Shown here: piece by piece, positions 1 to 64,000 of the stretch
Layout of the letters: each line of letters begins with the position of its first letter
Numbering within the stretch: position 1 is the first letter of the stretch
Assembly: GCA_045543555.1 (NCBI GenBank)
Contig: JAZQMQ010000018.1
Location: 10,985 to 74,984 of the forward strand
DNA from: Eubacteriales bacterium
Lineage (GTDB): Bacteria > Bacillota > Clostridia > Oscillospirales > CAG-272
Reading direction: 5' to 3'
Length of the DNA: 64,000 nucleotides
Translations under genes and position numbers: made by a program
The notes under the pieces: generated by a model
Databases searched by the model: none
Seen by the model: the letters and a program-made list of their open reading frames with translations, nothing else
Told to the model about the DNA's origin: nothing

Positions 1-2
1 TA

Positions 3-443
3 CCGACGGTCTACACGACCGTGCGCGTGTTCTTCCTCGGTCAATTACCGGGAGAATGGTGCTTTTCAATTGCCGGTCAGCTTTCGTGGGTGAATCTCCT
101 GTACGAAATATTGAACGAGGCAATCATTTTACCGCTATTCTATTTCATTGGCATGGTTAAAGATGACAAGGATGAGTTTTCAAACCGAATCAGAATGGGA
201 ATGCTGATATCATTCGGTGTGTACGCCGTTCTTTCTGCTGTTGTCCTTGCATTTACGGAGCCATTGCTTATGCTTATGGCTGCCAATCCAAAAGGTATCG
301 AAGTATCTATACCATATATACGAATTGAGAGCATCGCATTTATCCTTTTTGCCACAAACGTATGGAGTCCTACACTGACGGGAATCGCTTTGCTGATCCG
401 CATCTTGAAAAGCGGATCTTACACCCTCATGACCAATAAGTGA
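3..443 (+). pseudogene. MATE/MOP-superfamily efflux transporter fragment; open from the left edge and ends after about 145 aa
   Basis: The translation ...TEPLLMLMAANPKGIEVSIPYIRIESIAFILF... resembles the TM3-TM5 region of MATE transporters, which are normally about 450 aa. The reading frame is open back to position 3 and stops at 443, with no continuation downstream. Confidence 0.4.
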
Positions 444-611
444 AATTTGCTCCTGAACGGCTTGGCTGATCGGGAGCTTTTTGATATTGATTTATTCTTA
501 AGAAAATTGAAAATTATATTGTTTTATTTTGAGAGAAATGATATAATGACTTTATAAACGGTTTGCTTTTGTTATTGCCGATTTTTGTGGTTGTATGGGA
601 GGATATAGCTT

Positions 612-1049
612 ATGGAACAGTCGCTTTTCTTCGGCAACGCCGCTTGGATCGGGAAAAAGGAAAGAACGCCCAAAACTTTTACCGTTATTCGCGGTCACTT
701 TGATGTGAGTAAAGCCGAAAAAAACGCTCAATATTCTCGAACTTGGATTTTTTTAAGTGCTATATAAACGGTAAATGTATCATCCCGACACTTTTCTGCC
801 CATTTCATCAGATTTTGAAGCTACCTGCGATTCCTGTGATGAGATCATATCGGTCACAGAGTGTGCGTTCCGAGCTTCGATATAACTCCGTTCGTTAAGC
901 TCGGAGATAATGTTATCGCAGTTCATTTCGGTGGCGGTTGGTACACCCACAGTGAAAGAATATTCGGACTTCCCAAGGCAATCTTCCGTATTAATTCCCT
1001 CGAGCGCGAGCTTAACGAGGGTAAAAACGAGTTTTTTGTTGCAGAGTAA
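612..1049 (+). pseudogene. Alpha-L-rhamnosidase-like (GH78-type N-terminal domain) relic with multiple frameshifts
   Basis: Three frames carry consecutive pieces: MEQSLFFGNAAWIGKK...TFTVIRGHFDV, then LGFFKCYINGKCI, then DITPFVKLGDNVIAVHFGGGWY. The last piece is the typical rhamnosidase N-domain motif. Only about 145 aa remain. Confidence 0.55.
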
Positions 1050-1088
1050 AGGGCACTTTTAAGAAAAATATTAATGAGGAGTACTACC

Positions 1089-2096
1089 ATGGAATACAGA
1101 GTATTAGGAAAAACAGGTCTTAAAATATCCAGATTGGGCTTTGGAGGAATTCCGATTCAGAAAATTGATGCCGAGGGAACAAGAAAGCTGATTTTTGAAA
1201 TGATAAATGAGGGTATCAATTATATTGATACCGCTCGTGGATATACGGTTAGTGAAGAATACCTCGGATATGCCCTTGAGGGCGTCAGGGATAAGTTTAT
1301 TCTTGCTACAAAGAGTATGGCGCGCACAAAAGACGGTATGGAAAAGGATATCGACATAAGCCTTAAAAATCTTCGCACAGATTATATAGACCTCTATCAA
1401 GTACATAATCCCGGCGCAAAGGATCTTGAGCAGGTAATGGCCCCGGGCGGAGCTCTTGAGGCTCTTTATGAAGCCAAAAAGGCGGGAAAGATAGGTCATA
1501 TCGGCATTACGCTTCATTCTGTCGATCTTTTCAAAGAGGCTGTGGAGCTTCCGTGGGTAGAAACAATAATGTTCCCGTACAACATTGTCGAGACACAGGG
1601 AGAGGCGCTTATAAAAAGGTGCGAGGAAAATAATATCGGATTTATCTGCATGAAGCCTCTTGCTGGCGGCGCCATTGACGATGCCCCCGTCGCTTTGCGA
1701 TACGTTCTTAGCAATCCCGCTGTAACCGTGGTTATTCCCGGTATGGCTGACGTAGCGGAGATCAAGCAAAACGTGTCGGCAACCTCCGATATATCTCCGC
1801 TCAGTACAGAGGAACTTGAAAAAATAGCAAAAATTAAGAATTTTCTCGGCACAAATTTCTGCAGGCGCTGTAATTATTGCGCTCCCTGTACTGTCGGGAT
1901 CAATATTCCTGCGGTATTTTTGTTCGAGGGATATTACAGCCGCTACGATCTGAAGGAATGGGCAAGTAATAGGTATTCGACCTTGTCAAAAACGGCATCC
2001 GATTGTGTTGGATGCGGGGTATGCGAGAGCCGTTGCCCCTACGATCTCCCGATTCGCGAGATGTTGAAAAAAACCGCTGAGGTAATGGGTAAATAA
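1089..2096 (+). CDS. Aldo/keto reductase with a C-terminal 4Fe-4S ferredoxin-type Cys motif
   Basis: MEYRVLGKTGLKISRLGFGG...DTARGY...LYQVHNP are AKR hallmarks. The C-terminus has CRRCNYCAPC...CVGCGVCESRCP. GAGGAG lies 8 nt upstream of the ATG at 1089. Confidence 0.85.
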   Translation: MEYRVLGKTGLKISRLGFGGIPIQKIDAEGTRKLIFEMINEGINYIDTARGYTVSEEYLGYALEGVRDKFILATKSMARTKDGMEKDIDISLKNLRTDYIDLYQVHNPGAKDLEQVMAPGGALEALYEAKKAGKIGHIGITLHSVDLFKEAVELPWVETIMFPYNIVETQGEALIKRCEENNIGFICMKPLAGGAIDDAPVALRYVLSNPAVTVVIPGMADVAEIKQNVSATSDISPLSTEELEKIAKIKNFLGTNFCRRCNYCAPCTVGINIPAVFLFEGYYSRYDLKEWASNRYSTLSKTASDCVGCGVCESRCPYDLPIREMLKKTAEVMGK

Positions 2097-2111
2097 TTAT
2101 CAAAATTTCGC

Positions 2112-2957
2112 ATGGATAAATTTGACTTGACGGAAAACAAAATGAGCAACATTAAAGAAATAACGGATTTTCTTTCCCCGGAGCTTGACGTATATGCAAG
2201 GCTCAGCGAGGTTCAGCTACTGAATAACGAATTCCCCGAAAAGGGAATGTTTATTGCAGAAAGCCCGAAGGTTATTGAACGTGCCCTTGACGCAGGGTAC
2301 GAGGCGGTTTCCTGTCTTATGGAGAAAAAGCACGTTGACGGAGAAGGTAAGCGTATTCTTGACAGAATCGGCGACGTGACGATATTTGTCGCGGAATTTG
2401 ACGTTTTGACGCAGCTTACGGGCTTTAAGCTTACAAGAGGTATGCTTTGTGCAATGAGGCGTAAAAAACTGCCGTCAGTTTATGAGGTGTGCCAAAACAA
2501 AAGCAGAATAGTAATTCTCGATAAGGTTATGAACCCGACTAACGTTGGAGCTATAATACGCTCCGCCGCGGCGCTTGGAATGGACGCAGTCCTTCTTACC
2601 CCGGGATGCTCTGATCCTTTATACAGACGTGCGGCAAGAGTTAGTATGGGCACTGTTTTTCAGATTGATTGGACGTTTTTGCCCGACAACAGCCTCGATG
2701 AAATAAAGGCTCTCGGGTATAAAACGGTAGCTATGGCGCTGAAGGACGATTCGGTGTCGATAGACGATGGAAGGCTTATAGCGGAAGACAAGCTTGCAGT
2801 TGTTATGGGGACCGAGGGTGACGGTCTTTCCGATAAAACCATCGCGGACTGCGATTATACCGTTAAAATCCCCATGTATCACGGGGTGGATTCGCTTAAC
2901 GTTGCAGCCGCATCGGCGGTGGCGTTCTATCAGCTTTGCAAAAAAGCGCAGCCATAA
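2112..2957 (+). CDS. TrmH/SpoU-family RNA 2'-O-methyltransferase
   Basis: SpoU methylase motifs are present: NPTNVGAIIRSAAALG, VMGTEGDGLS, IPMYHGVDSLNVAAASAV. Confidence 0.85.
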   Translation: MDKFDLTENKMSNIKEITDFLSPELDVYARLSEVQLLNNEFPEKGMFIAESPKVIERALDAGYEAVSCLMEKKHVDGEGKRILDRIGDVTIFVAEFDVLTQLTGFKLTRGMLCAMRRKKLPSVYEVCQNKSRIVILDKVMNPTNVGAIIRSAAALGMDAVLLTPGCSDPLYRRAARVSMGTVFQIDWTFLPDNSLDEIKALGYKTVAMALKDDSVSIDDGRLIAEDKLAVVMGTEGDGLSDKTIADCDYTVKIPMYHGVDSLNVAAASAVAFYQLCKKAQP

Positions 2958-2971
2958 GGCGCGGTGATGAA

Positions 2972-3109
2972 ATGAAGAATAAAAAGGCTTCGGACTTTGT
3001 GATTTTGGATCAGTCAAACGCCGTTGGGCACGGGATTCCCATGCTTGAAAATATGCATTATATAAACGGTGTGTTCTCGGGGCTTGAAAGAGAAAGGGAA
3101 GTGATCTGA
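2972..3109 (+). pseudogene. Short relic resembling the N-terminus of a sialate O-acetylesterase/SGNH-type esterase
   Basis: A 45-aa ORF, MKNKKASDFVILDQSNAVGHGIPMLEN..., resembles the LAGQSNMxGRG block. It has no continuation. Confidence 0.25.
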
Positions 3110-3360
3110 GTGTATCCAAGACAAATAATCTTAAACCAATAAAGGAGAATTACAATGAATTCGAAGGCCAAAGACTGTTGTCTCTTATGAATAAAAACGT
3201 AGCCATAGGATATGAGGCTGCAAATCATTATTATTTCTCAAAGGGGCAAATCGTAGAGAAAATCGTTAACTGCGAATATCTGATAGATGTTTTCAGGAGA
3301 AAAATTGTCGCTCCCTCTCGATGACCGCTGACGAGTGTTCGAACAATTAAGGAGTTATGT

Positions 3361-3885
3361 ATGAATAAAATACTGATAGTTGTAGATATGCAAAAGGATT
3401 TCGTCGACGGTGCTCTCGGAACGAGAGAGGCGGTTTCGATCGTTGATAACGTTGTCGGCAAAATTGAGAGCTTTAAAGGTGATGTGATCGTTACGTACGA
3501 TACCCATAATGAAAACTATATGGAGACTATGGAGGGCAAAAATCTTCCCATTCCCCATTGTATCAAGGGTACTGACGGCTGGAAACTTGATTTGAAGGTG
3601 CAGGAGGCTCTGAACAAAAGGGAATATAAGACGATAGAAAAGCCCACCTTCGGTTCAACCGAGCTTGTTCGTTACATCAAGGAAAAATACGGCAAAAATG
3701 ATCTCGATATTGAGCTTGTTGGCTTGTGCACCGATATATGTGTCGTTTCAAATGCGCTTCTTTTAAAGGCAGATTTTCTTGATGCCAAAATCAGCGTTGA
3801 TTCTACCTGTTGCGCGGGAGTGACCGTTGACAGCCACAGCGCTGCACTTACTACAATGAAAATGTGTCAGATAGACGTAAGGTAA
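3361..3885 (+). CDS. Isochorismatase-family cysteine hydrolase (nicotinamidase-like)
   Basis: ILIVVDMQKDFVDGALG, and the catalytic Cys context LVGLCTDICV. Confidence 0.8.
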   Translation: MNKILIVVDMQKDFVDGALGTREAVSIVDNVVGKIESFKGDVIVTYDTHNENYMETMEGKNLPIPHCIKGTDGWKLDLKVQEALNKREYKTIEKPTFGSTELVRYIKEKYGKNDLDIELVGLCTDICVVSNALLLKADFLDAKISVDSTCCAGVTVDSHSAALTTMKMCQIDVR

Positions 3886-4371
3886 AACAGCAAGCAAATA
3901 TGCAAATGGAATCTGGAATTGATACGGGCGACCAATGGTCGCCCGTCTTTTATTTTTATGATATTTTTTGATATACAAGATAGCATATCCAATATATTGC
4001 ACGAGAAGTGCAACGGAATACGATATCCAAGCGGAAATTCGGGTTAAGCCTATAAGTGATAATTCAATAACGGTAAGGCATGCGAGGACAATGTAAATTG
4101 TAAATGCCATGCTTCTCGCCTTGTGAACGATCGAGATGTTTCTTTCGTCTGTTTCCGCGATCTCCTGCCTTTTAAGTGTCTCCTCGTTTCTTGTTATAAG
4201 GCGGTGGTTTCTTATACGGACAAGTCCCATAACGATCATTGCAAAGCCCAATGCGGAGATAAAACTGTTTTCGGTGTTGATTATGAGTTCGCAAACAATT
4301 ATTGCTATGCCGAGAATTATATATACAATACCAACGTATAGCCTGGTTTTAAGTCTCTTTTTAAAATCCAT
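3763..4371 (-). CDS. Four-TM membrane protein partnered with the XRE regulator; its C-terminal roughly 60 aa are probably spurious read-through
   Basis: The start overlaps the XRE stop (TAATG). Four hydrophobic helices are followed by KKYHKNK. The ORF then runs through the convergent terminator hairpin and 123 nt of the hydrolase gene. Confidence 0.6.
   Translation of the reverse strand: MDFKKRLKTRLYVGIVYIILGIAIIVCELIINTENSFISALGFAMIVMGLVRIRNHRLITRNEETLKRQEIAETDERNISIVHKARSMAFTIYIVLACLTVIELSLIGLTRISAWISYSVALLVQYIGYAILYIKKYHKNKRRATIGRPYQFQIPFAYLLAVLPYVYLTHFHCSKCSAVAVNGHSRATGRINADFGIKKICL
3924..3957 (+). terminator. Rho-independent terminator after the hydrolase gene
   Basis: A 10-bp GC-rich stem, acgggcgacc/ggtcgcccgt, has a 3-nt loop and is followed by cttttattttt. 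Confidence 0.8.
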
Positions 4372-4571
4372 TACATATCCTCCTCAAAAATAAATACGTT
4401 CTCGATCGTAAGATCAAAATATACCGAAATTTTGTGAGCGAGCTGAATCGATGCATTATATTTTCCGTTTTCAAGTGAAATGATCGTCTGTCTCGTCACA
4501 CCTACCGCCACCGCAAGCTCATTTTGCGTAACCTTTTTCTCCTTACGTAGTTCTTTTATTCTGTTTTCCAA
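4371..4571 (-). CDS. XRE-family helix-turn-helix transcriptional regulator (66 aa)
   Basis: MENRIKELRKEKKVTQNELAVAVGVTRQTIISLENGKYNASIQLAHKIS is a classic HTH_3 domain. Confidence 0.9.
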   Translation of the reverse strand: MENRIKELRKEKKVTQNELAVAVGVTRQTIISLENGKYNASIQLAHKISVYFDLTIENVFIFEEDM

Positions 4572-4715
4572 ATTTTCACCTCCATAATACGTAAAGTACG
4601 CTTTACATTTTGATTGTAGCAGACAAATTCCAAAATGTTAAGTGTGCTTTATAAAAAATATCCCACCGTAACAAAAAAGTTGCGATGAGATATTTTTATA
4701 TCTGTATGTGTAACT

Positions 4716-6152
4716 TTATAAGCTTTTACGAAGCCCCTTGGGATAATGGTTTTTCATGATACAGTCACTTGCCTTGCCCCATCCGATAGGGAATCCGTCG
4801 ACGGTTACCACGTGCCAGCCCCTTTCATTACCGCAGGGAAGAGTGTCGCCATGTATGTAGGCTGTGGCGGTGACTACGTCTATGTTGAAGACTTTTTTCA
4901 GCTTATTTACATTCAAAGCAAGTGCGAGAGCGTGGGAAGGCTCAAAACGGTTTCCGCCCACGATGCTTCCCAGGTGCAAGCCTCCGCGCAGAATTTTAAG
5001 TCCATTTGTATTTGACGTCATTTCCTTTAGAGTCAGATATAGCTGTTCACCGTAAAGGCAGGGAATACCGTTAAATTTTTCATCGGTTACGTCTGAGATG
5101 AACTTCTCAAAAAGCTTATAGGCGTTTTCGGGAGTTAAAACGTTACTACCGCGCTTGTTATTGACCTTTTTTCTGTCGTCGGAGCGTTTTTTTAACGAAG
5201 GAAATGATGCGTCGGGTGATTTGTGCAGAAGTGCGGCAAAATGTCCCTCTCCATCGGCGTGATGTGGGAATAACCTCACCGTTTTTCTTATCTGATCGGC
5301 ATATTCGCCGCAATCACCGATAAATGATGGATTGCCGCGGTCTATAATTCCGTTTTTTATGCACTCCAGCACCGCGGGATTTTGTGGCTCAACTACCTCA
5401 AACTCAGGGTGCGCGATCAGAAAATCGAGAATGACTCGCTCGTTTTCTTCGGGTGCAAAGGTGCAGGTGGAATAGGTAAGATATCCGTCGGGGGCGAGCA
5501 TTTTCGCTGCCGATTCTAAAATATCCTTCTGTCTTGCGGCGCACAGGTCAACGTTATCCTGACTCCACATGGTAAGTGCCTGCTCCTCTTTGCGAAACAT
5601 ACCCTCGCCTGAACAGGGCGCGTCAACAACTATCTTGTCAAAGAAGGCGGGAAAGTGCTGAGCCAATTCGCTTGGAGCGTGATTGGTCACAACTGCGTTT
5701 GATATACCCATTCTCTCAACATTTTGCGAGAGAATAGAGGCTCTTTGAGGATGTATCTCGTTTGCAACGAGAATTCCCTCTCCGCGAAGCGCCGCCGCAA
5801 GCTGAGTGGTCTTTCCGCCGGGTGCTGCACAAAGGTCGAGGACCTTATCGTTCTCTTGTGGTGGGAAAAGGGAAGCGGGTATCATTGCACTCGCCTCCTG
5901 AATGTAGTAGACGCCCGCCTCGTGATATGGGTGCTTGCCGGGACGTACGTCTGATTCGGGGTCGTAATAATACCCGTTTTCCGCCCACGGCACAGATTCC
6001 CTTATGAAGTCAAGCAGGGGCGTATTTATATTTTTCATTGGATTAAGCCTAAGCGCAGGCGTCGTCGGGCGGTCATACGACGCAATAAATGTATCGTATT
6101 CACAACCGAGCATGGCTTTCATTCGCGTTTCAAAAGCTTCGGGCAATTTCAT
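4716..6152 (-). CDS. RsmB/RsmF-family rRNA cytosine-C5 methyltransferase
   Basis: The SAM-binding motif DLCAAPGGKT and the catalytic motifs DAPCSGEGMFRK and TYSTCT are present. There is a C-terminal PUA-like extension. Confidence 0.85.
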   Translation of the reverse strand: MKLPEAFETRMKAMLGCEYDTFIASYDRPTTPALRLNPMKNINTPLLDFIRESVPWAENGYYYDPESDVRPGKHPYHEAGVYYIQEASAMIPASLFPPQENDKVLDLCAAPGGKTTQLAAALRGEGILVANEIHPQRASILSQNVERMGISNAVVTNHAPSELAQHFPAFFDKIVVDAPCSGEGMFRKEEQALTMWSQDNVDLCAARQKDILESAAKMLAPDGYLTYSTCTFAPEENERVILDFLIAHPEFEVVEPQNPAVLECIKNGIIDRGNPSFIGDCGEYADQIRKTVRLFPHHADGEGHFAALLHKSPDASFPSLKKRSDDRKKVNNKRGSNVLTPENAYKLFEKFISDVTDEKFNGIPCLYGEQLYLTLKEMTSNTNGLKILRGGLHLGSIVGGNRFEPSHALALALNVNKLKKVFNIDVVTATAYIHGDTLPCGNERGWHVVTVDGFPIGWGKASDCIMKNHYPKGLRKSL

Positions 6153-6219
6153 GGTGTTTCTCCTGAAATGATTTCTTAGGTATTATAATAAAAAATCTTG
6201 AAATCGCAATACGTTGCAG

Positions 6220-6927
6220 TTATAAACTTCGATATTTCGAAGGAATGACTCCAATATATCGCTTAAACATCTTCGCAAAGAATGAAAAGCTGTCAAAACC
6301 GCACATTGACGCTGTTTCCGCAACACGGTGTCCTTCGGCAAGATATTCCGAAGCCTTCATGCATCGGTAACGGTTAAGATTTTCAAAAACGGTTTGTCCC
6401 GTAATTTTTTGAAATCCTTGCAGAGAGTATATTTATCGCAAAGAACAGCCCTTGCAACGTCGCTTAGGGTTATTTTTTGCATATAATTGCTTCTTATGTA
6501 GCTGATTGCAAGCGTTATTCTTTCATAAGCGTTGCCTTTGATCGTGTGCTTTTGATCTTGTGATATGTGATTATCCAACAGCGATGTCATAATATCAAGA
6601 AGCAGCTTATTAAGCTTTGCCGTTCTGTGCGGAATTGAAGCATCAAGGTATGTTTGCTTAAGCGCTGAATTGTTTTCTTTGCTTAAATTAACGGAACTCT
6701 TGCTATATCGGTGTTCAAAACAAAAGGTAAGTCGCTTTTTAAGTACTCATATTCCTCGTGCCGTGTGCTGAGCATATTATCCTTATGTAATATAGTGCTG
6801 ATTTCAACCAATATATTAGTTGAAGCAGATCATATTTATCAATATAATGATTATATAGCAAAACTGACACATTGTCAATCGGGAGTTCAAATGATTCATA
6901 CAGCACAAATATTCGGACTTGGCGCAA
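6220..6927 (-). pseudogene. AraC-family regulator with multiple frameshifts
   Basis: The HTH region is split. ...ITLSDVARAVLCDKYTLCKDFKKL runs into a stop, and the next frame continues FENLNRYRCMKASEYLAEGHRVAETASMCGFDSFSFFAKMFKRYIGVIPSKYRSL. That shift sits in an A-run near 6400. The N-terminal domain is spread over two more frames. Confidence 0.7.
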
Positions 6928-7516
6928 CGATGTGTCTTTACCTTATCTATCAGCAAAAACAAGAAAACGCATGCTGATATTCAAGCTGCTTGCCGATATT
7001 TCTTGGGTGTTACATTATTTTTGTCTTGGCTGAATTGCGGGAATGATACCGAATTCCGTCTGTATATTCAAAGAGCTTGTATTCATAAACAGAAAAGACA
7101 AAAAATTGGCTGCGCTGAAAATTTGGCCCGTAGTCTTCATATTTGTAAATTGGATCCTTTACTTTGTCAGACAAAACGACGGTAACAAATGCGGTTTCCT
7201 GACTGTATATGATATCAAGGAAAACACTTGGAATAAGCCCGTCGAGATCGAGGATTGCCAATCCAGAGGAGATTTCATCGTTTATAAGGGTGATCTGTAT
7301 CTGTTCCATGCACCAATAGACCGCGAGCATATCGGAATCGTGAAAATAAATACCGACGATATCTCAAAAATCGAGGTCGTATTGCAGGCGAAGATGCAGA
7401 CAAGCTGCTTTTATCCATTCGTGCAGTATTTTGACGGTGAGCTTGCCATGTCATATACGGTAGCAAGAAAGCACATAAGACTTGCAAGGTTTGATCTTAG
7501 CAAATATATCGTATAA
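6891..7516 (+). pseudogene. Chimeric relic: a YgjV-like membrane protein N-terminus (frameshift plus in-frame TGA) joined to an unrelated beta-rich C-terminal fragment
   Basis: MIHTAQIFGLGATMCLYLIYQQKQ is followed by a frameshift, then MLIFKLLADISWVLHYFCLG, a TGA at 7031-7033, then IAGMIPNSVCIFKELVFINRKDKK.... The sequence then switches to ...FLTVYDIKENTWNKPVEIED...GDLYLFHAPIDREH.... Confidence 0.45.
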
Positions 7517-7536
7517 ATCAAATATATCGTATAAAT
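7501..7536. repeat. Perfect 18-nt tandem duplication (caaatatatcgtataaat x2) spanning the stop codon of the relic ORF
   Basis: Read directly: 7501-7518 is identical to 7519-7536. Confidence 0.95.
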
Positions 7537-7626
7537 TAATTAAATACACATCGACAAAAAATCCTCTGTATGCGTTGATGGTTGACCTGTCACGTACGGA
7601 GGATATTTTTACTTTTAAAAATATAA

Positions 7627-7660
7627 AAGTATTGACAAACCCAATACTTCGTGATATGAT
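7627..7660 (+). promoter_or_regulatory. Sigma-A promoter of the padR operon with an overlapping 8-bp inverted repeat (candidate PadR operator)
   Basis: TTGACA at 7632-7637, a 17-nt spacer, then TGnTATGAT at 7652-7660. The inverted repeat aagtattg (7627-7634) and caatactt (7642-7649) overlaps the -35. Confidence 0.6.
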
Positions 7661-7684
7661 ATATAACGTGAGAGGAGGTATGAT

Positions 7685-8032
7685 ATGGATATACAGTTAA
7701 AGCGAGGACTTCTTGACGTTTGTATCCTTTCTGCAATCAAGAACGAGGTGTCCTACGGTTACAAGATAATTAATGACGTAAAGCCATATATCGAGCTTTC
7801 GGAATCTACACTCTATACCATTTTGAAGAGACTTGAGGAGGGTAAACTCCTGACGGTGCGTACCGCAGAGCACGGTGGAAGGCTTCGAAAATATTATGAG
7901 ATCACCTCTGCGGGTAGGGAACGTATCGAGAAATTTAAGAGTGAATGGCAGGAAATACTGAATATTTACAGATTCATAACAAATGAGGGGGATGGCAATG
8001 ACCAAAAGGCAATTTATATTGGCGCTGAATGA
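7685..8032 (+). CDS. PadR-family transcriptional regulator
   Basis: LLDVCILSAIKNEVSYGYKIINDV...STLYTILKRLEEGKLL is a PadR winged helix. Confidence 0.9.
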   Translation: MDIQLKRGLLDVCILSAIKNEVSYGYKIINDVKPYIELSESTLYTILKRLEEGKLLTVRTAEHGGRLRKYYEITSAGRERIEKFKSEWQEILNIYRFITNEGDGNDQKAIYIGAE

Positions 8033-8600
8033 GAAGCTTACGGATTTGCCTAAAAAGGAAGTTGAGGGATGGCTTGATTTTTACAGCGAGATCATAGAAG
8101 ACAAGATCGAAGAGGGTCTGAGCGAAGAAGAGGCTGTAGTGGAAATTGGAGATATAGATGAAATTGCGTCGCAGATAGCAAGCGAAATTCCCCTGACAAA
8201 GTTAGTGAAGGAAAAAGTTAAGCCTAAGCGAAGACTCAGTGGTTGGGGGATCGTTCTTATAATTCTCGGAGCTCCCGTTTGGTTTTCACTTCTTATGGCG
8301 GCATTTGCGGTGATTTTTTCTGTTTATGTTTCAATATGGTCTGTCATCGTGTCGCTTTGGGCGGTAGTTGTCTCCTTAATTGCATCAGCTGTTGCAGGAG
8401 CGATACTCAGTGTAACAGGGTTTGCTGGCGGAATGGCGCTGAATGGCTTTGTAATGCTTTCTGTCGCATTGGTATGCGCAGGGCTTTCTATATTCTCATT
8501 TATCGGAAGTGTGTATTTAACAAAGGGTCTGGTAAAGCTTACTGTTTTAATGATGAGATGGCTTAAGAGGTGCTTTGCAGGAAAGGTGAGTGAGCGGTAA
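7998..8600 (+). CDS. DUF1700-type membrane protein (PadR-associated)
   Basis: MTKRQFILALNEKLTDLPKKEVEGWLDFYSEIIEDKIEEGLSEEEAV is followed by hydrophobic helices. This is the standard gene order after padR. Confidence 0.8.
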   Translation: MTKRQFILALNEKLTDLPKKEVEGWLDFYSEIIEDKIEEGLSEEEAVVEIGDIDEIASQIASEIPLTKLVKEKVKPKRRLSGWGIVLIILGAPVWFSLLMAAFAVIFSVYVSIWSVIVSLWAVVVSLIASAVAGAILSVTGFAGGMALNGFVMLSVALVCAGLSIFSFIGSVYLTKGLVKLTVLMMRWLKRCFAGKVSER

Positions 8601-9565
8601 TGAAAAAAATAACAGCCTGGCTTATTGTGGCGAGCGCGCTAATGGTTATCGGAGGACTGATCTTTGTGGGTGTTATGAACGTGTTTAATTGGGATTTTTT
8701 GAAGCTTGATGTTTCAAGGTTCGAGACCAACAATTACGTGATCACAGATGAGATAAATAATATAACCGTGGCTACAAAAACAGCAAACGTAAAATTTCTG
8801 CCGTCCGATAACGGTGAAATTAAGGTCGAATGCTATGAGAATGTTAAGGTCAAGCATACTGTTTCAAACGAAAACGGCGATCTTAAGATCACGGTCAATG
8901 ACGAAAGAAAATGGTATGACCATATAGAAATATTTTCATTCAAAACCCCGAAAATAACCGTTTATCTTCCCGAAAAAGAATACGGTGAGCTGTATATTAA
9001 GGGAAGCACAAGTAGGGTTGATATATCTGATGGACTCAAGTTTGACAGGGTGGAAACCGAAACCAGTACCGGAAGAACGACATGTCACGCAGACGTAAAA
9101 AACGTTCTGAAGATAAAAGCAACAACCGGAAAGGTTTGCGTAGAAGGCGTAAATGTCGGTTCTCTTGATATTCGGGTATCAACCGGTGACGTGAAAATCA
9201 GCTCTGTCAACTGTGAAAAGGAGTTGAACATAAGGGTAAGCACAGGAGACACGAAAATGACTTCGGTAAGATGCGAAAAAATTGCTTCAAAGGGTGATAC
9301 GGGAAGCATCGTTTTGACCGACGTGATTGCTGCGGGTATGATGAACATAAAGAGAAGTACCGGCGATGTCAAATTCGAAGGCTGCGATGCAGCTTCCCTT
9401 GAGATCAAAACCGATACGGGAGACGTTAGCGGAAATCTACTCACGGACAAGATATTCATATACCATACCAATACGGGAAGCGTAAAGCTTCCGCAGACTA
9501 CAACCGGAGGCGTGTGCAATATCGAGACAGATACGGGGGACATAAAAATATTTATTTTCAAATAA
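8600..9565 (+). CDS. DUF4097-type beta-helical putative adhesin with an N-terminal TM anchor
   Basis: Repeated STGDVK/DTGDV units occur, for example VSTGDVKISSV, VSTGDTKMTSV, RSTGDVKFEG, TDTGDVSG, TDTGDIKI. Confidence 0.8.
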   Translation: MKKITAWLIVASALMVIGGLIFVGVMNVFNWDFLKLDVSRFETNNYVITDEINNITVATKTANVKFLPSDNGEIKVECYENVKVKHTVSNENGDLKITVNDERKWYDHIEIFSFKTPKITVYLPEKEYGELYIKGSTSRVDISDGLKFDRVETETSTGRTTCHADVKNVLKIKATTGKVCVEGVNVGSLDIRVSTGDVKISSVNCEKELNIRVSTGDTKMTSVRCEKIASKGDTGSIVLTDVIAAGMMNIKRSTGDVKFEGCDAASLEIKTDTGDVSGNLLTDKIFIYHTNTGSVKLPQTTTGGVCNIETDTGDIKIFIFK

Positions 9566-9648
9566 ATGGAAAATAAATATTGAAAATAACCGCGAACTGT
9601 GGTATTATTATAGAGTAAGCGGTTATTTTTGTATTATCCGAGGTGTTT

Positions 9649-10467
9649 ATGAAGGTTCTTGTTTCCATTGACTCATTGGAGCATTAGCTCGCTCGATGCT
9701 GCAGAGGCAGTAAAGAACGAAATTCTCCGAGTATATGAGAACGCGGACGTGATTTGTCTTCCGCTCGCCGATGGCGGTGAGGGAACTGTAGAGTCACTGT
9801 GCAAAAACAGGATAAAAGTATCTGTTAAGGGACCTCTCGGAGAGCAGATAGTGTCGGAGTACGGAATTACCGACGACGGAAATACAGCGGTTATCGAAAT
9901 GGCATCGGCGGCGGGGCTTCCCCTTGTTCCCGAGAATAAGAGGGATCCGCTATATCCAACAACTTACGGCGTTGGAGAGCTTATGGATACGTGGCTTAAT
10001 TCTTATGCTGATAAAGCACAAGAGATTTTCCCGAATGCCGACAAAAATTATCCGGGGACCGGCGCGGCAGGAGGCTTGGGATTTGCTTTTATGACATTCT
10101 TAGGAGGAATTCTTCGTCCGGGTGTTGATATAGTTACCGAGCACATTTGCCTTGAGGAAAGGGTTCGGGATACTGATATCGTTGTAACGGGTGAAGGACG
10201 CATTGTCGGTCAGACCGTTATGGGAAAGGCACCTATAGGAGTTGCAAGGATTGCAAAAAAATACGGTAAGACGGTAATTGCTTTTTCGGGTAGCGTAACC
10301 GATGAAGCGGTTAAAATTAATACTCACGGAATAGATGCGTTTTTCCGATATCCAGAAAACCCACGACTTTAGCGGAAGCAATGAATAAGGAAAACGCAAT
10401 TAAAAATATGATAAGCACAACGGAGCAGTTGTTCAGGCTTATAAAAATAATGGAAATGGAGAATTAA
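9649..10467 (+). pseudogene. glxK: Glycerate kinase relic with an N-terminal frameshift, an internal deletion and a C-terminal frameshift
   Basis: MKVLVSIDS is followed by a frame break where FKGS is expected, then SISSLDAAEAV...LPLADGGEGT...TTYGVGELM. The sequence then jumps straight to ...GTGAAGGLGFAF...VVTGEGRI.GQT, so roughly 100 aa are missing. The tail ...AMNKENAIKNMISTTEQLFRLIK is in another frame. Confidence 0.75.
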
Positions 10468-10468
10468 A

Positions 10469-11176
10469 ATGATAAAGGTATTTGCTTTTGACTTGGATGG
10501 CACATTAACTCAGCACAAAACTCCTCTTGAGGAAAAAAACAGGACGGTCCTTGAAAAGTTGATGAAAAACCATACCTTGCTGATGGTCGGAGCGGGAAAC
10601 TGTATGCGTATTCACAATCAGCTTGGCGGTTTTCCAATGGATGTGATCGGTAATTACGGTATGCAGTATGCAAGATATGAAAACGGTGGGCTCAATCTTG
10701 TTCGTAATGACCGAATTTCGATAGCTGATAAGGAAAATATAGAAAAGAAAGTCACAGACTTGAGAGAGCGTTACGGCTATACCTCATTTGCCGGAGATAA
10801 CGTGGAATATCACGATTCGGGATGTATAACCATACCCCTTCTCGGTACAAAGGCAAAGCAGGAGGACAAGCTGAGCTTCGACCCCGACAGAAGCAAAAGA
10901 CGGGCGTTTTACAGTGAAGTCTGCGAAATATTCTCCGACTATAACGTATTCGTGGGCGGATCGTCTTCCTTTGATATGGCGCCAAAGCCCTTCAATAAAT
11001 ACTACGCTCTTGATCTTTGGTGCCGTGAGCACGGCTTTTCTCATGACGAAGTGGCATTTGTGGGAGACGATTATGGTCTGGGAGGCAACGACGAAAGCGT
11101 TTATTTGTCAGATTTTAAATTCATTAAGGTAGATGATTACACAAAGCTTGATGAGGCTCTCAATCATTGGCTCTGA
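10469..11176 (+). CDS. HAD-IIB family hydrolase
   Basis: The FAFDLDGTLT motif I is present, with GDDYGLGGNDES near the C-terminus. Confidence 0.75.
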   Translation: MIKVFAFDLDGTLTQHKTPLEEKNRTVLEKLMKNHTLLMVGAGNCMRIHNQLGGFPMDVIGNYGMQYARYENGGLNLVRNDRISIADKENIEKKVTDLRERYGYTSFAGDNVEYHDSGCITIPLLGTKAKQEDKLSFDPDRSKRRAFYSEVCEIFSDYNVFVGGSSSFDMAPKPFNKYYALDLWCREHGFSHDEVAFVGDDYGLGGNDESVYLSDFKFIKVDDYTKLDEALNHWL

Positions 11177-11189
11177 CGAAATTTAATTA

Positions 11190-12739
11190 AAGGAAATTTC
11201 GATAGAACATTACGCCTATTACGAGTATCTGCCATTTGATGATGAGCGCTTTTTACGGTAGTTCTTCTTCCAAGCGAGAATGGGCTTATCCGACGGTGAT
11301 TTTTCGCTCACCGTATGTAAGCAATACGGTAAATACCCCCGAAGAAGAGATACTTAACAGCTGTCTTGAGTCTTATGAAAAATGGCTTGATCGGGGTTAC
11401 GCGGTGGTTTTTCAGCATTGCAGAGGGCAGGGAAAAAGCACGGGAGCGTTCGTTCCGTACGAATGTGAGCGTGAGGATGGGCTTTTTTGCGCAGGTGGAT
11501 AAGGAAACAGCGCTTTTATAACGGAGAGCTTTATCTTGTCGGCGGAAGCCACGGTGCGTCGCTGCACTATTCTACCGCTCCTTTTGAAGAGGATATAAAG
11601 GGCGACGTCCTTGAGATACAGGATGAAGACAGATACCGTCTGTGGTGCCGGAACGGACAGATGAGAAAGGGTCATGCCAATTGGCATTTTGGACTATATA
11701 AAAGCAAATGCGGGCTGGATAAGACCTTTAATATGCGTTCATTTTCACGGCTTCCGCTAAAGCATCTGTCACAAAGAGTTTTAGGCGATCATACAGAGGA
11801 CTTTGAGCAAATGCTTGAGTGTCTCAATCCAACTGATAGCTTTTGGAGAACCCGAAACGGTGTCGGCGAGACAAAAAATGCCGCGGAAAACGCTGATATC
11901 CCGATTCTTACGACGACGGGCTATAATGATTTTTATGTGGGCGGCATATTTAAGATGTGGCAGAGACTAAGTGAAGAACGAAGGAAAAAATTCGATCTTC
12001 TTGTGTCCCCGTATAATCATGGCGATGGATATAATTCCGTTGGCGGTATGGCTTTTACCGACGGAAGACGTAGCGAGCATTTCGGAGGTACTTACCCCAT
12101 TGCTTGGATAGATAATATACGGCTGGGTACCGCACAACAGTTTGAAAAAGGTGTTGTCAGTTATTACAGAACGTTTGAAAACAGGTGGGGAAGCGATTTT
12201 TATTCGTCGGAAACGACACCACTGACGACCCCGCTTGGCGATGAAGAAAATAGCTTTGTTTACGATCCGTTTGATCCGCCCGCATTTTGCGAGGAAGGAA
12301 ACACCTTTGACCTTGAAGAGCAAAGGACGACGTAATAAGGGTTATACTGAAGGATTTTGAAAGGGATACGTTCGTTAAGGGAAGTATTGAGGTAAATCTA
12401 GCGGTTTCCTCCGACTGTGATGACACGTCGTTTTATATTCGCATCGGAGTTGAAAAATGCAGCAAAGGATATTCTCTCAGACACGATATAACATCACTCT
12501 GCTATCAGCTTGGCAATTATCAAAAGGGAAGCATTGTGACGCTCAATTTCAAGTTCGATGAATATACTTTCTTGATTGGAAAGGGCGAATGACTTGTGAT
12601 CGACATATTATCTACCGATGACAATATGTACGTTTGCCATACAAATAAAAAAGGTCCGTATCATCTGCAAAATGATTGCTCAAAGGCAAATAATACGGTG
12701 TATCTTTCTCATTCAAGCATTACGTTGCCGATCGAATAA
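11190..12739 (+). pseudogene. CocE/NonD-family (X-Pro dipeptidyl-peptidase-like) hydrolase relic with no start codon and at least three frame breaks
   Basis: ...YPTVIFRSPYV...GYAVVFQHCRGQGKSTG / WIRKQRFYNGELYLVGGSHGAS...LVSPYNHGD... / ...FVKGSIEVNLAVSSDCDDTSFYIRIGV...LVIDILSTDDNMYVCHTN. The C-terminal beta-sandwich is in a third frame and contains an internal TGA. Confidence 0.7.
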
Positions 12740-12743
12740 ATAT

Positions 12744-12788
12744 AAAGGATCACACGCATATTCAGGCGTGTGATCCTTTATATTTTGC
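12744..12788 (+). terminator. Rho-independent terminator
   Basis: A 14-bp stem, aaaggatcacacgc/gcgtgtgatccttt, is followed by a T-rich tract. Confidence 0.75.
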
Positions 12789-12824
12789 TTAAACAAAATA
12801 AAGTGAATTTTTTTGTAAAAAGGA

Positions 12825-12853
12825 TTGACAAAAACGATTTAAAGTGGTATTAT
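12825..12853 (+). promoter_or_regulatory. Sigma-A promoter of the amino-acid ABC operon
   Basis: TTGACA at 12825-12830, a 17-nt spacer, then extended -10 TGgTATTAT at 12845-12853. Confidence 0.65.
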
Positions 12854-12902
12854 GATATCACTTTAGTAAATTAAAGCGTTAAAACGCAACAGGAGAACAA
12901 AA

Positions 12903-13688
12903 ATGAAAAAGTTATTTGCACTCATTCTTACAGTAATTATGGTATGTACGCTCTTCGCGTCCTGCTCCGCTAACGGCAGCGACCTCGAAAGAGTAAAGAA
13001 GGCAGACAAGCTCGTTGTCGGTGTTACGGTATATCCTCCCATGGACTATATCGATGACGAAACAGGCGAATGGGCAGGATTTGACGCAGAGCTCGCTAAT
13101 ATGTTCGCTGATTCTCTTGGTGTAAACTGCCAGATCGTTATCATCACTTGGAGCCAGAAGGTTGCTGAGCTCAATTCCAAGCAGATCGACCTCGTATGGA
13201 ACGGTATGACCGCGTCCGACGAGCTCGGAAAGCAGATTGATTTTTCTGTTTCTTACGCAAAGAACGCACAGGTTGCTGTTGTAAAGAAGGGAAGCACTCT
13301 CACTAAGGACGGCGTAAAGGACGCTCAGATCGCTGTTGAGGGCGGTTCCGCAGGTGCTACCGTTGCAGAAGAAACAATCAAGGGAACCAAGATCAACAAG
13401 GTTACCGCACAGGTAGACGCACTTAACGAGGTTCTTGCAGGAACTTCCGACGTTGCGATCGTTGATATAACCATGGCTCAGAGCATCGTAGGTAAGGGAA
13501 CCTATGAAGGACTTGAGGTTCTTGAGGGCGCAAGCTACGGCGAAGAGGTATTCGCAGTAGGTCTTCGTAAGGGAAGCGATCTTAAGGCAAAGCTCGACAA
13601 GTTCTTAAAGGATAAGTACGCTGACGGTACACTTACAGCACTTGCTGAAAAGTATAACGTAGGTCTTAATACCGACGCGCTTAAGTGA
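12903..13688 (+). CDS. Polar amino-acid ABC transporter substrate-binding lipoprotein
   Basis: The signal peptide has the lipobox LFASC. The protein is SBP_bac_3-like (LVVGVT..YPPMDY, DLVWNGMTA). Confidence 0.85.
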   Translation: MKKLFALILTVIMVCTLFASCSANGSDLERVKKADKLVVGVTVYPPMDYIDDETGEWAGFDAELANMFADSLGVNCQIVIITWSQKVAELNSKQIDLVWNGMTASDELGKQIDFSVSYAKNAQVAVVKKGSTLTKDGVKDAQIAVEGGSAGATVAEETIKGTKINKVTAQVDALNEVLAGTSDVAIVDITMAQSIVGKGTYEGLEVLEGASYGEEVFAVGLRKGSDLKAKLDKFLKDKYADGTLTALAEKYNVGLNTDALK

Positions 13689-13701
13689 TCTCGGTGCGGG
13701 T

Positions 13702-14394
13702 ATGGGTATGTTTCTTAACGTATGTTCCCAGCTCGCAAATGGATTCGTAACGGCACTTTTACTGTTTGTATTAACGTTAATAGCTGCATTACCATTGGGG
13801 CTGCTTATGTCATTTTGCACGATGTCAAAGTTTGCCCCTTTGCGTTTGTTTACGAAGCTGATTGTTTGGGTACTCAGAGGTACACCTCTGATGCTTCAGA
13901 TATTTGCGATATACTATCTGCCTGGACTTCTTAATCTGTTCGTCTGGCCGCAGATGAATACGGGATGGCAGTGGTTTGATACCACGTTCTCAACAAGATT
14001 TATAGCGGCATTTGCAGCGTTTGCGATAAATTACGCGGCGTATTTCTCGGAAATATATCGCGGAGGCATACAGTCCATTTCAAAAGGACAGTATGAGGCG
14101 GGACAAGTGCTTGGACTTACCAAGAAGGAAGTATTCTTTAAGATCGTTATCCTTCAGGTCGTGAAGCGTATAATTCCTCCTATGTCTAATGAGATAATTA
14201 CTCTCATTAAAGATACCTCACTTGCCAACACAATAGCTGTATATGAGCTCATTTACGAGGCGAAGGAATTTATGACTGTAAACGGTCTTATCTGGCCGTT
14301 GTTCCTTGCGGGTGCCTTCTACCTGATATTTGTCGGAGTACTTACGATAGCTTTTAGCAAGATAGAAAAGCGTCTGAGTTACTTTGCGGCGTGA
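13702..14394 (+). CDS. Amino-acid ABC transporter permease (His/Glu/Gln/Arg/opine family)
   Basis: The EAA-type loop YEAGQVLGLTKKEVFFKIVILQ is present, along with multiple TM segments. Confidence 0.85.
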   Translation: MGMFLNVCSQLANGFVTALLLFVLTLIAALPLGLLMSFCTMSKFAPLRLFTKLIVWVLRGTPLMLQIFAIYYLPGLLNLFVWPQMNTGWQWFDTTFSTRFIAAFAAFAINYAAYFSEIYRGGIQSISKGQYEAGQVLGLTKKEVFFKIVILQVVKRIIPPMSNEIITLIKDTSLANTIAVYELIYEAKEFMTVNGLIWPLFLAGAFYLIFVGVLTIAFSKIEKRLSYFAA

Positions 14395-14405
14395 GGAGGT
14401 AAGAA

Positions 14406-15173
14406 ATGAACGTACTTGAAGTAAAAAACCTTCGAAAGCGCTTTGGCGAAACCGAGGTGCTCAAGGGCATAGATTTTACACTGAAAAAGGGCGAGGTCTT
14501 AACGATCATAGGATCCTCCGGCGGAGGAAAAACCACGCTGCTCCGTTGTCTTAATTTTCTTGAAAAGGCAAACAGCGGTGAGATAATCGTCAACGGAAAA
14601 ACCGTTTATTCTGCAGCCGAAGGCGAAAAGCCAATCGTTTCACAGGAAGCGCAGCTTTCCTTTGGACTTGTTTTTCAGCAGTTTAATCTTTTCCCGCAAT
14701 ACAGCGTGATAGAAAATCTTATGCTCGCTCCAAAGCTTAAAGCTAAACGCGAAAAAAAGCACGTCGATCGGGCAACGATCGTAGAGATCGAAGAAAGAGC
14801 AAGAAAGCTTCTTGATACCGTTGGCCTGACTGACAAGGCAAACGAATATCCCTGCCACCTTTCCGGAGGTCAGCAGCAGAGAGTTGCCATAGCGAGAGCG
14901 CTGATGCTTTCTCCCGATATTCTTTGCTTCGATGAGCCCACATCTTCACTCGATCCCGAACTCACGGGCGAGGTTTTGAGAGTTATCCGTTCTCTTAAGG
15001 ATTCGGAACGCACGATGATAATTGTAACTCACGAAATGGAATTCGCAAAGCACGTGTCCGATAAGATAATTTTCATTGCGGACGGAAAAATCGAGGAGCA
15101 GGGAACACCGGACGAAGTATTCGGTGATCCAAAGAGCGAAAAAACGAAGTCATTTTTATCTGCCGGTCAATAA
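14406..15173 (+). CDS. Amino-acid ABC transporter ATP-binding protein
   Basis: Walker A GSSGGGKTT, signature LSGGQQQRVAIARAL, Walker B ILCFDEPTSSLD. Confidence 0.9.
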   Translation: MNVLEVKNLRKRFGETEVLKGIDFTLKKGEVLTIIGSSGGGKTTLLRCLNFLEKANSGEIIVNGKTVYSAAEGEKPIVSQEAQLSFGLVFQQFNLFPQYSVIENLMLAPKLKAKREKKHVDRATIVEIEERARKLLDTVGLTDKANEYPCHLSGGQQQRVAIARALMLSPDILCFDEPTSSLDPELTGEVLRVIRSLKDSERTMIIVTHEMEFAKHVSDKIIFIADGKIEEQGTPDEVFGDPKSEKTKSFLSAGQ

Positions 15174-15180
15174 AAATGAT

Positions 15181-15213
15181 GCTTCCGCGCAAAATTGCGC
15201 GGAAGCTTTTTTT
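15181..15213 (+). terminator. Rho-independent terminator
   Basis: gcttccgcgc-aaaatt-gcgcggaagc is followed by ttttttt. Confidence 0.85.
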
Positions 15214-15220
15214 AATGATA

Positions 15221-15249
15221 TTGCAATTATAAAGTGTTTCTGTTATAAT
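15221..15249 (+). promoter_or_regulatory. Sigma-A promoter of the ECF S-component gene
   Basis: TTGCAA at 15221-15226, a 17-nt spacer, TATAAT at 15244-15249. Confidence 0.6.
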
Positions 15250-15283
15250 TAACAGAGTAAATTTTTGTTTAGTGAGTGTTTAT

Positions 15284-15808
15284 ATGAAAAGAAAAGAAAT
15301 TGAAAAGCTTGTGCTCAGTGGTATGTTCCTTGCAATAGGAATGGTACTTCCTATGCTGACGATGCAAATTAAGGAAATAGGCGATACACTCCTTCCCATG
15401 CATCTCCCGGTACTTCTTTGCGGATTTATATGCGGTTGGTCATACGGTGGAATGGTTGGGTTCATCTTGCCGTTTTTTAGGAGCCTTATTTTTGAAATGC
15501 CGCCAATTTATCCTCAGGCAGTTTGGACGTCGATGGAGCTGATGACTTACGGAATTGTCTGCGGTATATTATATTCAGTCATCGGGAAAAAGAAGCTTTG
15601 GGCTGTTTATTGCTCTCTCATTATATCCATGATTGCAGGCAGAATAGTTTGGGGTATTACAAAAGCCATACTTCTCGGTGTATCCGGTAAGAGCTTTACG
15701 TTTACAGCATTTATGATCGGAGGCTTTGCTGATGCTTTGCCGGGAGTTATTATACAGCTTATCCTTGTTCCCACAATCGTAATCCTATATGAAAAAAGAA
15801 GAGTATAA
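15284..15808 (+). CDS. ECF-transporter substrate-specific (S) component, substrate unknown
   Basis: A six-TM small protein with LPMHLPVLLCGFICGWSYGGMVGFILPFFRSLIF, which is typical of ECF S components. No riboswitch-length leader is present. Confidence 0.65.
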   Translation: MKRKEIEKLVLSGMFLAIGMVLPMLTMQIKEIGDTLLPMHLPVLLCGFICGWSYGGMVGFILPFFRSLIFEMPPIYPQAVWTSMELMTYGIVCGILYSVIGKKKLWAVYCSLIISMIAGRIVWGITKAILLGVSGKSFTFTAFMIGGFADALPGVIIQLILVPTIVILYEKRRV

Positions 15809-15947
15809 GGGCTGATACCGACGCTTGACAAATTGATCTGAATCGGTTTCCGCTCTTTTATAATTGTAATTATAAGTGTGCTCTAAGAGCCGGAAATACG
15901 TTTTCCTGCGAGCAGAAAAAGAAAGATACACAACGGAGATTATTTAC

Positions 15948-16468
15948 ATGGAAATTTTGGGCTACGCATGCGGAGTCGTGGCGGTAATACTGTTTATTTA
16001 ATCTTATCAGGTATTTGATAAGAAAAAATGCTTCTCATTCAGACTGTAGCAACTTTTATGAACGGTATGCAATATCTTTTTCTCGGAGCATGTTCCGGAC
16101 TTGCGATGAATATTTTGGGAATTGCCAGAAATCTAATCTATAGCAATAAGGAAAAGAGCAAGATCTGCGCAGCGAAATGGATGCCATGTGCTTTTGCCGC
16201 ACTTATGGCAGGTGTCAGTATCTTCATGTGGGAAGCATATTACTCAATATTCATAATTCTGGGAATAATGATAAATACAGTATGCTTAGGTGTGTTTGAT
16301 TCACAGCATATCAGATGGAGCATACTTATAAGCTGCCCCTTGATATTCATCTACAATGCCTTTACGGGAGCATATCCGGGAATGCTTAATGAAAGCATTT
16401 CGCCTGTATCGGCTATCGTTGGTATCATAAGATACCGTCGTGCGAAAAAAGAGGGAAAAACGGCATAA
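15948..16468 (+). pseudogene. YgjV-family membrane protein with a disrupted 5' end (premature TAA plus frameshift in an A-run); a 146-aa ORF remains from 16028
   Basis: MEILGYACGVVAVILFI is followed by TAA at 15999, then SYQVFDKKK and a frame change in aaaaaa at 16023-16028, then MLLIQTVATFMNGMQYLFLGACSGLAMNILGIARNLIY.... Confidence 0.5.
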
Positions 16469-16500
16469 TCTGATTTTCTTGTTTTGAAAGAGTTGGATCA

Positions 16501-16811
16501 TATGGAAATAATTAAGGATTTGTATTATTCAAAAGATCGTGATCTGGACAGATCTCTTGATATATATCCCCGACGGAAAAAGCGTAGCGGTTTTCGTTTA
16601 TTTTCAAGGAGGCCTTATTGTATCGGATAACGATATGGAGAATCGCTATGAGCAAACCATGCTGATGCTTTCTACGATGAAATCATTTGGATATAAAGGA
16701 TACGACCATATTGTCATACACGGTACACATTGTTCGTACTGCGCGGAGTGTGATGCGGACGGAAACAGTGTTCTTACAAAAATGATCTTCGATTTTGTGG
16801 ATAACGAATAA
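16501..16811 (+). pseudogene. Alpha/beta-hydrolase (esterase-like) relic, frameshifted and internally deleted
   Basis: MEIIKDLYYSKDRDLDRSLDIYP is followed in another frame by DGKSVAVFVYFQGGLIVSDN (compare the HGGG oxyanion block). Only about 100 aa remain. Confidence 0.4.
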
Positions 16812-16816
16812 TAAAA

Positions 16817-16848
16817 CAGAACGCAGATGACTTCACATCTGCGTTCTG
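16817..16848. terminator. Bidirectional terminator between convergent genes
   Basis: A 13-bp stem, cagaacgcagatg/catctgcgttctg, is flanked by an A-run and a T-run. Confidence 0.8.
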
Positions 16849-16851
16849 CTT

Positions 16852-18555
16852 TTATATATTGTTGTCCATCCAGCTCCAACGGTTTACTATAAAGTCACGG
16901 ATATATTGAATATGGGACTGGTAGGTCTTGTATTTTGTAATGCTTTTAGGCTGGGGGCTTACGGCTCTTTTTCCGAGTACGTTCCAAACCTTGAAGTTAT
17001 ATTCTGCACTTACAGAGAGTGTTTTTCCCATTTCGTCAACACAGTACAGTGCTTTTTCAAGAAGATCGTCCTTCGCCTCATCCCAGCGAAGCTTAAGCTT
17101 TGCTTTGAATGCAGGATCTTTCATGAGATAACACATCCAGTTGTCGTCGATATATTCGTGCTTTTGGGAAAGATTTGCCCAGGATGTGTAGTCACCGAAA
17201 TCGTTGTACAGATTACCCATTGCAAGATCGTAATCCCAAATAGGACCCATTTTAAGCAGTCCGCCGCTTTCCTTCATTATGAAGCAACTGCGTCTGAAGC
17301 AGGATTCGAGATTGTAGAAAAGCTCTGTGGATATAAACCAATCGATAAGATAGTCAACGTCGATATAGTTTTCGTAACCGTTTAAGGTTTTGACCGCTGA
17401 ATTTGCTTTTTTTACGTAATCTATAATGAAGTTTGCTTGTTCCTTTATAATTTTATCATCTTCGGGATATTCTATTGAGCAGTAGCGCACAAGGTCGGTG
17501 TGCAATGCGGTAAGACCGTATTGATCGTCGTCTTCAACACCTCCTATTTCTATAAGGAAGGAAGTGTCTGCTTCGCCGTTGTCTTTGGGAAGATCGATTC
17601 TGTTCTCCGAGATGTCTCTGTCCTCCCCTATAGTGTATACACCGATATATACACCGTTCAAAAATACGTTTACGGGGTATTGAGAGAGCGGACAAAGCTC
17701 GTGTGAGAGTACCTTTGAGGTTTCGTGTGCCACGAAATTTCTTATTAGTGAGTAATCAGCGTAGTTTGCAAGAAGTATCCATTTTTTTGCTTCTGCCATG
17801 CCGAGAACTTCGGTCTTATTATAAAATTTAAGCTTGTACGGCTTTTTCGCCCAACCCCAAGTGGAATTTCCTCTTCCTTTTATCTCTGCTCGGGTAGGCT
17901 CAAGTGATGCAAATCCCTCCGGAAGATACCAACCGTTAACGCCTTCGGCATCGATTGTGACCATGGCATCAATATATTCTTCTTTCGAGACAATTCCTTT
18001 TCCTTCTTCGGTGTCTATGCTTATTACAGGAATTACATTACCGCTGTATTCAACTATTATTTCATATTGTTTTGTGAGACCGTCGTTATCGGTCAGCGTG
18101 ATGTAGCAATTGTCTGTCAAATTGACCTTGCCACCATTGTTGGCACTTGAAAATTCGACCGTTGCGGCATCTGCTTCAACGTCAACAATCGCATTTTTCA
18201 GAGTGAATGAGTCTGTTGGAGCAATGACGGTGAAGATTGCTTTACCATCTTCAATAACAGCGGTCAGACTCTCGCACATATTTTTATTTTTGTTTTTATC
18301 GACCGTCAATGAGATAAGAAAGCAGCTTGGCTTCGGTGGCTCGGTTGTTACCTCCTCGGTTGTTGTTATCGCCTCTGTCGTTTCAGCTTCCGTCGTTTCT
18401 TCGGTTTTTGTGGTGGATGACGGAGTGTTTGGCTGGGTTATGGGGGCGGTTTCAGTTTCGGTAAACTTTGGGGCAGAGTTTTTCTCTGCACAGCCTACGG
18501 CAGAAAAAAGCAACGAGACTGAAGCAAGAATTAATGCGATTAGTCGTTTGATCAT
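16852..18555 (-). CDS. CotH-family (spore-coat-kinase-like) lipoprotein with a Thr/Glu-rich linker
   Basis: Lipobox LFSAVGC. The linker is TETETAPITQPNTPSSTTKTEETTEAETTEAITTTEEVTTEPP. CotH blocks KKPYKLKF, LLANYADYSLIRN and GPIWDYDLAMG are present. Confidence 0.8.
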   Translation of the reverse strand: MIKRLIALILASVSLLFSAVGCAEKNSAPKFTETETAPITQPNTPSSTTKTEETTEAETTEAITTTEEVTTEPPKPSCFLISLTVDKNKNKNMCESLTAVIEDGKAIFTVIAPTDSFTLKNAIVDVEADAATVEFSSANNGGKVNLTDNCYITLTDNDGLTKQYEIIVEYSGNVIPVISIDTEEGKGIVSKEEYIDAMVTIDAEGVNGWYLPEGFASLEPTRAEIKGRGNSTWGWAKKPYKLKFYNKTEVLGMAEAKKWILLANYADYSLIRNFVAHETSKVLSHELCPLSQYPVNVFLNGVYIGVYTIGEDRDISENRIDLPKDNGEADTSFLIEIGGVEDDDQYGLTALHTDLVRYCSIEYPEDDKIIKEQANFIIDYVKKANSAVKTLNGYENYIDVDYLIDWFISTELFYNLESCFRRSCFIMKESGGLLKMGPIWDYDLAMGNLYNDFGDYTSWANLSQKHEYIDDNWMCYLMKDPAFKAKLKLRWDEAKDDLLEKALYCVDEMGKTLSVSAEYNFKVWNVLGKRAVSPQPKSITKYKTYQSHIQYIRDFIVNRWSWMDNNI

Positions 18556-18714
18556 TATAAAAACACCTCGTTTAGAGTTACATTAATTATAATGTTACAG
18601 GACCGTTTTGTCAATACGGCATTTAAAACTTAAAGTGCCGCTTAAAAACTTGTATGACGTGTGATATAATTAATATCGGAATTACTCGGATATTTCACTT
18701 GATTGGAGAATATT

Positions 18715-19524
18715 ATGTTCCGAGAAAAGATCATAGAAAAATTTGTACTGGGAAAAAATGGTGATCGCTGATTGGCGAGGATATTATCGTTGAAGGAAAA
18801 TATTTTTACGCGGTAATCGACGGAGTTACATCAAAAAGTACAAAAACTTATAACGGTATGGAAACCGGACGCTATGGTGCTTATCTTGTCGCACAGGCAA
18901 TAGAGGACCTTGATGAATGGGATACGGCTGAGGAGGCTTTGAAAAAGATCGACAGCTGGATCGCGGATCAGTATGGCGATGAACTGCCCCCACCTGAGGA
19001 AAGGATACAGGCATGCGCGGTGATATACAGCCGTGCAAGAAGGGAAGTATGGAACTACGGAGACTGTGCTCTCATTATAAATGGTAACGTATATACTCAC
19101 GAAAAGAAGATCGATCAGGTGCTTGGCGGTCTCAGGGCCTTTATAATTCACGAAGCAATTAAGCTGGGCTGCGATACGGACTCGCTTTATGAAAACGACT
19201 TCGGCAGGGAAGCGATAATGCCGTATTTGAAGAAGCAGGCGATTTTTGCAAATCCCGACGGACCGTTCGGATATCCCGTTATCGACGGAAGCGGAATCAA
19301 CGTATCGATGATCAAGGTGTACGGGGTTGAAAAGGGGGGATATGGTAGTTCTTGCAAGTGACGGATATCCCGCCATTTGCCCAACGCTCGATGAGTCTGA
19401 GAAGGAGCTTAAGAGAATTCTTGATAGCGATCCGCTTGCTATTTGTGAAAACATTCAGACAAAAATGATGGTTAAAGGAAATCTGTCGTTTGATGACAGA
19501 GCTTACCTCTGCTTTGAAGTATAA
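18715..19524 (+). pseudogene. PP2C-like phosphatase-family gene (assignment tentative) with two frameshifts
   Basis: MFREKIIEKFVLGK / ...GEDIIVEGKYFYAVIDGVTSKS...YGVEKG / DMVVLASDGYPAI.... The second break is a 6-G run at 19330-19335 where 5 G would restore the frame. Confidence 0.5.
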
Positions 19525-19590
19525 TTATACACGCAAGTCAGATCAAAGGAATAAAATAATCATAAAAAGTAATAATTTGTTAAAAATACC

Positions 19591-19619
19591 TTGACAAATG
19601 ATTAAAGATGAGGTAAAAT
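19591..19619 (+). promoter_or_regulatory. Sigma-A promoter of the atypical Opp-like operon, giving a leader of about 160 nt
   Basis: TTGACA at 19591-19596, a 17-nt spacer, TAAAAT at 19614-19619. Confidence 0.65.
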
Positions 19620-19780
19620 GTCAGTAAATCTCTATGCAATTCTACTCCTGGGCTTTTTAACGGCGTGATCGTATCGAAGGCCCTTAAATATTGCATATAT
19701 TATTTTGAATATACGGTGAACACGCTGTTACGTGCCACCTTATATTATAAATTATTATTATGTTTTGGAGGAAACCCAAG

Positions 19781-22003
19781 ATGAAAAGAACCAGACTTCT
19801 GTCTCTTCTTCTTATCGTTTTTCTTGTAGTTGGCGTTCTCGCCGGCTGCTCAGAGAAGAAGGACAAAGGCTACGTTTTCGATCCCGCTGACGTAGTCGCA
19901 CACAAGTCCTACACCTCCGTCTACGATGAAATCGGTTCCAAGATCACCGCAGACATGGTTGTAGAAAAAGACGGTTTTGCTTACGTTACCTATGAGGGCG
20001 TAGAGTATGAGCTTGGTATGGACTTCCTGTCCATGGCTATGGTTTATAACTGCACTCCTAAGGGCAACTTCAAGACCGCTGAAGAGGTTTACAACTTCTG
20101 GTGGAAGCTCTATATGCAGAGATGGAACTATCTCGCTCCTGAGATCCCGCTCTATTCCAACCAGTACTTCGACCTCTACAACGCTAAGATCGAAGGCTTT
20201 GAAACCACTCCTTACTGGAGTGCTGCTGATGCCATCATCAAGGCAACCGTTAAGACTGAAGACAACTCCGTAATTCTCGGCTCTTCTACCGAGCTTTCCG
20301 GCGCTTTCCGTAACTCCAGCTGGGGTAAGTCTTCTCCCGGATCTTCCGACCTCGATATCCAGAACCTCACCTCCGGACACGGCACTGTTCAGACCGGTCC
20401 TGACGGCGCAATGCTTTGGAATATGCAGGCTCTTGCTGCGGTTCCTACCTCTGTTAAGAACGAGGACGGCACTCTCACCTACACCATCAAGGTTAGAAAC
20501 GACCTTAAGTTCTCCGATGGCTCCGCTATCAACGCAAAGAACTACATCGTATCTATCCTTGCTAACTCCACCGCTGTTGCAGTAGCAGCAGGCGGAACCG
20601 GTAACTCCGGTATGCAGATTGTTGGTTATGATGCATTCAAGGGCTATGAAGGCAAGAACGATGGCCAGGCAGTGCTTGACAAGGATGGCAACGCTACCGA
20701 CGTTGTTGCTTCCAAGTACTTCTCCGGCGTTAAGCTTATCGACGACTACACCTTCTCCATCACCTTCCTTGCTGATTACGCAGATTACTACTATGTAATG
20801 TCCTACGCTTCCTACTCTCCCGTTCCTATGGCTCTCTATGCTGGCGAGTACGACATCATCGTAAACGACGACAAGAGCTGCGGTCTTGCTGACGGCTTCT
20901 ATGCTAAGGCAACCAAGGACGGCGTTGAGCAGTACACTATGGCTGAGGTTATCGTCAACAACCTCAAGTGGGATTCCGCTCTTCCTTACTCCGGACCCTA
21001 CGTAGTTAAGAACTACGACGCTGCTAACCTCATCGCTACCCTCGAGCTCAACCCCAACTATCCCGGTGACGACGCTCGTGGCAAGGCTACCATCAAGACC
21101 ATCACCTACGTAAAGATGGTTTCTGAGACTCAGATGGACCAGTTCAAGACCGGTCAGATCGACGTTCTCGCTGGTATCACCGGCGGTGCTGACACCAAGG
21201 CTGCTCTTGCACTCGTTGCTGAGAGCCCCGACAAGTATGCTGAGACTCACTATGACCGTGCAGGTTACGGTAAGCTCGCATTCCGTGGCGACCTCGGTCC
21301 TACCGCTATGGTAGAGGTTCGTCAGGCAATCATGTACACCATCAACCGTCCTGAGTTCGCTCAGAACTTCACCGGCGGTTACGGTTCCGTTGTTCATGGT
21401 CCTTACTACACCGGTATGGCTGCATACAAGGCAAATGAGAGCATTCTCAACCTTAACCCCTACGCATACAGCTCCGACAGCGCTATCGAAGTTCTCGAAG
21501 AGGGCGGTTGGATCTACAATAAGGACGGCTCTGAATACGACGCAGAAAAGGGCGGCGTACGTTACAAGAAGCTTTCCGGCTTCGAGCTCTCCGAGCAGAA
21601 CCTTAAGTACTCCTCTATCGACGGTAAGTACAAGACCGTTAAGGTAGGCGAAGACTTCTATATGCCTCTTGCAATCAACTGGTACGGCACTCAGCCTAAC
21701 GACGTTACCGACCAGCTTATCACTGCATGGCAGAACAACCCCAACGCTACTACCGCAATCGGTATGTACATCACCTACACCAGCTGTGATTTCAACTCCG
21801 GTCTCTACGGTGAGTACCTCCAGATCGAGCAGTACGGTTGGGACGGAGTTGCTAAGTGTGCCGCTATCAACTTCGCTACCGGCTTCACTTCCGCAATCTA
21901 TGATCAGTCTTACTACTGGACTATCAACCAGGATTACTACGCAGACTACTCCAACAACTACATCATGGATGAGGCTGACTTCTGGGAGAACTACACTAAG
22001 TAA
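19781..22003 (+). CDS. Oversized (about 740 aa) family-5 (Opp/Dpp-type) ABC substrate-binding lipoprotein
   Basis: GGAGG lies 8 nt upstream of the ATG at 19781. Lipobox VLAGC. Family-5 SBP character is seen, for example FSDGSAINAKNYI. The protein is about 200 aa longer than typical OppA/DppA. Confidence 0.8.
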   Translation: MKRTRLLSLLLIVFLVVGVLAGCSEKKDKGYVFDPADVVAHKSYTSVYDEIGSKITADMVVEKDGFAYVTYEGVEYELGMDFLSMAMVYNCTPKGNFKTAEEVYNFWWKLYMQRWNYLAPEIPLYSNQYFDLYNAKIEGFETTPYWSAADAIIKATVKTEDNSVILGSSTELSGAFRNSSWGKSSPGSSDLDIQNLTSGHGTVQTGPDGAMLWNMQALAAVPTSVKNEDGTLTYTIKVRNDLKFSDGSAINAKNYIVSILANSTAVAVAAGGTGNSGMQIVGYDAFKGYEGKNDGQAVLDKDGNATDVVASKYFSGVKLIDDYTFSITFLADYADYYYVMSYASYSPVPMALYAGEYDIIVNDDKSCGLADGFYAKATKDGVEQYTMAEVIVNNLKWDSALPYSGPYVVKNYDAANLIATLELNPNYPGDDARGKATIKTITYVKMVSETQMDQFKTGQIDVLAGITGGADTKAALALVAESPDKYAETHYDRAGYGKLAFRGDLGPTAMVEVRQAIMYTINRPEFAQNFTGGYGSVVHGPYYTGMAAYKANESILNLNPYAYSSDSAIEVLEEGGWIYNKDGSEYDAEKGGVRYKKLSGFELSEQNLKYSSIDGKYKTVKVGEDFYMPLAINWYGTQPNDVTDQLITAWQNNPNATTAIGMYITYTSCDFNSGLYGEYLQIEQYGWDGVAKCAAINFATGFTSAIYDQSYYWTINQDYYADYSNNYIMDEADFWENYTK

Positions 22004-22036
22004 TTTCTTCCACAACTGAAATATCAGTGAACTAAA

Positions 22037-22083
22037 TATAGGAAGGGCGTTGAAAAATGCCCTTCCTATACCGCTTTTTTTGT
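22037..22083 (+). terminator. Intra-operon hairpin (partial terminator or mRNA-stabilising stem) after the SBP gene
   Basis: A 12-bp stem, tataggaagggc/gcccttcctata, is followed 4 nt later by tttttttt. Confidence 0.6.
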
Positions 22084-22150
22084 TTTTTACAATTTTATTT
22101 GATTATATCTGGATCGGCCTTGTATAAGGCCAAGAAATTGGAGGATTCCG

Positions 22151-23173
22151 ATGGGCAAATATATGTTGAAGAGAATGGTATATATTGTTCTCGTCTTCTT
22201 TATCCTCTCGTTCCTGCTGTTCATGATTTACAATATGGTTCCCGGTGCGGACAAGTCTTATGAGTATGCAAAAGCAGAATGGCAAGTTAATAAGCAGCTC
22301 GATCTTGATGAACGTGTTGCGTATTGGCAGGAAAAATTAGGAACGAACGGTACTAAATTTGAAAGATATCTCCGTTGGATCGGAGTTTACCCCTATAAAA
22401 ACGGCTCATTTAATGGAATACTGCAGGGAAATTTCGGAACTTCAACGAAATTTGCCAAGCCAGTAATTGAAGTTATAAAGGAGCCGATGGAAAATACGAT
22501 ATTTATTAATATTTTTGCTACTATTCTCGCACTCGGTATCACTATACCGCTCGGCATCTTCTGTGCTGTCAAGCGCGGAAGCAAGCGAGACGTAGGAGTG
22601 CAGGTCGGTACTATCGTAGGCTACAGTTTGCCGATTTTTATTATTGCGATAGTGTTCATATGGGTGTTTGCGGTGTTACTGGGCTGGTTCCCGGTATCGG
22701 GTATGCAAAACGCAAATTATCTTAGCTGGCCTAAGTGGAAGCAGTTCCTTGATAAGATGTATCATCTGTCACTTCCCCTTATCGTTATGACCTTTACGTC
22801 TCTGGGCGGTATGACACGTTTTGTCCGTGCATCCATGATCGAGGCTCTTTCCATGGACTGTATCCGTACCGCACGTGCAAAGGGCTTAAGAGAAAAGGTA
22901 GTTATCTATACTCATGCGTTCCGCAATGCGCTTCTTCCCATTACTACCCTTATTATCGGATGGTTCCTCGGAATTTTCGGCGGATCAATGATGATCGAAA
23001 ATATTTTTGCTCTTAACGGTATAGGTAAAATCTATTATGATGCTCTTCAAGCTTCTGATAATGAACTTGTACTCGGTCTTCAGCTGTTCTACATAACCAT
23101 CGCACTTGTCGGTAATCTTCTTATCGATATCGCGTACGGTCTTGTAGACCCGCGTGTTCGTGTCAATAAGTAA
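22151..23173 (+). CDS. OppB/DppB-type ABC permease
   Basis: Starts MLKRMVYIVLVFFILSF. Also carries the BPD_transp_1 core ...CIRTARAKGLREKVVIYTHAFRNALLP.... Confidence 0.85.
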   Translation: MGKYMLKRMVYIVLVFFILSFLLFMIYNMVPGADKSYEYAKAEWQVNKQLDLDERVAYWQEKLGTNGTKFERYLRWIGVYPYKNGSFNGILQGNFGTSTKFAKPVIEVIKEPMENTIFINIFATILALGITIPLGIFCAVKRGSKRDVGVQVGTIVGYSLPIFIIAIVFIWVFAVLLGWFPVSGMQNANYLSWPKWKQFLDKMYHLSLPLIVMTFTSLGGMTRFVRASMIEALSMDCIRTARAKGLREKVVIYTHAFRNALLPITTLIIGWFLGIFGGSMMIENIFALNGIGKIYYDALQASDNELVLGLQLFYITIALVGNLLIDIAYGLVDPRVRVNK

Positions 23174-23187
23174 GGAGGCAGTATAAT

Positions 23188-25146
23188 ATGAAAAACGAAA
23201 ACAAAAATACTGCCAAAAAGAACGGCATCTTCTCAACTATCAAGCGTTGGGGCAGACGTATGTTCTTCGGCGCAAGCAACGAGATGTCAAAGGACGTTCT
23301 TTTCGTTGAAAAGATTGAAAGCCCGTCCGTTATGGCTGTTAAGGCATTCTTCCGCAGAAAGCTGGCAGTTGGAGCTCTTGTGGTGCTTGTTTCCTTGTTC
23401 CTTCTTGTATTCATCGGACCGCTCGTTATGCCGATGGATCTTAACTATGAGGATCCCCTTCAGGCAAACATTGCGCCTACGCTTTCTATGCTTGATGTTC
23501 CTAAGGCAGTTAAAAATGACGTTAAAACTATCACTGGATTTTCTAACTTCACAATAGGACTCAATAATTCCGGTAAGGTATACCTTTGGGGTAATACCAA
23601 TGATGCACTTTCCAACGTTGATTTTTCCGATATTCCCGATGAAGTAAAGAACGGTAAGGTCGCTTATATCGCATCGGGTTCCGACCACATTATTGCAATT
23701 ACCGAGGATGGAAAGATCATCGGTTGGGGTGATAATACCGTTGGTCAGTACGGATATGTGAAGAATGAAAACGATCCGTACATTCAGATGCCAAGCGAGT
23801 TTATAGAAGGCACAATTGATGCATCTAAGGTCGATCAGCTTATCTGCGGCTTCCAAGCAACAGGTCTTATTGTCGACGGACAGCTGCATATGTGGGGAAA
23901 CACAAATGCACTTCTCAGCTTGAAGGAATATTCCGAAGGCAAACTTCCTAGCGAGGGTGTTAAGAAGGTTGCTTTCTCAAACTATTATGCGCTTCTTCTT
24001 ATGGAGGACGGAACCGTAACAGGCGGTACTACACTGTCCCTTAATCAGACTGGATATTCCAGCACTGAAGGCAAGATTAAGAATCTCGGTGCTTATCTTG
24101 AGGGAAAGACTGTAGTTGATATTGCTGCTACAAACAACTGCTATTCTTTGGTAATGGCAGACGGAAGCGTTATCGTGTTCGGAAGCTTTCAGTACGGCGA
24201 AACTGATTTCCCGAAATTCGCAAACGGCGAAAAGGTTGTATCCGTTACCTCAGGTACACGTCACTTTGCTGTAATCACCGATAAGGGTCTGGCTTACACT
24301 TGGGGTCACAATGACCACGGTCAGGCAAGCCTCAAGGGTGTTCCCGCATCCGAAGTATATTGCGGATCCAAGCAGACCTATATTGTGAATGAAAACGACG
24401 ATGTAACCGCAAAGGCAGGTCTTAAGGGCTACCTTATGGGCACCGATAACCGCGGAAGAGATGTTCTTACACGTATCATCCACGGCGGTAAGATGACTAT
24501 GACGGTCGGTGCTGTTTCGGTTATTGTTTCGACGATTATTGCTATTATTGTTGGATGTATTTCCGGATATTTCGGTGGTTGGGTCGATATGCTTCTGATG
24601 CGTGTTACCGAGATTTGCTCATCTATTCCTTTCCTGCCGTTTGCAATGATGCTTTCATATGTACTTAATACAACAGATTTGAGTAATTACGGAGATCAGG
24701 ATAAAATCAGGATATTTATCATAATGATAATACTCGGACTCCTTTCTTGGCCGGGTCTTGCAAGAATGATTCGTGCACAGGTGCTTGCAGAGCGTGAAAA
24801 GGAATTCGTGGTTGCAGCTAAGTCAATGGGTGTTAAGGAAAGCAAGATCGCATTCAAGCACATCCTGCCTAACGTTATTTCGATAATTCTCGTTAACGTT
24901 ACTCTCGATTTCGCAGGTTGTATGCTTACCGAGTCCTCGCTTTCTTATCTCGGATTCGGCGTTCAGCTTCCTCAGCCTACTTGGGGTAATATGCTTAATG
25001 GTGCTAAAAACAGCCTTGTTATCCAGAATTATTGGTGGCAGTGGGTATTCCCGGCAATCTTCCTTGCAATTGCAACCATCTGTATCAACATTATAGGCGA
25101 TACGCTCCGTGACGTCTTCGACCCCAAGAGCAGCAGTGAAAGATAA
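23188..25146 (+). CDS. OppC/DppC-type ABC permease with a roughly 310-aa RCC1-like beta-propeller inserted in the first extracytoplasmic loop
   Basis: TM1 covers residues 59-81. Residues of about 100-410 contain six or seven repeats of the type GKVYLWGN, GKIIGWGDNTVGQYG, GQLHMWGN, GSVIVFGSFQYGE, GLAYTWGHNDHGQ. The canonical LMGTDNRGRDVLTRIIHG motif and permease core follow. Confidence 0.8.
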   Translation: MKNENKNTAKKNGIFSTIKRWGRRMFFGASNEMSKDVLFVEKIESPSVMAVKAFFRRKLAVGALVVLVSLFLLVFIGPLVMPMDLNYEDPLQANIAPTLSMLDVPKAVKNDVKTITGFSNFTIGLNNSGKVYLWGNTNDALSNVDFSDIPDEVKNGKVAYIASGSDHIIAITEDGKIIGWGDNTVGQYGYVKNENDPYIQMPSEFIEGTIDASKVDQLICGFQATGLIVDGQLHMWGNTNALLSLKEYSEGKLPSEGVKKVAFSNYYALLLMEDGTVTGGTTLSLNQTGYSSTEGKIKNLGAYLEGKTVVDIAATNNCYSLVMADGSVIVFGSFQYGETDFPKFANGEKVVSVTSGTRHFAVITDKGLAYTWGHNDHGQASLKGVPASEVYCGSKQTYIVNENDDVTAKAGLKGYLMGTDNRGRDVLTRIIHGGKMTMTVGAVSVIVSTIIAIIVGCISGYFGGWVDMLLMRVTEICSSIPFLPFAMMLSYVLNTTDLSNYGDQDKIRIFIIMIILGLLSWPGLARMIRAQVLAEREKEFVVAAKSMGVKESKIAFKHILPNVISIILVNVTLDFAGCMLTESSLSYLGFGVQLPQPTWGNMLNGAKNSLVIQNYWWQWVFPAIFLAIATICINIIGDTLRDVFDPKSSSER

Positions 25147-25166
25147 AGAGGTGGAAGGAGAAAACT

Positions 25167-26186
25167 ATGGCACTTTTAGAAGTAAAAAACCTTCATACCT
25201 TCTTTAAAACAAGAAAAGGTATTGTAAAGGCTGTAAACGACGTTTCTTATTCTCTCGAATCCGGAAAAACCATCGGTATCGTTGGCGAGTCGGGCTCGGG
25301 TAAGAGCGTTTCGGCAATGAGTATCCTTCAACTTCTCGACGGAAATGGCTACATTGCCGACGGAGAGATCATTTTCGAGGGCACAGACTTAACAAAGCTC
25401 ACCCAGGATCAGATGTACGATATCAGAGGTAACAAGATATCCGTCATCTTCCAGGAGCCTATGACGAGCTTGAACCCCGTTTTTAGCGTTAAAAAACAGC
25501 TCAGCGAGCCTTTTATGATCCATCAGAAGATGAAAAAGAAGGAAGCTGAGGCAAAGGCTCTTGAAATGCTCTATGCAGTTCAGATCCCCAATCCCGAGCA
25601 GGTAATGAGACAGTATCCTCATCAGCTTTCGGGCGGTATGCGTCAGAGAGTTATGATAGCTATGGCGCTTGCATGCAGACCTAAGATCCTTATCGCCGAT
25701 GAGCCCACTACCGCTCTCGACGTTACGATTCAGGCTCAGGTGCTTCGTCTGATGAATGATCTTCAGAGAGAAAACGGCACTTCAATTATATTCATAACAC
25801 ACGACCTCGGCGTAATCAACGAGATGGCTGACGACGTCGTTGTTATGTACTGCGGTCAGGTTGTCGAGCAGACCTCCGCAAGAACTATTTTCACGAACTG
25901 TCCCGTAAGCCATCCTTACACGGAAGGACTTATGTACAGTATTCCGAGAATAGACAATATTACCGAAAAGCTCGAACCCATTCCGGGTGTTGTTCCTCAT
26001 CCTCTGGCACTTCCCAAGGGATGCAAATTCGCGCCCAGATGTAAATATGCAACGCAAAAATGTCTTGAAGAGGAGCCTCCGTTGCTTGAGGTAAATCCCG
26101 GACAGAAGGTTCGTTGTTTCTATCCCGATAAGGAGGTGCGAAACAGTGTCGAACACCAACAAACTGTTGTCAATAACAAACCTTAA
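25167..26186 (+). CDS. OppD/DppD-type ABC ATP-binding protein
   Basis: Walker A GESGSGKS, signature LSGGMRQR, Walker B LIADEPTTALD. The C-terminal oligo_HPY motif has CKFAPRC. Confidence 0.9.
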   Translation: MALLEVKNLHTFFKTRKGIVKAVNDVSYSLESGKTIGIVGESGSGKSVSAMSILQLLDGNGYIADGEIIFEGTDLTKLTQDQMYDIRGNKISVIFQEPMTSLNPVFSVKKQLSEPFMIHQKMKKKEAEAKALEMLYAVQIPNPEQVMRQYPHQLSGGMRQRVMIAMALACRPKILIADEPTTALDVTIQAQVLRLMNDLQRENGTSIIFITHDLGVINEMADDVVVMYCGQVVEQTSARTIFTNCPVSHPYTEGLMYSIPRIDNITEKLEPIPGVVPHPLALPKGCKFAPRCKYATQKCLEEEPPLLEVNPGQKVRCFYPDKEVRNSVEHQQTVVNNKP

Positions 26187-27795
26187 AAAGTATTTCCCGA
26201 TAGCAAAGAGCCACATTTTTCAGAAAAATCAGCTCTACGTAAGAGCTAACGAGGAAATTACCATAGACATTATGCAGGGTGAGACCTTCGGACTTGTCGG
26301 TGAATCGGGTTGCGGTAAATCCACTCTCGGAAGAACCGTGCTCCAGCTTTACGATCAGACCGCGGGAAGCACAATGTACTACGGACGTACTGTTGCAGAT
26401 CTTGCCCCTAAGTACGTCGAAAAAACATTGAAAAATGCTCCCAAAATGATCGCGCTCTATCACAAGGCGCAGAAAAAGGCAGACGATCTTGCAACGCAGT
26501 GTGAGGAGCTCGGCGACAACGCTACGTTCTTCCAGCTTCAGAACAAGAACCTTGCAGCTGCAGAGGCTGAAACGGCTTTCAATAACGTTGTTAAGATCCT
26601 CGGCGGATTTGCTGCTCTTGACGATTGCCGTACAGGAGCTGACCTTCTTCTTAAGAAGTACAAGACCGACGTTGCTATCGCTAAGCTCAACGAGAAGATC
26701 AGACTTGTTGACAATGAGATCGATTTCTGCGAAGCTTCTGTAAAAGAGCTTAAAAATTCTGCGGACAGAGTTAAAGCAGAGAAGAAGATTCATTCATTTA
26801 ATGCAAAGAAAACGAAGTTCGTTGCTAAGAAGAAAAAGCTCTCATCGGAAATGGATAACCTGCTTAAGGTCCTTGATGCTGACAATGCCGCAATCGATGC
26901 GCTCAAGTCTCAGCACGTAGGTGATGAGAAGTTTGACGAATACGAAAAGCATCTCGACACAGGCCTTGATTTGAGCCGTCTTAAGTATTCCGAAATGAGA
27001 CTTCTCCGCAAGGACGTTCAGATCATTTTCCAGGATCCTTATTCTTCGCTTAACCCCCGTATGACTGTCGGTCAGATAATCGAGGAAGGACTTGTAACAC
27101 ATAAGTACTTCAAGCACGGTTCTCCTCAGATGAAGGAATACATCATCGAGATCATGCGGCGTTGCGGACTTCAGGATTATATGATCCACCGTTATCCTCA
27201 CCAGTTCTCAGGCGGTCAGCGACAGAGAATCTGTATCGCGAGAGCTTTGGCTGTTAAGCCTCAGTTCATCGTATGCGACGAGTGCGTTTCCGCTCTTGAC
27301 GTTTCCATTCAGTCTCAGATCATTAACCTCCTTGAAGAACTCAAGGAAAAGGATAATCTCACATACCTCTTCATTTCCCACGACCTTTCTGTCGTAAGAT
27401 ACATTTCCGACCGTATTGGTGTTATGTATCTTGGAAATATGGTAGAGCTCGGAACTGCAGAAACAATATTCAAGGATCCCAGACATCCTTATACTGTTGC
27501 ACTTCTTTCCTCCATACCCACAACCGATATGGAGAGCTTGACCAAGGAGCGTATTATCCTTGAGGGTAATATCCCCAGCCCGATCAAGCCCCCGGAGGGA
27601 TGTAAGTTCCACACACGTTGCTACATGGCTTGTGATAAGTGTAAGAGAGTTCCTCCTCCTTATGTTGAGGTTGATCCCGGACACTTTGTTGCTTGTCACT
27701 TCCTCGATAAGAAGATTGATGAGAACGGTAACTATCTCTTTGATGTTCCCACAAGAACCAGAAACACTAGAGTAACTGAGCCTGATCAGGAGTAA
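26146..27795 (+). CDS. OppF/DppF-type ABC ATP-binding protein with a roughly 195-aa predicted coiled-coil insertion
   Basis: A GTG start follows AGGAGG. Walker [10 protein letters not shown] is at residues 52-60. A long K/E/A/L-rich segment covers residues of about 86-280. Then come [22 protein letters not shown] and [11 protein letters not shown]. Confidence 0.85.
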
Positions 27796-27798
27796 TTT

Positions 27799-28011
27799 AT
27801 GCGCTTCGGACTCAAAAAAGAGGCACATATAAAGTCGGAAGAAAGAATGCTTGAGGATGAACTTAAGCTGAAAGAGGAGATCAGCAAGGAAGGTGGATTT
27901 GATAAGCACGATGCTGTTGCAATGATCATATCTGCTTACATTGTAATTGTTCCCGTTGTTCTTCTGGCGCTGTGTATTATGCTCGGCATTGGATATCTTC
28001 TGTTTACGTAA
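27799..28011 (+). CDS. Small (70 aa) single-pass membrane protein, translationally coupled to the ATPase gene
   Basis: AGGAG is 6 nt upstream and the gene starts 4 nt after the upstream stop. A charged N-terminal half (EERMLEDELKLKEEISKEGG) is followed by one TM helix. Confidence 0.5.
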   Translation: MRFGLKKEAHIKSEERMLEDELKLKEEISKEGGFDKHDAVAMIISAYIVIVPVVLLALCIMLGIGYLLFT

Positions 28012-28017
28012 TAATTT

Positions 28018-28051
28018 ATCGCCGCTTGATATACAAGCGGCGATATTTTTA
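28018..28051 (+). terminator. Rho-independent terminator ending the ABC operon
   Basis: An 11-bp stem, atcgccgcttg/caagcggcgat, is followed by attttta. Confidence 0.8.
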
Positions 28052-28079
28052 TTGACAATGTTTTCATATGTGATATAAT
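28052..28079 (+). promoter_or_regulatory. Sigma-A promoter of the SGNH/SGNH/phosphatase unit
   Basis: TTGACA at 28052-28057, a 16-nt spacer, TGaTATAAT at 28071-28079. Confidence 0.65.
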
Positions 28080-28113
28080 TAACTAAATAAATAATATTTA
28101 GGAGAAGTATAAA

Positions 28114-28680
28114 ATGATAAAGGTTGCTTTACTTGGTGATTCCATCAGACAGATCGGATACGGAAACGCAGTTTGTGAGCTTTTAGGTGACGAATACAGC
28201 GTATTTCAGCCCAACGATAATTGCAGATTTGTAAAATATACGCTTCGCTGTGTTTTGCATGAATGGAGATCTTCTCTTGAGGAAAGCGACGTTATCCATT
28301 GGAATAACGGACTTTGGGATATTTGCAACCTTGGTGACGGAGTTTTTACGACGTACGAAGAATATAGAGAAAATATGTTAAGGGTTGCTACGGCGCTCAA
28401 AAAATATGGAAAAGCAGTTATTTTTGCAACGACCACACCTGTAAGAGACGGGCATCCGTACAATTCTAATGATGTAATAAAGGAATATAATGATCGTATT
28501 GTTCCGGAGCTGATAAATATGGGTATCATTATTAATGACCTTCATAAGACAGTGGTTGCAGATGTCAATAAATATATTCTCGAAAGCGATATGATACATC
28601 TATCTGAAGAAGGTATTAATGCTTGCGCAACTCAGGTTGCAGAAATCATCAGAGCAACAGTAAAGGACGCTAGAAAGTGA
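28114..28680 (+). CDS. SGNH/GDSL-family hydrolase
   Basis: Block I LLGDSI, block III NNGLWD, block V DMIHLS. Confidence 0.8.
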   Translation: MIKVALLGDSIRQIGYGNAVCELLGDEYSVFQPNDNCRFVKYTLRCVLHEWRSSLEESDVIHWNNGLWDICNLGDGVFTTYEEYRENMLRVATALKKYGKAVIFATTTPVRDGHPYNSNDVIKEYNDRIVPELINMGIIINDLHKTVVADVNKYILESDMIHLSEEGINACATQVAEIIRATVKDARK

Positions 28681-28689
28681 GAAAAAGCA

Positions 28690-29337
28690 ATGAACTTGGG
28701 TAATGTAGTCATATTCGGAGACAGCTATTCAACCTATGCTGGCTGTATCCCGGAGGGATATGCCCACTACTACGGCAGAGAAGATACCGAAGGCTGCGGC
28801 GTTAAGAACGCCGATATGACCTGGTGGCGTATGCTGATAAATGAATGCGAGGGCAATCTGCTCTTAAACGACAGCTGGTCGGGATCAACTGTTGGCTATA
28901 CGGGTTATAATGGAGATTGCTCAAAGACCAATTCCTTTATATTCCGCCTTCAGAGGCTTATTGAAAACGGCTTCTTTGAAGACAACAAAATCGATACTAT
29001 TCTCGTTTTTGGCGGCACTAACGACAACTGGGCTAACGCTCCCGTGGGTGAGGTTAAGGCAGGTGACATTGAATGGGACGAGCGCTTCCTTGTGCTTCCC
29101 GCGTTCTGTCACTTTGCGTCACTTCTTAAAAAGTGCGCTCCCTCCGCACGCGTTATCTTTATTGTAAATACCGATCTCAAACCAGAGGTTGAGCAGGGAA
29201 TTATCCGCGCAGGTAAGCTTTACGGCTATGAGAGTGTTCTTCTTTCCGACATCGATAAATATTCGGGACATCCTACTGATCTCGGCATGGTGCAGATAAA
29301 GGATCAGATAAAGGATCAGATAAAGGCGGTACTCTGA
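28690..29337 (+). CDS. SGNH-like hydrolase (second paralogue type)
   Basis: FGDSYS, SWSGS, GGTNDN and GHPT blocks are present. The C-terminus contains a QIKD tandem repeat. Confidence 0.7.
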   Translation: MNLGNVVIFGDSYSTYAGCIPEGYAHYYGREDTEGCGVKNADMTWWRMLINECEGNLLLNDSWSGSTVGYTGYNGDCSKTNSFIFRLQRLIENGFFEDNKIDTILVFGGTNDNWANAPVGEVKAGDIEWDERFLVLPAFCHFASLLKKCAPSARVIFIVNTDLKPEVEQGIIRAGKLYGYESVLLSDIDKYSGHPTDLGMVQIKDQIKDQIKAVL

Positions 29338-29984
29338 TGGTAAGATTTATTATAGTGCGCCACGGGTATAGTGTGACAAATAAAGTACAAATGTTCGCAG
29401 GACATCTTGATGCCGAGCTTGACGAGATAGGCTATACTCAGGCACAGTATCTGAAGAACTACATCTGCTCAAATTATCATATCGACAGCATATATTCAAG
29501 TGACTTAAGAAGAGCGGTTGACACCGTGCGCCCCATTGCCGACGAGCTTGGACTTGAAATAAAGACCGAAAGCGGAATCAGAGAGCTTGATGTGGGAGAG
29601 TGGAAGGGCCTTTTAACTTCGGAGGTTGCGGAGAGATACCCAGAATCCTATGCAGTATTCCTCAAGGATGTTGGTAACGCTCATCCCGAGGGTGGAGAGA
29701 GCTATTCCGACCTTGCTGAGAGGACGGATGAAGCATTCAGGCGCATAGCAGCTGAAAACGAAGGCAAAACGGTTCTTGTCGCAACCCACGGCGGTGTAAT
29801 AAGAGTCCTTCGTTGCCTTTGGGATGGCTACTGCGTAACTCATGCTCAGGTGCTCCCCCACGTTGCTAACGCTTCTGTTTCCGTTGCAGAATATGATAAT
29901 GGCAAATTCAACTTTGTATCCGTCGGATATGCCGGTCACTTAAACGATAATGTCAGCCAAAAAGATGTAAAACAACTTTTTTAA
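29337..29984 (+). CDS. Histidine phosphatase family protein (phosphoglycerate-mutase-like)
   Basis: The RHG motif appears in IIVRHGYSVTN, and ATHGGVIR appears later. Confidence 0.8.
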   Translation: MVRFIIVRHGYSVTNKVQMFAGHLDAELDEIGYTQAQYLKNYICSNYHIDSIYSSDLRRAVDTVRPIADELGLEIKTESGIRELDVGEWKGLLTSEVAERYPESYAVFLKDVGNAHPEGGESYSDLAERTDEAFRRIAAENEGKTVLVATHGGVIRVLRCLWDGYCVTHAQVLPHVANASVSVAEYDNGKFNFVSVGYAGHLNDNVSQKDVKQLF

Positions 29985-30084
29985 AATTTGAAGATTCTAC
30001 GGTAAAATAGCAGACGTCTTCTTATTTGAAATGCAAAAAATGTAAAATACGCATTTTATCAGGGTTGTAAGTAATCTTGATAAT

Positions 30085-30119
30085 AAAAAGCACCGACAAA
30101 ATTGTAGTCGGTGCTTTTT
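30085..30119. terminator. Bidirectional terminator
   Basis: aaaaagcaccgac/gtcggtgcttttt, a 13-bp stem that includes the A/T arms. Confidence 0.8.
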
Positions 30120-30141
30120 ATATATTCTTTCATTATGATCT

Positions 30142-30807
30142 TTATTGACCAATAAGTTCAAAACGATTGCGTTTACTTTTTATCAGTCCTTCGTTGCAAA
30201 GCTTGCTTATTTCATTGCTTAATCCGCTTCGGTCAACTCCAAGATAATCGGCAAGCTCCTGACGGTCAAAGGGGATGACAAAAATGTTGCTTCCTGCTTT
30301 TTTTGATTGAATGCTGAGATACTTAAGAAGCTTTTCTCTTGTGGTTTTTCCTGATGTAATTTCAATGCGCTGATGGAGAATAATATTTTGTGTGGCGATG
30401 TCCTTCATTAAATTAAAAATTAATTGATGATGAAATCCGCATGCGTTTGAACAGGTATGAAGTATATGAGAGCATTCAATGAACATAACGTAGCTAGGCT
30501 CGTCTGCAATGACTGAAAAAGGGAGCTTTTTTATATCGGAGGCTGCAAATGCCTCGCAAAAGGTTTGTGAGGGAAGAACCTCGGAGAGAATTATACGATT
30601 CCCGTCGTAATCAAGAGAGGTAACGTGAAGTACACCGGATAAAACTATACCAATGTGACGTGCGCGGTTGCCCTCTGCCATCACGGTATATTTTTTGTCG
30701 AAAAAATCCACCCTTGCGCCGAGACAATTAAGCATTTTTAAAAGCATATCTCGCTCAATACCTAAAAAAAGAGGACAATTTTTTAAAATATCAAAATATT
30801 TTTCCAT
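30142..30807 (-). CDS. Crp/Fnr-family transcriptional regulator
   Basis: A cNMP-binding-like N-terminus and a C-terminal HTH, RQELADYLGVDRSGLSNEISKL. The start is placed at the ATG at 30807, which has GGAG upstream, because the longer ORF would include the palindromic operator. Confidence 0.85.
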   Translation of the reverse strand: MEKYFDILKNCPLFLGIERDMLLKMLNCLGARVDFFDKKYTVMAEGNRARHIGIVLSGVLHVTSLDYDGNRIILSEVLPSQTFCEAFAASDIKKLPFSVIADEPSYVMFIECSHILHTCSNACGFHHQLIFNLMKDIATQNIILHQRIEITSGKTTREKLLKYLSIQSKKAGSNIFVIPFDRQELADYLGVDRSGLSNEISKLCNEGLIKSKRNRFELIGQ

Positions 30808-30820
30808 ACTTTTCTCCATT

Positions 30821-30836
30821 TGTTGAAAATTCAACA
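30821..30836. promoter_or_regulatory. Perfect 16-bp palindrome TGTTGAAAATTCAACA, a candidate Crp/Fnr-family box in the divergent promoter region
   Basis: It has the 5-6-5 architecture of TGTGA-N6-TCACA-type sites. It is centred about 41.5 nt upstream of the TSS predicted from TATAAT at 30858-30863. Confidence 0.55.
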
Positions 30837-30896
30837 TACATATCATTTGTATTATACTATAATTAGTTCAGAAAATCAAGGAGAAACAAAAAGTTT

Positions 30897-31592
30897 ATGA
30901 AAAGAAAAATAATAAAAATAGACGATGAAAAGTGTAACGGTTGCGGCATTTGTGCTAAAGCTTGTCATGAGGGAGCTATCGAAATGATCAACGGTAAGGC
31001 TAAGCTTACCCGTGAAGATTACTGTGACGGTCTTGGTGATTGTCTCCCCGCTTGTCCTACAAACGCAATAAGCTTTGAGGAACGTGAAGCGCCGGCTTAT
31101 AATGAGGCAGCAGTCAGAGCGGCAAAGGAAGTAAAAAATGCAGAAAATCATTCTTGCGCCTGCCCCGGTTCACGCTCGCGGTCTATAAGCAGGGAAGGAC
31201 AGTATCGGCAAAAGAGTCAAACCACTCCCAGCCAGCTGATGCAGTGGCCATGTCAGCTTAAGCTCGTCCCGGTAAACGCTCCGTATTTCGATAATGCAGA
31301 TCTGCTTATTGCAGCTGACTGCGCTGCATATGCTTACGGAGGATTCCATCAGGACTTTATGAGAAACCGTATAACCCTTATAGGCTGTCCTAAGCTTGAC
31401 GAAGGGGATTATTCTGAAAAGCTAACGCAGATAATAGCGTTTAACAATATAAAAAGTGTCAAGGTGGTTCGTATGGAGGTTCCTTGTTGCGGAGGTATCG
31501 AAAATGCGGTAAAGCGTGCTTTGATGAATAGCGGAAAATTTATTCCGTGGCAGGTGATTACAATTACCACGGATGGAAAAATAATAGAATGA
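30897..31592 (+). CDS. 4Fe-4S dicluster ferredoxin-domain protein with a Cys-rich C-terminal domain
   Basis: CNGCGICAKACHEGAI and CDGLGDCLPACPTNAI are present. The C-terminal part contains ...GCPKLD...VPCCGG.... Confidence 0.75.
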   Translation: MKRKIIKIDDEKCNGCGICAKACHEGAIEMINGKAKLTREDYCDGLGDCLPACPTNAISFEEREAPAYNEAAVRAAKEVKNAENHSCACPGSRSRSISREGQYRQKSQTTPSQLMQWPCQLKLVPVNAPYFDNADLLIAADCAAYAYGGFHQDFMRNRITLIGCPKLDEGDYSEKLTQIIAFNNIKSVKVVRMEVPCCGGIENAVKRALMNSGKFIPWQVITITTDGKIIE

Positions 31593-31664
31593 AATAGATT
31601 TTCTATTGCAATACAAATAATAATATGATATAATCGCAAATGAATAAAAATGAGGTGGTTTAAT

Positions 31665-33455
31665 ATGTTTATTACAAACGACATAAAATATATAGGAGTA
31701 AACGACCATAAGGTGGATCTGTTCGAGGGACAGTATAAGGTGCCAAACGGTATGTCTTATAAGTCCTATGTGATTCTGGTTGAAAAGATCGCAGTTATGG
31801 ATACCGTGGACAGAAATTTTACACACGAATGGCTCGACAATCTTGAGAGTGTACTTGATGGCAGACATCCCGATTATCTTATAATTCAGCATATGGAGCC
31901 CGATCATTCGGCAAACATAATGAACTTTATGAGTGCCTATCCCGATGCGGTGATCGTATCCTCGGCAAAGGCATTTGCCATGATGAAAAATTACTTCGGC
32001 ACAGATTTTTCCGATTGCCGTATAGTAGTTGGCGAGGGTGACACCCTTACCCTCGGCAAGCACACCCTTGCATTCGTTGCAGCACCGATGGTCCACTGGC
32101 CCGAGGTAATCGTGACATACGACGTAACCGAAAAAATTCTTTTCTCCGCCGACGGCTTCGGTAAATTCGGAGCGCTCGACGTAAACGAGGAATGGGCGGA
32201 TGAGGCGAGACGCTACTATATCGGTATCGTCGGCAAGTACGGTGTGCAGGTGCAGGCGCTTCTCAAGAAGGCGGCAGGACTTGACATTGCGATGATCTGC
32301 CCCCTCCACGGACCTGTGCTCAGTGAAAATCTCGGCTATTACATCGGTCTTTACGATACCTGGTCAAGCTATCAAGCAGAGGAGGAGGGAATAGTAATTG
32401 CCTATACCTCCGTTTACGGAAACACCAAAAAGGCGGTAAATCTTCTTGCCGAAAAGCTCACCGAGGGCGGCGCTCCAAAGGTTATCGTTTATGACCTGGC
32501 AAGATGCGATATGGCTCAGGCAGTTTCCGATGCCTTCAGATACAGTAAGCTTGTACTTGCAACCACCACCTATAACGCCGACATTTTCCCCTTTATGCGC
32601 GAATTTATCGACCACCTTACCGAGCGTAGCTTCAAGAACCGCACCGTCGCTCTTATCGAAAACGGCAGCTGGGCCCCTCTTGCGGCAAAGGTTATGAAGG
32701 ATATGCTTGCGGTCTGCAAGAATATCACCTATACCGATACAACGGTGAAGATCCTCTCGGCTCTTAACGACGAAAGTCTGTTACAGCTTGATTCTCTTAC
32801 TGAGGAGCTTTGTCGCGAATACGTGGCAAGAGAAAGCTCAAGAGCGAATAAAAACGATCTTTCAGCTTTGTTCAATATTGGCTACGGTCTATATGTTGTT
32901 ACCTCTAATGATGGAAAGAAAGACAACGGCCTTATCGTAAACACTGTAACTCAGGTTACAAATACCCCAAACCGTATTGCAGTAACCATAAACAAGGCAA
33001 ATTACTCCCACCATATTATAAAACAGACGGGAACAATGAACATAAACTGTCTGTCTCAGGAAGCGCCCTTCTCGGTATTTGAAAGCTTCGGCTTTGTAAG
33101 CGGAAGAAACGTTGACAAATTTAAGGATTGTCAGCCTCTTCGTTCTGATAACGGCCTTGTTTTCCTACCCAAATATATCAATTCCTTCATGTCTCTCAAG
33201 GTAGAGCAGTATATCGATCTCGATACTCACGGTATGTTCATCTGCTCGGTCACCGAGGCGAGAGTTATCTCTGACCGTGAGACTATGACGTACACCTATT
33301 ATCAGAACAATGTCAAGCCCAAGCCCGTAACCGAGGGAGTGAAGGGATACGTCTGCAAGATCTGCGGATATATCTACGAGGGTGAGACTTTGCCCGACGA
33401 TTATATTTGCCCTTTGTGCAAGCACGGGGTAAGTGATTTCGAAAAAATTCAATAA
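31665..33455 (+). CDS. Multidomain flavodiiron protein: metallo-beta-lactamase-like diiron domain, flavodoxin, flavin-reductase-like domain and rubredoxin
   Basis: The diiron motif HMEPDH, flavodoxin IVIAYTSVYGNTKK, a Flavin_Reduct-like segment YGLYVVTSNDGKKDNGLIVNTVTQV, and C-terminal CKICGY...CPLCKHG. Confidence 0.85.
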   Translation: MFITNDIKYIGVNDHKVDLFEGQYKVPNGMSYKSYVILVEKIAVMDTVDRNFTHEWLDNLESVLDGRHPDYLIIQHMEPDHSANIMNFMSAYPDAVIVSSAKAFAMMKNYFGTDFSDCRIVVGEGDTLTLGKHTLAFVAAPMVHWPEVIVTYDVTEKILFSADGFGKFGALDVNEEWADEARRYYIGIVGKYGVQVQALLKKAAGLDIAMICPLHGPVLSENLGYYIGLYDTWSSYQAEEEGIVIAYTSVYGNTKKAVNLLAEKLTEGGAPKVIVYDLARCDMAQAVSDAFRYSKLVLATTTYNADIFPFMREFIDHLTERSFKNRTVALIENGSWAPLAAKVMKDMLAVCKNITYTDTTVKILSALNDESLLQLDSLTEELCREYVARESSRANKNDLSALFNIGYGLYVVTSNDGKKDNGLIVNTVTQVTNTPNRIAVTINKANYSHHIIKQTGTMNINCLSQEAPFSVFESFGFVSGRNVDKFKDCQPLRSDNGLVFLPKYINSFMSLKVEQYIDLDTHGMFICSVTEARVISDRETMTYTYYQNNVKPKPVTEGVKGYVCKICGYIYEGETLPDDYICPLCKHGVSDFEKIQ

Positions 33456-33471
33456 ATCAGGAGGAATTAAA

Positions 33472-33984
33472 ATGTTAAACGCAAAGGTACACGAGTTATT
33501 AAATCAGCAGATCAACAAAGAGTTCTATTCGGCATACCTCTATCTCGAATTTTCAAACTACTTTGAGGATAAGGGGCTGGACGGATTTGCAAACTGGTAT
33601 AAGATCCAGGCACAAGAGGAAAGGGATCACGCAATGCTCTTCTACACTTACCTGCAGAACGAGAATGCAAAGGTTACCCTTGATGCAATAGCTAAACCTG
33701 AATACGCAGCAGAATGTCATATGGATGTTTTAAAGGCAGGTCTTACTCATGAAGAATATGTAACCTCCCTTATCAACGACATATATGCTGCTGCTTACGA
33801 GGTAAAAGACTTCAGAACCATGCAGTTCCTTGACTGGTTTGTAAAAGAGCAGGGTGAGGAGGAGACCAACGCTAACGACCTGATTACCAAAATGGAGCTT
33901 TACGGCTCCGACCCCAGAAGTCTCTATATGCTCAATTCCGAGCTTGGAGCAAGGGTTTACAACGCACCCTCTTTGGTGCTTTAA
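33472..33984 (+). CDS. Ferritin (non-haem, Ftn-type)
   Basis: LNQQINKEFYSAYLYLEFSNYF...QAQEERDHAM. AGGAGG lies upstream of the ATG at 33472. Confidence 0.85.
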   Translation: MLNAKVHELLNQQINKEFYSAYLYLEFSNYFEDKGLDGFANWYKIQAQEERDHAMLFYTYLQNENAKVTLDAIAKPEYAAECHMDVLKAGLTHEEYVTSLINDIYAAAYEVKDFRTMQFLDWFVKEQGEEETNANDLITKMELYGSDPRSLYMLNSELGARVYNAPSLVL

Positions 33985-34014
33985 TGAAATTATAATTTAA
34001 AGGAGATTGTTACT

Positions 34015-34170
34015 ATGAAATACGTATGCGACGTTTGTGGCTGGGAATATGACGAAGAGCTGGGCGACGAGGAGCTCGGCATCGCTCCCGGAACTAAGTT
34101 TGACGATCTTCCCGAGGATTTTGAGTGCCCCCTCTGCGCAGTGGGCAAGGACGAATTTTCCGAGGCTTAA
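34015..34170 (+). CDS. Rubredoxin (51 aa; below the ORF-track cutoff)
   Basis: [15 protein letters not shown]...[13 protein letters not shown] has two CxxC pairs. AGGAG lies upstream. Confidence 0.85.
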
Positions 34171-34181
34171 TTATATAAAAT

Positions 34182-34212
34182 AAAAAAGTGCCTTTCGGCA
34201 CTTTTTTATTTT
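34182..34212. terminator. Bidirectional terminator
   Basis: aaaaaagtgcc-tttc-ggcactttttt. Confidence 0.8.
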
Positions 34213-34238
34213 ATATAACGCCCTTTTGAAGAATCACG

Positions 34239-35162
34239 TTAGCGTACCGCACTTTCACCCGTGGCGATGATGAGATAGCAGGAACGCGCCTTCTCGTAAA
34301 AGGCAAAACGCTCAATATTATCAAAGGCTGCTTCGCCTCTGTCATCGTATTTTGCAACGATGCTCTTGTATTCATCCCATATCGGCGTCGCTATCCTGCC
34401 AAAGTCGGAGGGTGTCAGCTCCATCAAGGAAACAGTGCGGTCAGCGTAGGTGTCAAGGGTAATCAAGGTGAGAATGGCGTCAAGAATTTCGTGAACACCG
34501 AGACCGTTGAGAACGTCGTTTTCAGTCGCGAGAATATAGGGCTCGCGAGCACCGTTCCAGTCGAATGAGGTGTTGAGCATAGCCTCATGGAAGTCACAGT
34601 TGGGATAGAAGTCGGTCCACGGTCTCTGAACCTGGAAGCCTGCGGCGATGGTGTTGAGACCTAACATTTCCTCCTCACAGCCTGCGGGAATGTTGGTAAC
34701 CTCGTCGAGATTCTGAACGTCGTGACCTAGATGCCGAATGCGGGCAGACCTTTTTGAGCGTGGGAAGCGAGAACCGATACAAGATAAATCGCGCCGGGAC
34801 GCTCGGTACCGTTGAAGCCCCAAACACCCTTAATGGTCTGGGGATCCATATCCATGGTCTCGGAGCCGTAGCACCGGCAGGGAGTAACGGTGAGGGTGAT
34901 ATCAACGCCGTTTCTCTTGAACCTTTTCAGCACAAGCGGAAGCCTCCGCAACACGACCGATGGTGGTGTCTGCGATTATTACACGAAAGGGCTCACCGTT
35001 TGAGTAACAGAGATTTTCTTCAAAAAGCTTTTTGGCGGCATTAGCCATTGCCATGGTCTGCTCCTCAAGTGATTCTCTGACCTTAAGGGGACCGCGTCTT
35101 CCGTCGATTGTGGGACGAATGCCTATAACGGGGTGTTCGCCAACGTAACGGTTTGTAGCCAT
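34239..35162 (-). pseudogene. fucI: L-fucose isomerase relic in three frames, with a large internal deletion and a foreign-looking C-terminus
   Basis: The pieces match E. coli FucI blocks: [28 protein letters not shown], then [18 protein letters not shown]...[11 protein letters not shown], then ...[45 protein letters not shown]. About 310 of roughly 590 aa remain. Confidence 0.8.
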
Positions 35163-35406
35163 ATAAATATCCTCCGGAGATATATATTTTTTCTGTTTCA
35201 GTTATGCATTAGCAACTAAAAATTGTCAAGATATAGCCTTACAAAAAACATAGGACGGAACTCATATAAGCATTCCCTCAAGAGTGCCCTCGGATGCCGG
35301 TACAGAAGCGAGATAAACGAAAAACAGAGGCGCTTTCCGAATATTCAGACCCCTGATGAAACCGCTCTGTCGCTATGACCTGGTTTGAAAACAGCCTTGG
35401 CTGTAT

Positions 35407-35466
35407 GCTCGGTCTTGTGGTGAAAGCGCGTATCTGAAAACAGAATGATAAAAAGGCTTGAAAGTA
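35407..35466. repeat. Intergenic repeat, compact copy (40-mer and 20-mer contiguous)
   Basis: gctcggtcttgtggtgaaagcgcgtatctgaaaacagaat followed by gataaaaaggcttgaaagta. The two parts are identical to 45757-45796 and 45860-45879. Confidence 0.95.
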
Positions 35467-35497
35467 TGCGCTTGAGTTATATGCTTAAACATTATAA

Positions 35498-35533
35498 GAA
35501 AAAGCGAAGTCACTGTGTGACTCCGCTTTTTTG
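35498..35533 (-). terminator. Terminator after nfnB (hairpin usable in both directions)
   Basis: gcgaagtcac-tgt-gtgactccgc, flanked by A and T runs. Confidence 0.7.
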
Positions 35534-35549
35534 CTTCATTAAATATTAA

Positions 35550-36956
35550 TCATGAAAGAGCATCGATGATCGCTTTTGCTGCGATTTTGCCCGAGCCCAT
35601 AGCTGAGATAACAGTAGCTGCGCCGGTAACAGCGTCACCGCCTGCGTAAACGGAGTTACGAGATGTTAGACCGTCCTCGTTTACAATGATTCCGCCGTGA
35701 CGGTTAACTTCAAGTCCTTCTGTAGTTGATTTGATAAGCGGATTCGGCGACGTACCGATTGACATTACGACGGTATCAACGTCTATAACGAATTCGCTGC
35801 CTTCAATAGATACAGGACGGCGTCTGCCCTTTTCGTCAGGTTCGCCGAGCTCCATTCTGACGCACTTCATACCCGTTACAAAGCCGTTCTTCGGATCTTT
35901 TGGATTCTGGGGATTATTGTAGCCAATTATCTCAGTGGGATTGCACAGAAGATTAAATTGGATACCTTCCTCTTCTGCGTGCTTAACCTCCTCGCGTCTT
36001 GCGGGAAGCTCCTCCATTGATCTGCGATAAACGACGTAAACCTTTTCTGCACCGAGACGAAGTGCGGTTCTTGCGGCATCCATAGCAACGTTTCCACCGC
36101 CTACAATCGCGACCCTTCCACCCTTCATGATAGGAGTTTCGGGGGTTTCGAGGTATGACTTCATTAAATTGCTTCTTGTCAGGAACTCATTGGCGGAGTA
36201 AACGCCCTTATATGCCTCGCCCGGAATATTCATGAAATTAGGAAGTCCAGCACCCGAACCAATGAATACAGCCTCATAGCCCATTTCAAACAGCTCGTCG
36301 ACAGTGAGAGTTTTACCTATTACAACGTTGGTTTCTATCTTAACTCCGAGTGCTTTAAGCCCCTCAACCTCCTTGGCAACGATTGCTTTGGGAAGACGGA
36401 ATTCGGGGATACCGTAAACAAGAACGCCGCCCGCGGTGTGAAGAGCCTCAAAAATGGTTACTTCAAAGCCAGCTTTGGCGAGATCTCCCGCACATGTAAG
36501 ACCCGAAGGTCCTGAACCAACTATTGCGACTCTGTGACCGTTACTTTCAGGACGAACCGGAGCCTCAGAACAGAAGGTGTTGTGCCAATCGGCAACAAAG
36601 CGTTCAAGACGGCCGATGCCAACGCTTTCGCCCTTAATACCGCGAACGCACTTGGATTCGCACTGATTTTCCTGAGGACATACTCTTCCGCAAACAGCAG
36701 GAAGGGAAGATGTTTTAGCTATGATCTGATAAGCACCCTCAAAGTCGCATTCCTTGATCTTGGCGATAAACTCGGGTATACGTATCTTAACGGGGCAACC
36801 CGAAACACAGGGCATATTCTTACAGTTAAGGCAACGGTTTGCCTCGTCGATTGCTATTTCTTCGGTGTAGCCCAGAGCAACCTCGTTGAAATTATGAGCA
36901 CGAACCTTGGCATCTTGTGTTGGCATCTCGTTTCTTTTAGGATTCATATTTGCCAT
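35550..36956 (-). CDS. nfnB: NfnB-type subunit (GltD-like, 'glutamate synthase small chain'-like) of NADH-dependent reduced ferredoxin:NADP oxidoreductase
   Basis: N-terminal Cys clusters CLNCKNMPCVSGCP...CGRVCPQENQCESKC and two Rossmann motifs, VAIVGSGPSGL and VAIVGGGNVAMD. It is paired with a PyrK-like subunit. Confidence 0.8.
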   Translation of the reverse strand: MANMNPKRNEMPTQDAKVRAHNFNEVALGYTEEIAIDEANRCLNCKNMPCVSGCPVKIRIPEFIAKIKECDFEGAYQIIAKTSSLPAVCGRVCPQENQCESKCVRGIKGESVGIGRLERFVADWHNTFCSEAPVRPESNGHRVAIVGSGPSGLTCAGDLAKAGFEVTIFEALHTAGGVLVYGIPEFRLPKAIVAKEVEGLKALGVKIETNVVIGKTLTVDELFEMGYEAVFIGSGAGLPNFMNIPGEAYKGVYSANEFLTRSNLMKSYLETPETPIMKGGRVAIVGGGNVAMDAARTALRLGAEKVYVVYRRSMEELPARREEVKHAEEEGIQFNLLCNPTEIIGYNNPQNPKDPKNGFVTGMKCVRMELGEPDEKGRRRPVSIEGSEFVIDVDTVVMSIGTSPNPLIKSTTEGLEVNRHGGIIVNEDGLTSRNSVYAGGDAVTGAATVISAMGSGKIAAKAIIDALS

Positions 36957-36958
36957 TT

Positions 36959-37813
36959 TTAATGTATCTCCTTTTTGAAGAGATTGCATGCCTCGTCGTG
37001 AGCGTGTCGCTCAAAATCGGCATACATTCTGCCTCTGGACATTGCTTCGTCAAAATCTATTTCGTAGCCGTTGAAATCAGGTCCGTCCACACAAGCAAAC
37101 TTGGTAACCTTCTTACCGTCAACGTTAAGAGTGAGTCTGCAGCCGCCGCACATTCCGGTGCCGTCGATCATAATGGGGTTCATGGAAACGGTTACCGGTG
37201 TACCGAAGGGCTTTGCTGTAGCAACTACGAATTTCATCATGATAAGCGGACCGATGGTTATGATCATATCGAATTTCTCGCCTGATTCAAGCATTTGCTT
37301 TAAGGGCAATGTAACGTTACCGTGCTCGCCGTAGGAGCCATCGTCGGTCATAATGCGGAGCGTGTCTGAGCAAGCTCTGAACTCATTTTCAAGAATGAGC
37401 AAATCCTTGTTTCTGAATCCGATGATGCTTGTTACTGTAGCCCCCATATTGTGAAGTGCTTCGGCGATGGGCATTGCGATAGCGCAGCCAACTCCGCCAC
37501 CAACGATGCAAACCTTCTTTAGCCCTTCAAGATGGGTTGCAACACCGAGAGGACCCACGAAATCCTGAATGTAGTCGCCTTCTTCCTTGTGCGAAAGCTT
37601 TTCGGTGGTAGCTCCGACTACTTGGAATATGATTTTAACGCCGCCTCTTGCGGTATCAACGCCTGCAACTGTGAGGGGGATTCTTTCCCCCGTTTCGTTA
37701 ACGCGTAAAATGATGAACTGCCCCGGCTTTGCCTTATTTGCAACCAACGGAGCTTCGATCCAAAGCTGAATAACAGTAGGATTTAAGACTTTTTTTTCTA
37801 AGATTCTGTACAT
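36959..37813 (-). CDS. nfnA: NfnA-type subunit (PyrK-like FAD/NAD-binding, 2Fe-2S)
   Basis: MYRILEKKVLNPTVIQLWIEAP...GERIPLTVAG...DGTGMCGGCR. Confidence 0.8.
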   Translation of the reverse strand: MYRILEKKVLNPTVIQLWIEAPLVANKAKPGQFIILRVNETGERIPLTVAGVDTARGGVKIIFQVVGATTEKLSHKEEGDYIQDFVGPLGVATHLEGLKKVCIVGGGVGCAIAMPIAEALHNMGATVTSIIGFRNKDLLILENEFRACSDTLRIMTDDGSYGEHGNVTLPLKQMLESGEKFDMIITIGPLIMMKFVVATAKPFGTPVTVSMNPIMIDGTGMCGGCRLTLNVDGKKVTKFACVDGPDFNGYEIDFDEAMSRGRMYADFERHAHDEACNLFKKEIH

Positions 37814-37873
37814 AATTTTCCTGTGAGTTTAAATAAATGACTTGAAAACTTATAATATATCAATCAAGTGAGA

Positions 37874-38368
37874 TCATATCTTCCACTTTTTTGATTTTTC
37901 AACGAGAATACCCGAAACGAAGCCTATCAGGAAACCTGCGATCACTCCGCTGATAAGGAGTGCGGGGAGATAGAAGGCTATTTCGGAGGTTTGCGTCCAA
38001 AAGCAAGCTGCAATTATCTGTCCTATATTGTGAAGAATACCCCCCACGATACTTACTGTAATGCAGGAAAACAGCTTGGTCTTTTTTAGTAAGATCATTC
38101 CGAGCAGACTCAAGACCGCTCCTGCGAGGCTGAAGGTTATCGTTTGAATATTTCCGAAAAGCAGCGAGACAAGGAAAATCCTGATCAGGCTTACCGTTAC
38201 CGCTTCCTTCCAACCGATTCGGTAAAGAAGAAATACGATTATCAGATTCGGCAAACCAACCTTGATACCCGGAAGTGCAACAAGCGGAGGTATTTGACTT
38301 TCAACAAACGAAAGGATCATGGCAAGTCCGATAGACAAGCCCAAAAAAGATATTTTTTTAGACTTCAT
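37874..38368 (-). CDS. Gx transporter family membrane protein (Hpre_diP_synt_I-like)
   Basis: MKSKKISFLGLSIGLAMILSFVESQIPPLVALPGIKVGLPNLIIVFLLY... with five TM helices. The start is placed at an internal ATG, since the long ORF N-terminus is non-membrane and Arg-rich. Confidence 0.7.
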   Translation of the reverse strand: MKSKKISFLGLSIGLAMILSFVESQIPPLVALPGIKVGLPNLIIVFLLYRIGWKEAVTVSLIRIFLVSLLFGNIQTITFSLAGAVLSLLGMILLKKTKLFSCITVSIVGGILHNIGQIIAACFWTQTSEIAFYLPALLISGVIAGFLIGFVSGILVEKSKKWKI

Positions 38369-38394
38369 ATGCCCCTTTCCTTTCTTTGTATTTA

Positions 38395-38748
38395 TTAACC
38401 TATAAGCTCGGGTGCGCTGTCGTCTGCTCCGTAAACCGTGACTGTTAATCGGTTGGGCAGGCAGGTTATCGTTTCGCCGGTCTGATCGATTTTGCCCTGC
38501 TTTACACACAGATGATCGGGACAGCTTGCAGAAATGAGATATGCTTTGCCTTTTTCTATTCGGAGACAGTTCGTTCCGCCGTTGAGCTCGTATTCGCCGT
38601 CCTCGGATAAGCTGTATCGTTCAACCTCTTTGCCGTCCACACGAATCACAACGTATGCTCCGTCTTTTTTTGAAAATGTTACGGCAACAATCACGATAAT
38701 TATCGCGATCAGAATGATACCAATAAGTATGAAATCATTTTTTTTCAT
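38395..38748 (-). CDS. NusG domain II-containing (DUF1312) TM-anchored protein
   Basis: An N-terminal TM is followed by VVIRVDGKEVERYSLSEDGEYEL...ASCPDHLCVKQGKI...ITCLPNRL. Confidence 0.7.
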   Translation of the reverse strand: MKKNDFILIGIILIAIIIVIVAVTFSKKDGAYVVIRVDGKEVERYSLSEDGEYELNGGTNCLRIEKGKAYLISASCPDHLCVKQGKIDQTGETITCLPNRLTVTVYGADDSAPELIG

Positions 38749-38787
38749 GTGTTTATATAAATTATTATTTTTTCTAAATCTGGTCGA

Positions 38788-39849
38788 TCATTTTCTGATC
38801 AAAATTTCAAGTCCTGCGGTATAATATTGGGTTCCGTCGCCGGTTATCCATAGTACCTCAACGTTACCTAACTTGTTCGCAAGCGCAAGTCCGTCCTCAT
38901 AGCTCATTACGAATAGAGCTGTGGACAAGGCGTCTGCTAAAGCGCTGTCGGGAGTGATTATCGTTACCGATCTGAAATGATCCGCGGGCATTAAAGTGTC
39001 CTTATCGATTATGTGGTGGTATCTTTTGCCATCGACCGAGAAAAACCTTTCATAATCTCCCGAGGTTACGCAGGACGTGTCTGAAAGTGTGAGTGTCATA
39101 GCATATTTACCGGTATCGGAAGGGTCCTTTATTCCCGTACCCCATCCTGTGCCGTCTGGCTTATGACCTATGATGCGAATGTTACCGCCGATATTGAGCA
39201 CGTAGCTGCTTGCTCCGACTGAGCGCAGATATTCCGCCGCCTTTTCAGTTGCGTATCCCTTACCTAAAGCGCCCACGTCGATGGATGCTTTCGGATCGCT
39301 TATACGGACGGTCAAATTTGTTTCATCTATTTCAAGCAGGGAAATGTCGGTGTGATCTGCCGCCTCTTTAAGAGCTTCCATTGACGGAATTGTGGCGCTT
39401 GACGGGTCATTTGCCGCTTCTGTACGGCAATCGTGCCAATGACGCAAAACTGAGCCCATCATAATGTTCACTTCGCCGCTTGTGATGTCATAAAAGCTCT
39501 TGGCATAAACGAGAAAATCGATCAGCTTTTTATCAACCTTTACAGGCTCACCGCCTGCATTCAGGTTGATTGTCTTCAGGTTGTTGACTCCTGAAAATTC
39601 ATAATAGATATTGAACAGTGCATGGTATTCCTCAAGTATGGCAGAAACGCCGTTGCAGTGTGCCTCAAAGTCCTTTTGGGACTCTTCTGCGTAGCTGTAA
39701 ACATACGAAACCGTGTCAAAAAAGGAGAAATACATCATTCCCCGAGGTTCATATTTTTCTTCCCTAATGGCAGATTTAGGGCAGCCCGTCAAAAAGACGA
39801 GCAGCCCCAAAACAATGCATAAGAAAGCGGAAGATTTGAATATCTTCAA
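38788..39849 (-). CDS. apbE: FAD:protein FMN transferase (ApbE/Ftp) lipoprotein
   Basis: Lipobox FLTGC. ApbE blocks are present: FDITSGEVNI, DVGALGKGYA, VTSGDYERFF..GKRYHHIIDP-like. Confidence 0.85.
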   Translation of the reverse strand: MKIFKSSAFLCIVLGLLVFLTGCPKSAIREEKYEPRGMMYFSFFDTVSYVYSYAEESQKDFEAHCNGVSAILEEYHALFNIYYEFSGVNNLKTINLNAGGEPVKVDKKLIDFLVYAKSFYDITSGEVNIMMGSVLRHWHDCRTEAANDPSSATIPSMEALKEAADHTDISLLEIDETNLTVRISDPKASIDVGALGKGYATEKAAEYLRSVGASSYVLNIGGNIRIIGHKPDGTGWGTGIKDPSDTGKYAMTLTLSDTSCVTSGDYERFFSVDGKRYHHIIDKDTLMPADHFRSVTIITPDSALADALSTALFVMSYEDGLALANKLGNVEVLWITGDGTQYYTAGLEILIRK

Positions 39850-39876
39850 ATTTTCGACTCCTATTAAGGTTTTAAA

Positions 39877-40965
39877 TTATCTTGCGTTGGTAGCAGCCTT
39901 AGCCATTACAGCCTTTATAGCGGTGATCTGAATGGTGCAGCCTGCAGCAAGAAGATCGGTATCTGTGGTCATCTGGTAGCCGAGAGAGTTTTCGGAGACA
40001 GCCATGTTAGCAACCTCGGTTGCGGTCATGCCGACAACGTGCTTGGAGAACGCTTCGGACTGGAGGTACCACTCAAGAACCTTACCGTCGTTGTTGGGAT
40101 CGTAGTTGGGGCCGTAGTTAACAGCGGGAGACATGTTGTATGCTTCCTTGAGGTTACGCTTGGTGTTAACGTAGGTAGCCTCAACGACCTCACCTGCGGT
40201 ATTGATGGTGATCTTGGGCTGAATTGCATCATTAAGAGCAGCGATAATCTTGCCGTCTGCAACAACTGCAGCAGCGAAATCGGAGTACATAGCAACAAGA
40301 CCGTTTTCATCGGCGGTAGCAGCAGTGGAGTCAGCAGCGCTGGTGGAAGCAGCAACACCGAGAGTGAACTTAGCTGCGGTCTTGAATGTCATACCCTGAT
40401 CATCGTTGCAAGCAGCAACAACCGCGTCTCTGAACTCATCGATCTGAATGGTACAGCCTGCAGCGAGAAGAGCCTCGTCGGTAGAGATCATATAGCCTGC
40501 GCCTGATCCTTCGGAAGCAGCAGCCTTAGTGGTCATTGCAGCGATCTCGGCAGCGGTCTTTCCTACTACGTAGTTTTCGAATGCCTTAGCCTGATCATAC
40601 CATTCCTTTACGATACCGTCGCCGTTCCAGTCCATTCCGTAGCCAAGAGCAGCAGCCATGCCGTAAGCATCGCCCTTTTCTGCTTTGGTCTGGAAGGAAG
40701 CTGTAGCATCAACAGCACCATTAGCAATATTCATTTTATTTTGAGCAACATCGATACGGCAGAGAACTATTTTACCGTCCTTGTCTGTTACGACTGTAGC
40801 AACTGTAGCATCAACCTGAGCGTTTTCGGCCGTGGAGCTTGCGGTACTTACTACTATTCCCATGCCGAGCTTGTACTCTGCTTCGGTGGTCTTTTTATTC
40901 TCGGTGCAAGCAACAACGGAGAGAGCCATTACTACACAGAGAACGAGCGCGAGGAGTTTCTTCAT
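39877..40965 (-). CDS. Lipoprotein made of two homologous halves of about 160 aa, function unknown (possible FMN_bind-like fold)
   Basis: Lipobox VVAC. Both halves end in GY.(I/M).T(D).(A/D)LLAAGCTIQI. Both also contain DGKI(V/I) and W(Y)..(A/S)(K/E)AF..(Y/H)VVG(K/M)TA.E(I/V)A.M. Confidence 0.6.
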   Translation of the reverse strand: MKKLLALVLCVVMALSVVACTENKKTTEAEYKLGMGIVVSTASSTAENAQVDATVATVVTDKDGKIVLCRIDVAQNKMNIANGAVDATASFQTKAEKGDAYGMAAALGYGMDWNGDGIVKEWYDQAKAFENYVVGKTAAEIAAMTTKAAASEGSGAGYMISTDEALLAAGCTIQIDEFRDAVVAACNDDQGMTFKTAAKFTLGVAASTSAADSTAATADENGLVAMYSDFAAAVVADGKIIAALNDAIQPKITINTAGEVVEATYVNTKRNLKEAYNMSPAVNYGPNYDPNNDGKVLEWYLQSEAFSKHVVGMTATEVANMAVSENSLGYQMTTDTDLLAAGCTIQITAIKAVMAKAATNAR

Positions 40966-41072
40966 TGTGAAATCCGTCCTTTTTGTAATAAAATGTTATA
41001 CAATACGACGCAACACCGCTTGTTTTCTTGTGTTAAAACATATAATGAATTGCAATCGAATGTATCCGATAT

Positions 41073-41101
41073 ATTTTATCATAGACAGCAAATTTTGTCA
41101 A
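41073..41101 (-). promoter_or_regulatory. Sigma-A promoter (minus strand) for the lipoprotein-apbE-...-nfnAB unit
   Basis: On the minus strand: TTGACA (41101-41096), a 17-nt spacer, TAAAAT (41078-41073). Confidence 0.6.
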
Positions 41102-41205
41102 TGGTTTTTCAAGCATTTTTGTGTTATGAAGCCTCTGAAATGGAACTTGTGGTGTTATTTATAAAAATTCCCACAAAAGCACTAAAAATAATGTTTTGCA
41201 GGCTA

Positions 41206-41234
41206 TTGAAAAAACGTTACAAATATGTTATAAT
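41206..41234 (+). promoter_or_regulatory. Sigma-A promoter immediately upstream of rnfD
   Basis: TTGAAA at 41206-41211, a 17-nt spacer, TGtTATAAT at 41226-41234. Confidence 0.65.
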
Positions 41235-41303
41235 GTGTCGAATACGCAAAACATTCATTACCGGTATATCAAATAATATTGGCAAATAAACAAGGAGAAG
41301 AAA

Positions 41304-42179
41304 ATGGATAATTTGGCGGTATCGAATTCGATTTCCCAAAACGGTGGATCCAAGGTTAGAAGAGCTATGCTTGACGTAATTATCGCTCTTTTTCCCGCGG
41401 TGATAGCCGCAATAGTGTTTTTTAAGCTTGATGCTTTAGTACTGATCTCGGTATGTGTCGTCACTGCGGTGATTTCCGAGATGGTCTTCAATTTGGTATG
41501 TAAGAGAAAACAGACGGTGTCCGATCTCAGTGCGGTCGTTACAGGTCTTTTGCTTGCACTTTCGCTCCCTGCGGACGCAACGGTGTGGCAATGTGTTGTA
41601 GGCTCGTTGTTTGCGATCGTGATTGTAAAGTGTGCATTTGGAGGAATAGGATATAATTTCGCCAATCCCTCTGTTGCGGCAAGGGTACTGCTTATCGTTG
41701 CCTTCGGAACGGCTGCTTCGGGAACTGAAGGTGAGCTCCCGTCTTACGTTGATATGCTTTTATCGAATCGCGGAGGTTTGATCGGTGAGGCGTGTGCGGC
41801 AGCACTTCTGGTTGGAGGAATATACCTTATTATCCGCAGGGCTATAAGCTGGTATGCTCCCCTTACGTACATAGTCGGGGTATTTGCGCTTTCGTTTGCT
41901 ATCACACAGGATGTAAAGCTCGCTCTTTACTATGTTGTAAGCGGAGGAGTAATGCTCGGAGCTATCTTTATGGCGTGCGATCCCGTTACCTCTCCCAAAA
42001 AGTGCTTTGGTAAGATAATTTTCGCCCTTTGCTGTGCTGTTATAACAGTGCTCATTCGTGTTTACGGCACAAATTCCGAAGGAGCAACGTTCTTTGCAAT
42101 ACTTCTTATGAATATCAGTTGCCCCTATATCGACAGAATGTTTGAGAAAAAACAGACAAATGAGGAGGTTGCAAAATAA
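41304..42179 (+). CDS. rnfD: Rnf complex subunit D (short form, 291 aa)
   Basis: DLSAVVTGLLLALSLP, KCAFGGIGYNFANPSVAAR and GEACAAALLVGGIYLI are present. The expected D..(S/T)GATPL loop is replaced by GTAASGTEGEL. Confidence 0.8.
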   Translation: MDNLAVSNSISQNGGSKVRRAMLDVIIALFPAVIAAIVFFKLDALVLISVCVVTAVISEMVFNLVCKRKQTVSDLSAVVTGLLLALSLPADATVWQCVVGSLFAIVIVKCAFGGIGYNFANPSVAARVLLIVAFGTAASGTEGELPSYVDMLLSNRGGLIGEACAAALLVGGIYLIIRRAISWYAPLTYIVGVFALSFAITQDVKLALYYVVSGGVMLGAIFMACDPVTSPKKCFGKIIFALCCAVITVLIRVYGTNSEGATFFAILLMNISCPYIDRMFEKKQTNEEVAK

Positions 42180-43396
42180 TGAAGAATAATTTGAAACCTA
42201 CCATAACGTTAAGTGCCATCTGCGTTGTTGTGGCTCTTCTTTTGTCGGTGATCAATATGATCACAGGTCCAATCATTGAGGCACAGAGAAATGCTGCGGC
42301 AAACGGTGCGCTTCTTGTTGTAATGCCCAACGGAACTGGGTTTGAGGAGCTGAATGCAGCCGAGCTCGGACTTTCGGATGCCGTAACTAACGTTTATAAG
42401 GAAACGTCAGGAAAGGGATATGTTTTCCGAGTCGTATCAAACGGATACAAGCCCGGAATGGTCGTCATGGTTGGCGTTGATTCCGATGGTAAGGTTACCG
42501 GAAGCAAATGTCTTGAGACACAGGATACCTTCGGTAAGGAACCACAGATCGATGGCAAGTATAACGGACAAACACTTGCAGATTTTTCTCCCGTAATCCT
42601 CACGGGAGCGACGATGACCAGCAATGGATATCGCGATGCAGTCAATATTGCACTTCAGTCGTTCGTTCTCGCTTCCGGCGGAAAGCTTGATCCGTCAATT
42701 GAGCTTGAGGGTAAGATTCCGGAGCTTGTTCCTGTATTCAAGGACCTTGTTGCAGTAGAGGCGTCGGGTAATATTGTTAAGGCTCTCAAGGCAAAGAACG
42801 ATACGGGATTTGCATATATAATCAAGAACGGCGAAGCATATTACGTTGCTGCTGTAAACGCTATGGGCGTATGCACGGTATATGATTCTGAAGGCAACGA
42901 CATAACCGCGGAAAGCGAAGCAATCATTGCCGAGGCTAAGGCTCACGCTGCAGCAAATCAGGTGTCCTATAATGAAGCACTTAAGAAAAATGCGGAGAGT
43001 ATGATGCCTGGTGCAACGAATTTTGCGGATGTTGAGCTTAATACGTTCAATACAGTCGTTTCTGCAGTAAGCTTTACAGTTGACGGCGCGACTTATTACG
43101 GCTTCTATTCCAGAAGCGTCGGCTTCCGCCAGATGGACGTCTTCATCATCATCGATGAGAACGGCGCGATCGCAAAGATTAACGCCAAAGAATTTATCTT
43201 CGATAAAGAATACTTTGCTAACTTTGCAGGTATGAACGTGGGAGAATATAAGGCGGGATTTGAAGGCCTTACTTCAGAAACCTGGAACGGCGATGCGGCA
43301 ATTATAGCAACTGCTACCATGACGTCCAATGCAATGAAGGAATCCACAAGCGATGCATTTGAGGCATTTAACTCGATCAAAGGAGGAGAACAGTAA
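42179..43396 (+). CDS. rnfG: Rnf complex subunit G, double length (405 aa) with two FMN-attachment-type motifs
   Basis: An N-terminal TM is present. The first motif is ILTGATMTSNGYRDAV and the second is IATATMTSNAMKEST. The start overlaps the rnfD stop (TAATG). Confidence 0.8.
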   Translation: MKNNLKPTITLSAICVVVALLLSVINMITGPIIEAQRNAAANGALLVVMPNGTGFEELNAAELGLSDAVTNVYKETSGKGYVFRVVSNGYKPGMVVMVGVDSDGKVTGSKCLETQDTFGKEPQIDGKYNGQTLADFSPVILTGATMTSNGYRDAVNIALQSFVLASGGKLDPSIELEGKIPELVPVFKDLVAVEASGNIVKALKAKNDTGFAYIIKNGEAYYVAAVNAMGVCTVYDSEGNDITAESEAIIAEAKAHAAANQVSYNEALKKNAESMMPGATNFADVELNTFNTVVSAVSFTVDGATYYGFYSRSVGFRQMDVFIIIDENGAIAKINAKEFIFDKEYFANFAGMNVGEYKAGFEGLTSETWNGDAAIIATATMTSNAMKESTSDAFEAFNSIKGGEQ

Positions 43397-44100
43397 TGAA
43401 AAACAATAAATTAGCTATACTCCTTCGCGGTATTATTACCGAAAATCCCGTACTTATCCTTATTCTCGGTACCTGTCCCACTCTTGCGGTAACAGGAAAC
43501 ATTATTTCAGCTATTTCGATGGGACTTGCGGCAACAGTGGTTTTGACCTGCTCAAACGCTGTTATTTCCGCACTTCGAAAGGTTATTCCCGACACCGTTC
43601 GAGTTCCTTGTTATATCGTCATCATTGCCGCATTCGTAACAGCGGTGCAGATGCTTCTTCAGGCATTTCTTCCTTCAATATATGAAATGCTCGGGGTATA
43701 TCTCGCCCTGATCGTCGTTAACTGCGTTATTCTCGGCAGAGCCGAAATGTTTGCACGTAAAAACACCGTAATAGATTCGATTTTCGACGGAATAGGAATG
43801 GGCGGAGGATTTATTCTGGCACTATTCCTTATGGCGTTTATCCGTGAGGTGTTTGGTGTCGGAAGCTTCGCGGGAATTGAGCTTGGCTTCATGAAGAGCT
43901 TTACAATTCCTGTTCTTGCTCAGGCCCCGGGTGGATTCTTGGTATACGGTATACTTATTGCGGTTATGAATAAGCTTACGGAAAAGAAGGGCGGAGTTAA
44001 GAAAAAGAGCTTCAGCTGTGAGGGCTGTCCATCCGCACATATTTGTCAGAAGAGTGTATGTATTGCCAAGGTAGAAAAGGAGGACGCTGAAAATGTTTAA
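43396..44100 (+). CDS. rnfE: Rnf complex subunit E with a Cys-rich C-terminal tail
   Basis: NPVLILILGTCPTLAVT is present. The tail is KKKSFSCEGCPSAHICQKSVCIAKVEKEDAENV. Confidence 0.85.
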   Translation: MKNNKLAILLRGIITENPVLILILGTCPTLAVTGNIISAISMGLAATVVLTCSNAVISALRKVIPDTVRVPCYIVIIAAFVTAVQMLLQAFLPSIYEMLGVYLALIVVNCVILGRAEMFARKNTVIDSIFDGIGMGGGFILALFLMAFIREVFGVGSFAGIELGFMKSFTIPVLAQAPGGFLVYGILIAVMNKLTEKKGGVKKKSFSCEGCPSAHICQKSVCIAKVEKEDAENV

Positions 44101-44686
44101 GGAGCTTGTACTCATACTTATGGGCGGAGTTCTCGTAAATAACTACGTCCTAAACCAGTTCCTCGGAATCTGTCCTTTCCTTGGTGTTTCAAAAAAGGTC
44201 AATCAGGCAAGCGGAATGGGCTTTGCGGTTATATTCGTTATGCTTTGTGCTACTGCAGCAACATGGCCGATACACAAATATATACTCGTTCCCCAAAAGC
44301 TTGAGTATCTTCAGACGATCGTATTTATTCTTGTGATTGCGACTCTCGTTCAGTTTGTTGAGATAGTTCTCAAGAGATATATTCCGTCGCTTCATGCATC
44401 ACTCGGAATTTACCTTCCTCTGATCACTACAAACTGCGCGGTTCTTGGTGTTACGATCAACAATATTTCGGACGGTTACAATTTCCTTGAATCTATGGTC
44501 TCATCCCTTGGTGTAGGTCTTGGATTCTTGCTGGCAATGTTGCTTTTCGCGGGTGTCCGCTCGAAGCTCGATGATTCGAATGCACCAAAATGCTTCCGCG
44601 GTCTTCCCGTTACACTTATTTCCGCGTCTATAGTTGCTATGGCATTCTATGGATTTGCAGGAATCGTTGAAAAGCTGTTGGCATAA
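44093..44686 (+). CDS. rnfA: Rnf complex subunit A
   Basis: NNYVLNQFLGICPFLGVS and LITTNCAVLGV. Confidence 0.85.
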   Translation: MFKELVLILMGGVLVNNYVLNQFLGICPFLGVSKKVNQASGMGFAVIFVMLCATAATWPIHKYILVPQKLEYLQTIVFILVIATLVQFVEIVLKRYIPSLHASLGIYLPLITTNCAVLGVTINNISDGYNFLESMVSSLGVGLGFLLAMLLFAGVRSKLDDSNAPKCFRGLPVTLISASIVAMAFYGFAGIVEKLLA

Positions 44687-44701
44687 GGAGGTAGGTATAT
44701 T

Positions 44702-45520
44702 ATGCAAATACTTATTCCGGTTCTTATTTGTCTTGGTATAGCGGCTGTATGCGCTATAATACTCACCGTGTCCACCGTGCTTTTCGGAGTGAAAGAGGAC
44801 GAAAAATTTTTGGCGGTACGCGATGCTCTCCCCGGTGCTAACTGCGGTGCTTGCGGATATAGCGGTTGTGACGGATATGCACGAGCTCTTTCGGAGGGTA
44901 AAATTACTGAGGCAAATCTCTGTATTCCCGGCGGAAGCAAAACAGCCGAGGAGATTGCCGCTTTGCTCGGTCTTGAAGCGGGCGAAGTTGTAAAAATGTT
45001 TGCGTATATCGGATGTAACGGAACCTGTACTGCATCCAAGAAGGACGAAAAGCACCTTCGCGACGGATTTTCTTCCTGTAAGGAAGCGGCGGCACACTGG
45101 GAGGGTGAAAACGTTTGCGTATTTGCCTGCATAGGTCTCGGAGACTGTGTGTCTTCTTGTCCCAATAACGCAATCGTTTTAACCGACGGCGTCGCAAAGG
45201 TTATTTCAAGTCTTTGTACAGGCTGTGGTCTTTGCGCAAAGACTTGTCCGCACGGAACCATACGTATGCTGAAAGAGGGAACGACCATGGCTATTGGCTG
45301 TTCCAATCATGACAAGGGCGCACTTACAAGAAAAATGTGTGTTAACGGCTGTATAGGATGTACTAAATGTGAGCGTACGTGTCCTAACGGTGCGATCACA
45401 ATGGTAAACAATCTTCCTGTTTTGAACTATGATAAGTGCTTAAGCTGCGGTCTTTGTGCAGAGGCGTGCCCAATTCACGCAATACATAAGGATGCTTTTA
45501 TATGCGACAAATGTATTTGA
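44702..45520 (+). CDS. rnfB: Rnf complex subunit B (polyferredoxin)
   Basis: An N-terminal TM, LPGANCGACGYSGCDGYA, then several CxxCxxCxxxCP motifs. Confidence 0.85.
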   Translation: MQILIPVLICLGIAAVCAIILTVSTVLFGVKEDEKFLAVRDALPGANCGACGYSGCDGYARALSEGKITEANLCIPGGSKTAEEIAALLGLEAGEVVKMFAYIGCNGTCTASKKDEKHLRDGFSSCKEAAAHWEGENVCVFACIGLGDCVSSCPNNAIVLTDGVAKVISSLCTGCGLCAKTCPHGTIRMLKEGTTMAIGCSNHDKGALTRKMCVNGCIGCTKCERTCPNGAITMVNNLPVLNYDKCLSCGLCAEACPIHAIHKDAFICDKCI

Positions 45521-45530
45521 TCGCATAATG

Positions 45531-45572
45531 AAAACCACCGAGAAGGTAATTGAATTGCCACTCGGTGGTTTT
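45531..45572 (+). terminator. Terminator after rnfB
   Basis: A 12-bp stem, aaaaccaccgag/ctcggtggtttt, with an 18-nt loop and a T-rich 3' side. Confidence 0.65.
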
Positions 45573-45756
45573 CTTTAGTGTTTGGAGCTGTCAAGGTGAT
45601 ATTAAGGTATTAAAATTTGAAAAAAGATACCTCAAAAGAACGGCAACTTAATATGGCAGAGAGTGTGTTTGACATATTATGAAATCGAAAATGTGAAAAG
45701 CTATATATCGCACTCGGTGTTTGCTGTAGCGCAATCTTTGAAAGAAAGAACGGTAA

Positions 45757-45879
45757 GCTCGGTCTTGTGGTGAAAGCGCGTATCTGAAAACAGAATCATT
45801 TTAATCCATATTTTTCCTTACATAAAAAATTGTATGCCGTTTATAATAACTCCAGAGCCGATAAAAAGGCTTGAAAGTA
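45757..45879. repeat. Intergenic repeat, split copy (40-mer, 63-nt insert, 20-mer) upstream of the SASP gene
   Basis: 45757-45796 and 45860-45879 are identical to 35407-35446 and 35447-35466. The 63 intervening nt contain TTACAT-N18-TATAAT. Confidence 0.95.
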
Positions 45880-45908
45880 CAATACCTTTAAGGTAAGGAG
45901 AATTTAAA

Positions 45909-46118
45909 ATGGCTACTAAAAGCAATAAGACTGTAGTGCCTGAGGCACGTGCCGCACTTGATAAGTTCAAGATGGAGGCAGCAAACGAGGTTGGTGTAAA
46001 CCTCAATAATTCCTATAACGGTGACATCACCGCCCGTCAGGCAGGTTCCGTCGGCGGTCAGATGGTTAAGAAGATGATCGAGAAGTACGAAAACGATCTC
46101 AAGAACGGAAACAGATAA
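45909..46118 (+). CDS. Alpha/beta-type small acid-soluble spore protein
   Basis: VVPEARAALDKFKMEAANEVGV...QAGSVGGQMVKKMIE are both conserved SASP blocks. Confidence 0.9.
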   Translation: MATKSNKTVVPEARAALDKFKMEAANEVGVNLNNSYNGDITARQAGSVGGQMVKKMIEKYENDLKNGNR

Positions 46119-46163
46119 TTTTATTATCCCTAAATGCCCTTCGCTTATGCGGAGGGTATTTTT

Positions 46164-46204
46164 GTAACCGAAAACCCCGCCATTATGGCGGGGTTTTCGG
46201 TTAC
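46164..46204 (+). terminator. Strong terminator after the SASP gene
   Basis: An 18-bp stem, gtaaccgaaaaccccgcc/ggcggggttttcggttac. Confidence 0.8.
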
Positions 46205-46207
46205 AAT

Positions 46208-46240
46208 AAAAGGTTACGCGGTGTTGCCGCGTAACCTTTT
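46208..46240 (-). terminator. Terminator after the SIMPL-domain gene
   Basis: aggttacgcgg-tgttg-ccgcgtaacct, flanked by A/T runs. Confidence 0.75.
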
Positions 46241-46243
46241 ACA

Positions 46244-46840
46244 TTATCCTCGATAGCTTAAAACCACTCTGCACTCAATTTGAACTCTCCCGTCGGGACA
46301 GGCAGAAAAGCTGAAATGACAGCAATCGGGATCCGAGCCAAAATCGTGAAGAGCTGTCGGATCGCCCTTTATACCGCACGCAGATGCTCGTGCCTTCGCG
46401 TTTTCAACCGCTTCCTTTAAGGCGTTCTTTTCCAATTCCGTACGATTCTCGAGACTGTACACGGGCGAGCTGACGCTTGATGCTCCTCCATTTATAAGCT
46501 TATTCATAATTGCGGAAGCATCTTTTGTGCGCGGTGACGAAATAACGTAGGTTCTTGCCTTAATTTCCTTTCCGCTTTGATCAGTATAGGAAAAATAACC
46601 GTCAAGAGCAGGTATCCCGTATTCACTGATCGATTTTTGTATTTCTTGGGCTTTTTCATTCAGGTTCTTTTCGCCTTTTCCATGATCTTCGATAACGTAG
46701 CTGATCGTAACTTTATCGGCGGGGGCGTATAAGACCGCTTTTCCTGTTAATGTCGCTTTTGAAACCGTTGCGGCTTCCGAACGGGTGCAAAGTGACAGAG
46801 TTAAGGTCAATGCAAATAATATTATAAATACTTTTTTCAT
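46244..46840 (-). CDS. SIMPL (DUF541) domain secreted protein
   Basis: The start is at MKKVFIILFALTLTLSL, preceded by AAAGGTG. A signal peptide is present, and the body resembles SIMPL proteins (...ELEKNALKEAVENAKARA...). Confidence 0.65.
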   Translation of the reverse strand: MKKVFIILFALTLTLSLCTRSEAATVSKATLTGKAVLYAPADKVTISYVIEDHGKGEKNLNEKAQEIQKSISEYGIPALDGYFSYTDQSGKEIKARTYVISSPRTKDASAIMNKLINGGASSVSSPVYSLENRTELEKNALKEAVENAKARASACGIKGDPTALHDFGSDPDCCHFSFSACPDGRVQIECRVVLSYRG

Positions 46841-47049
46841 ATAAATCACCTTTCTTTTTTTGATATTATTAGTATTTCCCGAGCTGAAAAGGATAAAAGT
46901 ATATAATATTTCCAAAAAAAGTTTAAAAAAAGTGAAAAAAAGAATTTCTTTATTCACAATTATGATGTATAATAGTATTATGAAAAATTATGTTCTCATA
47001 AAACCGGCGATTGAGGACACAAATATAAAGCCGGAGAAACGGACGTATT

Positions 47050-48681
47050 ATGAATAAAACTCTTAACAGATTGACAGAATTTTCGGGCGCAAAGGGCCCC
47101 GTGGTAACCATCGTAATGGACGGTGTAGGTCTTACCGCAGATAACGGCGGTAACGCGGTCGCATCCGCATACACCCCCAATCTTGATATGCTTATGAGCA
47201 AGTATCCCACACTTTCACTTAAGGCTCACGGAACTGCAGTAGGTCTGCCATCCGATGACGATATGGGTAACTCCGAGGTCGGACATAACGCTCTCGGTTC
47301 GGGTCAGGTCTTTGCTCAGGGTGCAAAGCTCGTTTCCCAGTCCATTGAAAGCGGAAAGCTTTTTGCTTCCGAAACCTGGAATAAGGTTATAAACAACGTA
47401 AAGGCTAATGGCTCCACTCTCCACTTCCTCGGACTCTTCTCCGACGGAAACGTTCACTCTCATATCGATCACCTCAAGGCTCTCATCGTTCACGCTAAAG
47501 AAGAGGGCATTGGCAGAGTAAGAGTTCACATTCTTCTCGACGGACGTGACGTAGGTGAGACCTCCGCGCTTGACTACGTTCTTCCCTTTGAGGCATTTAT
47601 CGCTGATCTTCGTGATGATTCCTTTGATATTGCAATTGCTTCAGGTGGCGGAAGAATGAAGATCACAATGGACCGCTACGAGGCTAACTGGGCAATGGTA
47701 GAAGCAGGATGGAAGACCCACGTTCTCGGTGAGGGCAGACAGTTTGCTTCAGCTGAGGAGGCTATCAACACATATAGAGCAGAGACCGGTGTTATCGACC
47801 AGGATCTTCCTCCCTTCGTTATTGCAAAGAACGGTCAGCCCGTAGGCACCGTAAACGACGGCGACAGTGTTATATTCTATAACTTCCGCGGAGACCGTTC
47901 AATTGAAATTTCCAAGGCGTTTGATGATGTCGAATTCGATAAGTTTGACCGCGTACGTTATCCCAAGGTAGTATACGCAGGTATGCTCGAGTACGACGGA
48001 GATCTTCACATCCCCGCAAACTACCTCGTTAATCCCCCTGAGATCACAAACACGCTTGGCGAGTACCTGACCGACGAAGGAATCAAGTGTTACGCTATCT
48101 CCGAGACACAAAAGTACGGTCACGTAACATATTTCTGGAACGGAAACAAGAGTGGAAAGTTCAGTGAGGATCTTGAGACCTACGTTGAGATACCCTCCGA
48201 CATCGTTCCCTTCGAGCAGAGACCTTGGATGAAGTGCGCGGAGATCACCGACACTCTCATCGAGGCTATCAAGAGCGGCGAATATAAGTACCTCCGCTGC
48301 AATTTCCCCAACGGAGATATGGTAGGTCATACAGGCTCCTTTGCCGCAACCAAGTGCAGCATGGAGGCTCTTGACCTTCAGATAGGCAGACTTCTTAAGG
48401 CTATCGACGAGGTGGGCGGAGTTGCGCTCTTCACCGCAGACCACGGTAATGCCGACGAGATGTTTGAGCTTGACAAGAAGACAAAGCTTCCCTCCAAAAA
48501 GGCAAAGACCAGCCACACTCTCAACCCCGTACCCTGCATTTTCTACGATAACGTACACGCAGACGAATATAAGGTTGTTGAAGGCTCCTACGGACTTTCC
48601 AATCTTGCCGCAACAGTTGTTAACCTTCTTGGATACGAGGCACCCGATATGTGGGATGCTTCGATGATCGAGGTTAAGTAA
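47050..48681 (+). CDS. gpmI: 2,3-bisphosphoglycerate-independent phosphoglycerate mutase
   Basis: VVTIVMDGVG, MGNSEVGHNALGSG, ADHGNADEM. Confidence 0.9.
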   Translation: MNKTLNRLTEFSGAKGPVVTIVMDGVGLTADNGGNAVASAYTPNLDMLMSKYPTLSLKAHGTAVGLPSDDDMGNSEVGHNALGSGQVFAQGAKLVSQSIESGKLFASETWNKVINNVKANGSTLHFLGLFSDGNVHSHIDHLKALIVHAKEEGIGRVRVHILLDGRDVGETSALDYVLPFEAFIADLRDDSFDIAIASGGGRMKITMDRYEANWAMVEAGWKTHVLGEGRQFASAEEAINTYRAETGVIDQDLPPFVIAKNGQPVGTVNDGDSVIFYNFRGDRSIEISKAFDDVEFDKFDRVRYPKVVYAGMLEYDGDLHIPANYLVNPPEITNTLGEYLTDEGIKCYAISETQKYGHVTYFWNGNKSGKFSEDLETYVEIPSDIVPFEQRPWMKCAEITDTLIEAIKSGEYKYLRCNFPNGDMVGHTGSFAATKCSMEALDLQIGRLLKAIDEVGGVALFTADHGNADEMFELDKKTKLPSKKAKTSHTLNPVPCIFYDNVHADEYKVVEGSYGLSNLAATVVNLLGYEAPDMWDASMIEVK

Positions 48682-48749
48682 TATTTTAAAGTAATTATAT
48701 TTTCCCCTCTCCGAATCAAAGAGGAGAGGGGAAACGAAAGGTTTTTCCT

Positions 48750-49712
48750 ATGTCTGATAATAAAGAGAGAAATAATATATTTGCAGACTCTCTTGAGAAA
48801 GTCACCGCCGCGGAGCTTTCCGACGGAAAGAAAAAAAGATGGAATTTTTCGGAATCCATTCTCGATATTTTTCGCCATATCCTCATACTTGTATGTACTG
48901 CCGCGCTTGTTTACAGTGGATTAAGCATAGCAGATGCATTAAGCGGATATTCCGATCAACAGGAGGAATATAATAAGGCTGAGAATATGATGAACGACTC
49001 AATTGGCGTTCAGATCATGCTTGGATCGCCAAATATGCCGCTTACCCCCGACTACAATGCTTCTCAGAATCTTACTGGAGAAGAAATTGAACAGTTCCGT
49101 CCGCAAGAGGTTAATAAAGAATACGAGCGCATAAAGATAAAGCTTTCAAACATTAAGGCTCAGTACCCCGATCTTTACGGTTGGATAACGATCCCGGGAA
49201 CGGTTATCAATTATCCAATTATGCAAACCGACGATAATGATTATTATCTTAATCATTCCTATACCGGAGCGAATCTTGGTGCCGGTTCGATCTTCGCCGA
49301 TTATCAGTGTAAGTCTAAGCTGATGGACAATAAAAATCTTGTTATATACGGACACCATATGTCTAATAACTCGATGTTTTACTCTCTTGACCTTTATCTT
49401 AAGGAATCGTTCTTTCAGTCAAATAACACAATATATGTCTACACTCTTGACGGAATGTATACCTACAAGGTGTTCTCGGTTTATGAAACAAATAAGTATT
49501 TTCCTTATATAAGGACTTATTTTCCGACGAATGCCAGCTTCTCGGAATTTGCTCAGACGATAAAGGAGCAGTCGATACACAACAACGATGAGTTCCAGAT
49601 CAATGGTGATTCGAGAATACTCACATTGTCAACCTGTACTAATCGTTCCACAGACGGACGTCTTGCGGTTCATGCGCTTCTTACTCAAATATACCAAACA
49701 AAAAAGGGATAA
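48750..49712 (+). CDS. srtB: Class B sortase with an N-terminal TM extension
   Basis: YPDLYGWITIPGTVINYPIMQTDDNDYYLNH, VIYGHHM, and the catalytic LTLSTCT. Confidence 0.8.
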   Translation: MSDNKERNNIFADSLEKVTAAELSDGKKKRWNFSESILDIFRHILILVCTAALVYSGLSIADALSGYSDQQEEYNKAENMMNDSIGVQIMLGSPNMPLTPDYNASQNLTGEEIEQFRPQEVNKEYERIKIKLSNIKAQYPDLYGWITIPGTVINYPIMQTDDNDYYLNHSYTGANLGAGSIFADYQCKSKLMDNKNLVIYGHHMSNNSMFYSLDLYLKESFFQSNNTIYVYTLDGMYTYKVFSVYETNKYFPYIRTYFPTNASFSEFAQTIKEQSIHNNDEFQINGDSRILTLSTCTNRSTDGRLAVHALLTQIYQTKKG

Positions 49713-49715
49713 TCT

Positions 49716-50447
49716 ATGAAAAAACTTTCGGTCGTAATACCGATGTACAACGAGCTCGAAGCGGCTCCTAAAACCGCGGTGGAGCTCAGCGAATTTCTTG
49801 AAAAAAAGCTTGGAAACGATTTTGAGATCCTTTTTAGCGACGATGGCAGTACCGACGGTTGTGCCGAGGCTATTGCGTCTCTTAAGCTTCCTTGTGTAAG
49901 AGTAATTCGTTATGCCGTAAATAAGGGCAAGGGATCTGCTGTAAGAGAGGGAATCCTTCGATGTAACGGTGATATAGTCGTTTATACCGACAGCGATCTT
50001 GCTTACGGAACAGAGGCGGTTTATAACATCTATCGCGAGCTTGAGAAAACCGGTGCAAATATCGTTATCGGATCGAGAAATATCAGAAAAGACGGTTATG
50101 CGGGATATACTGCACTGAGAAAGCTTATGTCGAAGGCATATATTAAGCTGATCTCCGTTTTTGCCGATTTCGAGTATTCCGATTCCCAATGCGGCATTAA
50201 GGGATTCACCGTAGAAAGTGCCAAAACGATCTTCTCCCGTTGCTTCGTAAACGGCTTTGCCTTTGATCTTGAGGTTCTTATCTTAGCGGACAAGCTCAAA
50301 ATGAAGATCAAAGAATTCCCCGTGAAGATAATTAATCATCGTGAATCGGTTTCTAAGGTAAATCCGATAAAGGATACCTTAAAAATGTTAGGCGATGTCA
50401 GAAAAATCAAAAAACAGCATAAGGATTTTTCGGGTGATGTAAAATAA
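49716..50447 (+). CDS. Family-2 glycosyltransferase (dolichyl-phosphate glucosyltransferase-like)
   Basis: LSVVIPMYNE, FSDDGSTDG, YTDSDLAY. Confidence 0.8.
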   Translation: MKKLSVVIPMYNELEAAPKTAVELSEFLEKKLGNDFEILFSDDGSTDGCAEAIASLKLPCVRVIRYAVNKGKGSAVREGILRCNGDIVVYTDSDLAYGTEAVYNIYRELEKTGANIVIGSRNIRKDGYAGYTALRKLMSKAYIKLISVFADFEYSDSQCGIKGFTVESAKTIFSRCFVNGFAFDLEVLILADKLKMKIKEFPVKIINHRESVSKVNPIKDTLKMLGDVRKIKKQHKDFSGDVK

Positions 50448-50484
50448 GTGTCCGAAATTAGTCTTATAATAACTGTAAAAAAAT

Positions 50485-50520
50485 GACTGCTTCAAATTTT
50501 TTTAAAGCAGTCTTTTTTTT
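50485..50520. terminator. Bidirectional terminator
   Basis: gactgctt/aagcagtc stem flanked by A7 and T8 runs. Confidence 0.7.
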
Positions 50521-51355
50521 ATTTGGTTTTATCTTCAATACTTTTTGAATGTCGTGCGATCTTGCGCATGTGGAGCCACTTGTATATCGGAGTGGGAATA
50601 AATGCCAGTATCAGCTGTCCGTAGATACGCTTGAAACAGGCAAATCCTTTGAGATTTAATCTTTTGAAGATGAGCTTTAAGGTTTTTGCAAGCTTTAGTC
50701 TGCTGGAAAATGAACGTCTTTTAACGGCATCATCATTTTCAACGACGGTATAAAGCGCATCCGGAATATTGTGACCGACATATCCTTTGACCATAAACCT
50801 GGACCAAAGATCGATGTCCTCACATCTTTCTGCGCGGCTCTCGAGAGAATACCCGTTAAGCTCGTCGTAGACCTTTTTATACGTCATTATAGTTGCATGA
50901 TTGAAGCAGCTGCAATGAAGCATATCCTTCGGCTCGGGACGGGATGGCATTACCATAGACGTTTTTATGCTTTGACCGTCAGAAACGGCAATTGCCGTGC
51001 CTATGAGGTCACATTCGGGGTGCTCGGATAGATATTTTAGCTGTATTTCAAAGCGTTTGGGATCCGATATGTCATCGGCGTCCATTCTTGCAACAAGCTC
51101 GGTATTTACCTCTTCAAGACAACGGTTGAGGGAAAAGGGAAGCTTTCTGTTTGTACCGTTTTCAAGGATTACGAATTTGTCGGGATATTTTTCGCAGTAA
51201 TCCCTTAAAATCGGCAACGTACCGTCCGACGAGCCGTCGTCACAGCAGATCATTACCCAGTTTGTATAGGTTTGCGCAAGTATGGAATCTACGGCTTGAG
51301 CGAGAGTTTTTTCACTGTTGTAGCAAGCCATTATAACTGATACTTTTTTGTCCAT
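50519..51355 (-). CDS. Family-2 glycosyltransferase
   Basis: VSVIMACYNSEKTLAQAVDSILAQTY, CCDDGSSDGT, ARMDADD. Confidence 0.8.
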   Translation of the reverse strand: MDKKVSVIMACYNSEKTLAQAVDSILAQTYTNWVMICCDDGSSDGTLPILRDYCEKYPDKFVILENGTNRKLPFSLNRCLEEVNTELVARMDADDISDPKRFEIQLKYLSEHPECDLIGTAIAVSDGQSIKTSMVMPSRPEPKDMLHCSCFNHATIMTYKKVYDELNGYSLESRAERCEDIDLWSRFMVKGYVGHNIPDALYTVVENDDAVKRRSFSSRLKLAKTLKLIFKRLNLKGFACFKRIYGQLILAFIPTPIYKWLHMRKIARHSKSIEDKTK

Positions 51356-51404
51356 AAATATCTTTCTGCCCCTCGGATGTCCGAGGGGGCATGGTTAATT
51401 TTAT

Positions 51405-53537
51405 TTAATCGATGTAACCGAGGTAATCAAGCCAAACGAGAACGTGAGAAGCGAATCCGTGGTTACAGCTTGCGTGAGGAGTATCGTTTTCCCAAAGTGT
51501 TCCGGTGCGGAGAGCCATGTAATCGAAGTAGCCTCTGATGTTCTCTTCGAGCTTTTCCTTTTCGCCTTCTCTCATTAAGAGATCGAGACGGAGATAGTTG
51601 CCTATGAAAGCATTTGCAAAGTAGATCTCCGGCCATTTTTTCGTAACCTTTCTCTCGGGACCGAAATCGTTAAGAAGGATATTCCAAAGCTCACGGTCCT
51701 CTTCAAGCGTAGCAACGCCACAGAAGAAAGCGTAGTACTGACAGCTCTCTGTGCGCTCACCGGAGAGGACGGCAACACCGTTCTCATTATAAACCGAATT
51801 GTCGCAGAAGAAATTACCCATAAGTGACGTTTCTCTGATGGTTGCGCGGAGAGCGGTTGCTTCGTTTCTTAACGTTTCGTCGCCATACAGATCTGCAAGA
51901 ATGTTCTTGAAGAGGTAGTAAAGCATATTTGAGGGATAGTTGATATCCTGAACAAGCTGATTGGACTTTGACCACTCAACAAATACCCAGCTTTCGAGCT
52001 TTTCGATAAGGCCGTCGGCGTTTTCGAATTTTCTGAAGTATTTAAGGAGTTTGTACAAACGGTCCTTCATCTCATCGATGAATTCGCGGTCGCCTGTTCT
52101 TCTGAGGTATTCGTTAAGCTCAACAACGTACCACATTGCCCAGTTAGGAATGAAAGCTCCGTCGCGGTGATCGGAAGGATAACACATGGGAAGCATACCG
52201 TCGGGGAGATGAGGGGGATTTTCATCCATTGCGAAGTTTGCAAGGAAGCATTTTTCAACGGTGCTCTTACCGGTTAAGAGTCTTTCTACTCTTGACGTGA
52301 AGAAGCTGTCGCAAAGCCATCCGGCTCTTTCTCTTGAAGGACAGTCCATGAAGATATCAAATGTGTTCTGACGGAATGTCTCAACTGCTGCAGAATAGAT
52401 ACGGCCGAGCTGATCGTCTGCCTTCTTGTTGAGCTTTCTTACTATTTCAGATGCATTGAAGTCTGCGCGGATAACACCGAGAGACTTAAGCTTAACCTTA
52501 CCCTTGGTGGTTATAACGTTTACGTAGTGAAGGGAATAGGGCTCAGCAGTGATAAGCTCGTAAGAGGTTCCACCCTTGAGCTCATAGTAGATTACAGAGC
52601 TTCCGAGACGTCTGTAGTTTACGCTGCCGTCAGCTTCGAGCGTTTCGGAATAGGTGATCATAAGCTCGGTGTCTTCAAGACACTCTACTTTTGCGTTAAT
52701 AAATCCGGTTCTTTCGCCCTTGAACTTGAGGCCGAGGTAGGAAGCGCTGTCAAGTGTTAAGGGAAGATGGGTGTTGGGATTACCCTTGGAGATGAGAACA
52801 CAGTTTTCTGCCTTGTGAACGGGGATCATCTCGAGCTCTTCGAAGAGGTAACCGTCGATGGTAGGATCCTTTATAGCATCGTGCTCCCTGCTGTGAAAAT
52901 GACTTTCTGCCTCTCTTACCGTAACGTCACCGTGCTCGTAAACGACATCGTGAGCCTCATAAGGATATTCGGGAAGTGAAAGCTCGCGCTCGATAAAAAT
53001 CTTTTGACTGACTTCGCTTGTTTCAACAGGTGTTCTTCCTTCTCCTGTAAGCTCAAATCCGGGATGCTTTCTCATGTCGTAGCCTTCTGCAAAAGGACGC
53101 TGGAAGCACTGACGGGAAGCCTTAACGTACTTTTCATCGTAAAGATATGCAGTCCATGCATCACTTCCTGTAGGAGCATAAACCTTATCTCCGCTTACGA
53201 ATTCACTGCAGAAGAAGCCCTCGCCGTCCATGTGATAGAAGGTTTCGCAGTTGTAGCTGCTTACAAGAACGCTTATAAGGTTGTTATCATTAACAAGATA
53301 CTTACCAATGGGAAGCTCGTCTACACGGTAGTGGTATTTTCCTGCTCTTGCGGGTCCGAAATGTATGAAAGTGCCGTTTATGTAGACCTGATAGGAGCAG
53401 TGTCCGCTCATTTTCATTACTGCATTGGTATCGGGCGCAAGGTTTATTGTGAGAAGCATCGTAAGATTCTTCTCAAAGCAACGGTCCTTGATGAAAATGG
53501 GCTTTGCGGAAACGAATGATGCTTTATTGAATATCAT
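51405..53537 (-). CDS. Alpha-L-rhamnosidase-related (GH78-like six-hairpin) glycosidase, no signal peptide
   Basis: An N-domain like SYQVYINGTFIHFGPAR, and the catalytic-domain block FMDCPSRERAGWLCDSFF. Confidence 0.7.
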   Translation of the reverse strand: MIFNKASFVSAKPIFIKDRCFEKNLTMLLTINLAPDTNAVMKMSGHCSYQVYINGTFIHFGPARAGKYHYRVDELPIGKYLVNDNNLISVLVSSYNCETFYHMDGEGFFCSEFVSGDKVYAPTGSDAWTAYLYDEKYVKASRQCFQRPFAEGYDMRKHPGFELTGEGRTPVETSEVSQKIFIERELSLPEYPYEAHDVVYEHGDVTVREAESHFHSREHDAIKDPTIDGYLFEELEMIPVHKAENCVLISKGNPNTHLPLTLDSASYLGLKFKGERTGFINAKVECLEDTELMITYSETLEADGSVNYRRLGSSVIYYELKGGTSYELITAEPYSLHYVNVITTKGKVKLKSLGVIRADFNASEIVRKLNKKADDQLGRIYSAAVETFRQNTFDIFMDCPSRERAGWLCDSFFTSRVERLLTGKSTVEKCFLANFAMDENPPHLPDGMLPMCYPSDHRDGAFIPNWAMWYVVELNEYLRRTGDREFIDEMKDRLYKLLKYFRKFENADGLIEKLESWVFVEWSKSNQLVQDINYPSNMLYYLFKNILADLYGDETLRNEATALRATIRETSLMGNFFCDNSVYNENGVAVLSGERTESCQYYAFFCGVATLEEDRELWNILLNDFGPERKVTKKWPEIYFANAFIGNYLRLDLLMREGEKEKLEENIRGYFDYMALRTGTLWENDTPHASCNHGFASHVLVWLDYLGYID

Positions 53538-54069
53538 GATCTGCCTCCGTGACCTGCGGGGTTGCGGGGTTGTTCTTTATTATTTCCGCAAGTATAAGTC
53601 GTGCATATCCGACGTAACGGTATCTGTCTGCAGGCGTTTCGGTGAAAAAATGGTCTCCGAAGTCCTTGAACAGCATAAGAAGCTCACCGTGATCGGCTTT
53701 GGAAATCGGCTCATCGTAGGAAAGTGTGGAATATGAAAGTATCTTTTTTGCTTCAATCCCCGATATTTCTATCCAGGCATATTCCACGGATCATCAGGAT
53801 CGGGATAGTATTCAACCAGTGTTCGGGGATATCAGGAAACACTGTCCCTGCTCAACCTTAAATCTTTTGCCGTCCTGTACAAAATATCCTGTTCCGTGAT
53901 GCACGTAATGGATTATATACAGGTCGCGCACACCGGTGCCCCATTTGTAGCATTCAGGTGTTCTTTTAAAGCAGGAATGAACGACGTTCAAATAGAGCTT
54001 GTTCGCGGAATTTGACATAACTGAAGCCACTTTGTAACAAAATTGCATAGAATATTGACATTTTTGCAT
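53524..54069 (-). pseudogene. AraC-type regulator relic with only the cupin-like N-domain, which is frameshifted; the HTH domain is deleted
   Basis: ...LYIIHYVHHGTGYFVQDGKRFKVEQGQCFLISPN is followed in another frame by YAWIEISGIEAKKIL.... The ORF ends inside the start of the downstream glycosidase gene without any HTH. Confidence 0.6.
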
Positions 54070-54147
54070 TTACAAGATAAATTCCATATACAATTATAAT
54101 CGATTATGGCGTATCAGTCAATAGAAAATTACAGCGTAGAGGAAAAT

Positions 54148-54935
54148 ATGAAAAAAACATATAAAGATATACTTGCCACAATACTTTTGTTGGCACTTTC
54201 CGCGTGCATTCTTTCGGGTTGCGCAGGGGGGGTGAAAAGGAGCAAGTGTCGCTGCCACAACCGAGGATTTGCCGGATTTTGAAATTTCTGAGGATATGGT
54301 TGGAAATGAGGCATTTAGCGGGATCTACTCCTGGATGTCATTCAGCACCAAAAAGTATCCTGAAAATGCTAAAGTTCCAAAAAACAGAGAGAACGTTTTT
54401 TTTGTTGATATCTGCAAAAATGAAAGTGAATCCTGTCAGGTGTCGCTAAAATCCTTGGCGGATTATCCTTCTGTAATCTTGGTCAGTGATTCCTCATAGG
54501 ACGGGATCGAGATTGAAATTTTCGAATAATACACGGTAAAAACAAACAACAGAATAATGTACCCCGATGCGATAGTGCCGCTCTCTGTTAAAATCTACAC
54601 TGAGCTTAAGGGGAACGTGGTAAAAAATTACTTTATTCGTTTTACCACGGAAGCAACTACACAAGCGGGGGAATATTCCTACGCACTAAAGCTCAAGACC
54701 GAGAAGGGAACGGTGCTTCACACGTATGAGATAACCCTTGTTGTTTACGACGTTATTCTTCCCGAAACCGCAACCCTTCGCACAGCTGTCGGACTCAGTA
54801 TAAAATCTCTTGCAAAGATGTACCGGATTACCGCAACCGCAACAGATCCCCTGTCGGGTACTTATCTTGAAAGAGCTACGAAATTATACGTTAAGTATTA
54901 CGAATTCCTTACTTGCGAGGGTTACCCGGGAAGCT
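54148..54935 (+). pseudogene. Lipoprotein glycosidase-like (DUF4091-type) relic in several frames with an internal stop
   Basis: The signal MKKTYKDILATILLLALSACILSGC is followed by a 7-G run and frame changes, then ...VFFVDICKNESESCQVSLKS..., a stop, then ...YPDAIVPLS...YSYALKLKTEKGTVLHTYEITLVVYDVILPE. Confidence 0.45.
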
Positions 54936-55241
54936 ATGAGCACGAAATGGATCGACGCTCAGATGTTTGCTGAATGGGGAGTTGACCTTCTCAAATACGA
55001 TTTTTGCTTCCATTCGTCAATAATTGCCGCGGATATTCTTTATAAGAGAATGGGTCTTGCACTGGCAAACTGCGGAAGAGACATTCTGTATAGCGCTTGT
55101 TCGTGGGGTGTTGCTGACACAAGAACCTGGATAGCCGAAACAGGTGCGTCAATGTGGCGTTCAACAGACGACCTTCACCACACTTGGGAATATCTTAAGG
55201 ATCTTTCTCTGCGCAGGATGAAGCCTCTTGAATTCGGCAGC
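54936..55241 (+). pseudogene. GH27 alpha-galactosidase internal fragment (about 100 aa)
   Basis: FAEWGVDLLKYDFC (compare WGVDYLKYDNC), CGRDILYSACSWG, and MWRSTDD. Confidence 0.6.
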
Positions 55242-56068
55242 ACTGTTATCATCGTTTGCTTGGGAAACCTTCACGGATGCGATCTGAACAACTGCATACA
55301 CGTCCTCGTCAGCCACGATGATCTTCTTCTTAATTGGGAAAGAACATTCGAGTTTCCTACCGTCTATACATTAAAGGAAAACGGTGAGAAAAACTAGTAC
55401 AATGCCTTTGATCCCTGCCGTTATACGGACGGCTATTGCCCGTACTTTTTGCCCGTGGGCGATAAGGATATTCTTCTGCGTTTCAGTCACCGTCAGGGCG
55501 GAAAATATATCTTGGGCGATTACGATAGCGAAAACAAGAAATTCTACGCCAAAAACGGCGGAGCGTTTAACGTTCACGCCTGGTACAGCGGCATTTACGC
55601 CCCACTTCCGCATTCGCCGAAAGCCGCAATATCGAGCATAATTTTATCCACGATAACCTTATTCCCGCAGTCGAAACCAGGGTATTGCGCTCCGAGGGCG
55701 TCAGGGACAACACCGCCATCCGCTTCTATAGAAACCGCGGTGCGATGGATTGGAAGGGCTATCAGATAAATCCGCACCATTGGGCAAACGGGGCTAAGAG
55801 TATTCTCGAAATAGGCAGCTCATCTTCGTCCCTTTCTCCCGATGTTGCTCACCATTCCGCAGAGCATCAGAGCTTCTACATCCCCTGCGACACTGATATA
55901 TACCTGCAAATTTTCGTGGATAAAAGCATCGTCTGGGCCTTTGCAAACGGTAAGCGTTGCGTTACTGTCCGTGCCTATCCGACCCTGTCTGACAGTAATA
56001 CCGTCTTGGTCATCTCCCGCGGCATAGACGTAAAGGTAAAATACGACGATTGGACGATGGAAAAATAG
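55242..56068 (+). pseudogene. GH32-like (beta-fructosidase-type) fragments in at least three frames
   Basis: VSHDDLLLNWER, GGKYILGDYDSENKKFYAKNGGAFN, and the C-terminal IYLQIFVDKSIVWAFANGKRCVTVRAYP. Confidence 0.4.
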
Positions 56069-56230
56069 AACACTAAAAGCAAAAAGACACCACAACGGCG
56101 TCCTTTTTGCGTTGGCTGCGGATCTGTCTTGGCGCCCGGCAGGCAACAGTTCGCGACTGTGCGACTGCGTGTTACTGCAAACTCGCTGAACGGCATATTC
56201 TGCAGTTCTTGCGCAGAATCCGACATCAAA

Positions 56231-57877
56231 TCATAAGGGAATGTATGTTTCGCAGTCGCAGTCAAGAAGAGTTTCGGCAGATTTCACCCATATACAAGGT
56301 TTTACCTTTGAGGTAAGTGTATTGTTTTTTACTATAGCCTCTCTTGTACGGTCGATGACGATGGCAAAATCGGAGTAAGGAGCATCTATGATGTTATTCT
56401 CGATAACAACACGACCCTGTGGCATAAAGCCGGAGGTCTCCGTGTCCATTGTAACCGAGATTCCGCCGCAAAGTGAATTGCGGCATCCGTTGTCAATGAA
56501 GCGACAACCGCGGATGGTGACGTCCTCCATATTGACGCCTTCCTTCCATCTTGCCTCAGCGGCGATCTTTACAGCAACGTCAAATACACTTGTAACGGTA
56601 CAGTTCTCGATGAGAGCGCGGCGGCTCTTGATGAGAATGGAACGGGCATAGTGATTGTGGACGTGGCAGTTTACAAATTCAAGGTCGGGTACCTGTTCGG
56701 GGTCACAGATGAGATATCCCTCAAAGGAGTCGGGGAGATCGCGGTCAACGGTAACCAGTGCTGTACGGCTCTTCTCGTCCACGGTCATCTCCAGAACCTT
56801 GAAGGTATCCTCCGGCATAAGCGTTCCGTAGTTCACAAGCTCCAGAGTATCTCCCACATCGGGATGGTCAATGGACTGGGTATGGGTACCGGTGGGGGCA
56901 TCAACCCTGAGGCGGCAGGATCTGTTTGAAATCCTCTCGGGGGTGTAGTAGTATGTATGAACATTGATGGAGTCATCGCCCTGACCCTCAAATTCGCATC
57001 CGTCCAAACGGAGAAGACCGCGGCAGGATGCAAAATGGGTGGCGTCTGTGTTGGTAGACATATGCTCGCCCGCCGCCGGAACAACGCGAAGACGGTCGAT
57101 GATGATATTCTCAGCGTGCATGGCGGTAATACCCATTCCGTTGGAGGAGTGAATGGTGATATCGCTGATGTGAGTGTTCTTCGCCCTCTCTATAAGCACA
57201 GCAGGACGTGAGTGGAAGGTGTGCCAAATATAGTACTCGCGTTCGGCGTTATCGGCGATGCCGCGAACACCGTGACCGCAGATATATCTCAGATGATGAT
57301 TGTCTATGTATTGCACTTTATAAACTGCCTGTTTTGTTTCAAACCGTCTTGCAGTGTTGATGTAGAAGCAACTTCTCGGCATGGGTGTGTTGGGATATAT
57401 CTCGTCGGGACTGTAACCGTCGTAAATGACTGCTTCGAGAGATGTACCGTTTATGTCAACCGTTTCCACACCTTTGTAGGTGAGGAGTACTTTTGTGTAA
57501 GGACGTCTCTTGTAATCTACGGTAAATCCGGTAACGGTAACGCCATCGCAGTCCTTTATGGAAATAGGCTCCATAAAGCCGTCTATCATAAGGGTGGCGC
57601 CGTCGGGAGCGATGACGGTGGAATTTTTGTGACCGGTGAAATCGAGTCCGCAGTCATACTTGTAATCGGGATTGAACATAATGGGCTCGGGATTTTCTCC
57701 CCATTCACCCATCATACATTTTCTCTGATTTTCACGGGACAGCTCTGTAGTGATGTTATATGTACCGCGGGGAACGATGAGAGTTGAGCCCGGATCCTTC
57801 TTAAGCACGTCAAGCGCGGCGGCAAAACGGGCGCGGTCGTCTGTACCGTGGAAGTCTGCAAGATTTATTGTTATCAT
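56231..57877 (-). CDS. Right-handed parallel beta-helix repeat protein (pectate-lyase-fold glycosidase/lyase-like), cytoplasmic
   Basis: N-terminal ...STLIVPRGTYNITT... is followed by repeated units such as ITIHSSNGMGI, VNCHVHNHYARSILI, VTIRGCRFIDN. The ATG at 57877 has AAAGG upstream. Confidence 0.65.
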   Translation of the reverse strand: MITINLADFHGTDDRARFAAALDVLKKDPGSTLIVPRGTYNITTELSRENQRKCMMGEWGENPEPIMFNPDYKYDCGLDFTGHKNSTVIAPDGATLMIDGFMEPISIKDCDGVTVTGFTVDYKRRPYTKVLLTYKGVETVDINGTSLEAVIYDGYSPDEIYPNTPMPRSCFYINTARRFETKQAVYKVQYIDNHHLRYICGHGVRGIADNAEREYYIWHTFHSRPAVLIERAKNTHISDITIHSSNGMGITAMHAENIIIDRLRVVPAAGEHMSTNTDATHFASCRGLLRLDGCEFEGQGDDSINVHTYYYTPERISNRSCRLRVDAPTGTHTQSIDHPDVGDTLELVNYGTLMPEDTFKVLEMTVDEKSRTALVTVDRDLPDSFEGYLICDPEQVPDLEFVNCHVHNHYARSILIKSRRALIENCTVTSVFDVAVKIAAEARWKEGVNMEDVTIRGCRFIDNGCRNSLCGGISVTMDTETSGFMPQGRVVIENNIIDAPYSDFAIVIDRTREAIVKNNTLTSKVKPCIWVKSAETLLDCDCETYIPL

Positions 57878-58056
57878 GATATGCACCTTTCTCTCTTGGA
57901 GCGTTTTTTATACTTCGTATATGTCCGCGGAAACGGATCACACACTGATTGTATCACGAAAAAATAAAATTCGTCAATATGTTTTGAAACTTGTTAATGT
58001 AAGAACATCAAAAGCAAAGGAGGCCAACGGCTGACCTGCGATAAAGAAGGTCGGCC

Positions 58057-58260
58057 GAATGATGTTTGCCCTTGCGTGCAAGTGATGAAGCCTTCGGCAA
58101 AGATGTTTGCTGCTTAAATAATGTTACGCTTAACGGCGTAATGGGCAAACATCACATCATATTGTATTGAAAGCGTAATAAATCATTGTGCGTAAGCACA
58201 ACATCATTATGAGCGAAGCGAATAACATCACTTCTTTACCACCCGAAAGCAAAATACAGT
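58057..58260. other. Hairpin-rich, non-coding segment (candidate structured RNA or decayed repeat array)
   Basis: A 12-bp long-range stem pairs 58060-58071 with 58143-58154. Local hairpins are gcaaa-gatg-tttgc, ttacgc-ttaacg-gcgtaa and ttgtgc-gtaa-gcacaa. The octamer AACATCA(C/T) or its complement occurs 5-6 times. Confidence 0.3.
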
Positions 58261-58295
58261 ATAACACACTACACCTTACAGGCAAGATAGTGTGC

Positions 58296-58325
58296 AAAAA
58301 GTACGAGAAAACTCTCGTACTTTTT
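58296..58325. terminator. Bidirectional terminator after the HAD gene
   Basis: aaaaagtacgag-aaaact-ctcgtacttttt. Confidence 0.8.
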
Positions 58326-58379
58326 GACTTCTTATAAAACTGCTTTACGGTAAGTGCCCCAAGTGGTGTCTTCTTGCTT

Positions 58380-59078
58380 TTAAATATTAAATATCATCTC
58401 AAGTATAAGGGGAATCATATCAAGGGAGCTTGCCTGATAATCAGGAATTATGTCGGCGGCAGGCTCTTTGCCTTTATGATTGTACCAAACCGTTGTAATT
58501 CCCGCGTTTTTGCCGCCCTTAATGTCTGAGGTGAGGCTGTCGCCGATCATTACACAGTCTTTTTTGTCCTTTATACCTGCTTTGCTCAGGGCATATTCGA
58601 AGAACCTTGCATCGGGCTTGTCATATCCGACTCTTTGGGAAATAAATATATCCTTAAAATAACGGGCGATGCCTGATTTTTCTATTCTTCGGTCCTGAAC
58701 CGTTGCGGTGCCGTTTGAAGCGGCGTAAAGGTCATATTTTTCGCTTAATTCGTCAAGAAGCTCTATGGCGCCGTCGAGCATAAAGCTTTGGCTGCCGATA
58801 TTGTATTCGTAGAGCTTCCAGGTTTTCTCGGGGTCGCCCGCAACACCGATGGCTTCAAACAGCAAGGCAAAACGACCGCCCAAAACTTGAACACGTGTCC
58901 ACTCGCCCTTTTCAAGCTTTTCCCAACATGATTTGTTGATCTTACTGTAAAGAGCCACGACCTCGTCGTTTACATTGATGCCTATTTCGTTTAATGTTTG
59001 TCTTAATGCTTGATCCTCTGCACGCTTAAAGTCAAATATCGTGTCATCGAGGTCAAGGAAGATAATTTTCTTATCCAT
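58380..59078 (-). CDS. HAD-IA family hydrolase (YjjG-like nucleotidase type)
   Basis: MDKKIIFLDLDDTIFDF is motif I, and MIGDSLTSDIKGG is motif IV. The start lies 1 nt after the asnA stop. Confidence 0.75.
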   Translation of the reverse strand: MDKKIIFLDLDDTIFDFKRAEDQALRQTLNEIGINVNDEVVALYSKINKSCWEKLEKGEWTRVQVLGGRFALLFEAIGVAGDPEKTWKLYEYNIGSQSFMLDGAIELLDELSEKYDLYAASNGTATVQDRRIEKSGIARYFKDIFISQRVGYDKPDARFFEYALSKAGIKDKKDCVMIGDSLTSDIKGGKNAGITTVWYNHKGKEPAADIIPDYQASSLDMIPLILEMIFNI

Positions 59079-59079
59079 A

Positions 59080-60084
59080 TTACAGAAGCGGAATACCGTT
59101 TTCGTGGCAAATACTGATTGTTTCGTTATCCCATACCGACGACTGAACCTCGCCGATATGCGCTTTCTGAAGGAAGAACATACACATTCTCGACTGACCG
59201 ATACCGCCACCGATGGTGTAGGGAAGCTCGCCGTTTAAGAGCGCGCGGTGGAAGGGAAGGGATGCTCTGTCCTCACAGCCTCTTATCTTGAGCTGGCGCA
59301 TGAGAGCCTCCTCGTCAACTCTTATACCCATTGAGGAAAGCTCAAGAGATATGTCGAGAAGCTCATAATAAACGATAATATCGCCGTTAAGCGACCAGTC
59401 GTCGTAGTCGGGAGCGCGTCCGTCGTGGGGCTTGCCCGATTTAAGCGCACCGCCTATCTGCATAAGGAAGATTGCGCCGTATTCCTTTGCAGCCTCGTAT
59501 TCTCTCTGCTTGGGTGTAAGGTCGGGGTATCTGTCCTCAAGCTCCTGAGAGGTAATGAAGGTTATTTTTTCGGGAAGAAGACGTTTCGCAAACGCATAGT
59601 CATCAGCGATGTGCTTTTCGGTGTGACGGAGTGCGGCATATATCTTCTTGACGGTGGATTTAAGGGTATCCATCGTTCTTTCGTCCTTTGAAATGATCCT
59701 CTCCCAGTCCCACTGGTCAACGAAAACAGAGTGAATGTTGTCGGTGTCCTCGTCGCGACGGATAGCGTTCATATCGGTGTAAAGACCCTCGCCGTTTTCG
59801 AAACCGTATTCCTTCAGCGCGTTTCTCTTCCACTTTGCAAGGGAATGAACGATCTCGGCTTCCGATTCAACACCCTTGATATCAAAGGTAACAGCTCTTT
59901 CAACGCCGTTAAGATCGTCGTTAAGACCCGAATTTCTCGTGACAAAAAGAGGCGCTGAAACTCTGATGAGATCAAGCTGAATTGCGAGGTCTCTTTCAAA
60001 AAAGTCCTTGACCTTCTTTATTGCCATCTGCGTCTGGCGCGGGTTTAGTATTGATGTGTAGTCCTTTGGAATGTAAACGCTCAT
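59080..60084 (-). CDS. asnA: Aspartate--ammonia ligase
   Basis: NPRQTQMAIKKVKDFFERDLAIQLDLIRVSAPLFV...GGGIGQSRMCMFFL. Confidence 0.9.
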   Translation of the reverse strand: MSVYIPKDYTSILNPRQTQMAIKKVKDFFERDLAIQLDLIRVSAPLFVTRNSGLNDDLNGVERAVTFDIKGVESEAEIVHSLAKWKRNALKEYGFENGEGLYTDMNAIRRDEDTDNIHSVFVDQWDWERIISKDERTMDTLKSTVKKIYAALRHTEKHIADDYAFAKRLLPEKITFITSQELEDRYPDLTPKQREYEAAKEYGAIFLMQIGGALKSGKPHDGRAPDYDDWSLNGDIIVYYELLDISLELSSMGIRVDEEALMRQLKIRGCEDRASLPFHRALLNGELPYTIGGGIGQSRMCMFFLQKAHIGEVQSSVWDNETISICHENGIPLL

Positions 60085-60184
60085 ATATAATCTCCGTTAT
60101 GAATAAAACTGGATATATTTTACTACATCTGATCGAAAAAGGCAATATATTTTTTAAAATTATGTAACTAATATGTTTTTTACC

Positions 60185-60213
60185 TTGACATTGGTTTATA
60201 AATGGCGTAAAAT
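60185..60213 (+). promoter_or_regulatory. Sigma-A promoter of the lipid-kinase gene
   Basis: TTGACA at 60185-60190, a 17-nt spacer, TAAAAT at 60208-60213. Confidence 0.6.
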
Positions 60214-60246
60214 CGTTAGTACATAACATTGGAGGGCGTGCTTATC

Positions 60247-61137
60247 ATGTCAAAGAAAGCATTAATAATCGTAAATCCCGTTGCGGGAAAAATGAAGATA
60301 AAAGAGGAGCTTCCAACAGTTGATACACTGCTTCAGGCTCAGGGATATTTTACAAAAATATATTATACCAAGGCTAAGGGCGATGCTTCAAGGGCTGCCG
60401 CAAAATTCGGCAGAAGCTGGGACGTTATAGTTTGCTGTGGCGGTGACGGAACCTTAAATGAGGTTATTGCAGGTCTTCTTAAGATTGAAGAGAAGCCGCT
60501 ACTTTTGTATTATCCGTGCGGTTCTACAAACGATTTTGCAACTACTCTCGGTCTTTCAGACAAACCCGAGGAGTCGGTTTGGGATATCGACGGCAAGGAG
60601 GTCCTTGATCTCGACGTTGGCCTGTTCAATGGTGAGCTTAATTTCTCATATATCGCATCGTTCGGAATATTTGTGAAGGCATCTTATTCAGCTCCACAAA
60701 AGCTAAAGAATGCATTTGGACATTTTGCATACGTCCTTCAGGGCATCAAGGAGCTCCCAACGATCGGTAAATCCTACCACACGAAAATTACATACGACGA
60801 CGGAACGATCGAGGGCGATTACGCTCTTGTTGCTGTAACAAATTCCACGTCTGCGGGCGGAGTGTTGAGACTTTCGCGCGAGCAGGTTAAGCTTAACGAC
60901 GGACTTTTTGAGATACTTCTGATCAGGGGCGTTAAGACAATGGCTGATGCCGCAATTGCAATAAAGAAGCTCTTATCCAAGGAATATGACGGTGAATTCG
61001 TTACTCTTTTACACACAACAAAAGCACTTATCGAGTGTGAGGATGCGCCTTCTTGGTGTACTGACGGCGAATATGCGGGAGATCTGTGCAAAGTAGAGGC
61101 TGAATGCCTTAAGGGTGCTGTAAGACTTCTTATTTAA
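60247..61137 (+). CDS. Diacylglycerol/lipid kinase family protein (YegS/DagK-like)
   Basis: ALIIVNPVAGK and CCGGDGTLNEV. Confidence 0.85.
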   Translation: MSKKALIIVNPVAGKMKIKEELPTVDTLLQAQGYFTKIYYTKAKGDASRAAAKFGRSWDVIVCCGGDGTLNEVIAGLLKIEEKPLLLYYPCGSTNDFATTLGLSDKPEESVWDIDGKEVLDLDVGLFNGELNFSYIASFGIFVKASYSAPQKLKNAFGHFAYVLQGIKELPTIGKSYHTKITYDDGTIEGDYALVAVTNSTSAGGVLRLSREQVKLNDGLFEILLIRGVKTMADAAIAIKKLLSKEYDGEFVTLLHTTKALIECEDAPSWCTDGEYAGDLCKVEAECLKGAVRLLI

Positions 61138-61146
61138 AATTTGATT

Positions 61147-61192
61147 AAAAACGGTTTTCGACGGAACATCTGCTGTCGGAGGCCGTTTTTTT
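61147..61192 (+). terminator. Rho-independent terminator
   Basis: An imperfect stem, aaaaacgg...ccgttttttt, with an inner cgac/gtcg helix and a T7 tail. Confidence 0.65.
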
Positions 61193-61270
61193 GCTTGCTA
61201 CGGTTGACATTTAGCCTATAATATAGTATAATACTCATAATAGTATGCTATCATAGGAGAATATTACCCT

Positions 61271-62065
61271 TTGAACGATAAAACAGTTAAAATACTTGCT
61301 CTCGGAGACATCACCGGTGCTGAGGCATCGGAAAAGGTCTGTAGATGTCTGCCGTCAATAAAGCGTGAATACGGCGTCTCTTTTACCGTTGCAAACGGCG
61401 AGAATGCCGCTCAAGGTAATGGCCTTGACAAGAGAACTGCAGAGCTTTTGCTCGGCGGTGGAATCGATGTTCTTACTTCAGGAAACCATATATGGCAAAA
61501 AAGAGAGATGGTCGATTACATCGACGATAATTCCTATATTATCCGTCCCGCAAATTACCCCAAGGGCACTCCCGGTAAGGGATCAGTTGTTTTTGAAAGC
61601 TTCGGCTTCCGAGTTCTTGTGATGAACGTTCTCGGAACAACGTATCTCGATTCATATTCCTGCCCCTTTGATGCGGTAGAGTCGCTTTTAAACGAAAATA
61701 AAGGATACTACGATCTGTCGATATTGGATATACACGCAGAAGCTACATCCGAAAAGCTTGCGGTTGCAAATTACTTTGACGGAAGGATCGATATAATATA
61801 CGGAACGCACACACACGTTCAGACTGCCGACGTAAGAATACTGCCAAAAGGAACCGGATATCTTACCGATCTTGGAATGTGTGGCCCCATAGATTCAATT
61901 CTCGGTGTAAGTTGTGATAAGGTTATAAGTAAATTCCGAACAAAGTTGCCTGTGCGGTTTGAAACACCTTCAGGACCATGTGAGCTTAATGGTGCATTGT
62001 TCACATATGACAGACAAATAAAGAAAGTAACATCCGTAGAACTTATACGTCGAGAAATCGGTTGA
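61271..62065 (+). CDS. ymdB: YmdB-type (TIGR00282) metallophosphoesterase; apparent TTG start
   Basis: VKILALGDITG, ANGENAAQGNGL, GNHIW, YGTHTHVQTAD. Confidence 0.8.
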   Translation: MNDKTVKILALGDITGAEASEKVCRCLPSIKREYGVSFTVANGENAAQGNGLDKRTAELLLGGGIDVLTSGNHIWQKREMVDYIDDNSYIIRPANYPKGTPGKGSVVFESFGFRVLVMNVLGTTYLDSYSCPFDAVESLLNENKGYYDLSILDIHAEATSEKLAVANYFDGRIDIIYGTHTHVQTADVRILPKGTGYLTDLGMCGPIDSILGVSCDKVISKFRTKLPVRFETPSGPCELNGALFTYDRQIKKVTSVELIRREIG

Positions 62066-62138
62066 TCTGTCAACCTCAATACAACAATAAAACGCAAACT
62101 TCAGTTGTCCGGTGTCGGACGAAAGGAAATATCTTAAA

Positions 62139-64000
62139 ATGCAGAAATACATAGAAAAGGTGGAGAGTGTATCTCTCCCTGTGGTTATATTAAGGGGAAT
62201 AATCCCGTTCCCGTCAATTCCGATCAGCTTTGAGCTTACAGACGAAAAGGTGGCTGCCGCTTGTGAGGAGGCGGAAGATGGAGACGGCCTCATATTCCTT
62301 GTATCTCAGGTCGATCTTACCGACGAAAAGCCTACTCCGGAGGGACTGTTCACCGTCGGAACAGCTGCACAGATAAAGCAGACTGTTCGTCTTCCCGAAG
62401 GAAATCTTAAGGTGTTTGCAACCGGGTATTGCAGAGCTACGGTAGAAAAGTACCGTTATGATGGCAAAAAGCTCTATGCGGATCTTATGTGTAAAACACT
62501 ACAAACAGAAAATAACGGCGGTGTCAAGGGTGAAGCTCTTGTTATGGAGATGAATACGATATTCGACGAGTTCACCTCCTTCCTTCCAAAAACGTCTGCA
62601 GAAATTCAGACGGCTGTCAGATCTATCAAAAATCCCGGATTGCTTTCTGATTTTATTGCATGTAACGTTCTTTTAAATTTCCTTGATAAGCAAAAGGTGC
62701 TTGAGGAGTATAACCCTCTTAAGAGAGCAGAGCTTGTTTGTGTCCTTATGGAAAAGGAAAGCAAGGTGCTCAGCACCGAGATGAAGATACACAAGAAAGT
62801 CAGATCCCGTTTGGATCAAAACCAGAGGGATTATTATCTCAAGGAGCAGCTTAAGGCAATAAAAGAAGAGCTTGGCGAAAACGATGAGGATGAAGACGAG
62901 GAAATCGTTGAATATAACTCAAAGATAGCAAATGCGTCGCTTCCCGAAGAGGTAAGAGAAAAGCTTACCAAGGAAGTGAAAAAGCTTGCGAAAATGCCTT
63001 ATACATCTGCCGAAAGCAGTGTTATGAGAAATTATCTCGACCTCTGTCTTGAGCTTCCATGGGGCAAAAAGAGTAAGGACCGTCTCGACGTTAAGAGTGC
63101 AAAGAAGATTCTTGACGCCGACCATAACGGTCTTGAAAAGATAAAAGAAAGAATTCTCGAGTTCATTGCGGTCAAGCAGATGAACCCGGAGCTGAAAAAT
63201 CAGATCCTTTGTCTTGTTGGTCCTCCCGGAACCGGTAAAACCTCAATAGGTGCATCGATTGCGAGAGCTCTTAAGAGGGAATACGTAAGAGTATCTCTCG
63301 GCGGTGTTCGTGACGAGGCTGATATAAGAGGTCACAGAAAGACCTACGTTGCGGCAATGCCCGGGCGTATCGTAACTGCAATAAATCAGGCGCAGACACT
63401 TAATCCTGTAATTCTCCTCGATGAGATCGATAAGCTCACCCGTGACAATCACGGCGATCCGTCGTCAGCGCTTCTTGAGGTTCTTGATACCGAGCAAAAC
63501 AAGTCATTCAGAGATCATTTCGTTGAGCTTCCCATCGATCTTTCGGACTGTCTGTTCATCGCAACCGCAAACGATATCGATAACATTCCCAGACCTCTTC
63601 TTGACAGAATGGAGGTCATCGAGCTTAAAATTTATACCCGTCACGAGAAGCTTGCCATCGCAAAGGACCACCTCATTCCCAAGCAGATGAAGCGTCACGG
63701 ATTAAGCAAAAAAACGCTTAAGATAAGCGACGGCGCGATCCTTGAGATCGTAGATTTCTACACAAGAGAAGCGGGTGTACGTAATCTTGAAAGAGAGCTT
63801 GCATCGGTTTGCAGAAAAGCGGCAAAGAAAATGGTTGAGACCGAGGAAGCTCTCATCAAAATAACCGATAAGAATTTAAAGGATTATCTCGGTGTACGCA
63901 AGATAACCCCCGACAAGATATACGGTGATAACGAGATAGGCGTGGTAAACGGTCTGGCATATACAGAGGTCGGCGGCGATCTTCTCCGAGTTGAAGCTGC
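62139..64000 (+). CDS. lon: Lon protease (endopeptidase La), 3' end beyond the window
   Basis: The N-terminal LON domain (LPVVILRGIIPFPSIPISFEL), Walker A LVGPPGTGKTS, and ILLDEIDK. The frame is open to position 64000. Confidence 0.9.
   Translation, partial: MQKYIEKVESVSLPVVILRGIIPFPSIPISFELTDEKVAAACEEAEDGDGLIFLVSQVDLTDEKPTPEGLFTVGTAAQIKQTVRLPEGNLKVFATGYCRATVEKYRYDGKKLYADLMCKTLQTENNGGVKGEALVMEMNTIFDEFTSFLPKTSAEIQTAVRSIKNPGLLSDFIACNVLLNFLDKQKVLEEYNPLKRAELVCVLMEKESKVLSTEMKIHKKVRSRLDQNQRDYYLKEQLKAIKEELGENDEDEDEEIVEYNSKIANASLPEEVREKLTKEVKKLAKMPYTSAESSVMRNYLDLCLELPWGKKSKDRLDVKSAKKILDADHNGLEKIKERILEFIAVKQMNPELKNQILCLVGPPGTGKTSIGASIARALKREYVRVSLGGVRDEADIRGHRKTYVAAMPGRIVTAINQAQTLNPVILLDEIDKLTRDNHGDPSSALLEVLDTEQNKSFRDHFVELPIDLSDCLFIATANDIDNIPRPLLDRMEVIELKIYTRHEKLAIAKDHLIPKQMKRHGLSKKTLKISDGAILEIVDFYTREAGVRNLERELASVCRKAAKKMVETEEALIKITDKNLKDYLGVRKITPDKIYGDNEIGVVNGLAYTEVGGDLLRVEA

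Follow-up and report, generated by a model that had tools for sequence, protein, structure and literature searches.

Organization of the operon

The DNA analysed here, a stretch of 64,000 nucleotides from contig JAZQMQ010000018.1 of a Eubacteriales bacterium (the window), carries an operon for an Opp/Dpp-type importer. Importers of this kind are textbook five-component machines, for which the first full structures became available in 2024–2025. Six open reading frames on the + strand were confirmed between positions 19760 and 28011, encoding the substrate-binding protein (SBP), OppB, OppC, OppD, OppF and a 70-aa protein. The features of the locus are as follows.

19591..19619, +, sigma-70-like promoter candidate (TTGACA, 17 nt spacer, TAAAAT)
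19760..22003, +, family-5 substrate-binding lipoprotein, 747 aa (SBP_bac_5)
20042..20266, +, relocated canonical C-terminal segment, SBP residues 95–169 (match to OppA 9p48_A)
22037..22070, +, internal terminator-like hairpin in the SBP–oppB gap (15-bp stem, then U-run)
22151..23173, +, OppB-type permease, 340 aa, ordinary (BPD_transp_1, E = 1e-37)
23188..25146, +, OppC-type permease, 652 aa, with a large insertion between TM1 and TM2 (OppC_N, BPD_transp_1, RCC1_2)
23485..24432, +, seven-bladed RCC1-like β-propeller, OppC residues ~100–415, outside-facing (Pfam, AF2, Foldseek)
25167..26186, +, OppD ATPase of canonical type, 339 aa, C-terminal four-cysteine motif (ABC_tran and oligo_HPY)
26146..27795, +, OppF ATPase, 549 aa, ABC-beta subdomain interrupted by an insertion (split ABC_tran and oligo_HPY)
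26401..26961, +, helical arm, OppF residues ~86–272, between Walker A and Q-loop (AF2)
27799..28011, +, 70-aa tail-anchored membrane protein, N-terminus inside (open reading frame, ribosome-binding site, family alignments)
28017..28055, +, intrinsic terminator (12-bp GC-rich stem and T-run)

A preliminary description of this DNA had proposed a six-gene Opp/Dpp operon, and all six reading frames lie where it placed them, in the same orientation. The Pfam searches that it suggested for the six proteins matched five to the expected families and left the 70-aa protein without a match. It had also set one promoter and one terminator around the genes. Both signals are present: the promoter candidate, recognized by consensus match alone, agrees at 11 of 12 positions, and the hairpin after the 70-aa gene (28017–28045) has a folding energy of about −22 kcal/mol (−22.3, z = −6.8). 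That account is incomplete, however, because a second strong terminator-like hairpin (−29 kcal/mol, z = −5.9) follows the SBP gene within the operon. This internal hairpin may serve as a partial terminator or mRNA stabilizer, which would yield the SBP in excess. A search of the locus against Rfam found neither a riboswitch nor a leader.

The enlarged binding protein

The likely true start of the SBP is M8 at 19781, giving 740 residues; GGAGG precedes the second ATG. The protein possesses a lipobox (LAGC, residues 27–30) and matches SBP_bac_5 (Pfam, 114.7 bits with a cut-off of 32.4, E = 7e-33), in keeping with the family-5 binding lipoprotein of roughly 740 aa described beforehand and with the binding proteins of cluster C/family 5. 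The closest solved structure is OppA (9p48_A, E = 2.8e-22; a literature search on the code 9P48 did not find its paper), and weak matches to nickel and opine binders are also present in NCBIfam, in which the N-terminal and C-terminal pieces of the protein give no informative match.

Residues 95–169 alone align with residues 503–559 of the 562-aa OppA 9p48_A (E = 2.6e-6), and the de-permuted SBP sequence is collinear with that structure. Across related loci, this segment is N-terminal in 82 and C-terminal in 23. Sister lineages have this segment at their C-terminus, and the extra N-terminal part is therefore for the most part the ordinary C-terminal segment, moved by circular permutation, together with approximately 65 new residues. 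The SBP had been counted among the subunits with an extra module; its enlargement is real, but the added length is mostly permutation rather than a new module. The enlarged SBP is present in all loci that have the propeller.

A β-propeller in the OppC permease

Both permeases contain BPD_transp_1, and one of them, OppC, has the OppC_N N-terminal transmembrane domain (OppC_N at residues 45–97, BPD_transp_1 at 452–647). Their best NCBIfam matches are Opp4B for OppB and Opp4C for OppC, both below the equivalog cut-offs. OppB is of normal size and domain content, as had been noted, and the membrane-domain part of OppC matches chains of Escherichia coli OppBCDF and Mycobacterium tuberculosis OppABCD (Foldseek).

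The RCC1-like propeller recognized earlier in the outer loop of OppC is borne out by profile and fold. Its repeat signature exceeds the Pfam thresholds (RCC1_2, 83.1 bits against 22; RCC1, 38.6 against 21.7), with the whole-domain WD40_RLD model at 115, below its cut-off of 150, and the AF2 model (pLDDT ~90) shows seven blades by DSSP. The top Foldseek matches are UVR8, BLIP-II, RPGR, HERC2 and RCC1 (probability of 1.0 for UVR8, BLIP-II and RCC1), which share with it the seven-bladed RCC1-like fold and the repeat signature. BLIP-II is a bacterial, secreted or extracytoplasmic RCC1-like propeller that binds a protein partner. Propellers of the BLIP-II and UVR8 type are free or N-terminal domains, whereas that of the window is spliced into a permease loop. 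The propeller evolves faster than the membrane domain (mean distance of 0.57 versus 0.24), and Pfam detected no carbohydrate-binding or wall-binding domain.

Much larger loops occur in some relatives (P0263, 876 aa; P0274, 1,142 aa; L079, 822 aa). The OppC query also retrieved giant proteins rich in RCC1-like repeats, 2,500–7,000 aa in length and with 20–38 matched stretches.

ATPases and the helical arm of OppF

The oppF gene has GTG as its start codon and shares 41 nt with oppD. Both ATPases contain Walker A, Q-loop and signature motifs and the oligo_HPY extension. In OppD, the cysteine spacing (C-x5-C-x6-C-x17-C) is that of the [4Fe-4S] site in E. coli DppD, and the cysteines of OppF lie at C486/492/499/517; at the sequence level, the spacing in both proteins fits a putative [4Fe-4S] site. 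A C-terminal four-cysteine [4Fe-4S] site is present in E. coli DppD and DppF (PMC12136057). The core SBP-B-C-D-F machinery is intact, with both ATPases retaining their catalytic and four-cysteine motifs.

OppD had been described as normal, and its domains (ABC_tran and oligo_HPY) and its distance of 46 aa from Walker A to FQDP agree with this. In OppF the same distance is 234 aa, and the insertion therefore comprises approximately 188 aa. It divides the Pfam ABC_tran match into two pieces, and the alignments with OppF of E. coli (8z21_D) and Rv1281c of M. tuberculosis are interrupted at residues 86 and 273. The AF2 model is confident across the insertion (pLDDT 81–98) and comprises four helices (residues 98–125, 128–157, 162–203 and 208–255). 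The preliminary description had envisaged a coiled-coil arm of roughly 195 aa; a folded insertion of ~188–190 aa is indeed present, but its four helices form two hairpins rather than a single coiled coil. Neither this arm nor the propeller is fold-less; a lack of fold would, by that description, have counted against its proposal. In the family alignment, the base motifs and a central GG of the arm are conserved and the distal hairpin is variable. A fold search with the OppF model returned ordinary nucleotide-binding domains alone, with no solved structure that has an equivalent arm, and no ligand-binding fold was recognized in the arm by Pfam or fold search.

An ABC fold split by a long helical insertion is shared with SMC/Rad50-type ATPases. 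Kinship with these was rejected because the SMC_N score (25.8 bits) is below the cut-off of 40 and the insertion site differs, the ~190-aa insertion of OppF being located before the Q-loop and composed of two hairpins.

A small membrane protein encoded after oppF

The last gene starts 3 nt past the oppF stop codon and has its own ribosome-binding site, a GGAG 6 nt upstream within the end of oppF. Its reading frame is the same as that of oppF, beyond the stop. The product is, as had been proposed, a 70-aa protein with a single membrane pass, formed by one C-terminal TM segment. A basic and then acidic cytosolic helix with a conserved LEKxD..AM-type motif precedes this segment, and the conserved cytosolic part spans ~35 aa. 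The invariant motif and the reading frame are kept in more than 80 loci, and in one of the compared loci (L161) the protein was called as a gene by an independent pipeline. An exact-sequence look-up of the mini-protein of the window returned no record.

Distribution and covariation of the modules

The system belongs to a large and conserved subfamily of importers of the Opp/Dpp type (peptide/nickel family) in uncultured gut Clostridia. The same operon is found in hundreds of Clostridia genomes and metagenome contigs, down to ~35% OppC identity, with at least 581 confirmed genome matches. More than 2,000 homologues were retrieved, the best 120 of which are all ~650 aa and contain RCC1; the protein-search matches listed (the best 120–150) are all close relatives. 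The full-length fusion is found in ~30 clusters at 50% identity, and distant lineages were confirmed by Pfam. The current annotation of all these proteins is generic only.

Module co-occurrence was profiled across 161 loci, all found through OppC. The mini-protein, ~65 aa long in the subfamily, is present in 84 of the 86 assessable long-arm loci and in none of the 27 with no arm or a short one, and the pairing persists in one locus (L083) despite a swap in gene order. The arm is absent or only shortened in 22 propeller-bearing loci; one clade has kept the propeller and the large SBP, has lost or shortened the arm, and is without the mini-protein. Propeller and arm are therefore separable modules, and arm and mini-protein are not essential for a propeller-bearing transporter. 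The phylogenetic profile proposed in the preliminary description thus returned a tight link between arm and mini-protein, but not the pairing of propeller and arm that had been supposed. The arm–mini-protein association corresponds to essentially one evolutionary transition (3–5 Fitch changes on the OppD tree) and is a deep co-retention rather than the product of many independent events.

Residual evolutionary distances covary for propeller and SBP (r = 0.22) and for arm and mini-protein (r = 0.16) in partial Mantel tests, in which false positives are likely when sequences share a phylogeny. Covariation across the membrane is weaker (propeller with arm or mini-protein, r = 0.10–0.11) or negative (SBP with arm, SBP with mini-protein).

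Analysis of neighbouring genes in the arm-bearing clade revealed no conserved neighbour, and the arm-less clade shows ordinary synteny only (metY/metA-like, CorC, GalE). Near the operon, no lineage compared has a conserved gene for a regulator, a kinase or another partner. A gene for an M3 peptidase is located directly upstream of the operon in six loci.

Comparison with characterized systems

The gene order A-B-C-D-F is shared with E. coli OppBCDF and DppABCDF and with M. tuberculosis OppABCD (TC 3.A.1.5), as are the family-5 SBP, two six-helix permeases and two ATPases with oligo_HPY and four-cysteine motifs; these systems also give the best sequence and fold matches. In the canonical systems, by contrast, OppC has ~300 aa with a short TM1–TM2 region, OppF ~330 aa, the SBP ~520–560 aa without permutation, and there is no small membrane subunit. 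Searches of the literature on RCC1 with OppC, or on insertions or coiled coils in OppF, found nothing relevant, and no importer combining propeller, arm and mini-protein was found in the literature or PDB, which agrees with the earlier statement that no characterized system has this combination.

The large insertions in OppD and OppF of Mollicutes, also raised earlier, do lie between Walker A and Q-loop (NF043079, 561 aa; NF043078, 649 aa). These profiles have ~220–340 extra positions, and OppD of the window aligns from residue 80 on with profile position 297 on; by these coordinates, the position of the insert is the same. The ATPases of the window remain far below the cut-offs of these models (288.6 against 800 and 245 against 740), and OppC of Mollicutes, unlike that of the window, has a model of normal length (307). 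In OppD of two compared loci (L049 and L050), the same Walker A–Q-loop site is slightly expanded.

A parallel to the mini-protein, as a very small membrane protein from a transporter operon that is proposed to bind the transporter and stabilize or tune it, is offered by the single-pass subunits KdpF (in KdpFABC) and AcrZ (on AcrB) (PMC12648545). KdpF and AcrZ act within the membrane on P-type and RND pumps, whereas the mini-protein has a conserved part in the cytosol and follows the cytosolic arm of an ATPase in its distribution. Small membrane proteins that modulate transporters include AcrZ and MgtS/MgtR, and the review of this class cites no example from an ABC importer (PMC12648545).

A model for the transporter and its alternatives

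In E. coli DppABCDF, DppC pairs with DppF, and the TM1–TM2 regions face the SBP (PMC12136057). By this analogy, OppC and OppF are plausibly partner subunits, and the earlier placement of an outside and an inside module on partner subunits is likewise plausible. We give an even chance to a peptide importer in which the propeller is a docking platform for the SBP, and the arm and mini-protein are a clamp or regulator on the OppC–OppF side. A peptide-like solute would still be imported, delivered by the lipid-anchored binding protein; a peptide substrate is hinted at by the closest solved SBP, an OppA, and by the upstream M3 peptidase gene in six loci. On the OppC side, next to where the SBP docks, the propeller would act as a protein–protein platform by which the enlarged, permuted SBP is held or oriented. 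Through its cytosolic helix, the mini-protein would bind to the distal hairpin of the arm on OppF; as a seventh subunit, it would tether OppF to the membrane and stabilize or tune the OppC–OppF half. A role beyond plain uptake is a hypothesis.

The propeller might instead capture or anchor, by binding to a polymer that serves as substrate, to a component of the cell wall or to a further protein of the surface, and so concentrate substrate near the transporter or place it at a site in the envelope. The abundance of RCC1-like repeats in the giant proteins, the fast evolution of the propeller and the enlarged loops of some relatives speak for such a role, but no conserved partner gene is nearby, no carbohydrate- or wall-binding domain was detected, and the propeller is always accompanied by the enlarged SBP and covaries with it; we regard this role as unlikely. 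An equally low probability attaches to the arm and mini-protein being not a structural clamp but a regulatory switch, which would gate the ATPase on a cue from the cytosol or the membrane. Analogues would be the C-terminal regulatory domains of MetN, ModC and MalK and the CBS domains of OpuA. The position of the insertion in the nucleotide-binding domain, adjoining Walker A, is consistent with gating, as are the expansion of this site in Mollicutes and, slightly, in OppD of the two loci above, and the precedents of AcrZ and MgtS/MgtR (PMC12648545); against it, the arm has no recognized ligand-binding fold, its distal hairpin is poorly conserved, and the sequence names no cue.

That the transporter is also a sensor (‘transceptor’), relaying outside events at the propeller or SBP through OppC–OppF and the arm to a cytosolic partner, would draw on the location of both modules on partner subunits and on the weak positive covariation of the propeller with arm and mini-protein. 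The persistence of the propeller without a full arm in 22 loci, the negative covariation of the SBP with arm and mini-protein, and the lack of a conserved regulator, kinase or partner gene in every lineage make this very improbable; with no riboswitch found either, the signalling role suggested earlier is not upheld. That the insertions have no specific role and are simply tolerated as decoration is hardly credible: the OppC TM1–TM2 loop and the Walker A–Q-loop segment are recurrent insertion sites and one clade has lost the arm, but the modules persist down to ~35% OppC identity, their folds are confident and their motifs conserved, and the mini-protein keeps its motif and frame in more than 80 loci.

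Implications

A propeller, an ATPase arm and a co-inherited micro-protein are added to the importer in a subfamily that occurs in hundreds of abundant gut Clostridia. If the predicted contacts hold, this would be the first case of an obligate small membrane subunit in an ABC importer, the arm-less clade would be a natural experiment on the role of that subunit, and the SBP would provide a naturally permuted family-5 binding protein within one transporter family. More tentatively, propeller, enlarged or permuted SBP, OppF arm and mini-protein may jointly mark a distinct, seven-component architectural class of type I importer, in which a micro-subunit links the ATPase to the membrane and a receptor propeller controls SBP docking; if true, this would be a subunit-level control not described for any ABC importer. 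For OppD and OppF of Mollicutes, whose insertions at this position are unexplained, the model likewise suggests an idea that can be tested.

Operon organization and expression signals

The importer is encoded by six plus-strand open reading frames (ORFs), as the preliminary description had it, and Pfam places Opp/Dpp domains in the five large products. The 747-aa substrate-binding protein (SBP) belongs to SBP_bac_5 and carries a LAGC lipobox, the 340-aa OppB and the 652-aa OppC both match BPD_transp_1, and the 339-aa OppD and 549-aa OppF combine ABC_tran with oligo_HPY, the ABC_tran match of OppF being split. In OppC, RCC1_2 repeats (83 bits, cut-off 22) lie between OppC_N (residues 45–97) and the permease core. 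The top NCBIfam matches of the five are Opp/Dpp/Nik-type models, every one below its equivalog cut-off. The 70-aa mini-protein has no Pfam match; its ATG lies 3 nt past the OppF stop with GGAG 6 nt upstream, and all six genes, including this one, were also called in a relative by an independent gene-calling pipeline.

Features in and around the operon
18858–19361, plus strand: ORF of 167 aa
19327–19524, plus strand: ORF of 65 aa
19760–22003, plus strand: SBP ORF
19850–22015, minus strand: antisense ORF of 721 aa
22037–22070: hairpin between the SBP gene and oppB, perfect 15-bp stem then U-run (−29 kcal/mol, z = −5.9)
26023–26125, plus strand: C-x5-C-x6-C-x17-C, oligo_HPY region of OppD
27601–27696, plus strand: the same motif, oligo_HPY region of OppF
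16852–18555 (minus strand), 28114–29984 and 30142–33455: neighbours, comprising a CotH-kinase-domain lipoprotein, two GDSL/SGNH-like hydrolases (one with a Pfam match), a histidine phosphatase, a Crp/Fnr regulator, a ferredoxin-like protein and a flavo-diiron/rubredoxin fusion

No ribosome-binding site can be seen ahead of the first ATG in the SBP ORF. The second (position 19781, M8) is preceded by GGAGG at a distance of ~8 nt and yields a textbook lipoprotein signal peptide, so M8 is probably the true start. One promoter and one terminator had been proposed to bracket the unit: a promoter-like site that matches at 11 of 12 positions and a terminal hairpin are indeed present, but a second strong hairpin lies inside the unit. 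With its U-run after the SBP gene, this element resembles a partial terminator or attenuator within the unit, or an mRNA stabilizer; internal terminators or attenuators are a common feature of units that overproduce their binding protein.

The antisense ORF spans the whole SBP gene, and G+C over 20001–22000 is 0.51 (about 0.42–0.45 nearby) with a negative GC skew; most likely this ORF is no gene but an artefact of the composition of the SBP coding sequence. Just upstream of the promoter, the 167-aa and 65-aa ORFs overlap in different frames, have no Pfam match and may represent a single frameshifted gene. The neighbouring genes in the window have no relation to the operon and do not accompany it elsewhere. 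Around the operon loci no riboswitch was found, nor any conserved neighbour apart from an M3 peptidase gene (six loci). In the arm-less Ca. Scatosoma-like clade (L051–L073) the operon sits in conserved synteny, with a divergent O-acetylhomoserine sulfhydrylase-like gene and a homoserine O-acyltransferase-like gene upstream and a CBS/CorC-type gene downstream, all named by eye from sequence.

The OppC propeller

The AlphaFold2 model (71 homologues) has a pLDDT of around 90 over OppC residues ~100–415, and DSSP assigns seven blades to this folded region. Foldseek searches against the PDB match the propeller to UVR8, BLIP-II (TM-score 0.64–0.68 on target and r.m.s.d. 3.7–4.5 Å), RPGR, HERC2 and RCC1, and the membrane part to OppC/DppC chains of the Escherichia coli and Mycobacterium tuberculosis transporters. 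The propeller follows TM1 (residues about 58–80) and precedes the GTDxxGRD motif ahead of TM2, a placement that puts it outside the cell. The TM1–TM2 loops of four further OppC homologues (P0322, P0326, P0354 and P0390) span 350–470 aa with no Pfam match, and some RCC1-OppC proteins reach 820–1,140 aa (P0263, P0274 and that of locus L079). The OppC outer loop seems to be prone to domain insertion in general.

The OppF arm

The arm, described earlier as a coiled coil of ~195 aa, is a folded insertion of ~188 aa that follows Walker A and precedes the Q-loop (pLDDT 81–98 across the insertion in AlphaFold2), but its four predicted helices (98–125, 128–157, 162–203 and 208–255) form two hairpins joined at a conserved GG, not a single coiled coil. 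The OppF ATPase core scored poorly in this model, most likely owing to a shallow, narrow alignment; its sequence shares 45–49% identity with OppF and DppF of E. coli. An SMC-like identity of OppF was rejected with Pfam, and no equivalent of the arm was found in any PDB chain. Shortened arms in other loci keep the base motifs and have no distal hairpin.

The insertion site is that of Mollicutes OppD and OppF, whose NCBIfam profiles are expanded at the same Walker A to Q-loop position; membership of these equivalogs was rejected, the scores being below cut-off. At two loci (L049 and L050), OppD (about 9905–11020) carries a ~30-aa insertion at this site (gap of 76–78 versus 46). Taken with the Mollicutes profiles, this points to a site in Opp-type ATPases where insertions recur.

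The binding protein

SBP residues 107–163 match the extreme C terminus of the OppA in PDB entry 9p48 chain A (503–559 of 562), and residues 176–264 and 410–550 match its N-terminal and middle parts. The segment equivalent to residues 95–169 (nt 20042–20266) is N-terminal in 82 family loci and C-terminal in 23, as in L091, where it occupies residues 646–706 of 708 with 60% identity. Because this segment is C-terminal in sister lineages and the sequence de-permuted computationally is collinear with 9p48_A, the SBP of the window is, at the sequence level, a natural circular permutant of the sister-lineage arrangement. Extra residues 31–94 occur only in the 82 loci with the N-terminal segment; non-permuted relatives are still long (600–740 aa).

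Distribution and co-occurrence of the modules

The OppC query returned more than 2,000 homologues, of which the 120 best all have RCC1 and a length of about 650 aa; those with any name bear just the label 'ABC transporter permease subunit'. One-genome-per-species contigs gave at least 581 confirmed matches; the best 80 of these come from metagenome-assembled genomes labelled Oscillospiraceae, Faecousia, Christensenellaceae, Ca. Scatosoma, Ca. Limihabitans, Clostridium sp. CAG:448 and the like, from the guts of humans, ruminants, rabbits, horses and birds. At 50% clustering the full-length fusion is found in about 30 clusters (identity down to 34%, with larger loops in some), RCC1 being confirmed by Pfam in the distant ones, and a metagenome scan seeded with distant proteins added 80 loci, with RCC1 confirmed in ten. 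The importer is real and widespread.

The order SBP-B-C-D-F and an enlarged SBP are found in 80 of 80 genome loci. Arm length was measured from Walker A to either the FQDP or the signature motif.

Arm length and the small ORF after OppF
Long arm, Walker A to FQDP 213–241 aa: 54 loci including the window; small ORF in 53 by script and in the 54th (L037) by eye
Short or no arm, 45–67 aa (17 loci) or 136–149 aa (5 loci): 22 loci; small ORF in 0

In long-arm loci the small ORF (62–88 aa, with a C-terminal hydrophobic segment) directly follows OppF. Arm and mini-protein are again found together in distant metagenomic lineages, and at L083 (8833–11257; order OppC, OppF, OppD, mini-protein) the arm is carried by the OppF orthologue, with the gene for the mini-protein in last position. 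Common to the mini-proteins are an M-hydrophobic-F start, a basic patch followed by an acidic stretch, an almost invariant LEKxD..AM motif and a terminal TM helix.

The proposal that the modules co-occur stands for the arm and the mini-protein, the latter being present in 84 of 86 assessable long-arm loci (exceptions L107 and L135) versus 0 of 27 without a long arm. It does not extend to the propeller, which is present in all 22 short-arm or arm-less loci (Ca. Scatosoma and allies). Seven control loci with an ordinary OppC have neither long arm nor mini-protein. On an OppD neighbour-joining tree the arm state changes about five times and the mini-protein state about three; with so few changes, the association reflects one main transition and long co-retention, not many independent events.

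Relation to known systems and proposed mechanism

The system shows every testable defining feature of Opp/Dpp importers. In line with the preliminary description, no characterized system with this combination was found in the literature or among PDB structures, nor any account there of the propeller–OppC fusion, the OppF arm or the mini-protein; as far as sequence can tell, the importer is a variant of known Opp/Dpp importers with no earlier description found. The closest functional parallels to the mini-protein are small subunits such as KdpF and AcrZ, and a 2025 review of small transporter proteins names no ABC importer example (PMC12648545).

In the cryo-EM structure of E. coli DppABCDF, the partners are DppB with DppD and DppC with DppF; the binding protein sits as a cap over the two permeases, which differ in their TM1–TM2 periplasmic regions, and in each ATPase four cysteines hold a [4Fe-4S] cluster (PMC12136057). 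The spacing of the DppD/DppF cluster cysteines is reproduced in OppD and OppF of the window. Since DppC pairs with DppF, propeller and arm are placed by homology on the same half of the transporter.

Partial Mantel correlations across 63 complete loci, signal of the four core domains removed; the test is weak and inflated by phylogeny
Propeller–SBP: r = 0.22, p = 0.001
Arm–mini-protein: r = 0.16, p = 0.001
Propeller–arm: r = 0.11, p = 0.052
Propeller–mini-protein: r = 0.10, p = 0.021
SBP–arm: r = −0.29, p = 1.000
SBP–mini-protein: r = −0.15, p = 0.997

The accessory modules evolve 2–3 times faster than the cores, and the covariation pattern is consistent with two physical pairs, one on each side of the membrane. 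A peptide is tentatively favoured as substrate: among solved SBPs the closest is an OppA, and in six loci the M3 peptidase gene lies upstream of the operon, although the SBP also has weak NikA and opine-binder matches in NCBIfam. From the covariation pattern and the homology with DppABCDF, we propose that the importer would take up a peptide-like solute, with the propeller giving the large lipoprotein an additional platform on which to dock, and that the arm and the mini-protein may form a seventh-subunit clamp or regulator.

Follow-up and report, generated by a model that had tools for sequence, protein, structure and literature searches.

A seven-bladed RCC1-like propeller inserted into an OppC-type permease of gut Clostridia

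Type I ABC importers are thought to show their binding proteins a fairly bare outer face. Canonical OppC and DppC permeases (8z21_B and 8z1v_B of E. coli, and Rv1282c of Mycobacterium tuberculosis, 8j5q_C) have 287-302 aa and a loop of ~13 residues between TM1 and TM2. An OppC-type permease encoded in the window analysed here (64,000 nucleotides of an Eubacteriales bacterium, assembly GCA_045543555.1, contig JAZQMQ010000018.1, positions 10,985 to 74,984 of the forward strand) has 652 aa, with an RCC1-like propeller in that loop. This raises the questions of whether the additional domain truly belongs to the permease, on which side of the membrane it lies, and what it may do for the importer.

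The inserted domain, its fold and its side of the membrane

The gene (23188..25146 of the window, on the + strand, as are all features below) is one open reading frame without interruption. Its OppC_N segment (23320..23478, aa 45-97; Pfam OppC_N, 36.2 bits for a cut-off of 23.9) includes TM1 (nt 23359-23433, aa ~58-82, with a hydropathy maximum of 2.94) and the conserved post-TM1 stretch NYxDPLQANxAP; Y87, N94, and P97 of the protein are invariant, even in relatives at 35-40% identity. The permease core (24424..25143, aa 413-652; BPD_transp_1, E 1e-36 over aa 452-647) opens directly with the conserved GYLMGTDNRGRD motif and continues with TM2-TM6 and the EAA loop. Between the OppC_N segment and the GTDxxGRD motif ahead of TM2 lies an insert of ~315 residues (aa ~98-412). 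In the alignment to E. coli OppC (8z21_B), aa 50-87 correspond to residues 29-66 of the chain and aa 413-648 to residues 80-301 (E 1.8e-48), with ~325 residues in place of the loop of ~13. The sequence-only reading had put the insertion at this very point, in an uninterrupted frame flanked by intact permease sequence, and the single frame, the Pfam matches on either side, and this alignment bear it out. Every motif that it quoted is found in the 652-aa frame: PMDLNYEDPLQANIAPTLSM (aa 82-101), GKVYLWGN (aa 129-136), GKIIGWGDNTVGQYG (aa 175-189), GQLHMWGN (aa 231-238), GTVTGG (aa 275-280), GSVIVFGSFQYGE (aa 326-338), GLAYTWGHNDHGQ (aa 367-379), and LMGTDNRGRDVL (aa 416-427).

The protein thus has both parts that define an OppC/DppC-type permease, an OppC_N segment and a BPD_transp_1 core with its EAA loop, and it shares OppC_N TM1, GTDxxGRD, and the core with the canonical chains. 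The best NCBIfam model is Opp4C (303 bits, under its cut-off of 350), and no equivalog among Opp4C, OppC, DppC, NikC, and others reached its cut-off, the rest being further below than Opp4C. Judged from sequence, the importer is a complete ABC system of the Opp/Dpp family (type I), with this protein as its OppC-type membrane subunit, and its substrates, by family membership, are most likely peptides.

The insert proper (23485..24420, aa 100-411) is identified as an RCC1-like seven-bladed β-propeller by Pfam, AlphaFold2, and Foldseek. RCC1_2 (83.1 bits, cut-off 22; E 8.7e-24) and RCC1 (38.6 bits, cut-off 21.7) both score above their Pfam thresholds, and among PDB sequences the insert matches UVR8 at 1e-20, as well as HERC2, RPGR, RCC1, and BLIP-II (the latter at 1.4e-8). 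WD40_RLD also matches (E 6e-33), in two partial stretches whose 115 bits fall below the gathering score of 150 for a full-length canonical RLD. The AlphaFold2 model gives aa ~100-412 a pLDDT of 80-95 and arranges them in seven blades or strand groups, of the six or seven that had been counted in the sequence. These start at aa ~112, 158, 215, 258, 309, 350, and 389 (nt 23521, 23659, 23830, 23959, 24112, 24235, and 24352). The blades are ~39-57 aa long, shorter than those of canonical RLDs, and the last has three strands only, which the N-terminal linker (aa ~100-111) probably complements. The top 50 Foldseek matches listed against the PDB are all RCC1-like propellers, led by UVR8 (E 7e-16) and with RPGR, HERC2, RCC1, and the bacterial BLIP-II among the best. 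The insert is a compact, divergent RCC1-like member, like BLIP-II, and that a seven-bladed propeller of this kind stands between TM1 and TM2 of OppC is close to certain.

BLIP-II (1jtd_B, 3qi0, 3qhy) is the closest, and the only, bacterial solved structure among the RCC1-like matches listed. It is also a compact seven-bladed propeller with short blades (Foldseek target TM-score of 0.72-0.73, ~23% identity), and it is extracellular and binds a protein. However, BLIP-II is a separate chain of ~270 aa co-crystallised with TEM-1 β-lactamase (as judged by length and entry names), whereas the domain described here sits inside a 652-aa permease and is not a free secreted inhibitor of the BLIP-II type; no β-lactamase link was seen for it. 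The repeat signature and the seven-bladed fold are common to RCC1, UVR8, RPGR, and HERC1/2 as well. Eukaryotic RCC1-like domains are cytosolic or nuclear, have repeats of 51-68 aa, and serve as GEFs, photoreceptors, or adaptors; the insert differs from them by its shorter blades, its lower WD40_RLD score, and its probable extracytoplasmic location.

This location is suggested by the positive-inside rule, the count of six TM helices, and homology to solved OppC/DppC. The N-terminal 60 residues of the protein contain 14 K/R for 5 D/E, and the insert contains 23 K/R for 39 D/E. With six hydrophobic helices, of which the hydropathy scan detects five and TM3 was assigned by eye and from AlphaFold2 helices, the EAA loop falls in the cytoplasm, and the equivalent TM1-TM2 loop of solved OppC/DppC chains is flanked by the same conserved segments. 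The charge bias and the alignment agree with the earlier expectation that the insert faces outward, and the propeller is very probably extracytoplasmic, in the first outer loop. None of the three outcomes named beforehand as refuting that reading (no significant RCC1 or propeller hit, no predicted propeller fold, a cytoplasmic segment) occurred. The AlphaFold2 model of the membrane part is poor (pLDDT <50), so the orientation of the propeller cannot be read from it. The N-side linker to the membrane domain is conserved and spans ~15-30 residues, and the C side is nearly devoid of linker, with the last strand ending at aa 411 and GTD beginning at aa 418. Such a join would set the propeller directly on the outer face of the permease, adjacent to where the solute-binding protein (SBP) must dock.

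Distribution of the fusion and composition of the operon

The fusion is present in at least 438 stretches of GTDB species representatives. In the best 80 of these 438 the whole insert is covered, and all 80 belong to gut Clostridia. More than 120 protein clusters carry the full-length architecture at 65-92% identity, and it is intact in distant members whose insert is only 35-52% identical. The same architecture is found in 80 of the 80 genome loci fetched, with an identical insertion point everywhere and a full-length propeller of seven blades in every locus. With these clusters and loci, the claim of a real domain fusion, as opposed to a neighbouring gene, holds; the rarity that the sequence-only reading implied does not, the fusion being common in gut Clostridia. 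An artefact (a mis-joined neighbour gene, a frameshift, or a cytoplasmic insert) is effectively refuted already, since the frame is uninterrupted, the fusion recurs in independent assemblies from many studies, and charge bias and homology put the loop outside. Hence, the fusion is real and common to hundreds of gut species.

The carriers are almost all uncultured, and their proteins are annotated merely as 'ABC transporter permease subunit'. The literature search found no paper on RCC1 together with OppC, permease, oligopeptide, or BPD_transp_1. A search of representatives with the insert alone is dominated by giant multi-repeat RCC1 proteins and indicates no clear donor lineage for the domain.

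The operon has the partners of canonical OppC/DppC permeases. OppB, two oligo_HPY ATPases, and a family-5 SBP surround OppC in the window and in the 80 loci, and the order SBP, OppB, OppC-RCC1, OppD, OppF is kept in all complete loci. The OppB-type permease (22151..23173) has 340 aa, a BPD_transp_1 match at E 1e-37, and Opp4B as its best NCBIfam model (238 bits). The OppD-type ATPase (25167..26186, 339 aa) contains ABC_tran and oligo_HPY, with NCBIfam OppD as its best model (394 bits). The OppF-type ATPase (26146..27795, 549 aa) has oligo_HPY too, and ABC_tran matches it in two stretches. A helical insertion of ~180 aa (nt ~26428-26970, aa ~95-275) separates its Walker A region from the Q-loop; NCBIfam OppF aligns from aa 273 onward only. 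Among loci, OppF varies from 345 to 603 aa, and the helical insert is often present.

A small conserved ORF follows (27799..28011, 70 aa), with a charged N-terminus, one C-terminal TM helix, and no Pfam match. Its homologues have 62-75 aa and share GGLEK.D..AM..SA. In 48 loci one of them stands directly after OppF, which has at least 526 aa in all 48, and a homologue is called in loci L001 and L084 too. This one-TM protein is a probable sixth member of the operon.

The SBP (19760..22003, 747 aa) is a family-5 lipoprotein with the lipobox LAGC, and it is oversized and rearranged. SBP_bac_5 matches aa 230-627 (E 7e-33), and the nearest solved structure is OppA 9p48 (profile E 5e-31), to whose C-terminal tail positions 109-166 align, which indicates the rearrangement. 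The N-terminal extension has no self-similarity to the rest of the protein, which does not support a simple internal duplication as its source. An SBP of 716-837 aa lies beside nearly every RCC1-OppC (one ORF call in L075 has 1191 aa). Literature searches found no paper for PDB 9p48 and no open-access paper on an Opp/Dpp complex structure.

Outside the operon, gene content is not conserved. A census of 123 flanking ORFs from ~65 loci finds no family in more than 10, and nothing among the flanking genes (CAZymes or peptidases, for instance) hints at the substrate. Downstream of the operon, the window has SGNH-like and histidine-phosphatase genes, which are not conserved as partners across loci.

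Covariation, conservation, and the possible role of the propeller

The propeller may serve the unusually large lipoprotein SBP of its own operon as a docking platform, recruiting, orienting, or retaining it by protein-protein contact. RCC1-like propellers of known function bind proteins, as in RCC1-Ran, UVR8-COP1, RPGR-PDE6D, and BLIP-II-TEM-1 (these being among the PDB matches). The best functional analogy for such a role is MalF P2 of E. coli MalFGK2-E. It, too, is a large folded domain that the permease of a type I importer carries in an extracytoplasmic loop, and it extends above the membrane and binds its cognate SBP; docking of the SBP on the propeller would resemble the way in which the P2 loop holds MalE. 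P2 binds MalE throughout the transport cycle and has been described as unique to the maltose system (PMC6906923). The two domains are not homologous, and the likeness is an analogy only: P2 is Ig-like, has ~185 aa, and lies between TM3 and TM4 of MalF, whereas here TM1 and TM2 of OppC are separated by an RCC1-like propeller of ~315 aa.

The docking reading draws on rate covariation, which in this operon is strongest between propeller and SBP (partial r of about 0.5), a signal confounded by shared extracellular drift. Pairwise distances over 63 operons were compared by partial correlations between subunits. The distances of the propeller follow those of no other subunit as closely as those of the SBP (r 0.83), and the propeller-SBP partial correlation, 0.51, is the largest in the matrix, which also recovers known contacts (0.47 for OppC-TMD/OppD and 0.42 for OppD/OppF). 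The signal is 0.45-0.50 after Poisson, gamma, and rank transforms and 0.42 in a fast-column control, and none of 999 label permutations reached its value. By part of the SBP, it is 0.30 for the core, 0.16 for the C-terminal part, and 0.04 for the N-terminal extension. The near absence from the extension, which is what makes this SBP unusual, argues against docking. Moreover, propeller and SBP are both extracellular, fast-evolving, and acidic (net charges of -13 and -37), and from species to species the net charge of one follows that of the other (r 0.78), so that rates may covary by shared charge drift without contact. Electrostatic complementarity between the two was rejected because both are acidic.

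A comparison of the two propeller faces on the AlphaFold2 strand map finds no difference in conservation (0.53 versus 0.54, p 0.71), which also counts against docking. It is among the points in favour of a structural or positional role, by which the propeller would stabilise or assemble the complex and stay outside the transport cycle. It could space or anchor the complex within the thick Gram-positive wall, or mediate oligomerisation. The rigid, almost linker-less attachment to the TMD fits such a role, as does the high divergence tolerated (mean p-distance over the 63 operons of 0.51 for the propeller versus 0.17 for the TMD), as for a scaffold with few specific contacts. However, the retention of all seven blades at full length over hundreds of species suggests more than a passive spacer, and the specific covariation with the SBP is left unexplained; this role is improbable.

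No part of the operon evolves faster than the propeller, a point in favour of an interaction at the cell surface that has no bearing on transport, the permease being just an abundant membrane protein on which the domain is displayed. The propeller could then mediate attachment to the host or to other cells, or be a receptor or decoy on which phage or immune factors, for example, impose diversifying selection. Large surface and toxin proteins of bacteria often contain RCC1 repeats (e.g., with RHS or PKD domains), and all carriers among the best 80 of 438 are gut-associated. Yet the identical insertion point, the invariant operon, and the co-occurring special SBP tie the propeller to the transporter, and no paralogous free copies or variable cassettes of it were seen; a role of this kind is very improbable.

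The propeller could instead bind the transported ligand or a bulky precursor, for subsequent transfer to the SBP or the translocation pore, candidates being long, modified, or glyco-peptides and wall fragments. Its position at the outer mouth of the permease is favourable to such capture, covariation with the SBP is expected under ligand hand-over as well, and, of the loop classes, the A-B loops around the central channel are the best conserved in the close family (0.70-0.75). Permease-fused substrate-binding domains offer a parallel: in GlnPQ and OpuA, extracytoplasmic domains of SBP fold are fused at the permease terminus, in place of a free SBP. They are likewise accessory extracytoplasmic domains covalently joined to the TMD of a type I importer, but the insertion described here is internal, has a propeller fold, and coexists with a separate SBP gene. 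There is also a precedent for a propeller, AztD, an extracytoplasmic β-propeller that is the zinc chaperone of AztABC and hands zinc over directly to the SBP, AztC (PMC6689063). AztD is free, eight-bladed, has defined zinc sites, and is not RCC1-like, whereas the propeller of OppC is part of the permease chain and has no conserved site of a metal type. Across the broad family, its invariant residues are nearly all RCC1 structural positions (G, W, GQ, G..H), and members that are 35-60% identical share no polar or aromatic cluster beyond this structural signature, which argues against one fixed ligand site. No RCC1-like PDB match is named for a small-molecule ligand, a full SBP is kept in the operon, and the flanking genes give no substrate clue. 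Substrate capture is unlikely on these grounds, and the lack of a conserved pocket is more in line with a protein interface that co-evolves than with a fixed site for a small molecule.

Docking of the SBP on the propeller is put forward tentatively, as the covariation analysis suggests it with somewhat less than even confidence. Taken as a whole, a propeller fused into the OppC loop and serving as a docking platform for the SBP is the best explanation, at a confidence slightly short of even. A bolder interpretation, which is rather doubtful, would make the propeller an obligatory third extracytoplasmic component of the transport cycle, either a receptor on the permease that selects or gates the SBP, or a second substrate site. 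The operon would then represent a distinct and previously unrecognised sub-class of type I importers, restricted to uncultured gut Clostridia, with its own substrate class and regulation, and marked by the propeller, the rearranged SBP of 750 aa, the helical insert of OppF, and the small one-TM protein.

The nutrition and signalling of the carrier species rely centrally on peptide uptake, and a whole clade-specific transporter design, shared by hundreds of gut species, has gone unremarked in the literature searched. Bacterial RCC1-like propellers gain with it a membrane-embedded, extracytoplasmic context. If the propeller does stand at the docking side of the SBP, it would be a second domain in such a place, unrelated to the first and much larger, and would provide an independent natural test of how accessory domains influence the recruitment of binding proteins and their coupling.

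Organization and fold of the fused permease

The permease is encoded by a single ORF of 652 aa (23188..25146, + strand). The sequence-only reading had claimed an RCC1-like propeller at 23485-24420, inserted in an uninterrupted frame into the first extracytoplasmic loop of an OppC-type permease. These positions correspond to aa 100-411, every peptide motif that it quoted is found in the frame at the claimed place, and the frame is indeed unbroken. Pfam describes a three-part protein, composed of OppC_N (aa 45-97; 36.2 bits, cut-off 23.9), RCC1-type repeats (aa ~106-400; RCC1_2, RCC1, and WD40_RLD), and BPD_transp_1 (aa 452-647; E 1e-36). The RCC1 assignment holds at 83.1 bits for RCC1_2 (cut-off 22) and 38.6 bits for RCC1 (cut-off 21.7). 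By the tested criteria, the insert belongs to the RCC1-like propeller superfamily, and the protein to the OppC/DppC permeases. In alignments to solved structures, residues 29-66 of Escherichia coli OppC (8z21_B) pair with aa 50-87 and residues 80-301 with aa 413-648; hence, a loop of ~13 residues in canonical OppC is replaced by ~325 residues. Mycobacterium tuberculosis Rv1282c and E. coli DppC show the same split.

Closer assignments are ruled out by the same criteria. A canonical full-length RLD is one of these: WD40_RLD matches the insert with E 6e-33, yet its 115 bits are below the cut-off of 150, reflecting blades (39-57 aa) that are shorter than classical RCC1 repeats. Nor can the protein be equated, at equivalog level, with a named Opp, Dpp, or Nik permease. 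The top NCBIfam model, oligopeptide permease Opp4C, aligns only from aa 413 on and scores 303 bits, below the equivalog cut-off of 350.

The propeller fold is borne out by an AlphaFold2 model built from A1, an alignment of 56 sequences, in which aa ~100-412 are all-beta (pLDDT 80-95) with seven strand groups starting at aa ~112, 158, 215, 258, 309, 350, and 389. The top 50 Foldseek matches in the PDB are all RCC1-like propellers, with UVR8 first (E 7e-16), followed by RPGR, HERC1/2, WBSCR16, and RCC1; the highest target-normalised TM-scores (0.72-0.73; rmsd ~4-5 Å, ~305 columns) are those of the compact bacterial BLIP-II. Only three strands are modelled in the seventh blade, which we infer to be closed by the N-terminal linker (aa ~100-111), whose LDVPKAV stretch is similar to the motif found in the outer strands of the other blades. 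The ends of the insert would then come together, as needed for an inserted domain. The membrane part of the model is poor (pLDDT <50), because A1 contains close relatives only, and says nothing on the orientation of the propeller.

A hydropathy scan finds five strongly hydrophobic segments; a sixth helix, TM3 (~aa 472-495), was assigned by eye and from the AlphaFold2 helices. With six helices and the N-terminus inside, the EAA loop is cytoplasmic. The first 60 residues contain 14 K/R versus 5 D/E, and the insert 23 K/R versus 39 D/E. This charge bias, the helix count, and the alignment to solved OppC/DppC chains support the proposed outward-facing insert, and the propeller very probably lies outside the cell.

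Distribution of the fusion

The fusion is common. A search among 5.8 billion proteins gives 2128 matches at E <1e-10. Among the matches listed, all 120 (65-92% identity) have 624-658 aa and an identical domain string; the closest (92%) comes from a sequencing-run assembly, and the few with names are annotated as [quoted passage not shown] or "peptide/nickel transport system permease." Such sequences are already public, under generic names. When cluster representatives are searched with the insert only, giant multi-repeat RCC1 proteins dominate, and there are also single-stretch matches (P0130, P0219, P0232, and P0268; 668-728 aa) that have OppC_N, RCC1, and BPD_transp_1 too, with just 35-52% identity in the insert. 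The insertion point is identical in all members of the insert-only alignment A2, and a scan of GTDB with A2, one genome per species, gives at least 438 confirmed stretches. The best 80 of the 438 cover the whole insert at 40-61% identity. These are all from Clostridia of the animal or human gut, nearly all MAGs, and include Oscillospiraceae/Faecousia, Christensenellaceae, Candidatus Scatosoma, and Clostridium sp. CAG:448; the species of the window is absent from these 80. With the propeller intact across hundreds of species, the probability of an artefact is negligible.

Two cases deserve mention. MAG RGIG4556 carries the entire operon on two contigs (L079 and L081) with identical gene lengths, either a recent duplication or binning/assembly redundancy. 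P0200 (597 aa) keeps blades 3-7 and the permease core, but what normally precedes them (the cytoplasmic N-terminus, TM1, and two to three leading blades) has given way to a lipoprotein-like signal peptide plus proline-rich, low-complexity sequence, joined in frame; this may reflect either a chimeric assembly or genuine truncation.

The operon and its large binding protein

The gene order SBP, OppB, OppC-RCC1, OppD, OppF is found in every complete locus. Conservation ends with the operon: the 123 flanking ORFs include no CAZyme, and each Pfam family among them is seen at most 10 times. Hence, the downstream GDSL-like and histidine-phosphatase genes of the window are incidental, as is the divergent upstream gene for a CotH-kinase-family protein (567 aa; 16852..18555, - strand), which is not conserved beside the operon in other genomes. 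The remainder of the window is ordinary chromosome. In the human gut contig with P0232 (L084), a Mur-ligase-family gene (2564..3922) lies directly upstream of the SBP; the window has none, and this neighbour is a weak hint at muropeptide recycling.

The SBP (19760..22003, + strand, in the window) has 716-837 aa in nearly all loci (the ORF call of L075 has 1191), versus ~500-560 aa in solved OppA/DppA/NikA. Among solved proteins, it is closest to binders of peptides, nickel, and opines, with OppA 9p48 as the best match (profile E 5e-31). Positions 109-166 (aa ~107-163 of the 747-aa SBP), within the N-terminal extension, align to the extreme C-terminal tail of 9p48 (residues 502-559 of 562), and later residues pair with N-terminal and middle parts. 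This out-of-order alignment indicates rearrangement as well as enlargement, and points to a family-5 SBP that has been circularly permuted or rearranged in some other way; the 747 aa show no detectable internal duplication. The gene has a GC content of 0.50-0.54 (19750..22000) versus 0.42-0.46 in the rest of the operon. A stop-free antisense ORF of 721 aa lies over it (19850..22015, - strand); it most likely reflects the strong codon bias of a gene with high expression and is not a real gene.

OppF (26146..27795, + strand) owes its 549 aa to an insertion of ~180 helical, charged residues (aa ~95-275; nt ~26428..26970, + strand) between the Walker A region and the Q-loop. The OppF models of NCBIfam begin to align only at aa ~273, and Mycoplasma-type OppF/OppD models with similar insertions match in several stretches. 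Since OppF varies from 345 to 603 aa across loci, the insert is lineage-variable. Directly after OppF is an unannotated-looking ORF of 70 aa (27799..28011, + strand), which has no Pfam match; its N-terminus is rich in lysine, it contains the motif GGxxK.D..AM..SA, and a single TM helix lies at its C-terminus. A one-TM protein of 62-75 aa lies after OppF in 48 loci, in each of which OppF has 526 aa or more, and is missing from the 17 loci with OppF <490 aa; it may be a small accessory subunit tied to the OppF insert. The OppF ORF begins with GTG inside the end of OppD, giving an overlap of 41 nt (26146..26186). The overlap is also 41 nt in two other loci (L001 and L002) and 35 nt in L084, so it, or a true start just within it, is conserved. 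Clustered cysteines follow oligo_HPY in both OppD (26020..26100; CKFAPRCKYATQKC...RC) and OppF (27600..27700; a 14-residue segment ...AC). In mycobacterial OppD, and likewise in E. coli DppD/DppF, a [4Fe-4S] cluster is bound in the corresponding region.

Possible role of the propeller

The permease holds on its outer face a folded propeller of ~315 aa, with almost no linker on the C-side ahead of the conserved GTDxxGRD motif. It is the fastest-evolving part of the operon: over 63 operons, its mean p-distance is 0.51, followed by the SBP (0.38), OppF (0.33), OppB (0.27), OppD (0.21), and the OppC membrane core (0.17). We tentatively propose that the propeller is a platform on which the cognate SBP would dock or be retained. 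This would resemble the MalF P2 loop, which is Ig-like, extends ~3 nm into the periplasm, and binds MalE throughout the cycle (PMC6906923); when tested, the insert is not homologous to P2.

This proposal is supported by the fact that RCC1-like propellers of known function bind proteins, and that the propeller is always found with the special SBP; a surface function unrelated to transport seems quite improbable. Docking is also supported by the broad family, which has no residue cluster conserved beyond the RCC1 structural signature. Substrate capture or hand-over, for which AztD is a precedent (PMC6689063), is in our view unlikely. Further, in a mirror-tree analysis the partial distance correlation between propeller and SBP, with all other subunits controlled, is 0.51, the largest value in a matrix that recovers known contacts (0.47 for OppC-TMD/OppD, 0.42 for OppD/OppF). 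It stays at 0.45-0.50 under Poisson, gamma-like, and rank transforms, is 0.42 when the control is a pseudo-protein assembled from the columns that evolve fastest in the other subunits, and is reached by none of 999 label permutations. However, propeller and SBP are alike in being extracellular and acidic, with net charges that co-vary from species to species (r 0.78), so shared drift could mimic co-evolution. Charge complementarity between them is absent, the covariation sits in the SBP core and not in its unusual N-terminal extension, and neither propeller face stands out for conservation. A structural or wall-spacer role appears improbable, and docking of the SBP is the reading retained here, at somewhat less than even confidence.

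Accessory domains outside the cytoplasm are already known from permeases of type I importers, MalF P2 being an example, and in GlnPQ and OpuA substrate-binding domains are fused to importer permeases. Targeted full-text searches of the literature found no description of an RCC1-like propeller inside OppC. In conclusion, the fusion is real, widespread, and, in the literature searched, apparently unstudied, and OppC-RCC1 is a variant that elaborates a known transporter type, not a new kind of system.

Follow-up and report, generated by a model that had tools for sequence, protein, structure and literature searches.

A predicted helical insertion domain in the OppF-type ATPase of an Opp/Dpp-type ABC importer lineage from uncultured gut Clostridia

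Results

The window, a 64,000-nucleotide stretch of DNA from a Eubacteriales bacterium (GCA_045543555.1, JAZQMQ010000018.1:10985-74984), carries a five-gene operon at 19760-27795, whose products are assigned by Pfam and NCBIfam to a family-5 binding protein, OppB, OppC, OppD and, encoded by the last gene, OppF (Table 1). The RCC1-repeat propeller of OppC is situated between its first transmembrane segment (TM1) and the GTD..GRD motif preceding TM2, in a loop that is predicted to be extracellular by the positive-inside rule. The same five genes, in the same order and with the RCC1 segment included, were found at every related locus whose upstream sequence was long enough, and both the gene order and the RCC1-bearing OppC are also kept in two loci of a divergent subfamily, in which the OppF insertion described below is only 24-28% identical to the one studied here. 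OppD is 81-92% identical across genera. The downstream neighbours of the related loci are not conserved and suggest no cytoplasmic partner, and the neighbouring genes provide no clue to the substrate of the transporter. In the structure of E. coli DppBCDF, DppC contacts DppF, and DppB contacts DppD (PMC12136057). By homology, OppC would be the membrane partner of OppF, which would place the propeller, outside the cell, and the arm of OppF, in the cytoplasm, on the same half of the transporter. That the insertion co-occurs with the RCC1-bearing OppC may simply mean that these operons descend from a single ancestral lineage.

Table 1. Position of the oppF gene, its domains and motifs, and the surrounding operon within the window
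Feature	Position (nt)	Strand	Residues	Basis or remark
Promoter-like site	19591-19619	+		11/12 consensus positions; consensus match only
Oversized family-5 substrate-binding lipoprotein, 747 aa	19760-22003	+		Pfam; lipobox LAGC read from sequence
OppB permease, 340 aa	22151-23173	+		Pfam
OppC permease, 652 aa, with RCC1-repeat propeller of ~300 aa	23188-25146	+		Pfam, NCBIfam
OppD, canonical partner ATPase without insertion, 339 aa	25167-26186	+		Pfam, NCBIfam, alignment with OppF
oppF, OppF/DppF-type ABC ATPase, 549 aa	26146-27795	+		GTG start; 41-nt overlap with oppD; N-terminus conserved among homologues
Walker A, GESGCGKST	26299-26325	+	52-60	Motif read from sequence
Inserted helical domain, ~185 aa	26407-26961	+	88-272	Gap in every canonical alignment; AlphaFold2
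Entry helix h0	26407-26433	+	88-96	AP.YV..T motif invariant across subfamilies
Hairpin 1, h1 and h2	26437-26616	+	98-125, 128-157	Strongly conserved; polar Q132, N135, E140, T143
GGF turn motif	26602-26610	+	153-155	Invariant; between h2 and h3
Hairpin 2, h3 and h4	26629-26910	+	162-203, 208-255	Sequence varies but length is kept; coiled-coil features of a generic kind
Exit helix h5 (261-267) and link	26926-26961	+	261-272	F..YE...D invariant across subfamilies
Canonical pre-Q-loop helix and Q-loop block	26986-27057	+	281-304	PDB alignment, motif, AlphaFold2
Q-loop block	27016-27057	+	291-304	Q-loop Gln296
Signature FSGGQRQR, Walker B FIVCDE, H-loop SHDL	27205-27387	+	354-361, 374-379, 411-414	All canonical; H-loop His 412
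oligo_HPY domain with Cys486/492/499/517	27442-27696	+		Pfam; Cys spacing as in E. coli DppF [4Fe-4S] ligands
Terminator-like hairpin after oppF, 12-bp stem and T run	28017-28045	+		Consensus match only

The oppF product is matched by the Pfam ABC_tran model in two separate stretches (97.3 bits against a cut-off of 25) and, at its C-terminus, by oligo_HPY (PF08352; 67.3 bits against 27.1). Its top NCBIfam models are those of OppF and DppF, with the cut-off reached neither for the two equivalog models (NF011659 OppF, 361 vs 540; NF043071 DppF, 307 vs 660) nor for the DppF-like subfamily model (NF008453, 358 vs 408), and on these scores the protein is classed as a member of the family, not as an equivalog of E. 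coli OppF or DppF. In searches of the PDB with both the sequence and the full AlphaFold2 model, the matches were E. coli OppF (8z21_D) and DppF (8z1v_D), with the insertion appearing as a gap. The set of ABC motifs is complete, comprising Walker A, the Q-loop, the signature, Walker B with the catalytic Glu and the H-loop, and the ATPase looks catalytically complete as judged from them. Walker A and the start of the Q-loop block are located where the first-pass annotation had put them, and the 17-residue glycine-rich stretch it had pointed out occupies residues 151-167. In E. coli DppF, the [4Fe-4S] cluster is held by C293, C299, C306 and C323 (PMC12136057), spaced by 6, 7 and 17 residues; the four cysteines of the present C-terminal domain are spaced by 6, 7 and 18, so that a putative ligand set is retained. 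Taken together, these assignments make the protein very probably the OppF subunit of a lineage-specific, elaborated ABC importer of the Opp/Dpp type (PepT family) from uncultured gut Clostridia (Oscillospiraceae, Faecousia and relatives).

The first-pass annotation had proposed an insertion of about 195 residues between Walker A and the Q-loop. An insertion is indeed present, and alignment with canonical relatives fixed its position and gave a somewhat smaller size. The alignments with OppF, DppF and Rv1281c from the PDB, with the neighbouring OppD and with the NCBIfam OppF profile all end at approximately residue 86-88 and restart at residue 273, those with the PDB chains and OppD covering residues 7-88 ahead of the break. 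Because canonical similarity stops and resumes at these points, the insertion is delimited to about 185 residues, 88-272. With the OppF profile, residues 3-86 correspond to profile positions 7-91 and a second stretch, residues 273-520, to positions 85-331, residue 273 thus matching position 85; altogether, the core that can be aligned to canonical relatives comprises residues 3-86 and 273-525. The insertion site falls within the antiparallel-beta subdomain, between the beta-hairpin that follows the Walker A helix and the short helix and strand running into the Q-loop. The composition of the inserted segment is biased, as had been noticed from the sequence, towards K (16%), A (13.5%), L (11%), D (9%) and E (7.6%), and it is nearly devoid of proline (1.1%, compared to 5.2% in the rest of OppF). 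Across the oppF region, no DNA repeats were detected beyond those expected by chance and the matches between the paralogues oppD and oppF, nor did the two halves or the two hairpins of the insertion show signs of internal duplication (hhalign probability 2%).

In the full-length AlphaFold2 model, residues 81-270 are predicted with high confidence (pLDDT 84-97), whereas the NBD core is modelled poorly (43-68 for residues 1-80), for which the shallow input alignment of low diversity may account. Prediction of residues 76-294 alone produced the same helices, with a mean pLDDT of 87.5 and a pTM of 0.76, and the model also contains the canonical pre-Q-loop helix (281-290). Accordingly modelled, the insertion is predicted to be a folded, all-helical domain, in which four long helices form two hairpins. 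The a/d heptad positions are hydrophobic in 7/8, 7/8, 8/12 and 10/14 cases in h1 to h4, respectively, a heptad pattern that bears out the earlier description of a helical, coiled-coil-like and nearly proline-free insertion in an importer nucleotide-binding domain (NBD). What did not hold was the anticipated architecture, that is, a single two-helix antiparallel arm broken at the GGF motif. Because GGF is invariant along with the entry (AP.YV..T) and exit (F..YE...D.G) segments, we suggest that the entry, the GGF turn between h2 and h3 and the exit together form a base beside the NBD, and that GGF is not the distal tip. The distal ends would rather be the turns at about residue 126 and at 204-207, and the longer h3/h4 hairpin would protrude as a tip that is variable in sequence and conserved in length.

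Relatives of the insertion outside this protein family were sought by several approaches. Run alone against Pfam, NCBIfam and PADLOC, it retrieved only sub-threshold coiled-coil noise (GrpE, tropomyosin, Rad50/SMC-related models, JetC and LmuB), and a profile search of PDB sequences returned generic coiled coils only (GCN4 fusions and tropomyosin). When the model of the insertion by itself was run against PDB structures with Foldseek, nothing significant emerged (best E 0.13, TM <=0.44), the weak matches being mostly BAR domains, alpha-pore-forming toxins and pieces of SMC arms. With the insertion by itself as query, phmmer was run exhaustively over 1.84 billion representative proteins and produced 29 matches; those inspected are N-terminal pieces of OppF carrying the insertion in the same place, with the exception of one false match to a repeat protein. 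Likewise, a profile search with the insertion recovered solely ABC_tran proteins or fragments thereof, although its result cannot be used as a count of family size, since it returned short fragments and missed the full-length family. Judging from these searches, the helical domain appears to be confined to the OppF lineage and context.

A protein search with OppF identified more than 120 clusters of 537-570 aa, with 74-91% identity over 96-100% of its length; their database names are generic ('ATP-binding cassette domain-containing protein' or 'peptide/nickel transport system ATP-binding protein'). When a single genome was scanned for each species, 46 loci with the insertion came to light, all in metagenome-assembled genomes (MAGs) of uncultured gut Clostridia from humans and herbivores, labelled Oscillospiraceae, Faecousia, Flemingiibacterium, 'Lachnospiraceae', Christensenellaceae or Eubacteriales. 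Together with the present one, oppF is intact in all 47 cases, and the insertion measures 178-186 aa, being exactly 185 aa long in 30 of them. Conservation is graded by region: mean pairwise identity among the 47 species amounts to 86-89% in the NBD core, 67% in h0-h2 (73 aa long in 45 of the 47) and 74% in the exit link and pre-Q-loop helix (the link comprising 14 aa throughout), and drops to 38%, with a minimum of 12%, in h3-h4, whose length nevertheless stays within 91-99 aa. Because the genes are intact, the length is tightly kept and identity is graded in this manner, we conclude that the helical domain is maintained by selection. In h2, many polar positions (Q132, N135, E140 and T143) are conserved or invariant, producing a conserved polar surface. 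In divergent subfamilies, where the insertion is only 19-37% identical, the invariant or nearly invariant residues are P, Y and T of AP.YV..T in h0, the GGF motif, and F..YE...D in h5. The insertion-bearing lineage is split into several deep subfamilies, and in one of its members (P0136) the ATPase motifs are degenerate. A conserved basic charge of the insertion, which might have hinted at binding to membranes or nucleic acids, was considered and rejected, as family members have net charges anywhere between -7 and +10.

Discussion

Few protein modules are as uniform as the NBDs of ABC importers, in which accessory regulation is usually accommodated in C-terminal additions such as those of MalK and MetN. 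Against this background, the novelty of the present case is a lineage-specific helical insertion domain in OppF, while the use of the same site is already known from Mollicutes, which seem to have employed it independently. We found no paper on either this OppF insertion or an RCC1-bearing OppC. The identity and anatomy of the insertion-bearing OppF, as laid out above, are very probably correct. The function of the insertion is a much more tentative matter. Blending the two, we put the probability of our overall explanation at about 50%.

Our preferred, though tentative, reading of the function is that the insertion serves as a cytoplasmic docking or regulatory element. The conserved elements would constitute a base packed on the NBD, from which the variable hairpin 2, with its helices of ~42 and ~48 residues, would project into the cytoplasm on the OppC-OppF half of the transporter. 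The hairpin has a variable sequence and a conserved length, as is seen in coiled-coil spacers. At either end, the arm would be attached to a strand of the nucleotide-flanking sheet, directly ahead of the Q-loop strand, and because it is tied to these nucleotide-adjacent strands and to that of the Q-loop, its pose may follow ATP-dependent movement, being coupled to the rotation of the NBD subdomains driven by ATP. A partner bound to the arm could then either gate the ATPase activity or read the transport state. As to the nature of such a partner, the lack of conservation of charge argues against generic binding to membranes or nucleic acids and implies no simple electrostatic target.

The main rival is a purely structural brace, in which the helical domain would steady the dimer of OppD and OppF, their C-terminal [4Fe-4S] domains or the cytoplasmic face of OppC, stabilizing an unusually large asymmetric complex with neither an external partner nor a regulatory role. 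The high conservation of the base elements would fit such a role, as would the unusual conservation of the ATPases, exemplified by OppD, and the lack of a conserved partner gene nearby; moreover, Opp/Dpp complexes are known to rely on accessory C-terminal domains for stability (PMC12136057). However, a hairpin of approximately 90 residues that preserves its length while its sequence diverges so far is unlike a tightly packed element, and canonical OppF assembles without any insertion. On balance, we regard the brace as unlikely, albeit deserving of serious consideration.

The docking reading could also be extended across the membrane. The OppF arm and the OppC propeller might jointly turn the C-F half of the transporter into a transmembrane docking or signalling module, in which the arm would recruit or release a cytoplasmic partner depending on the nucleotide and transport state, so that the importer would also act as a sensor or an assembly platform. 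If so, Mollicutes might have met the same task convergently with their unrelated insertions at this NBD site. We mention this extension as a speculation with a rather small chance of being correct.

Self-association offers another possibility, namely that the hairpins of two OppF subunits pair and so join or cluster transporters in the membrane. The weak, generic coiled-coil matches of hairpin 2 would be in line with such pairing, and so would the prevalence of BAR domains, alpha-pore-forming toxins and SMC-arm pieces among the fold matches. Yet none of the latter reached significance, and the AlphaFold2 monomer is confidently antiparallel within a single chain, which leaves an oligomerization module decidedly improbable.

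By analogy, the arm had initially been likened to the coiled coils of SMC/Rad50 ATPases and to the arm or linker elements of ABC-F proteins, which raises the question of whether OppF might have been diverted from transport to work on DNA or the ribosome. In SMC/Rad50 proteins, the coiled coil exits after the Q-loop and re-enters before the signature, and spans hundreds of residues with a hinge or a zinc hook. ABC-F proteins consist of two tandem NBDs with a linker and have no membrane partners, their arm emerging beyond the Q-loop from the helical subdomain of NBD1 and contacting the ribosome. What OppF shares with SMC, Rad50 and RecN is an ABC-type NBD interrupted by one or more antiparallel helical hairpins, the distal part of which varies in sequence and is conserved in length; with ABC-F, it shares a helical hairpin arm protruding from the NBD. 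The analogy nonetheless breaks down over position, since the OppF insertion (88-272) precedes the Q-loop (Gln296) and belongs to the beta subdomain. Furthermore, its helices are only 28-48 residues long, with neither a hinge nor a CxxC hook, and OppF contains only one NBD where ABC-F proteins have two in tandem. The Pfam SMC_N model does match the whole protein below threshold (25.8 vs a cut-off of 40), and similarly weak Rad50, SMC-related and JetC matches were obtained for hairpin 2 or its counterpart in a divergent subfamily. Still, the gene overlaps oppD in a complete importer operon with membrane partners, the protein retains oligo_HPY and the four DppF-like cysteines, and the charge of the insertion is not conserved, so a mechanical arm of the SMC/Rad50 or ABC-F type is very unlikely.

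Finally, an artefact, whether a duplication or chimeric contig created during assembly or a low-complexity linker without order, has nothing in its favour except the biased composition and can be dismissed, because both DNA repeats and internal duplication are absent, the same architecture is shared by more than 120 protein clusters and recurs across 46 independent species-level MAGs from many studies, and the confidently predicted structure is helical.

Several implications follow. Wherever the domain is present, it points to a separate, as yet uncharacterised Opp-like system, which many uncultured gut Oscillospiraceae possess and which is additionally equipped with an external RCC1 propeller and a 747-aa binding protein. 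If, as we favour, the arm binds a partner or gates the ATPase, it would link an importer to processes in the cytoplasm in a manner not seen before; as a mere brace, it would amount to a lineage-specific curiosity. The NBD site ahead of the Q-loop and beside the nucleotide is shown to tolerate large functional insertions, for which Mollicutes provide an independent precedent.

Compared to the canonical ATPases represented by E. coli OppF and DppF and by M. tuberculosis Rv1281c (OppD, 8j5q_D), the present OppF has the common ATPase motifs, the oligo_HPY domain and a four-cysteine spacing like that of DppF, and its operon, like the canonical Opp/Dpp operons, encodes OppB, OppC, OppD and a family-5 binding protein. 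It differs from them in its ~185 extra residues, in the propeller on OppC and in the size of the binding protein. The first-pass annotation had called such an arrangement unusual for an importer NBD, which is true, yet precedents exist. The NCBIfam model of Mollicutes OppD (NF043079, MMSYN1_0167; 561 positions), which represents Mycoplasma mycoides and JCVI-syn, has ~224 profile positions inserted at the matching site: when aligned with it, residues 3-74 of our canonical OppD correspond to positions 1-72, and residues 80-322 to positions 297-537. Likewise, the OppF of Mycoplasma synoviae is reported to be 797 aa long and is predicted to be mostly alpha-helical (PMC7456371). Homology between these insertions and the present one was considered and rejected, as sequence similarity is undetectable: the insertion alone matched neither NF043079 nor NF043078 (MMSYN1_0168; 649 positions) at E<=10, and the whole OppF scored 245 against a cut-off of 740 and 289 against a cut-off of 800, respectively. 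Moreover, the Mollicutes model carries its insertion in OppD, whereas here OppD is canonical and the insertion resides in OppF, and the bacterial lineages differ. Judged by these alignments, the insertions in OppF and in the Mollicutes protein look like independent uses of one permissive site.

Predicted extracellular propeller and enlarged binding protein

In the OppC permease, an RCC1-repeat beta-propeller spanning about 300 residues lies between the first transmembrane helix (TM1) and the GTD..GRD motif preceding TM2, and is therefore predicted to be extracellular. Comparison of the related loci showed that this propeller is retained in all related operons, including two loci of a divergent subfamily, in which the OppF insertion is only 24-28% identical. 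A literature search for RCC1-bearing ABC permeases returned no paper. The substrate-binding lipoprotein is likewise enlarged: its SBP_bac_5 match is limited to residues 230-627, leaving an N-terminal extension of about 200 aa and a C-terminal one of about 120 aa.

Features of the operon and its surroundings (window coordinates)
Feature	Position	Strand	Detail
CotH-kinase-like protein	16852-18555	-	
Family-5 substrate-binding lipoprotein	19760-22003		747 aa
Stem-loop 3' of the binding-lipoprotein gene	22037-22070		
OppC permease with RCC1-repeat beta-propeller	23188-25146		propeller at about residues 100-400
Short segment, one end of OppF insertion	26383-26403		GRTVADL
Short segment, other end of OppF insertion	26962-26982		GLDLSRL
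GDSL-like hydrolase	28690-29337		
Histidine phosphatase	29337-29984		
Crp/Fnr-type regulator	30142-30846	-	

Gene arrangement

The oppF gene starts with GTG and overlaps oppD by 41 nt (26146-26186); because an overlap of similar size is found in the related loci, the arrangement suggests that the two ATPase genes are translationally coupled. The annotated neighbours of the operon (Table) gave no hint of the substrate, and the three downstream genes (28114-29984) were sought in the loci of the relatives and not found there.

Integrity of oppF among relatives

In the main subfamily, oppF is intact in all 47 cases; in the divergent subfamily, the gene is disrupted in several assemblies. At one divergent locus (L048, ~7480-7490 in its own coordinates), an in-frame TAG replaces the Gln codon of HQFSGGQ, while at another (L047, ~8230-8260) a deletion of ~117 nt combined with a frameshift eliminates both pre-Q helix and Q-loop; P0144, P0147 and P0157 carry frameshifts elsewhere in the gene. 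The broken genes of the divergent subfamily may reflect gene decay, assembly errors arising from strain mixtures, or some other cause. An insertion-bearing relative, P0136 (445 aa), keeps Walker A and has a degenerate Q-loop (LQLIASDAVS), signature (QLTDEQ) and Walker B (LVVLDQ); it may be a non-catalytic paralogue that still possesses the arm.

Boundaries of the OppF insertion

A G-x-[DT]-[LV]-x-x-L segment is present at either end of the insertion. In the alignment with Rv1281c, the OppD of M. tuberculosis, GRTVADL and GLDLSRL both match one and the same canonical segment (residues 422-428). This pair is a short duplicated boundary, which may be a trace of the origin of the insertion.

Follow-up and report, generated by a model that had tools for sequence, protein, structure and literature searches.

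NfnAB genes appended to an extracytoplasmic flavinylation cassette opposite a C-less rnf operon: a probable tandem of two redox-balancing modules inherited from an rnfC-containing ancestor

Why should genes for the soluble transhydrogenase NfnAB follow genes for the flavinylation of exported proteins, at a locus that faces an Rnf operon devoid of rnfC? This question is raised by the 64-kb stretch of DNA analyzed here, which we refer to as the window. Its minus strand carries a run of six genes for a two-repeat lipoprotein, ApbE, a NusG_II protein, a Gx/EetB-like protein, NfnA, and NfnB, spaced, in that order, by 27, 39, 26, 60, and 2 nt. The open reading frames and spacing agree with the gene order and gaps given in the preliminary description of this DNA. 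The features of the locus are as follows.

41304..45520, plus strand: facing operon (T1) of rnfD, rnfG (a long RnfG of 405 amino acids), rnfE, rnfA, and rnfB, without rnfC; assigned with Pfam and NCBIfam
41073..41101, minus strand: promoter-like site of the six-gene unit, TTGACA-17-TAAAAT with an upstream TG; 11/12 in the consensus scan
40966..41072, minus strand: putative 5' leader of ~100 nt, with an imperfect palindrome at 41040-41065
39877..40965, minus strand: two-repeat lipoprotein, 362 amino acids; lipobox read from the sequence; no Pfam family
38788..39849, minus strand: ApbE-type FAD:protein FMN transferase, itself a predicted lipoprotein; PF02424 at 231 bits, NF007774 match
38395..38748, minus strand: membrane-anchored NusG_II domain protein, 117 amino acids; PF07009 at 107 bits
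37874..38368, minus strand: Gx/EetB-like membrane protein (Hpre_diP_synt_I); PF07456 at 133 bits
37873..37902, minus strand: candidate internal nfnAB promoter, TTGAAA-18-TATGAT, 10/12; extends into the 3' end of the coding sequence of Gx
36959..37813, minus strand: NfnA, small subunit (FAD, NAD(H), [2Fe-2S]), 284 amino acids; NF004862 at 375 bits (cutoff, 220 bits)
35550..36956, minus strand: NfnB, large subunit (two [4Fe-4S], FAD, NADPH), 468 amino acids; TIGR01316 at 564 bits (cutoff, 472 bits)
35498..35533, minus strand: intrinsic terminator closing the unit, a G+C-rich hairpin of ~15 bp with a T-run behind it

ApbE takes FMN from FAD and attaches it to Ser/Thr of exported proteins. In the window protein, PF02424 covers 266 of 266 profile positions, and a signal peptide and the lipobox LTGC, both read from the sequence, point to an extracytoplasmic location. 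The two halves of the lipoprotein encoded upstream are 46% identical (E value of 3e-26), while a Pfam search with this protein gave no match even at an E value of 1, FMN_bind included; most related loci with contig sequence upstream of ApbE have a lipoprotein gene before it. In the majority of the 119 loci with Gx, NusG_II is the gene directly upstream of it. As a PF07456 member encoded two genes downstream of a co-localized apbE, Gx has the features of an EetB-type protein, and the six-gene unit holds no ECF-T or ECF-A gene.

NfnAB is an electron-bifurcating transhydrogenase (NADH + reduced ferredoxin + 2 NADP+ <-> NAD+ + oxidized ferredoxin + 2 NADPH), and its heterodimer contains two FAD. 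The window NfnA is a PyrK-like protein that is colinear over its full length with 5JCA_S (8e-80) and 4YLF_A (3e-76), including the FAD and NAD(H) folds and the Asp plus three Cys of the [2Fe-2S] site; the motif DGTGMCGxCR...FACVDGP is kept, with MIDGTGMCGGCR...FACVDGP aligned to MVDGTGMCGACR...FACVDGP. NfnB is GltD-like, has a Fer4_20 and a Pyr_redox_2 domain, matches 4YLF_B at 1e-155 over residues 7-463, and keeps both [4Fe-4S] Cys motifs, RCLNCKNMPCVSGCPV and LPAVCGRVCPQENQCESKCV. End-to-end alignment with the Nfn proteins of Thermotoga maritima and Pyrococcus furiosus revealed no extra segment, domain, or docking extension in either subunit. The pair is thus most likely an ordinary soluble NfnAB, with predicted transhydrogenase activity.

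The facing operon has a promoter-like site of its own (41206-41234). It differs from a canonical six-subunit Rnf in that RnfC, the NADH- and FMN-binding subunit, is not encoded with the others; RnfB, the ferredoxin-binding subunit, is present. A tblastn search with three RnfC queries found no RnfC-like sequence in the 64-kb window, and none of the five facing-operon proteins matched RnfC_N or Complex1_51K, so the lack of RnfC noted in the preliminary description holds throughout the window. The orthologous C-less rnfDGEAB stands alone in 14 other genomes, 12 of which have RnfC in a second cluster, and at none of these 14 loci is nfnAB found within ~8 to 10 kb.

We infer that the six minus-strand genes are cotranscribed, given that they are codirectional and closely spaced, follow one upstream promoter, contain no intergenic terminator, and end at a terminator. 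The promoter at 41101-41073 and the first convincing terminator after nfnB (35498-35533) were both already recognized in the preliminary description. In an alignment with a sister-species locus (L068), the promoter-like site falls in the best-conserved intergenic block, and the last ~60 nt of the leader differ hardly at all between the two species. A hairpin leader seen in relatives is missing from the window; Rfam gave no match across positions 34000-47000 at E values up to 0.1 and none for the relatives' hairpin leader at the gathering score. The window also contains no Rex-type operator (TTGTKAA-N6-TTMACAA, with up to two mismatches).

The arrangement in the window is not an assembly artifact, since independent assemblies of a sister species carry the matching layout on separate contig types: in L068, the lipoprotein gene and the beginning of ApbE lie opposite rnfD, and contigs L153-L157, from five samples, show the lipoprotein end, ApbE, NusG_II, Gx, a 58-nt gap, and NfnA. 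The preliminary description had made its reading depend on the conservation of this adjacency in relatives, and we found nfnAB downstream of Gx in ~13 lineages, the majority of which fall within a single well-supported clade, with gaps down to 17 to 53 nt. In L020, L027, L037, L039, and L158-L164, the layout is lipoprotein-ApbE-RnfC-D'G'E'A'-NusG_II-Gx-NfnAB, i.e., ApbE and NusG_II are separated by rnfC-D'-G'-E'-A', a set with RnfC and without RnfB. Outside the window lineage, all Nfn-linked relatives with contigs long enough to cover this region have the set; the short contigs L073 and L100 contain RnfA'-NusG_II-Gx-NfnA only. A strong terminator follows nfnB in 8/8 relatives examined, and in three (L162-L164) genes for a HydABC-type hydrogenase lie 3' of nfnAB.

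In a tree of concatenated ApbE, NusG_II, and Gx sequences, the window groups with L158 and L160 (support of 0.996), and this group is nested in a clade of 10 members (support of 0.946), nine of which are Nfn linked. The genes upstream of the lipoprotein, which served as an internal control for selection, vary in almost every Nfn-linked genome, yet nfnAB stays. The linkage has been lost in L028, L031, L033, and L070 and is absent from 28 further related loci of the first tree; overall, of the 91 Gx loci whose contigs continue for 600 nt or more downstream, only 6 show it.

Given that the window is nested in a clade whose operons contain their own rnfC, the linkage of nfnAB to the accessory genes is older than the loss of rnfC here, and comparison of the related loci shows that the tandem arrangement was inherited. 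We consider it likely that the locus holds two redox-balancing modules that are co-localized and probably coexpressed, as a tandem inherited from an rnfC-containing ancestor, and that NfnAB neither docks to Rnf nor replaces RnfC. One module would be the extracytoplasmic flavinylation cassette of lipoprotein, ApbE, NusG_II membrane protein, and EetB-like Gx, the other the soluble NfnAB. The ancestor of the clade would have had the order lipoprotein-ApbE-rnfC-D'-G'-E'-A'-NusG_II-Gx-nfnA-nfnB; in the window lineage the five rnf genes appear to have been cleanly deleted, joining the accessory genes to nfnAB, which acquired a paralogous C-less rnfDGEAB as the divergent neighbor upstream of them. 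The cassette's target in this genome is most likely the two-flavin RnfG of that facing operon, and a role of Gx in FAD export is suggested by its Listeria homologue. Transcription would start at the strong promoter at 41101-41073, read through all six genes, as expected from the lack of an intervening terminator, and stop at the hairpin after nfnB, while the weaker promoter at the Gx end probably adds transcripts of nfnAB alone. The preliminary description had suggested, as a speculative reading, that NfnAB is functionally tied to the facing Rnf. Of this reading, the conserved six-gene unit stands and a link at the level of cofactor pools is plausible, in which NfnAB would balance ferredoxin and NAD(P)H with Rnf through shared ferredoxin, NADH, and NADPH pools and coexpression rather than through physical contact; the parts that name the lack of RnfC as the cause, or invoke docking, are not supported.

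The strongest competing reading, which we regard as unlikely though far from negligible, is that nfnAB is a bicistronic unit in its own right, served by a separate promoter and lying behind the flavinylation genes by chance, and that the synteny is historical only, without functional meaning. A separate promoter before nfnA had been named in the preliminary description as a finding that would speak against a single unit. Such promoters are clear in three relatives (L039, L162, and L163), where the Gx-nfnA gap contains a strong one with a TGn-extended -10, and in L074 nfnB is convergent on Gx, so nfnAB can work as its own transcription unit. The window itself has the candidate site at 37873-37902, whose sister-species counterpart reads TTGAAA-18-TATAAT, a conservation confounded by the overlapping coding sequence. 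The four losses of linkage fit this reading as well. It is opposed by the fact that nine of the 10 core-clade members keep the adjacency while their upstream neighbors turn over completely, and by L158, L020, L037, and L164, where nfnA follows after only 17 to 53 nt without promoter-like sites, which argues for cotranscription there. Furthermore, the relatives examined all lack a terminator between Gx and nfnA.

We give little credence to an explanation by flavin economy, according to which NfnAB is grouped with FAD-handling genes such that the proteins for FAD supply and the enzymes that depend on FAD are produced jointly. ApbE uses FAD, the EetB-like Gx would export it, and FAD synthetase makes it; in L158-L161, Gx and nfnA are separated by a stand-alone FAD_syn gene (PF06574), with gaps of 4 nt and 17 nt. 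However, FAD_syn occurs in one or two sublineages only and is absent from the window, and most cytoplasmic flavoenzymes are not so grouped. In L077, FAD_syn follows Gx without nfnAB, showing that it tracks Gx and not Nfn.

Just as improbable in our view is that NfnAB is the partner of a truncated Rnf (B-less in the relatives, C-less in the window) and provides a membrane Rnf core with the entry point that it lacks on the ferredoxin or NAD(P)H side. If true, this partnership would be a new, NADPH-linked or bifurcation-coupled kind of Rnf. A related idea of complementarity, in which a B-less Rnf is accompanied by either the C-less set or nfnAB, was dropped, as six loci with the B-less set (L028, L030, L031, L033, L034, and L041) have neither partner detected nearby.

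Least credible of all is the proposal that NfnAB serves the facing C-less Rnf as its NAD(P)H/ferredoxin module in the cytoplasm, docking to RnfD/B in place of RnfC or being otherwise specifically required: although the window has no rnfC, nfnAB and rnfDGEAB share one divergent locus whose layout the sister contigs jointly repeat, and selection has clearly maintained the linkage in the clade, an operon that contained rnfC had nfnAB linked to its accessory genes before rnfC was lost here, the 14 orthologous C-less loci are all without nfnAB within ~8 to 10 kb and 12 of their genomes have RnfC elsewhere, and both subunits (284 and 468 amino acids) are colinear with known Nfn.

Taken together, these data suggest that an Rnf operon with its flavinylation helpers gained nfnAB at its 3' end and kept it across a clade of uncultured gut Clostridia, and that in the window lineage the operon was later stripped of its rnf genes and gained a paralogous C-less Rnf as its neighbor. 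The idea that NfnAB replaces RnfC, though attractive, is thereby removed as unsupported. The maintenance of Rnf, Nfn, and, in some relatives, a bifurcating hydrogenase as one neighborhood should be useful for the metabolic reconstruction of gut metagenome-assembled genomes, and the presence of C-less and B-less Rnf paralogues within single genomes bears directly on how a C-less Rnf is to be interpreted. No association of nfnAB with apbE or rnf operons, and no account of such a joint neighborhood, was found in the papers searched: PMC9973259 mentions neither Nfn nor NusG, and two related flavinylation papers mention none of Nfn, NusG, and RnfC.

Compared with the canonical rnfCDGEAB of A. woodii and C. 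ljungdahlii (7ZC6), the window operon has the same order of RnfD, G, E, A, and B but lacks rnfC and encodes an RnfG of 405 amino acids. Close relatives divide the system between two sets, one C-less (D G E A B) and one B-less (C D' G' E' A'); more distant relatives have lipoprotein-ApbE-rnfCDGEAB-NusG_II-Gx, all in one direction. PF07456 is the family of EetB, the ECF-S subunit that functions in FAD export in Listeria, and was found in 572 Clostridia genomes to co-localize with ApbE and Rnf, an arrangement for which a logic of FAD export and RnfG flavinylation was inferred (Rivera-Lugo et al. 2023, PMC9973259). As in those Rnf-ApbE-EetB clusters, ApbE and an EetB homologue accompany Rnf here; in contrast to them, the window accessory genes are not interleaved with rnf, face a five-gene Rnf without RnfC, and have nfnAB at their 3' end. 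The extracellular electron transfer (EET) locus of Listeria monocytogenes (FmnB/ApbE, EetB, FmnA, PplA) likewise groups a transferase of the ApbE type, a membrane protein of the EetB family, and a surface lipoprotein with repeats, but Ndh2, DmkA/B, and FmnA (ECF-T) have no counterpart in this unit, the window lipoprotein has no FMN_bind match, and the membrane electron path is of the Rnf type. Finally, NfnAB of T. maritima (4YLF/4YRY) and NfnI of P. furiosus (5JCA) are also encoded by an adjacent gene pair, with equal lengths, and share with the window NfnAB the [2Fe-2S] and [4Fe-4S] motifs and the FAD and NAD(P) folds. What sets the window pair apart from these known Nfn is its genomic context alone: it is appended to extracytoplasmic flavinylation genes, to which it is joined by a 60-nt gap without a terminator.

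The six minus-strand genes, their order and their intergenic gaps (27, 39, 26, 60 and 2 nt) were reproduced exactly as given in the preliminary description, and its promoter and its terminator after nfnB were likewise recovered:

41101..41073, minus strand: promoter-like site, TTGACA-17-TAAAAT with an upstream TG (11/12 in a consensus scan)
39877-40965, minus strand: two-repeat lipoprotein, 362 aa, no Pfam family
38788-39849, minus strand: ApbE (PF02424, 231 bits)
38395-38748, minus strand: NusG_II protein (PF07009)
37874-38368, minus strand: Gx, Hpre_diP_synt_I protein (PF07456)
36959-37813, minus strand: NfnA, PDB match over its full length
35550-36956, minus strand: NfnB, PDB match over its full length
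35533..35498, minus strand: convincing intrinsic terminator, hairpin plus T-run

No intergenic terminators were found within the unit. The lipoprotein's halves share 46% identity (E 3e-26). The layout recurs in independent assemblies of a sister species (88% identity to the window for the lipoprotein and 96% for Gx), showing that it is no assembly artifact: on locus L068, the lipoprotein gene and the beginning of apbE diverge from rnfD, and loci L153-L157, from five samples, carry ApbE, NusG_II and Gx followed, after 58 nt, by NfnA, with the end of the lipoprotein gene also on the L154 contig. Immediately 3' of the −10 element of the unit promoter lies an imperfect palindrome (ATATAATGAATTGCA/TGCAATCGAATGTAT, 41040-41065), and the ∼60 nt before the lipoprotein ATG (40966-41030) are nearly identical in the sister species; both may represent operator or leader elements. 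Beyond the nfnB terminator, a 194-aa open reading frame (34239-34823, minus strand) matches RbsD_FucU and, over profile positions 109-171 only, Fucose_iso_N2; it may be a fragment or a fusion.

The facing operon contains rnfD, a 405-aa rnfG, rnfE, rnfA and rnfB, and a tblastn search with three RnfC proteins gave no match in the entire 64-kb window. For comparison, we mapped with the window proteins 67 loci from species-representative genomes (anchored on the long RnfG), 80 metagenome loci (anchored on Gx) and the neighborhoods of the nearest lipoprotein and Gx homologues, all relatives being metagenome-assembled genomes or metagenome contigs. Three layouts were found. Type T1, rnfD-G(long)-E-A-B without rnfC, stands alone in all 14 genomes that carry it and is orthologous to the window operon (RnfE, 85-88% identity; RnfA, ∼90%); its neighbors are a solute-binding-like lipoprotein, a Flavin_Reduct protein and MatE, with no lipoprotein, ApbE, NusG_II, Gx or Nfn genes of the unit's kind within ∼8-10 kb. 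Type T2, lipoprotein-ApbE-rnfC-D'-G'(long)-E'-A'-NusG_II-Gx, has RnfC and lacks RnfB, and was seen at 27 genome loci and also at metagenome loci; its gene that follows ApbE and precedes RnfD' encodes RnfC_N and Complex1_51K domains. Type T3, lipoprotein-ApbE-rnfCDGEAB-NusG_II-Gx in a single direction, occurs in more distant relatives. The rnfB-less T2 cluster is also present in 12 of the 14 T1 genomes (L001-L011, L018, L035 and L036 versus L012-L041, same assemblies). The T1 and T2 sets are paralogous and complementary in their cytoplasmic subunits, which bears on the reading of the C-less Rnf. In two T2 loci (L027:9188-11104 and L028:8777-10696), RnfG' reaches ∼638 aa, half again longer than the doubled 405-430-aa form. 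Other lineages have a compact ApbE-NusG_II-Gx cluster without rnf genes (L078, L079, L093-L096 and L115), and nfnAB is absent beside it in L093-L096, whose contigs reach far enough downstream.

Taken together, the distribution of the Gx-nfnAB linkage, the trees and an upstream control indicate that the linkage probably had a single origin, that it is maintained by selection and that it is older than the clean deletion of five T2 rnf genes in the window lineage. Same-strand nfnA-nfnB, which across the linked loci has 87-92% (nfnA) and 85-90% (nfnB) identity to the window, immediately follows Gx in L020, L027, L037, L039, L162, L163, L164 and the sister species. Gx is also followed by Nfn on the same strand in L073 and L100 (NfnA only 70% identical to the window's in L100), and in L158-L161 an inserted FAD_syn gene separates Gx from nfnA, the intervening gaps being 4 nt and 17 nt. 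Every linked locus outside the window lineage with sufficient contig has rnfC-D'-G'-E'-A' between ApbE and NusG_II. The genome-locus tree places the window, L028 and the four Nfn-linked loci in one subclade; the remaining 28 T2/T3 loci are unlinked. A tree of ApbE+NusG_II+Gx covering 39 loci and the window (40 taxa) unites the window with L158 and L160 (support 0.996) in a group nested within a 10-member clade (support 0.946) of which nine members are linked, L070 being the single loss; the adjacency is kept in relatives, as the preliminary description had asked. In the same tree, L027 is linked, and L028, L031 and L033 (support 0.921) are unlinked. Among 91 Gx-bearing loci with at least 600 nt beyond Gx, no linkage was seen outside the Nfn-linked clade. 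The genes 5' of the lipoprotein vary in almost every clade genome while nfnAB remains attached, and this internal control is the basis on which we argue for selection. On one metagenome contig (L074:985-1263), nfnB and Gx are convergent, with ∼100 nt separating nfnB from the end of Gx, which looks like an inverted nfnAB unit that kept its neighborhood but not its strand.

As to what the linkage means, balancing of ferredoxin and NAD(P)H pools with joint expression, the softer of the readings proposed earlier, is consistent with the conserved synteny and with the HydABC-type genes downstream in L162-L164. The premise that NfnAB is tied to this Rnf because the NADH-binding subunit is missing has four results against it: the linkage belongs to the RnfC-bearing operon, T1 operons elsewhere are never near nfnAB (14 genomes, within ∼8-10 kb), relatives usually have RnfC via T2, and NfnAB has no unusual features. 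Physical docking of NfnAB to Rnf is improbable; it would arguably hold greater interest if the partner were the B-less T2 instead of the C-less T1. The HydC-, HydB- and HydA-type genes (NuoE-like, NuoF-like and [FeFe] hydrogenase) lie beyond the nfnAB terminator (L162:13266-18972, L163:13139-18717 and L164:13005-17056), with an additional Fe-hydrogenase gene in L162 and L163, and form a redox-module neighborhood with Rnf and Nfn.

Transcription through the unit would proceed by read-through from the upstream promoter. No relative examined has a terminator between Gx and nfnA, and a strong one follows nfnB in 8/8, even before HydABC-type genes. The short gaps on the Gx-nfnA side in L158, L020, L037 and L164 (17-53 nt) have no promoter-like sites, implying cotranscription there. 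The gaps of 132-197 nt in L039, L162 and L163 each hold TTG(C/A)(A/G)(A/T)-17-TATAAT with a TGn extension, clearly predicting a separate nfnA promoter. In the window, a candidate (TTGAAA-18-TATGAT) overlaps the final codons of Gx; the TATGAT position reads TATAAT in the sister species because Gx ends there with the stop codon TAA. Coding constraint confounds this conservation. Judged from these sequences, a secondary nfnAB promoter besides read-through is probable.

The 5' untranslated region of the relatives' lipoprotein-ApbE-rnfC operon contains a conserved ∼25-bp hairpin (core TTAATCTGT...ACAGATTA), about 30-125 nt before the lipoprotein start. Across nine loci (L020, L026, L027, L037, L039, L159, L160, L162 and L164), compensatory changes are seen at 17/25 pairs; no match to an Rfam family reached gathering score, and the motif is unrecognizable in the leaders of the window and sister species. 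Additionally, a stand-alone protein of ∼200 aa with an FAD synthetase (FMN adenylyltransferase) domain (PF06574), without the riboflavin-kinase part, is encoded 4 nt 3' of the EetB-like Gx in L158:7212-7826, L159, L160, L161 and L077:3938-4504, which fits FAD being supplied locally to export and flavinylation.

The functions of ApbE, Gx and NfnAB are predicted here from homology. The flavinylation literature searched mentions neither Nfn nor NusG, and nothing was found in the literature searched on nfnAB linked with an apbE or rnf operon. Listeria EetB, of the same family as Gx (PF07456), is an ECF-S subunit shown to be required to export FAD to FmnB, an ApbE homologue, and 572 Clostridia genomes are reported to have eetB homologues colocalized with Rnf (PMC9973259); as a cluster, the flavinylation part of the unit is therefore of a known kind. 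NfnA and NfnB are canonical by sequence: both are colinear end to end with Thermotoga maritima NfnAB (4YLF; 3e-76 and 1e-155) and Pyrococcus furiosus NfnI (5JCA), without any extra segment in these alignments, and, like them, retain the Asp/Cys3 [2Fe-2S] motif and both [4Fe-4S] motifs.
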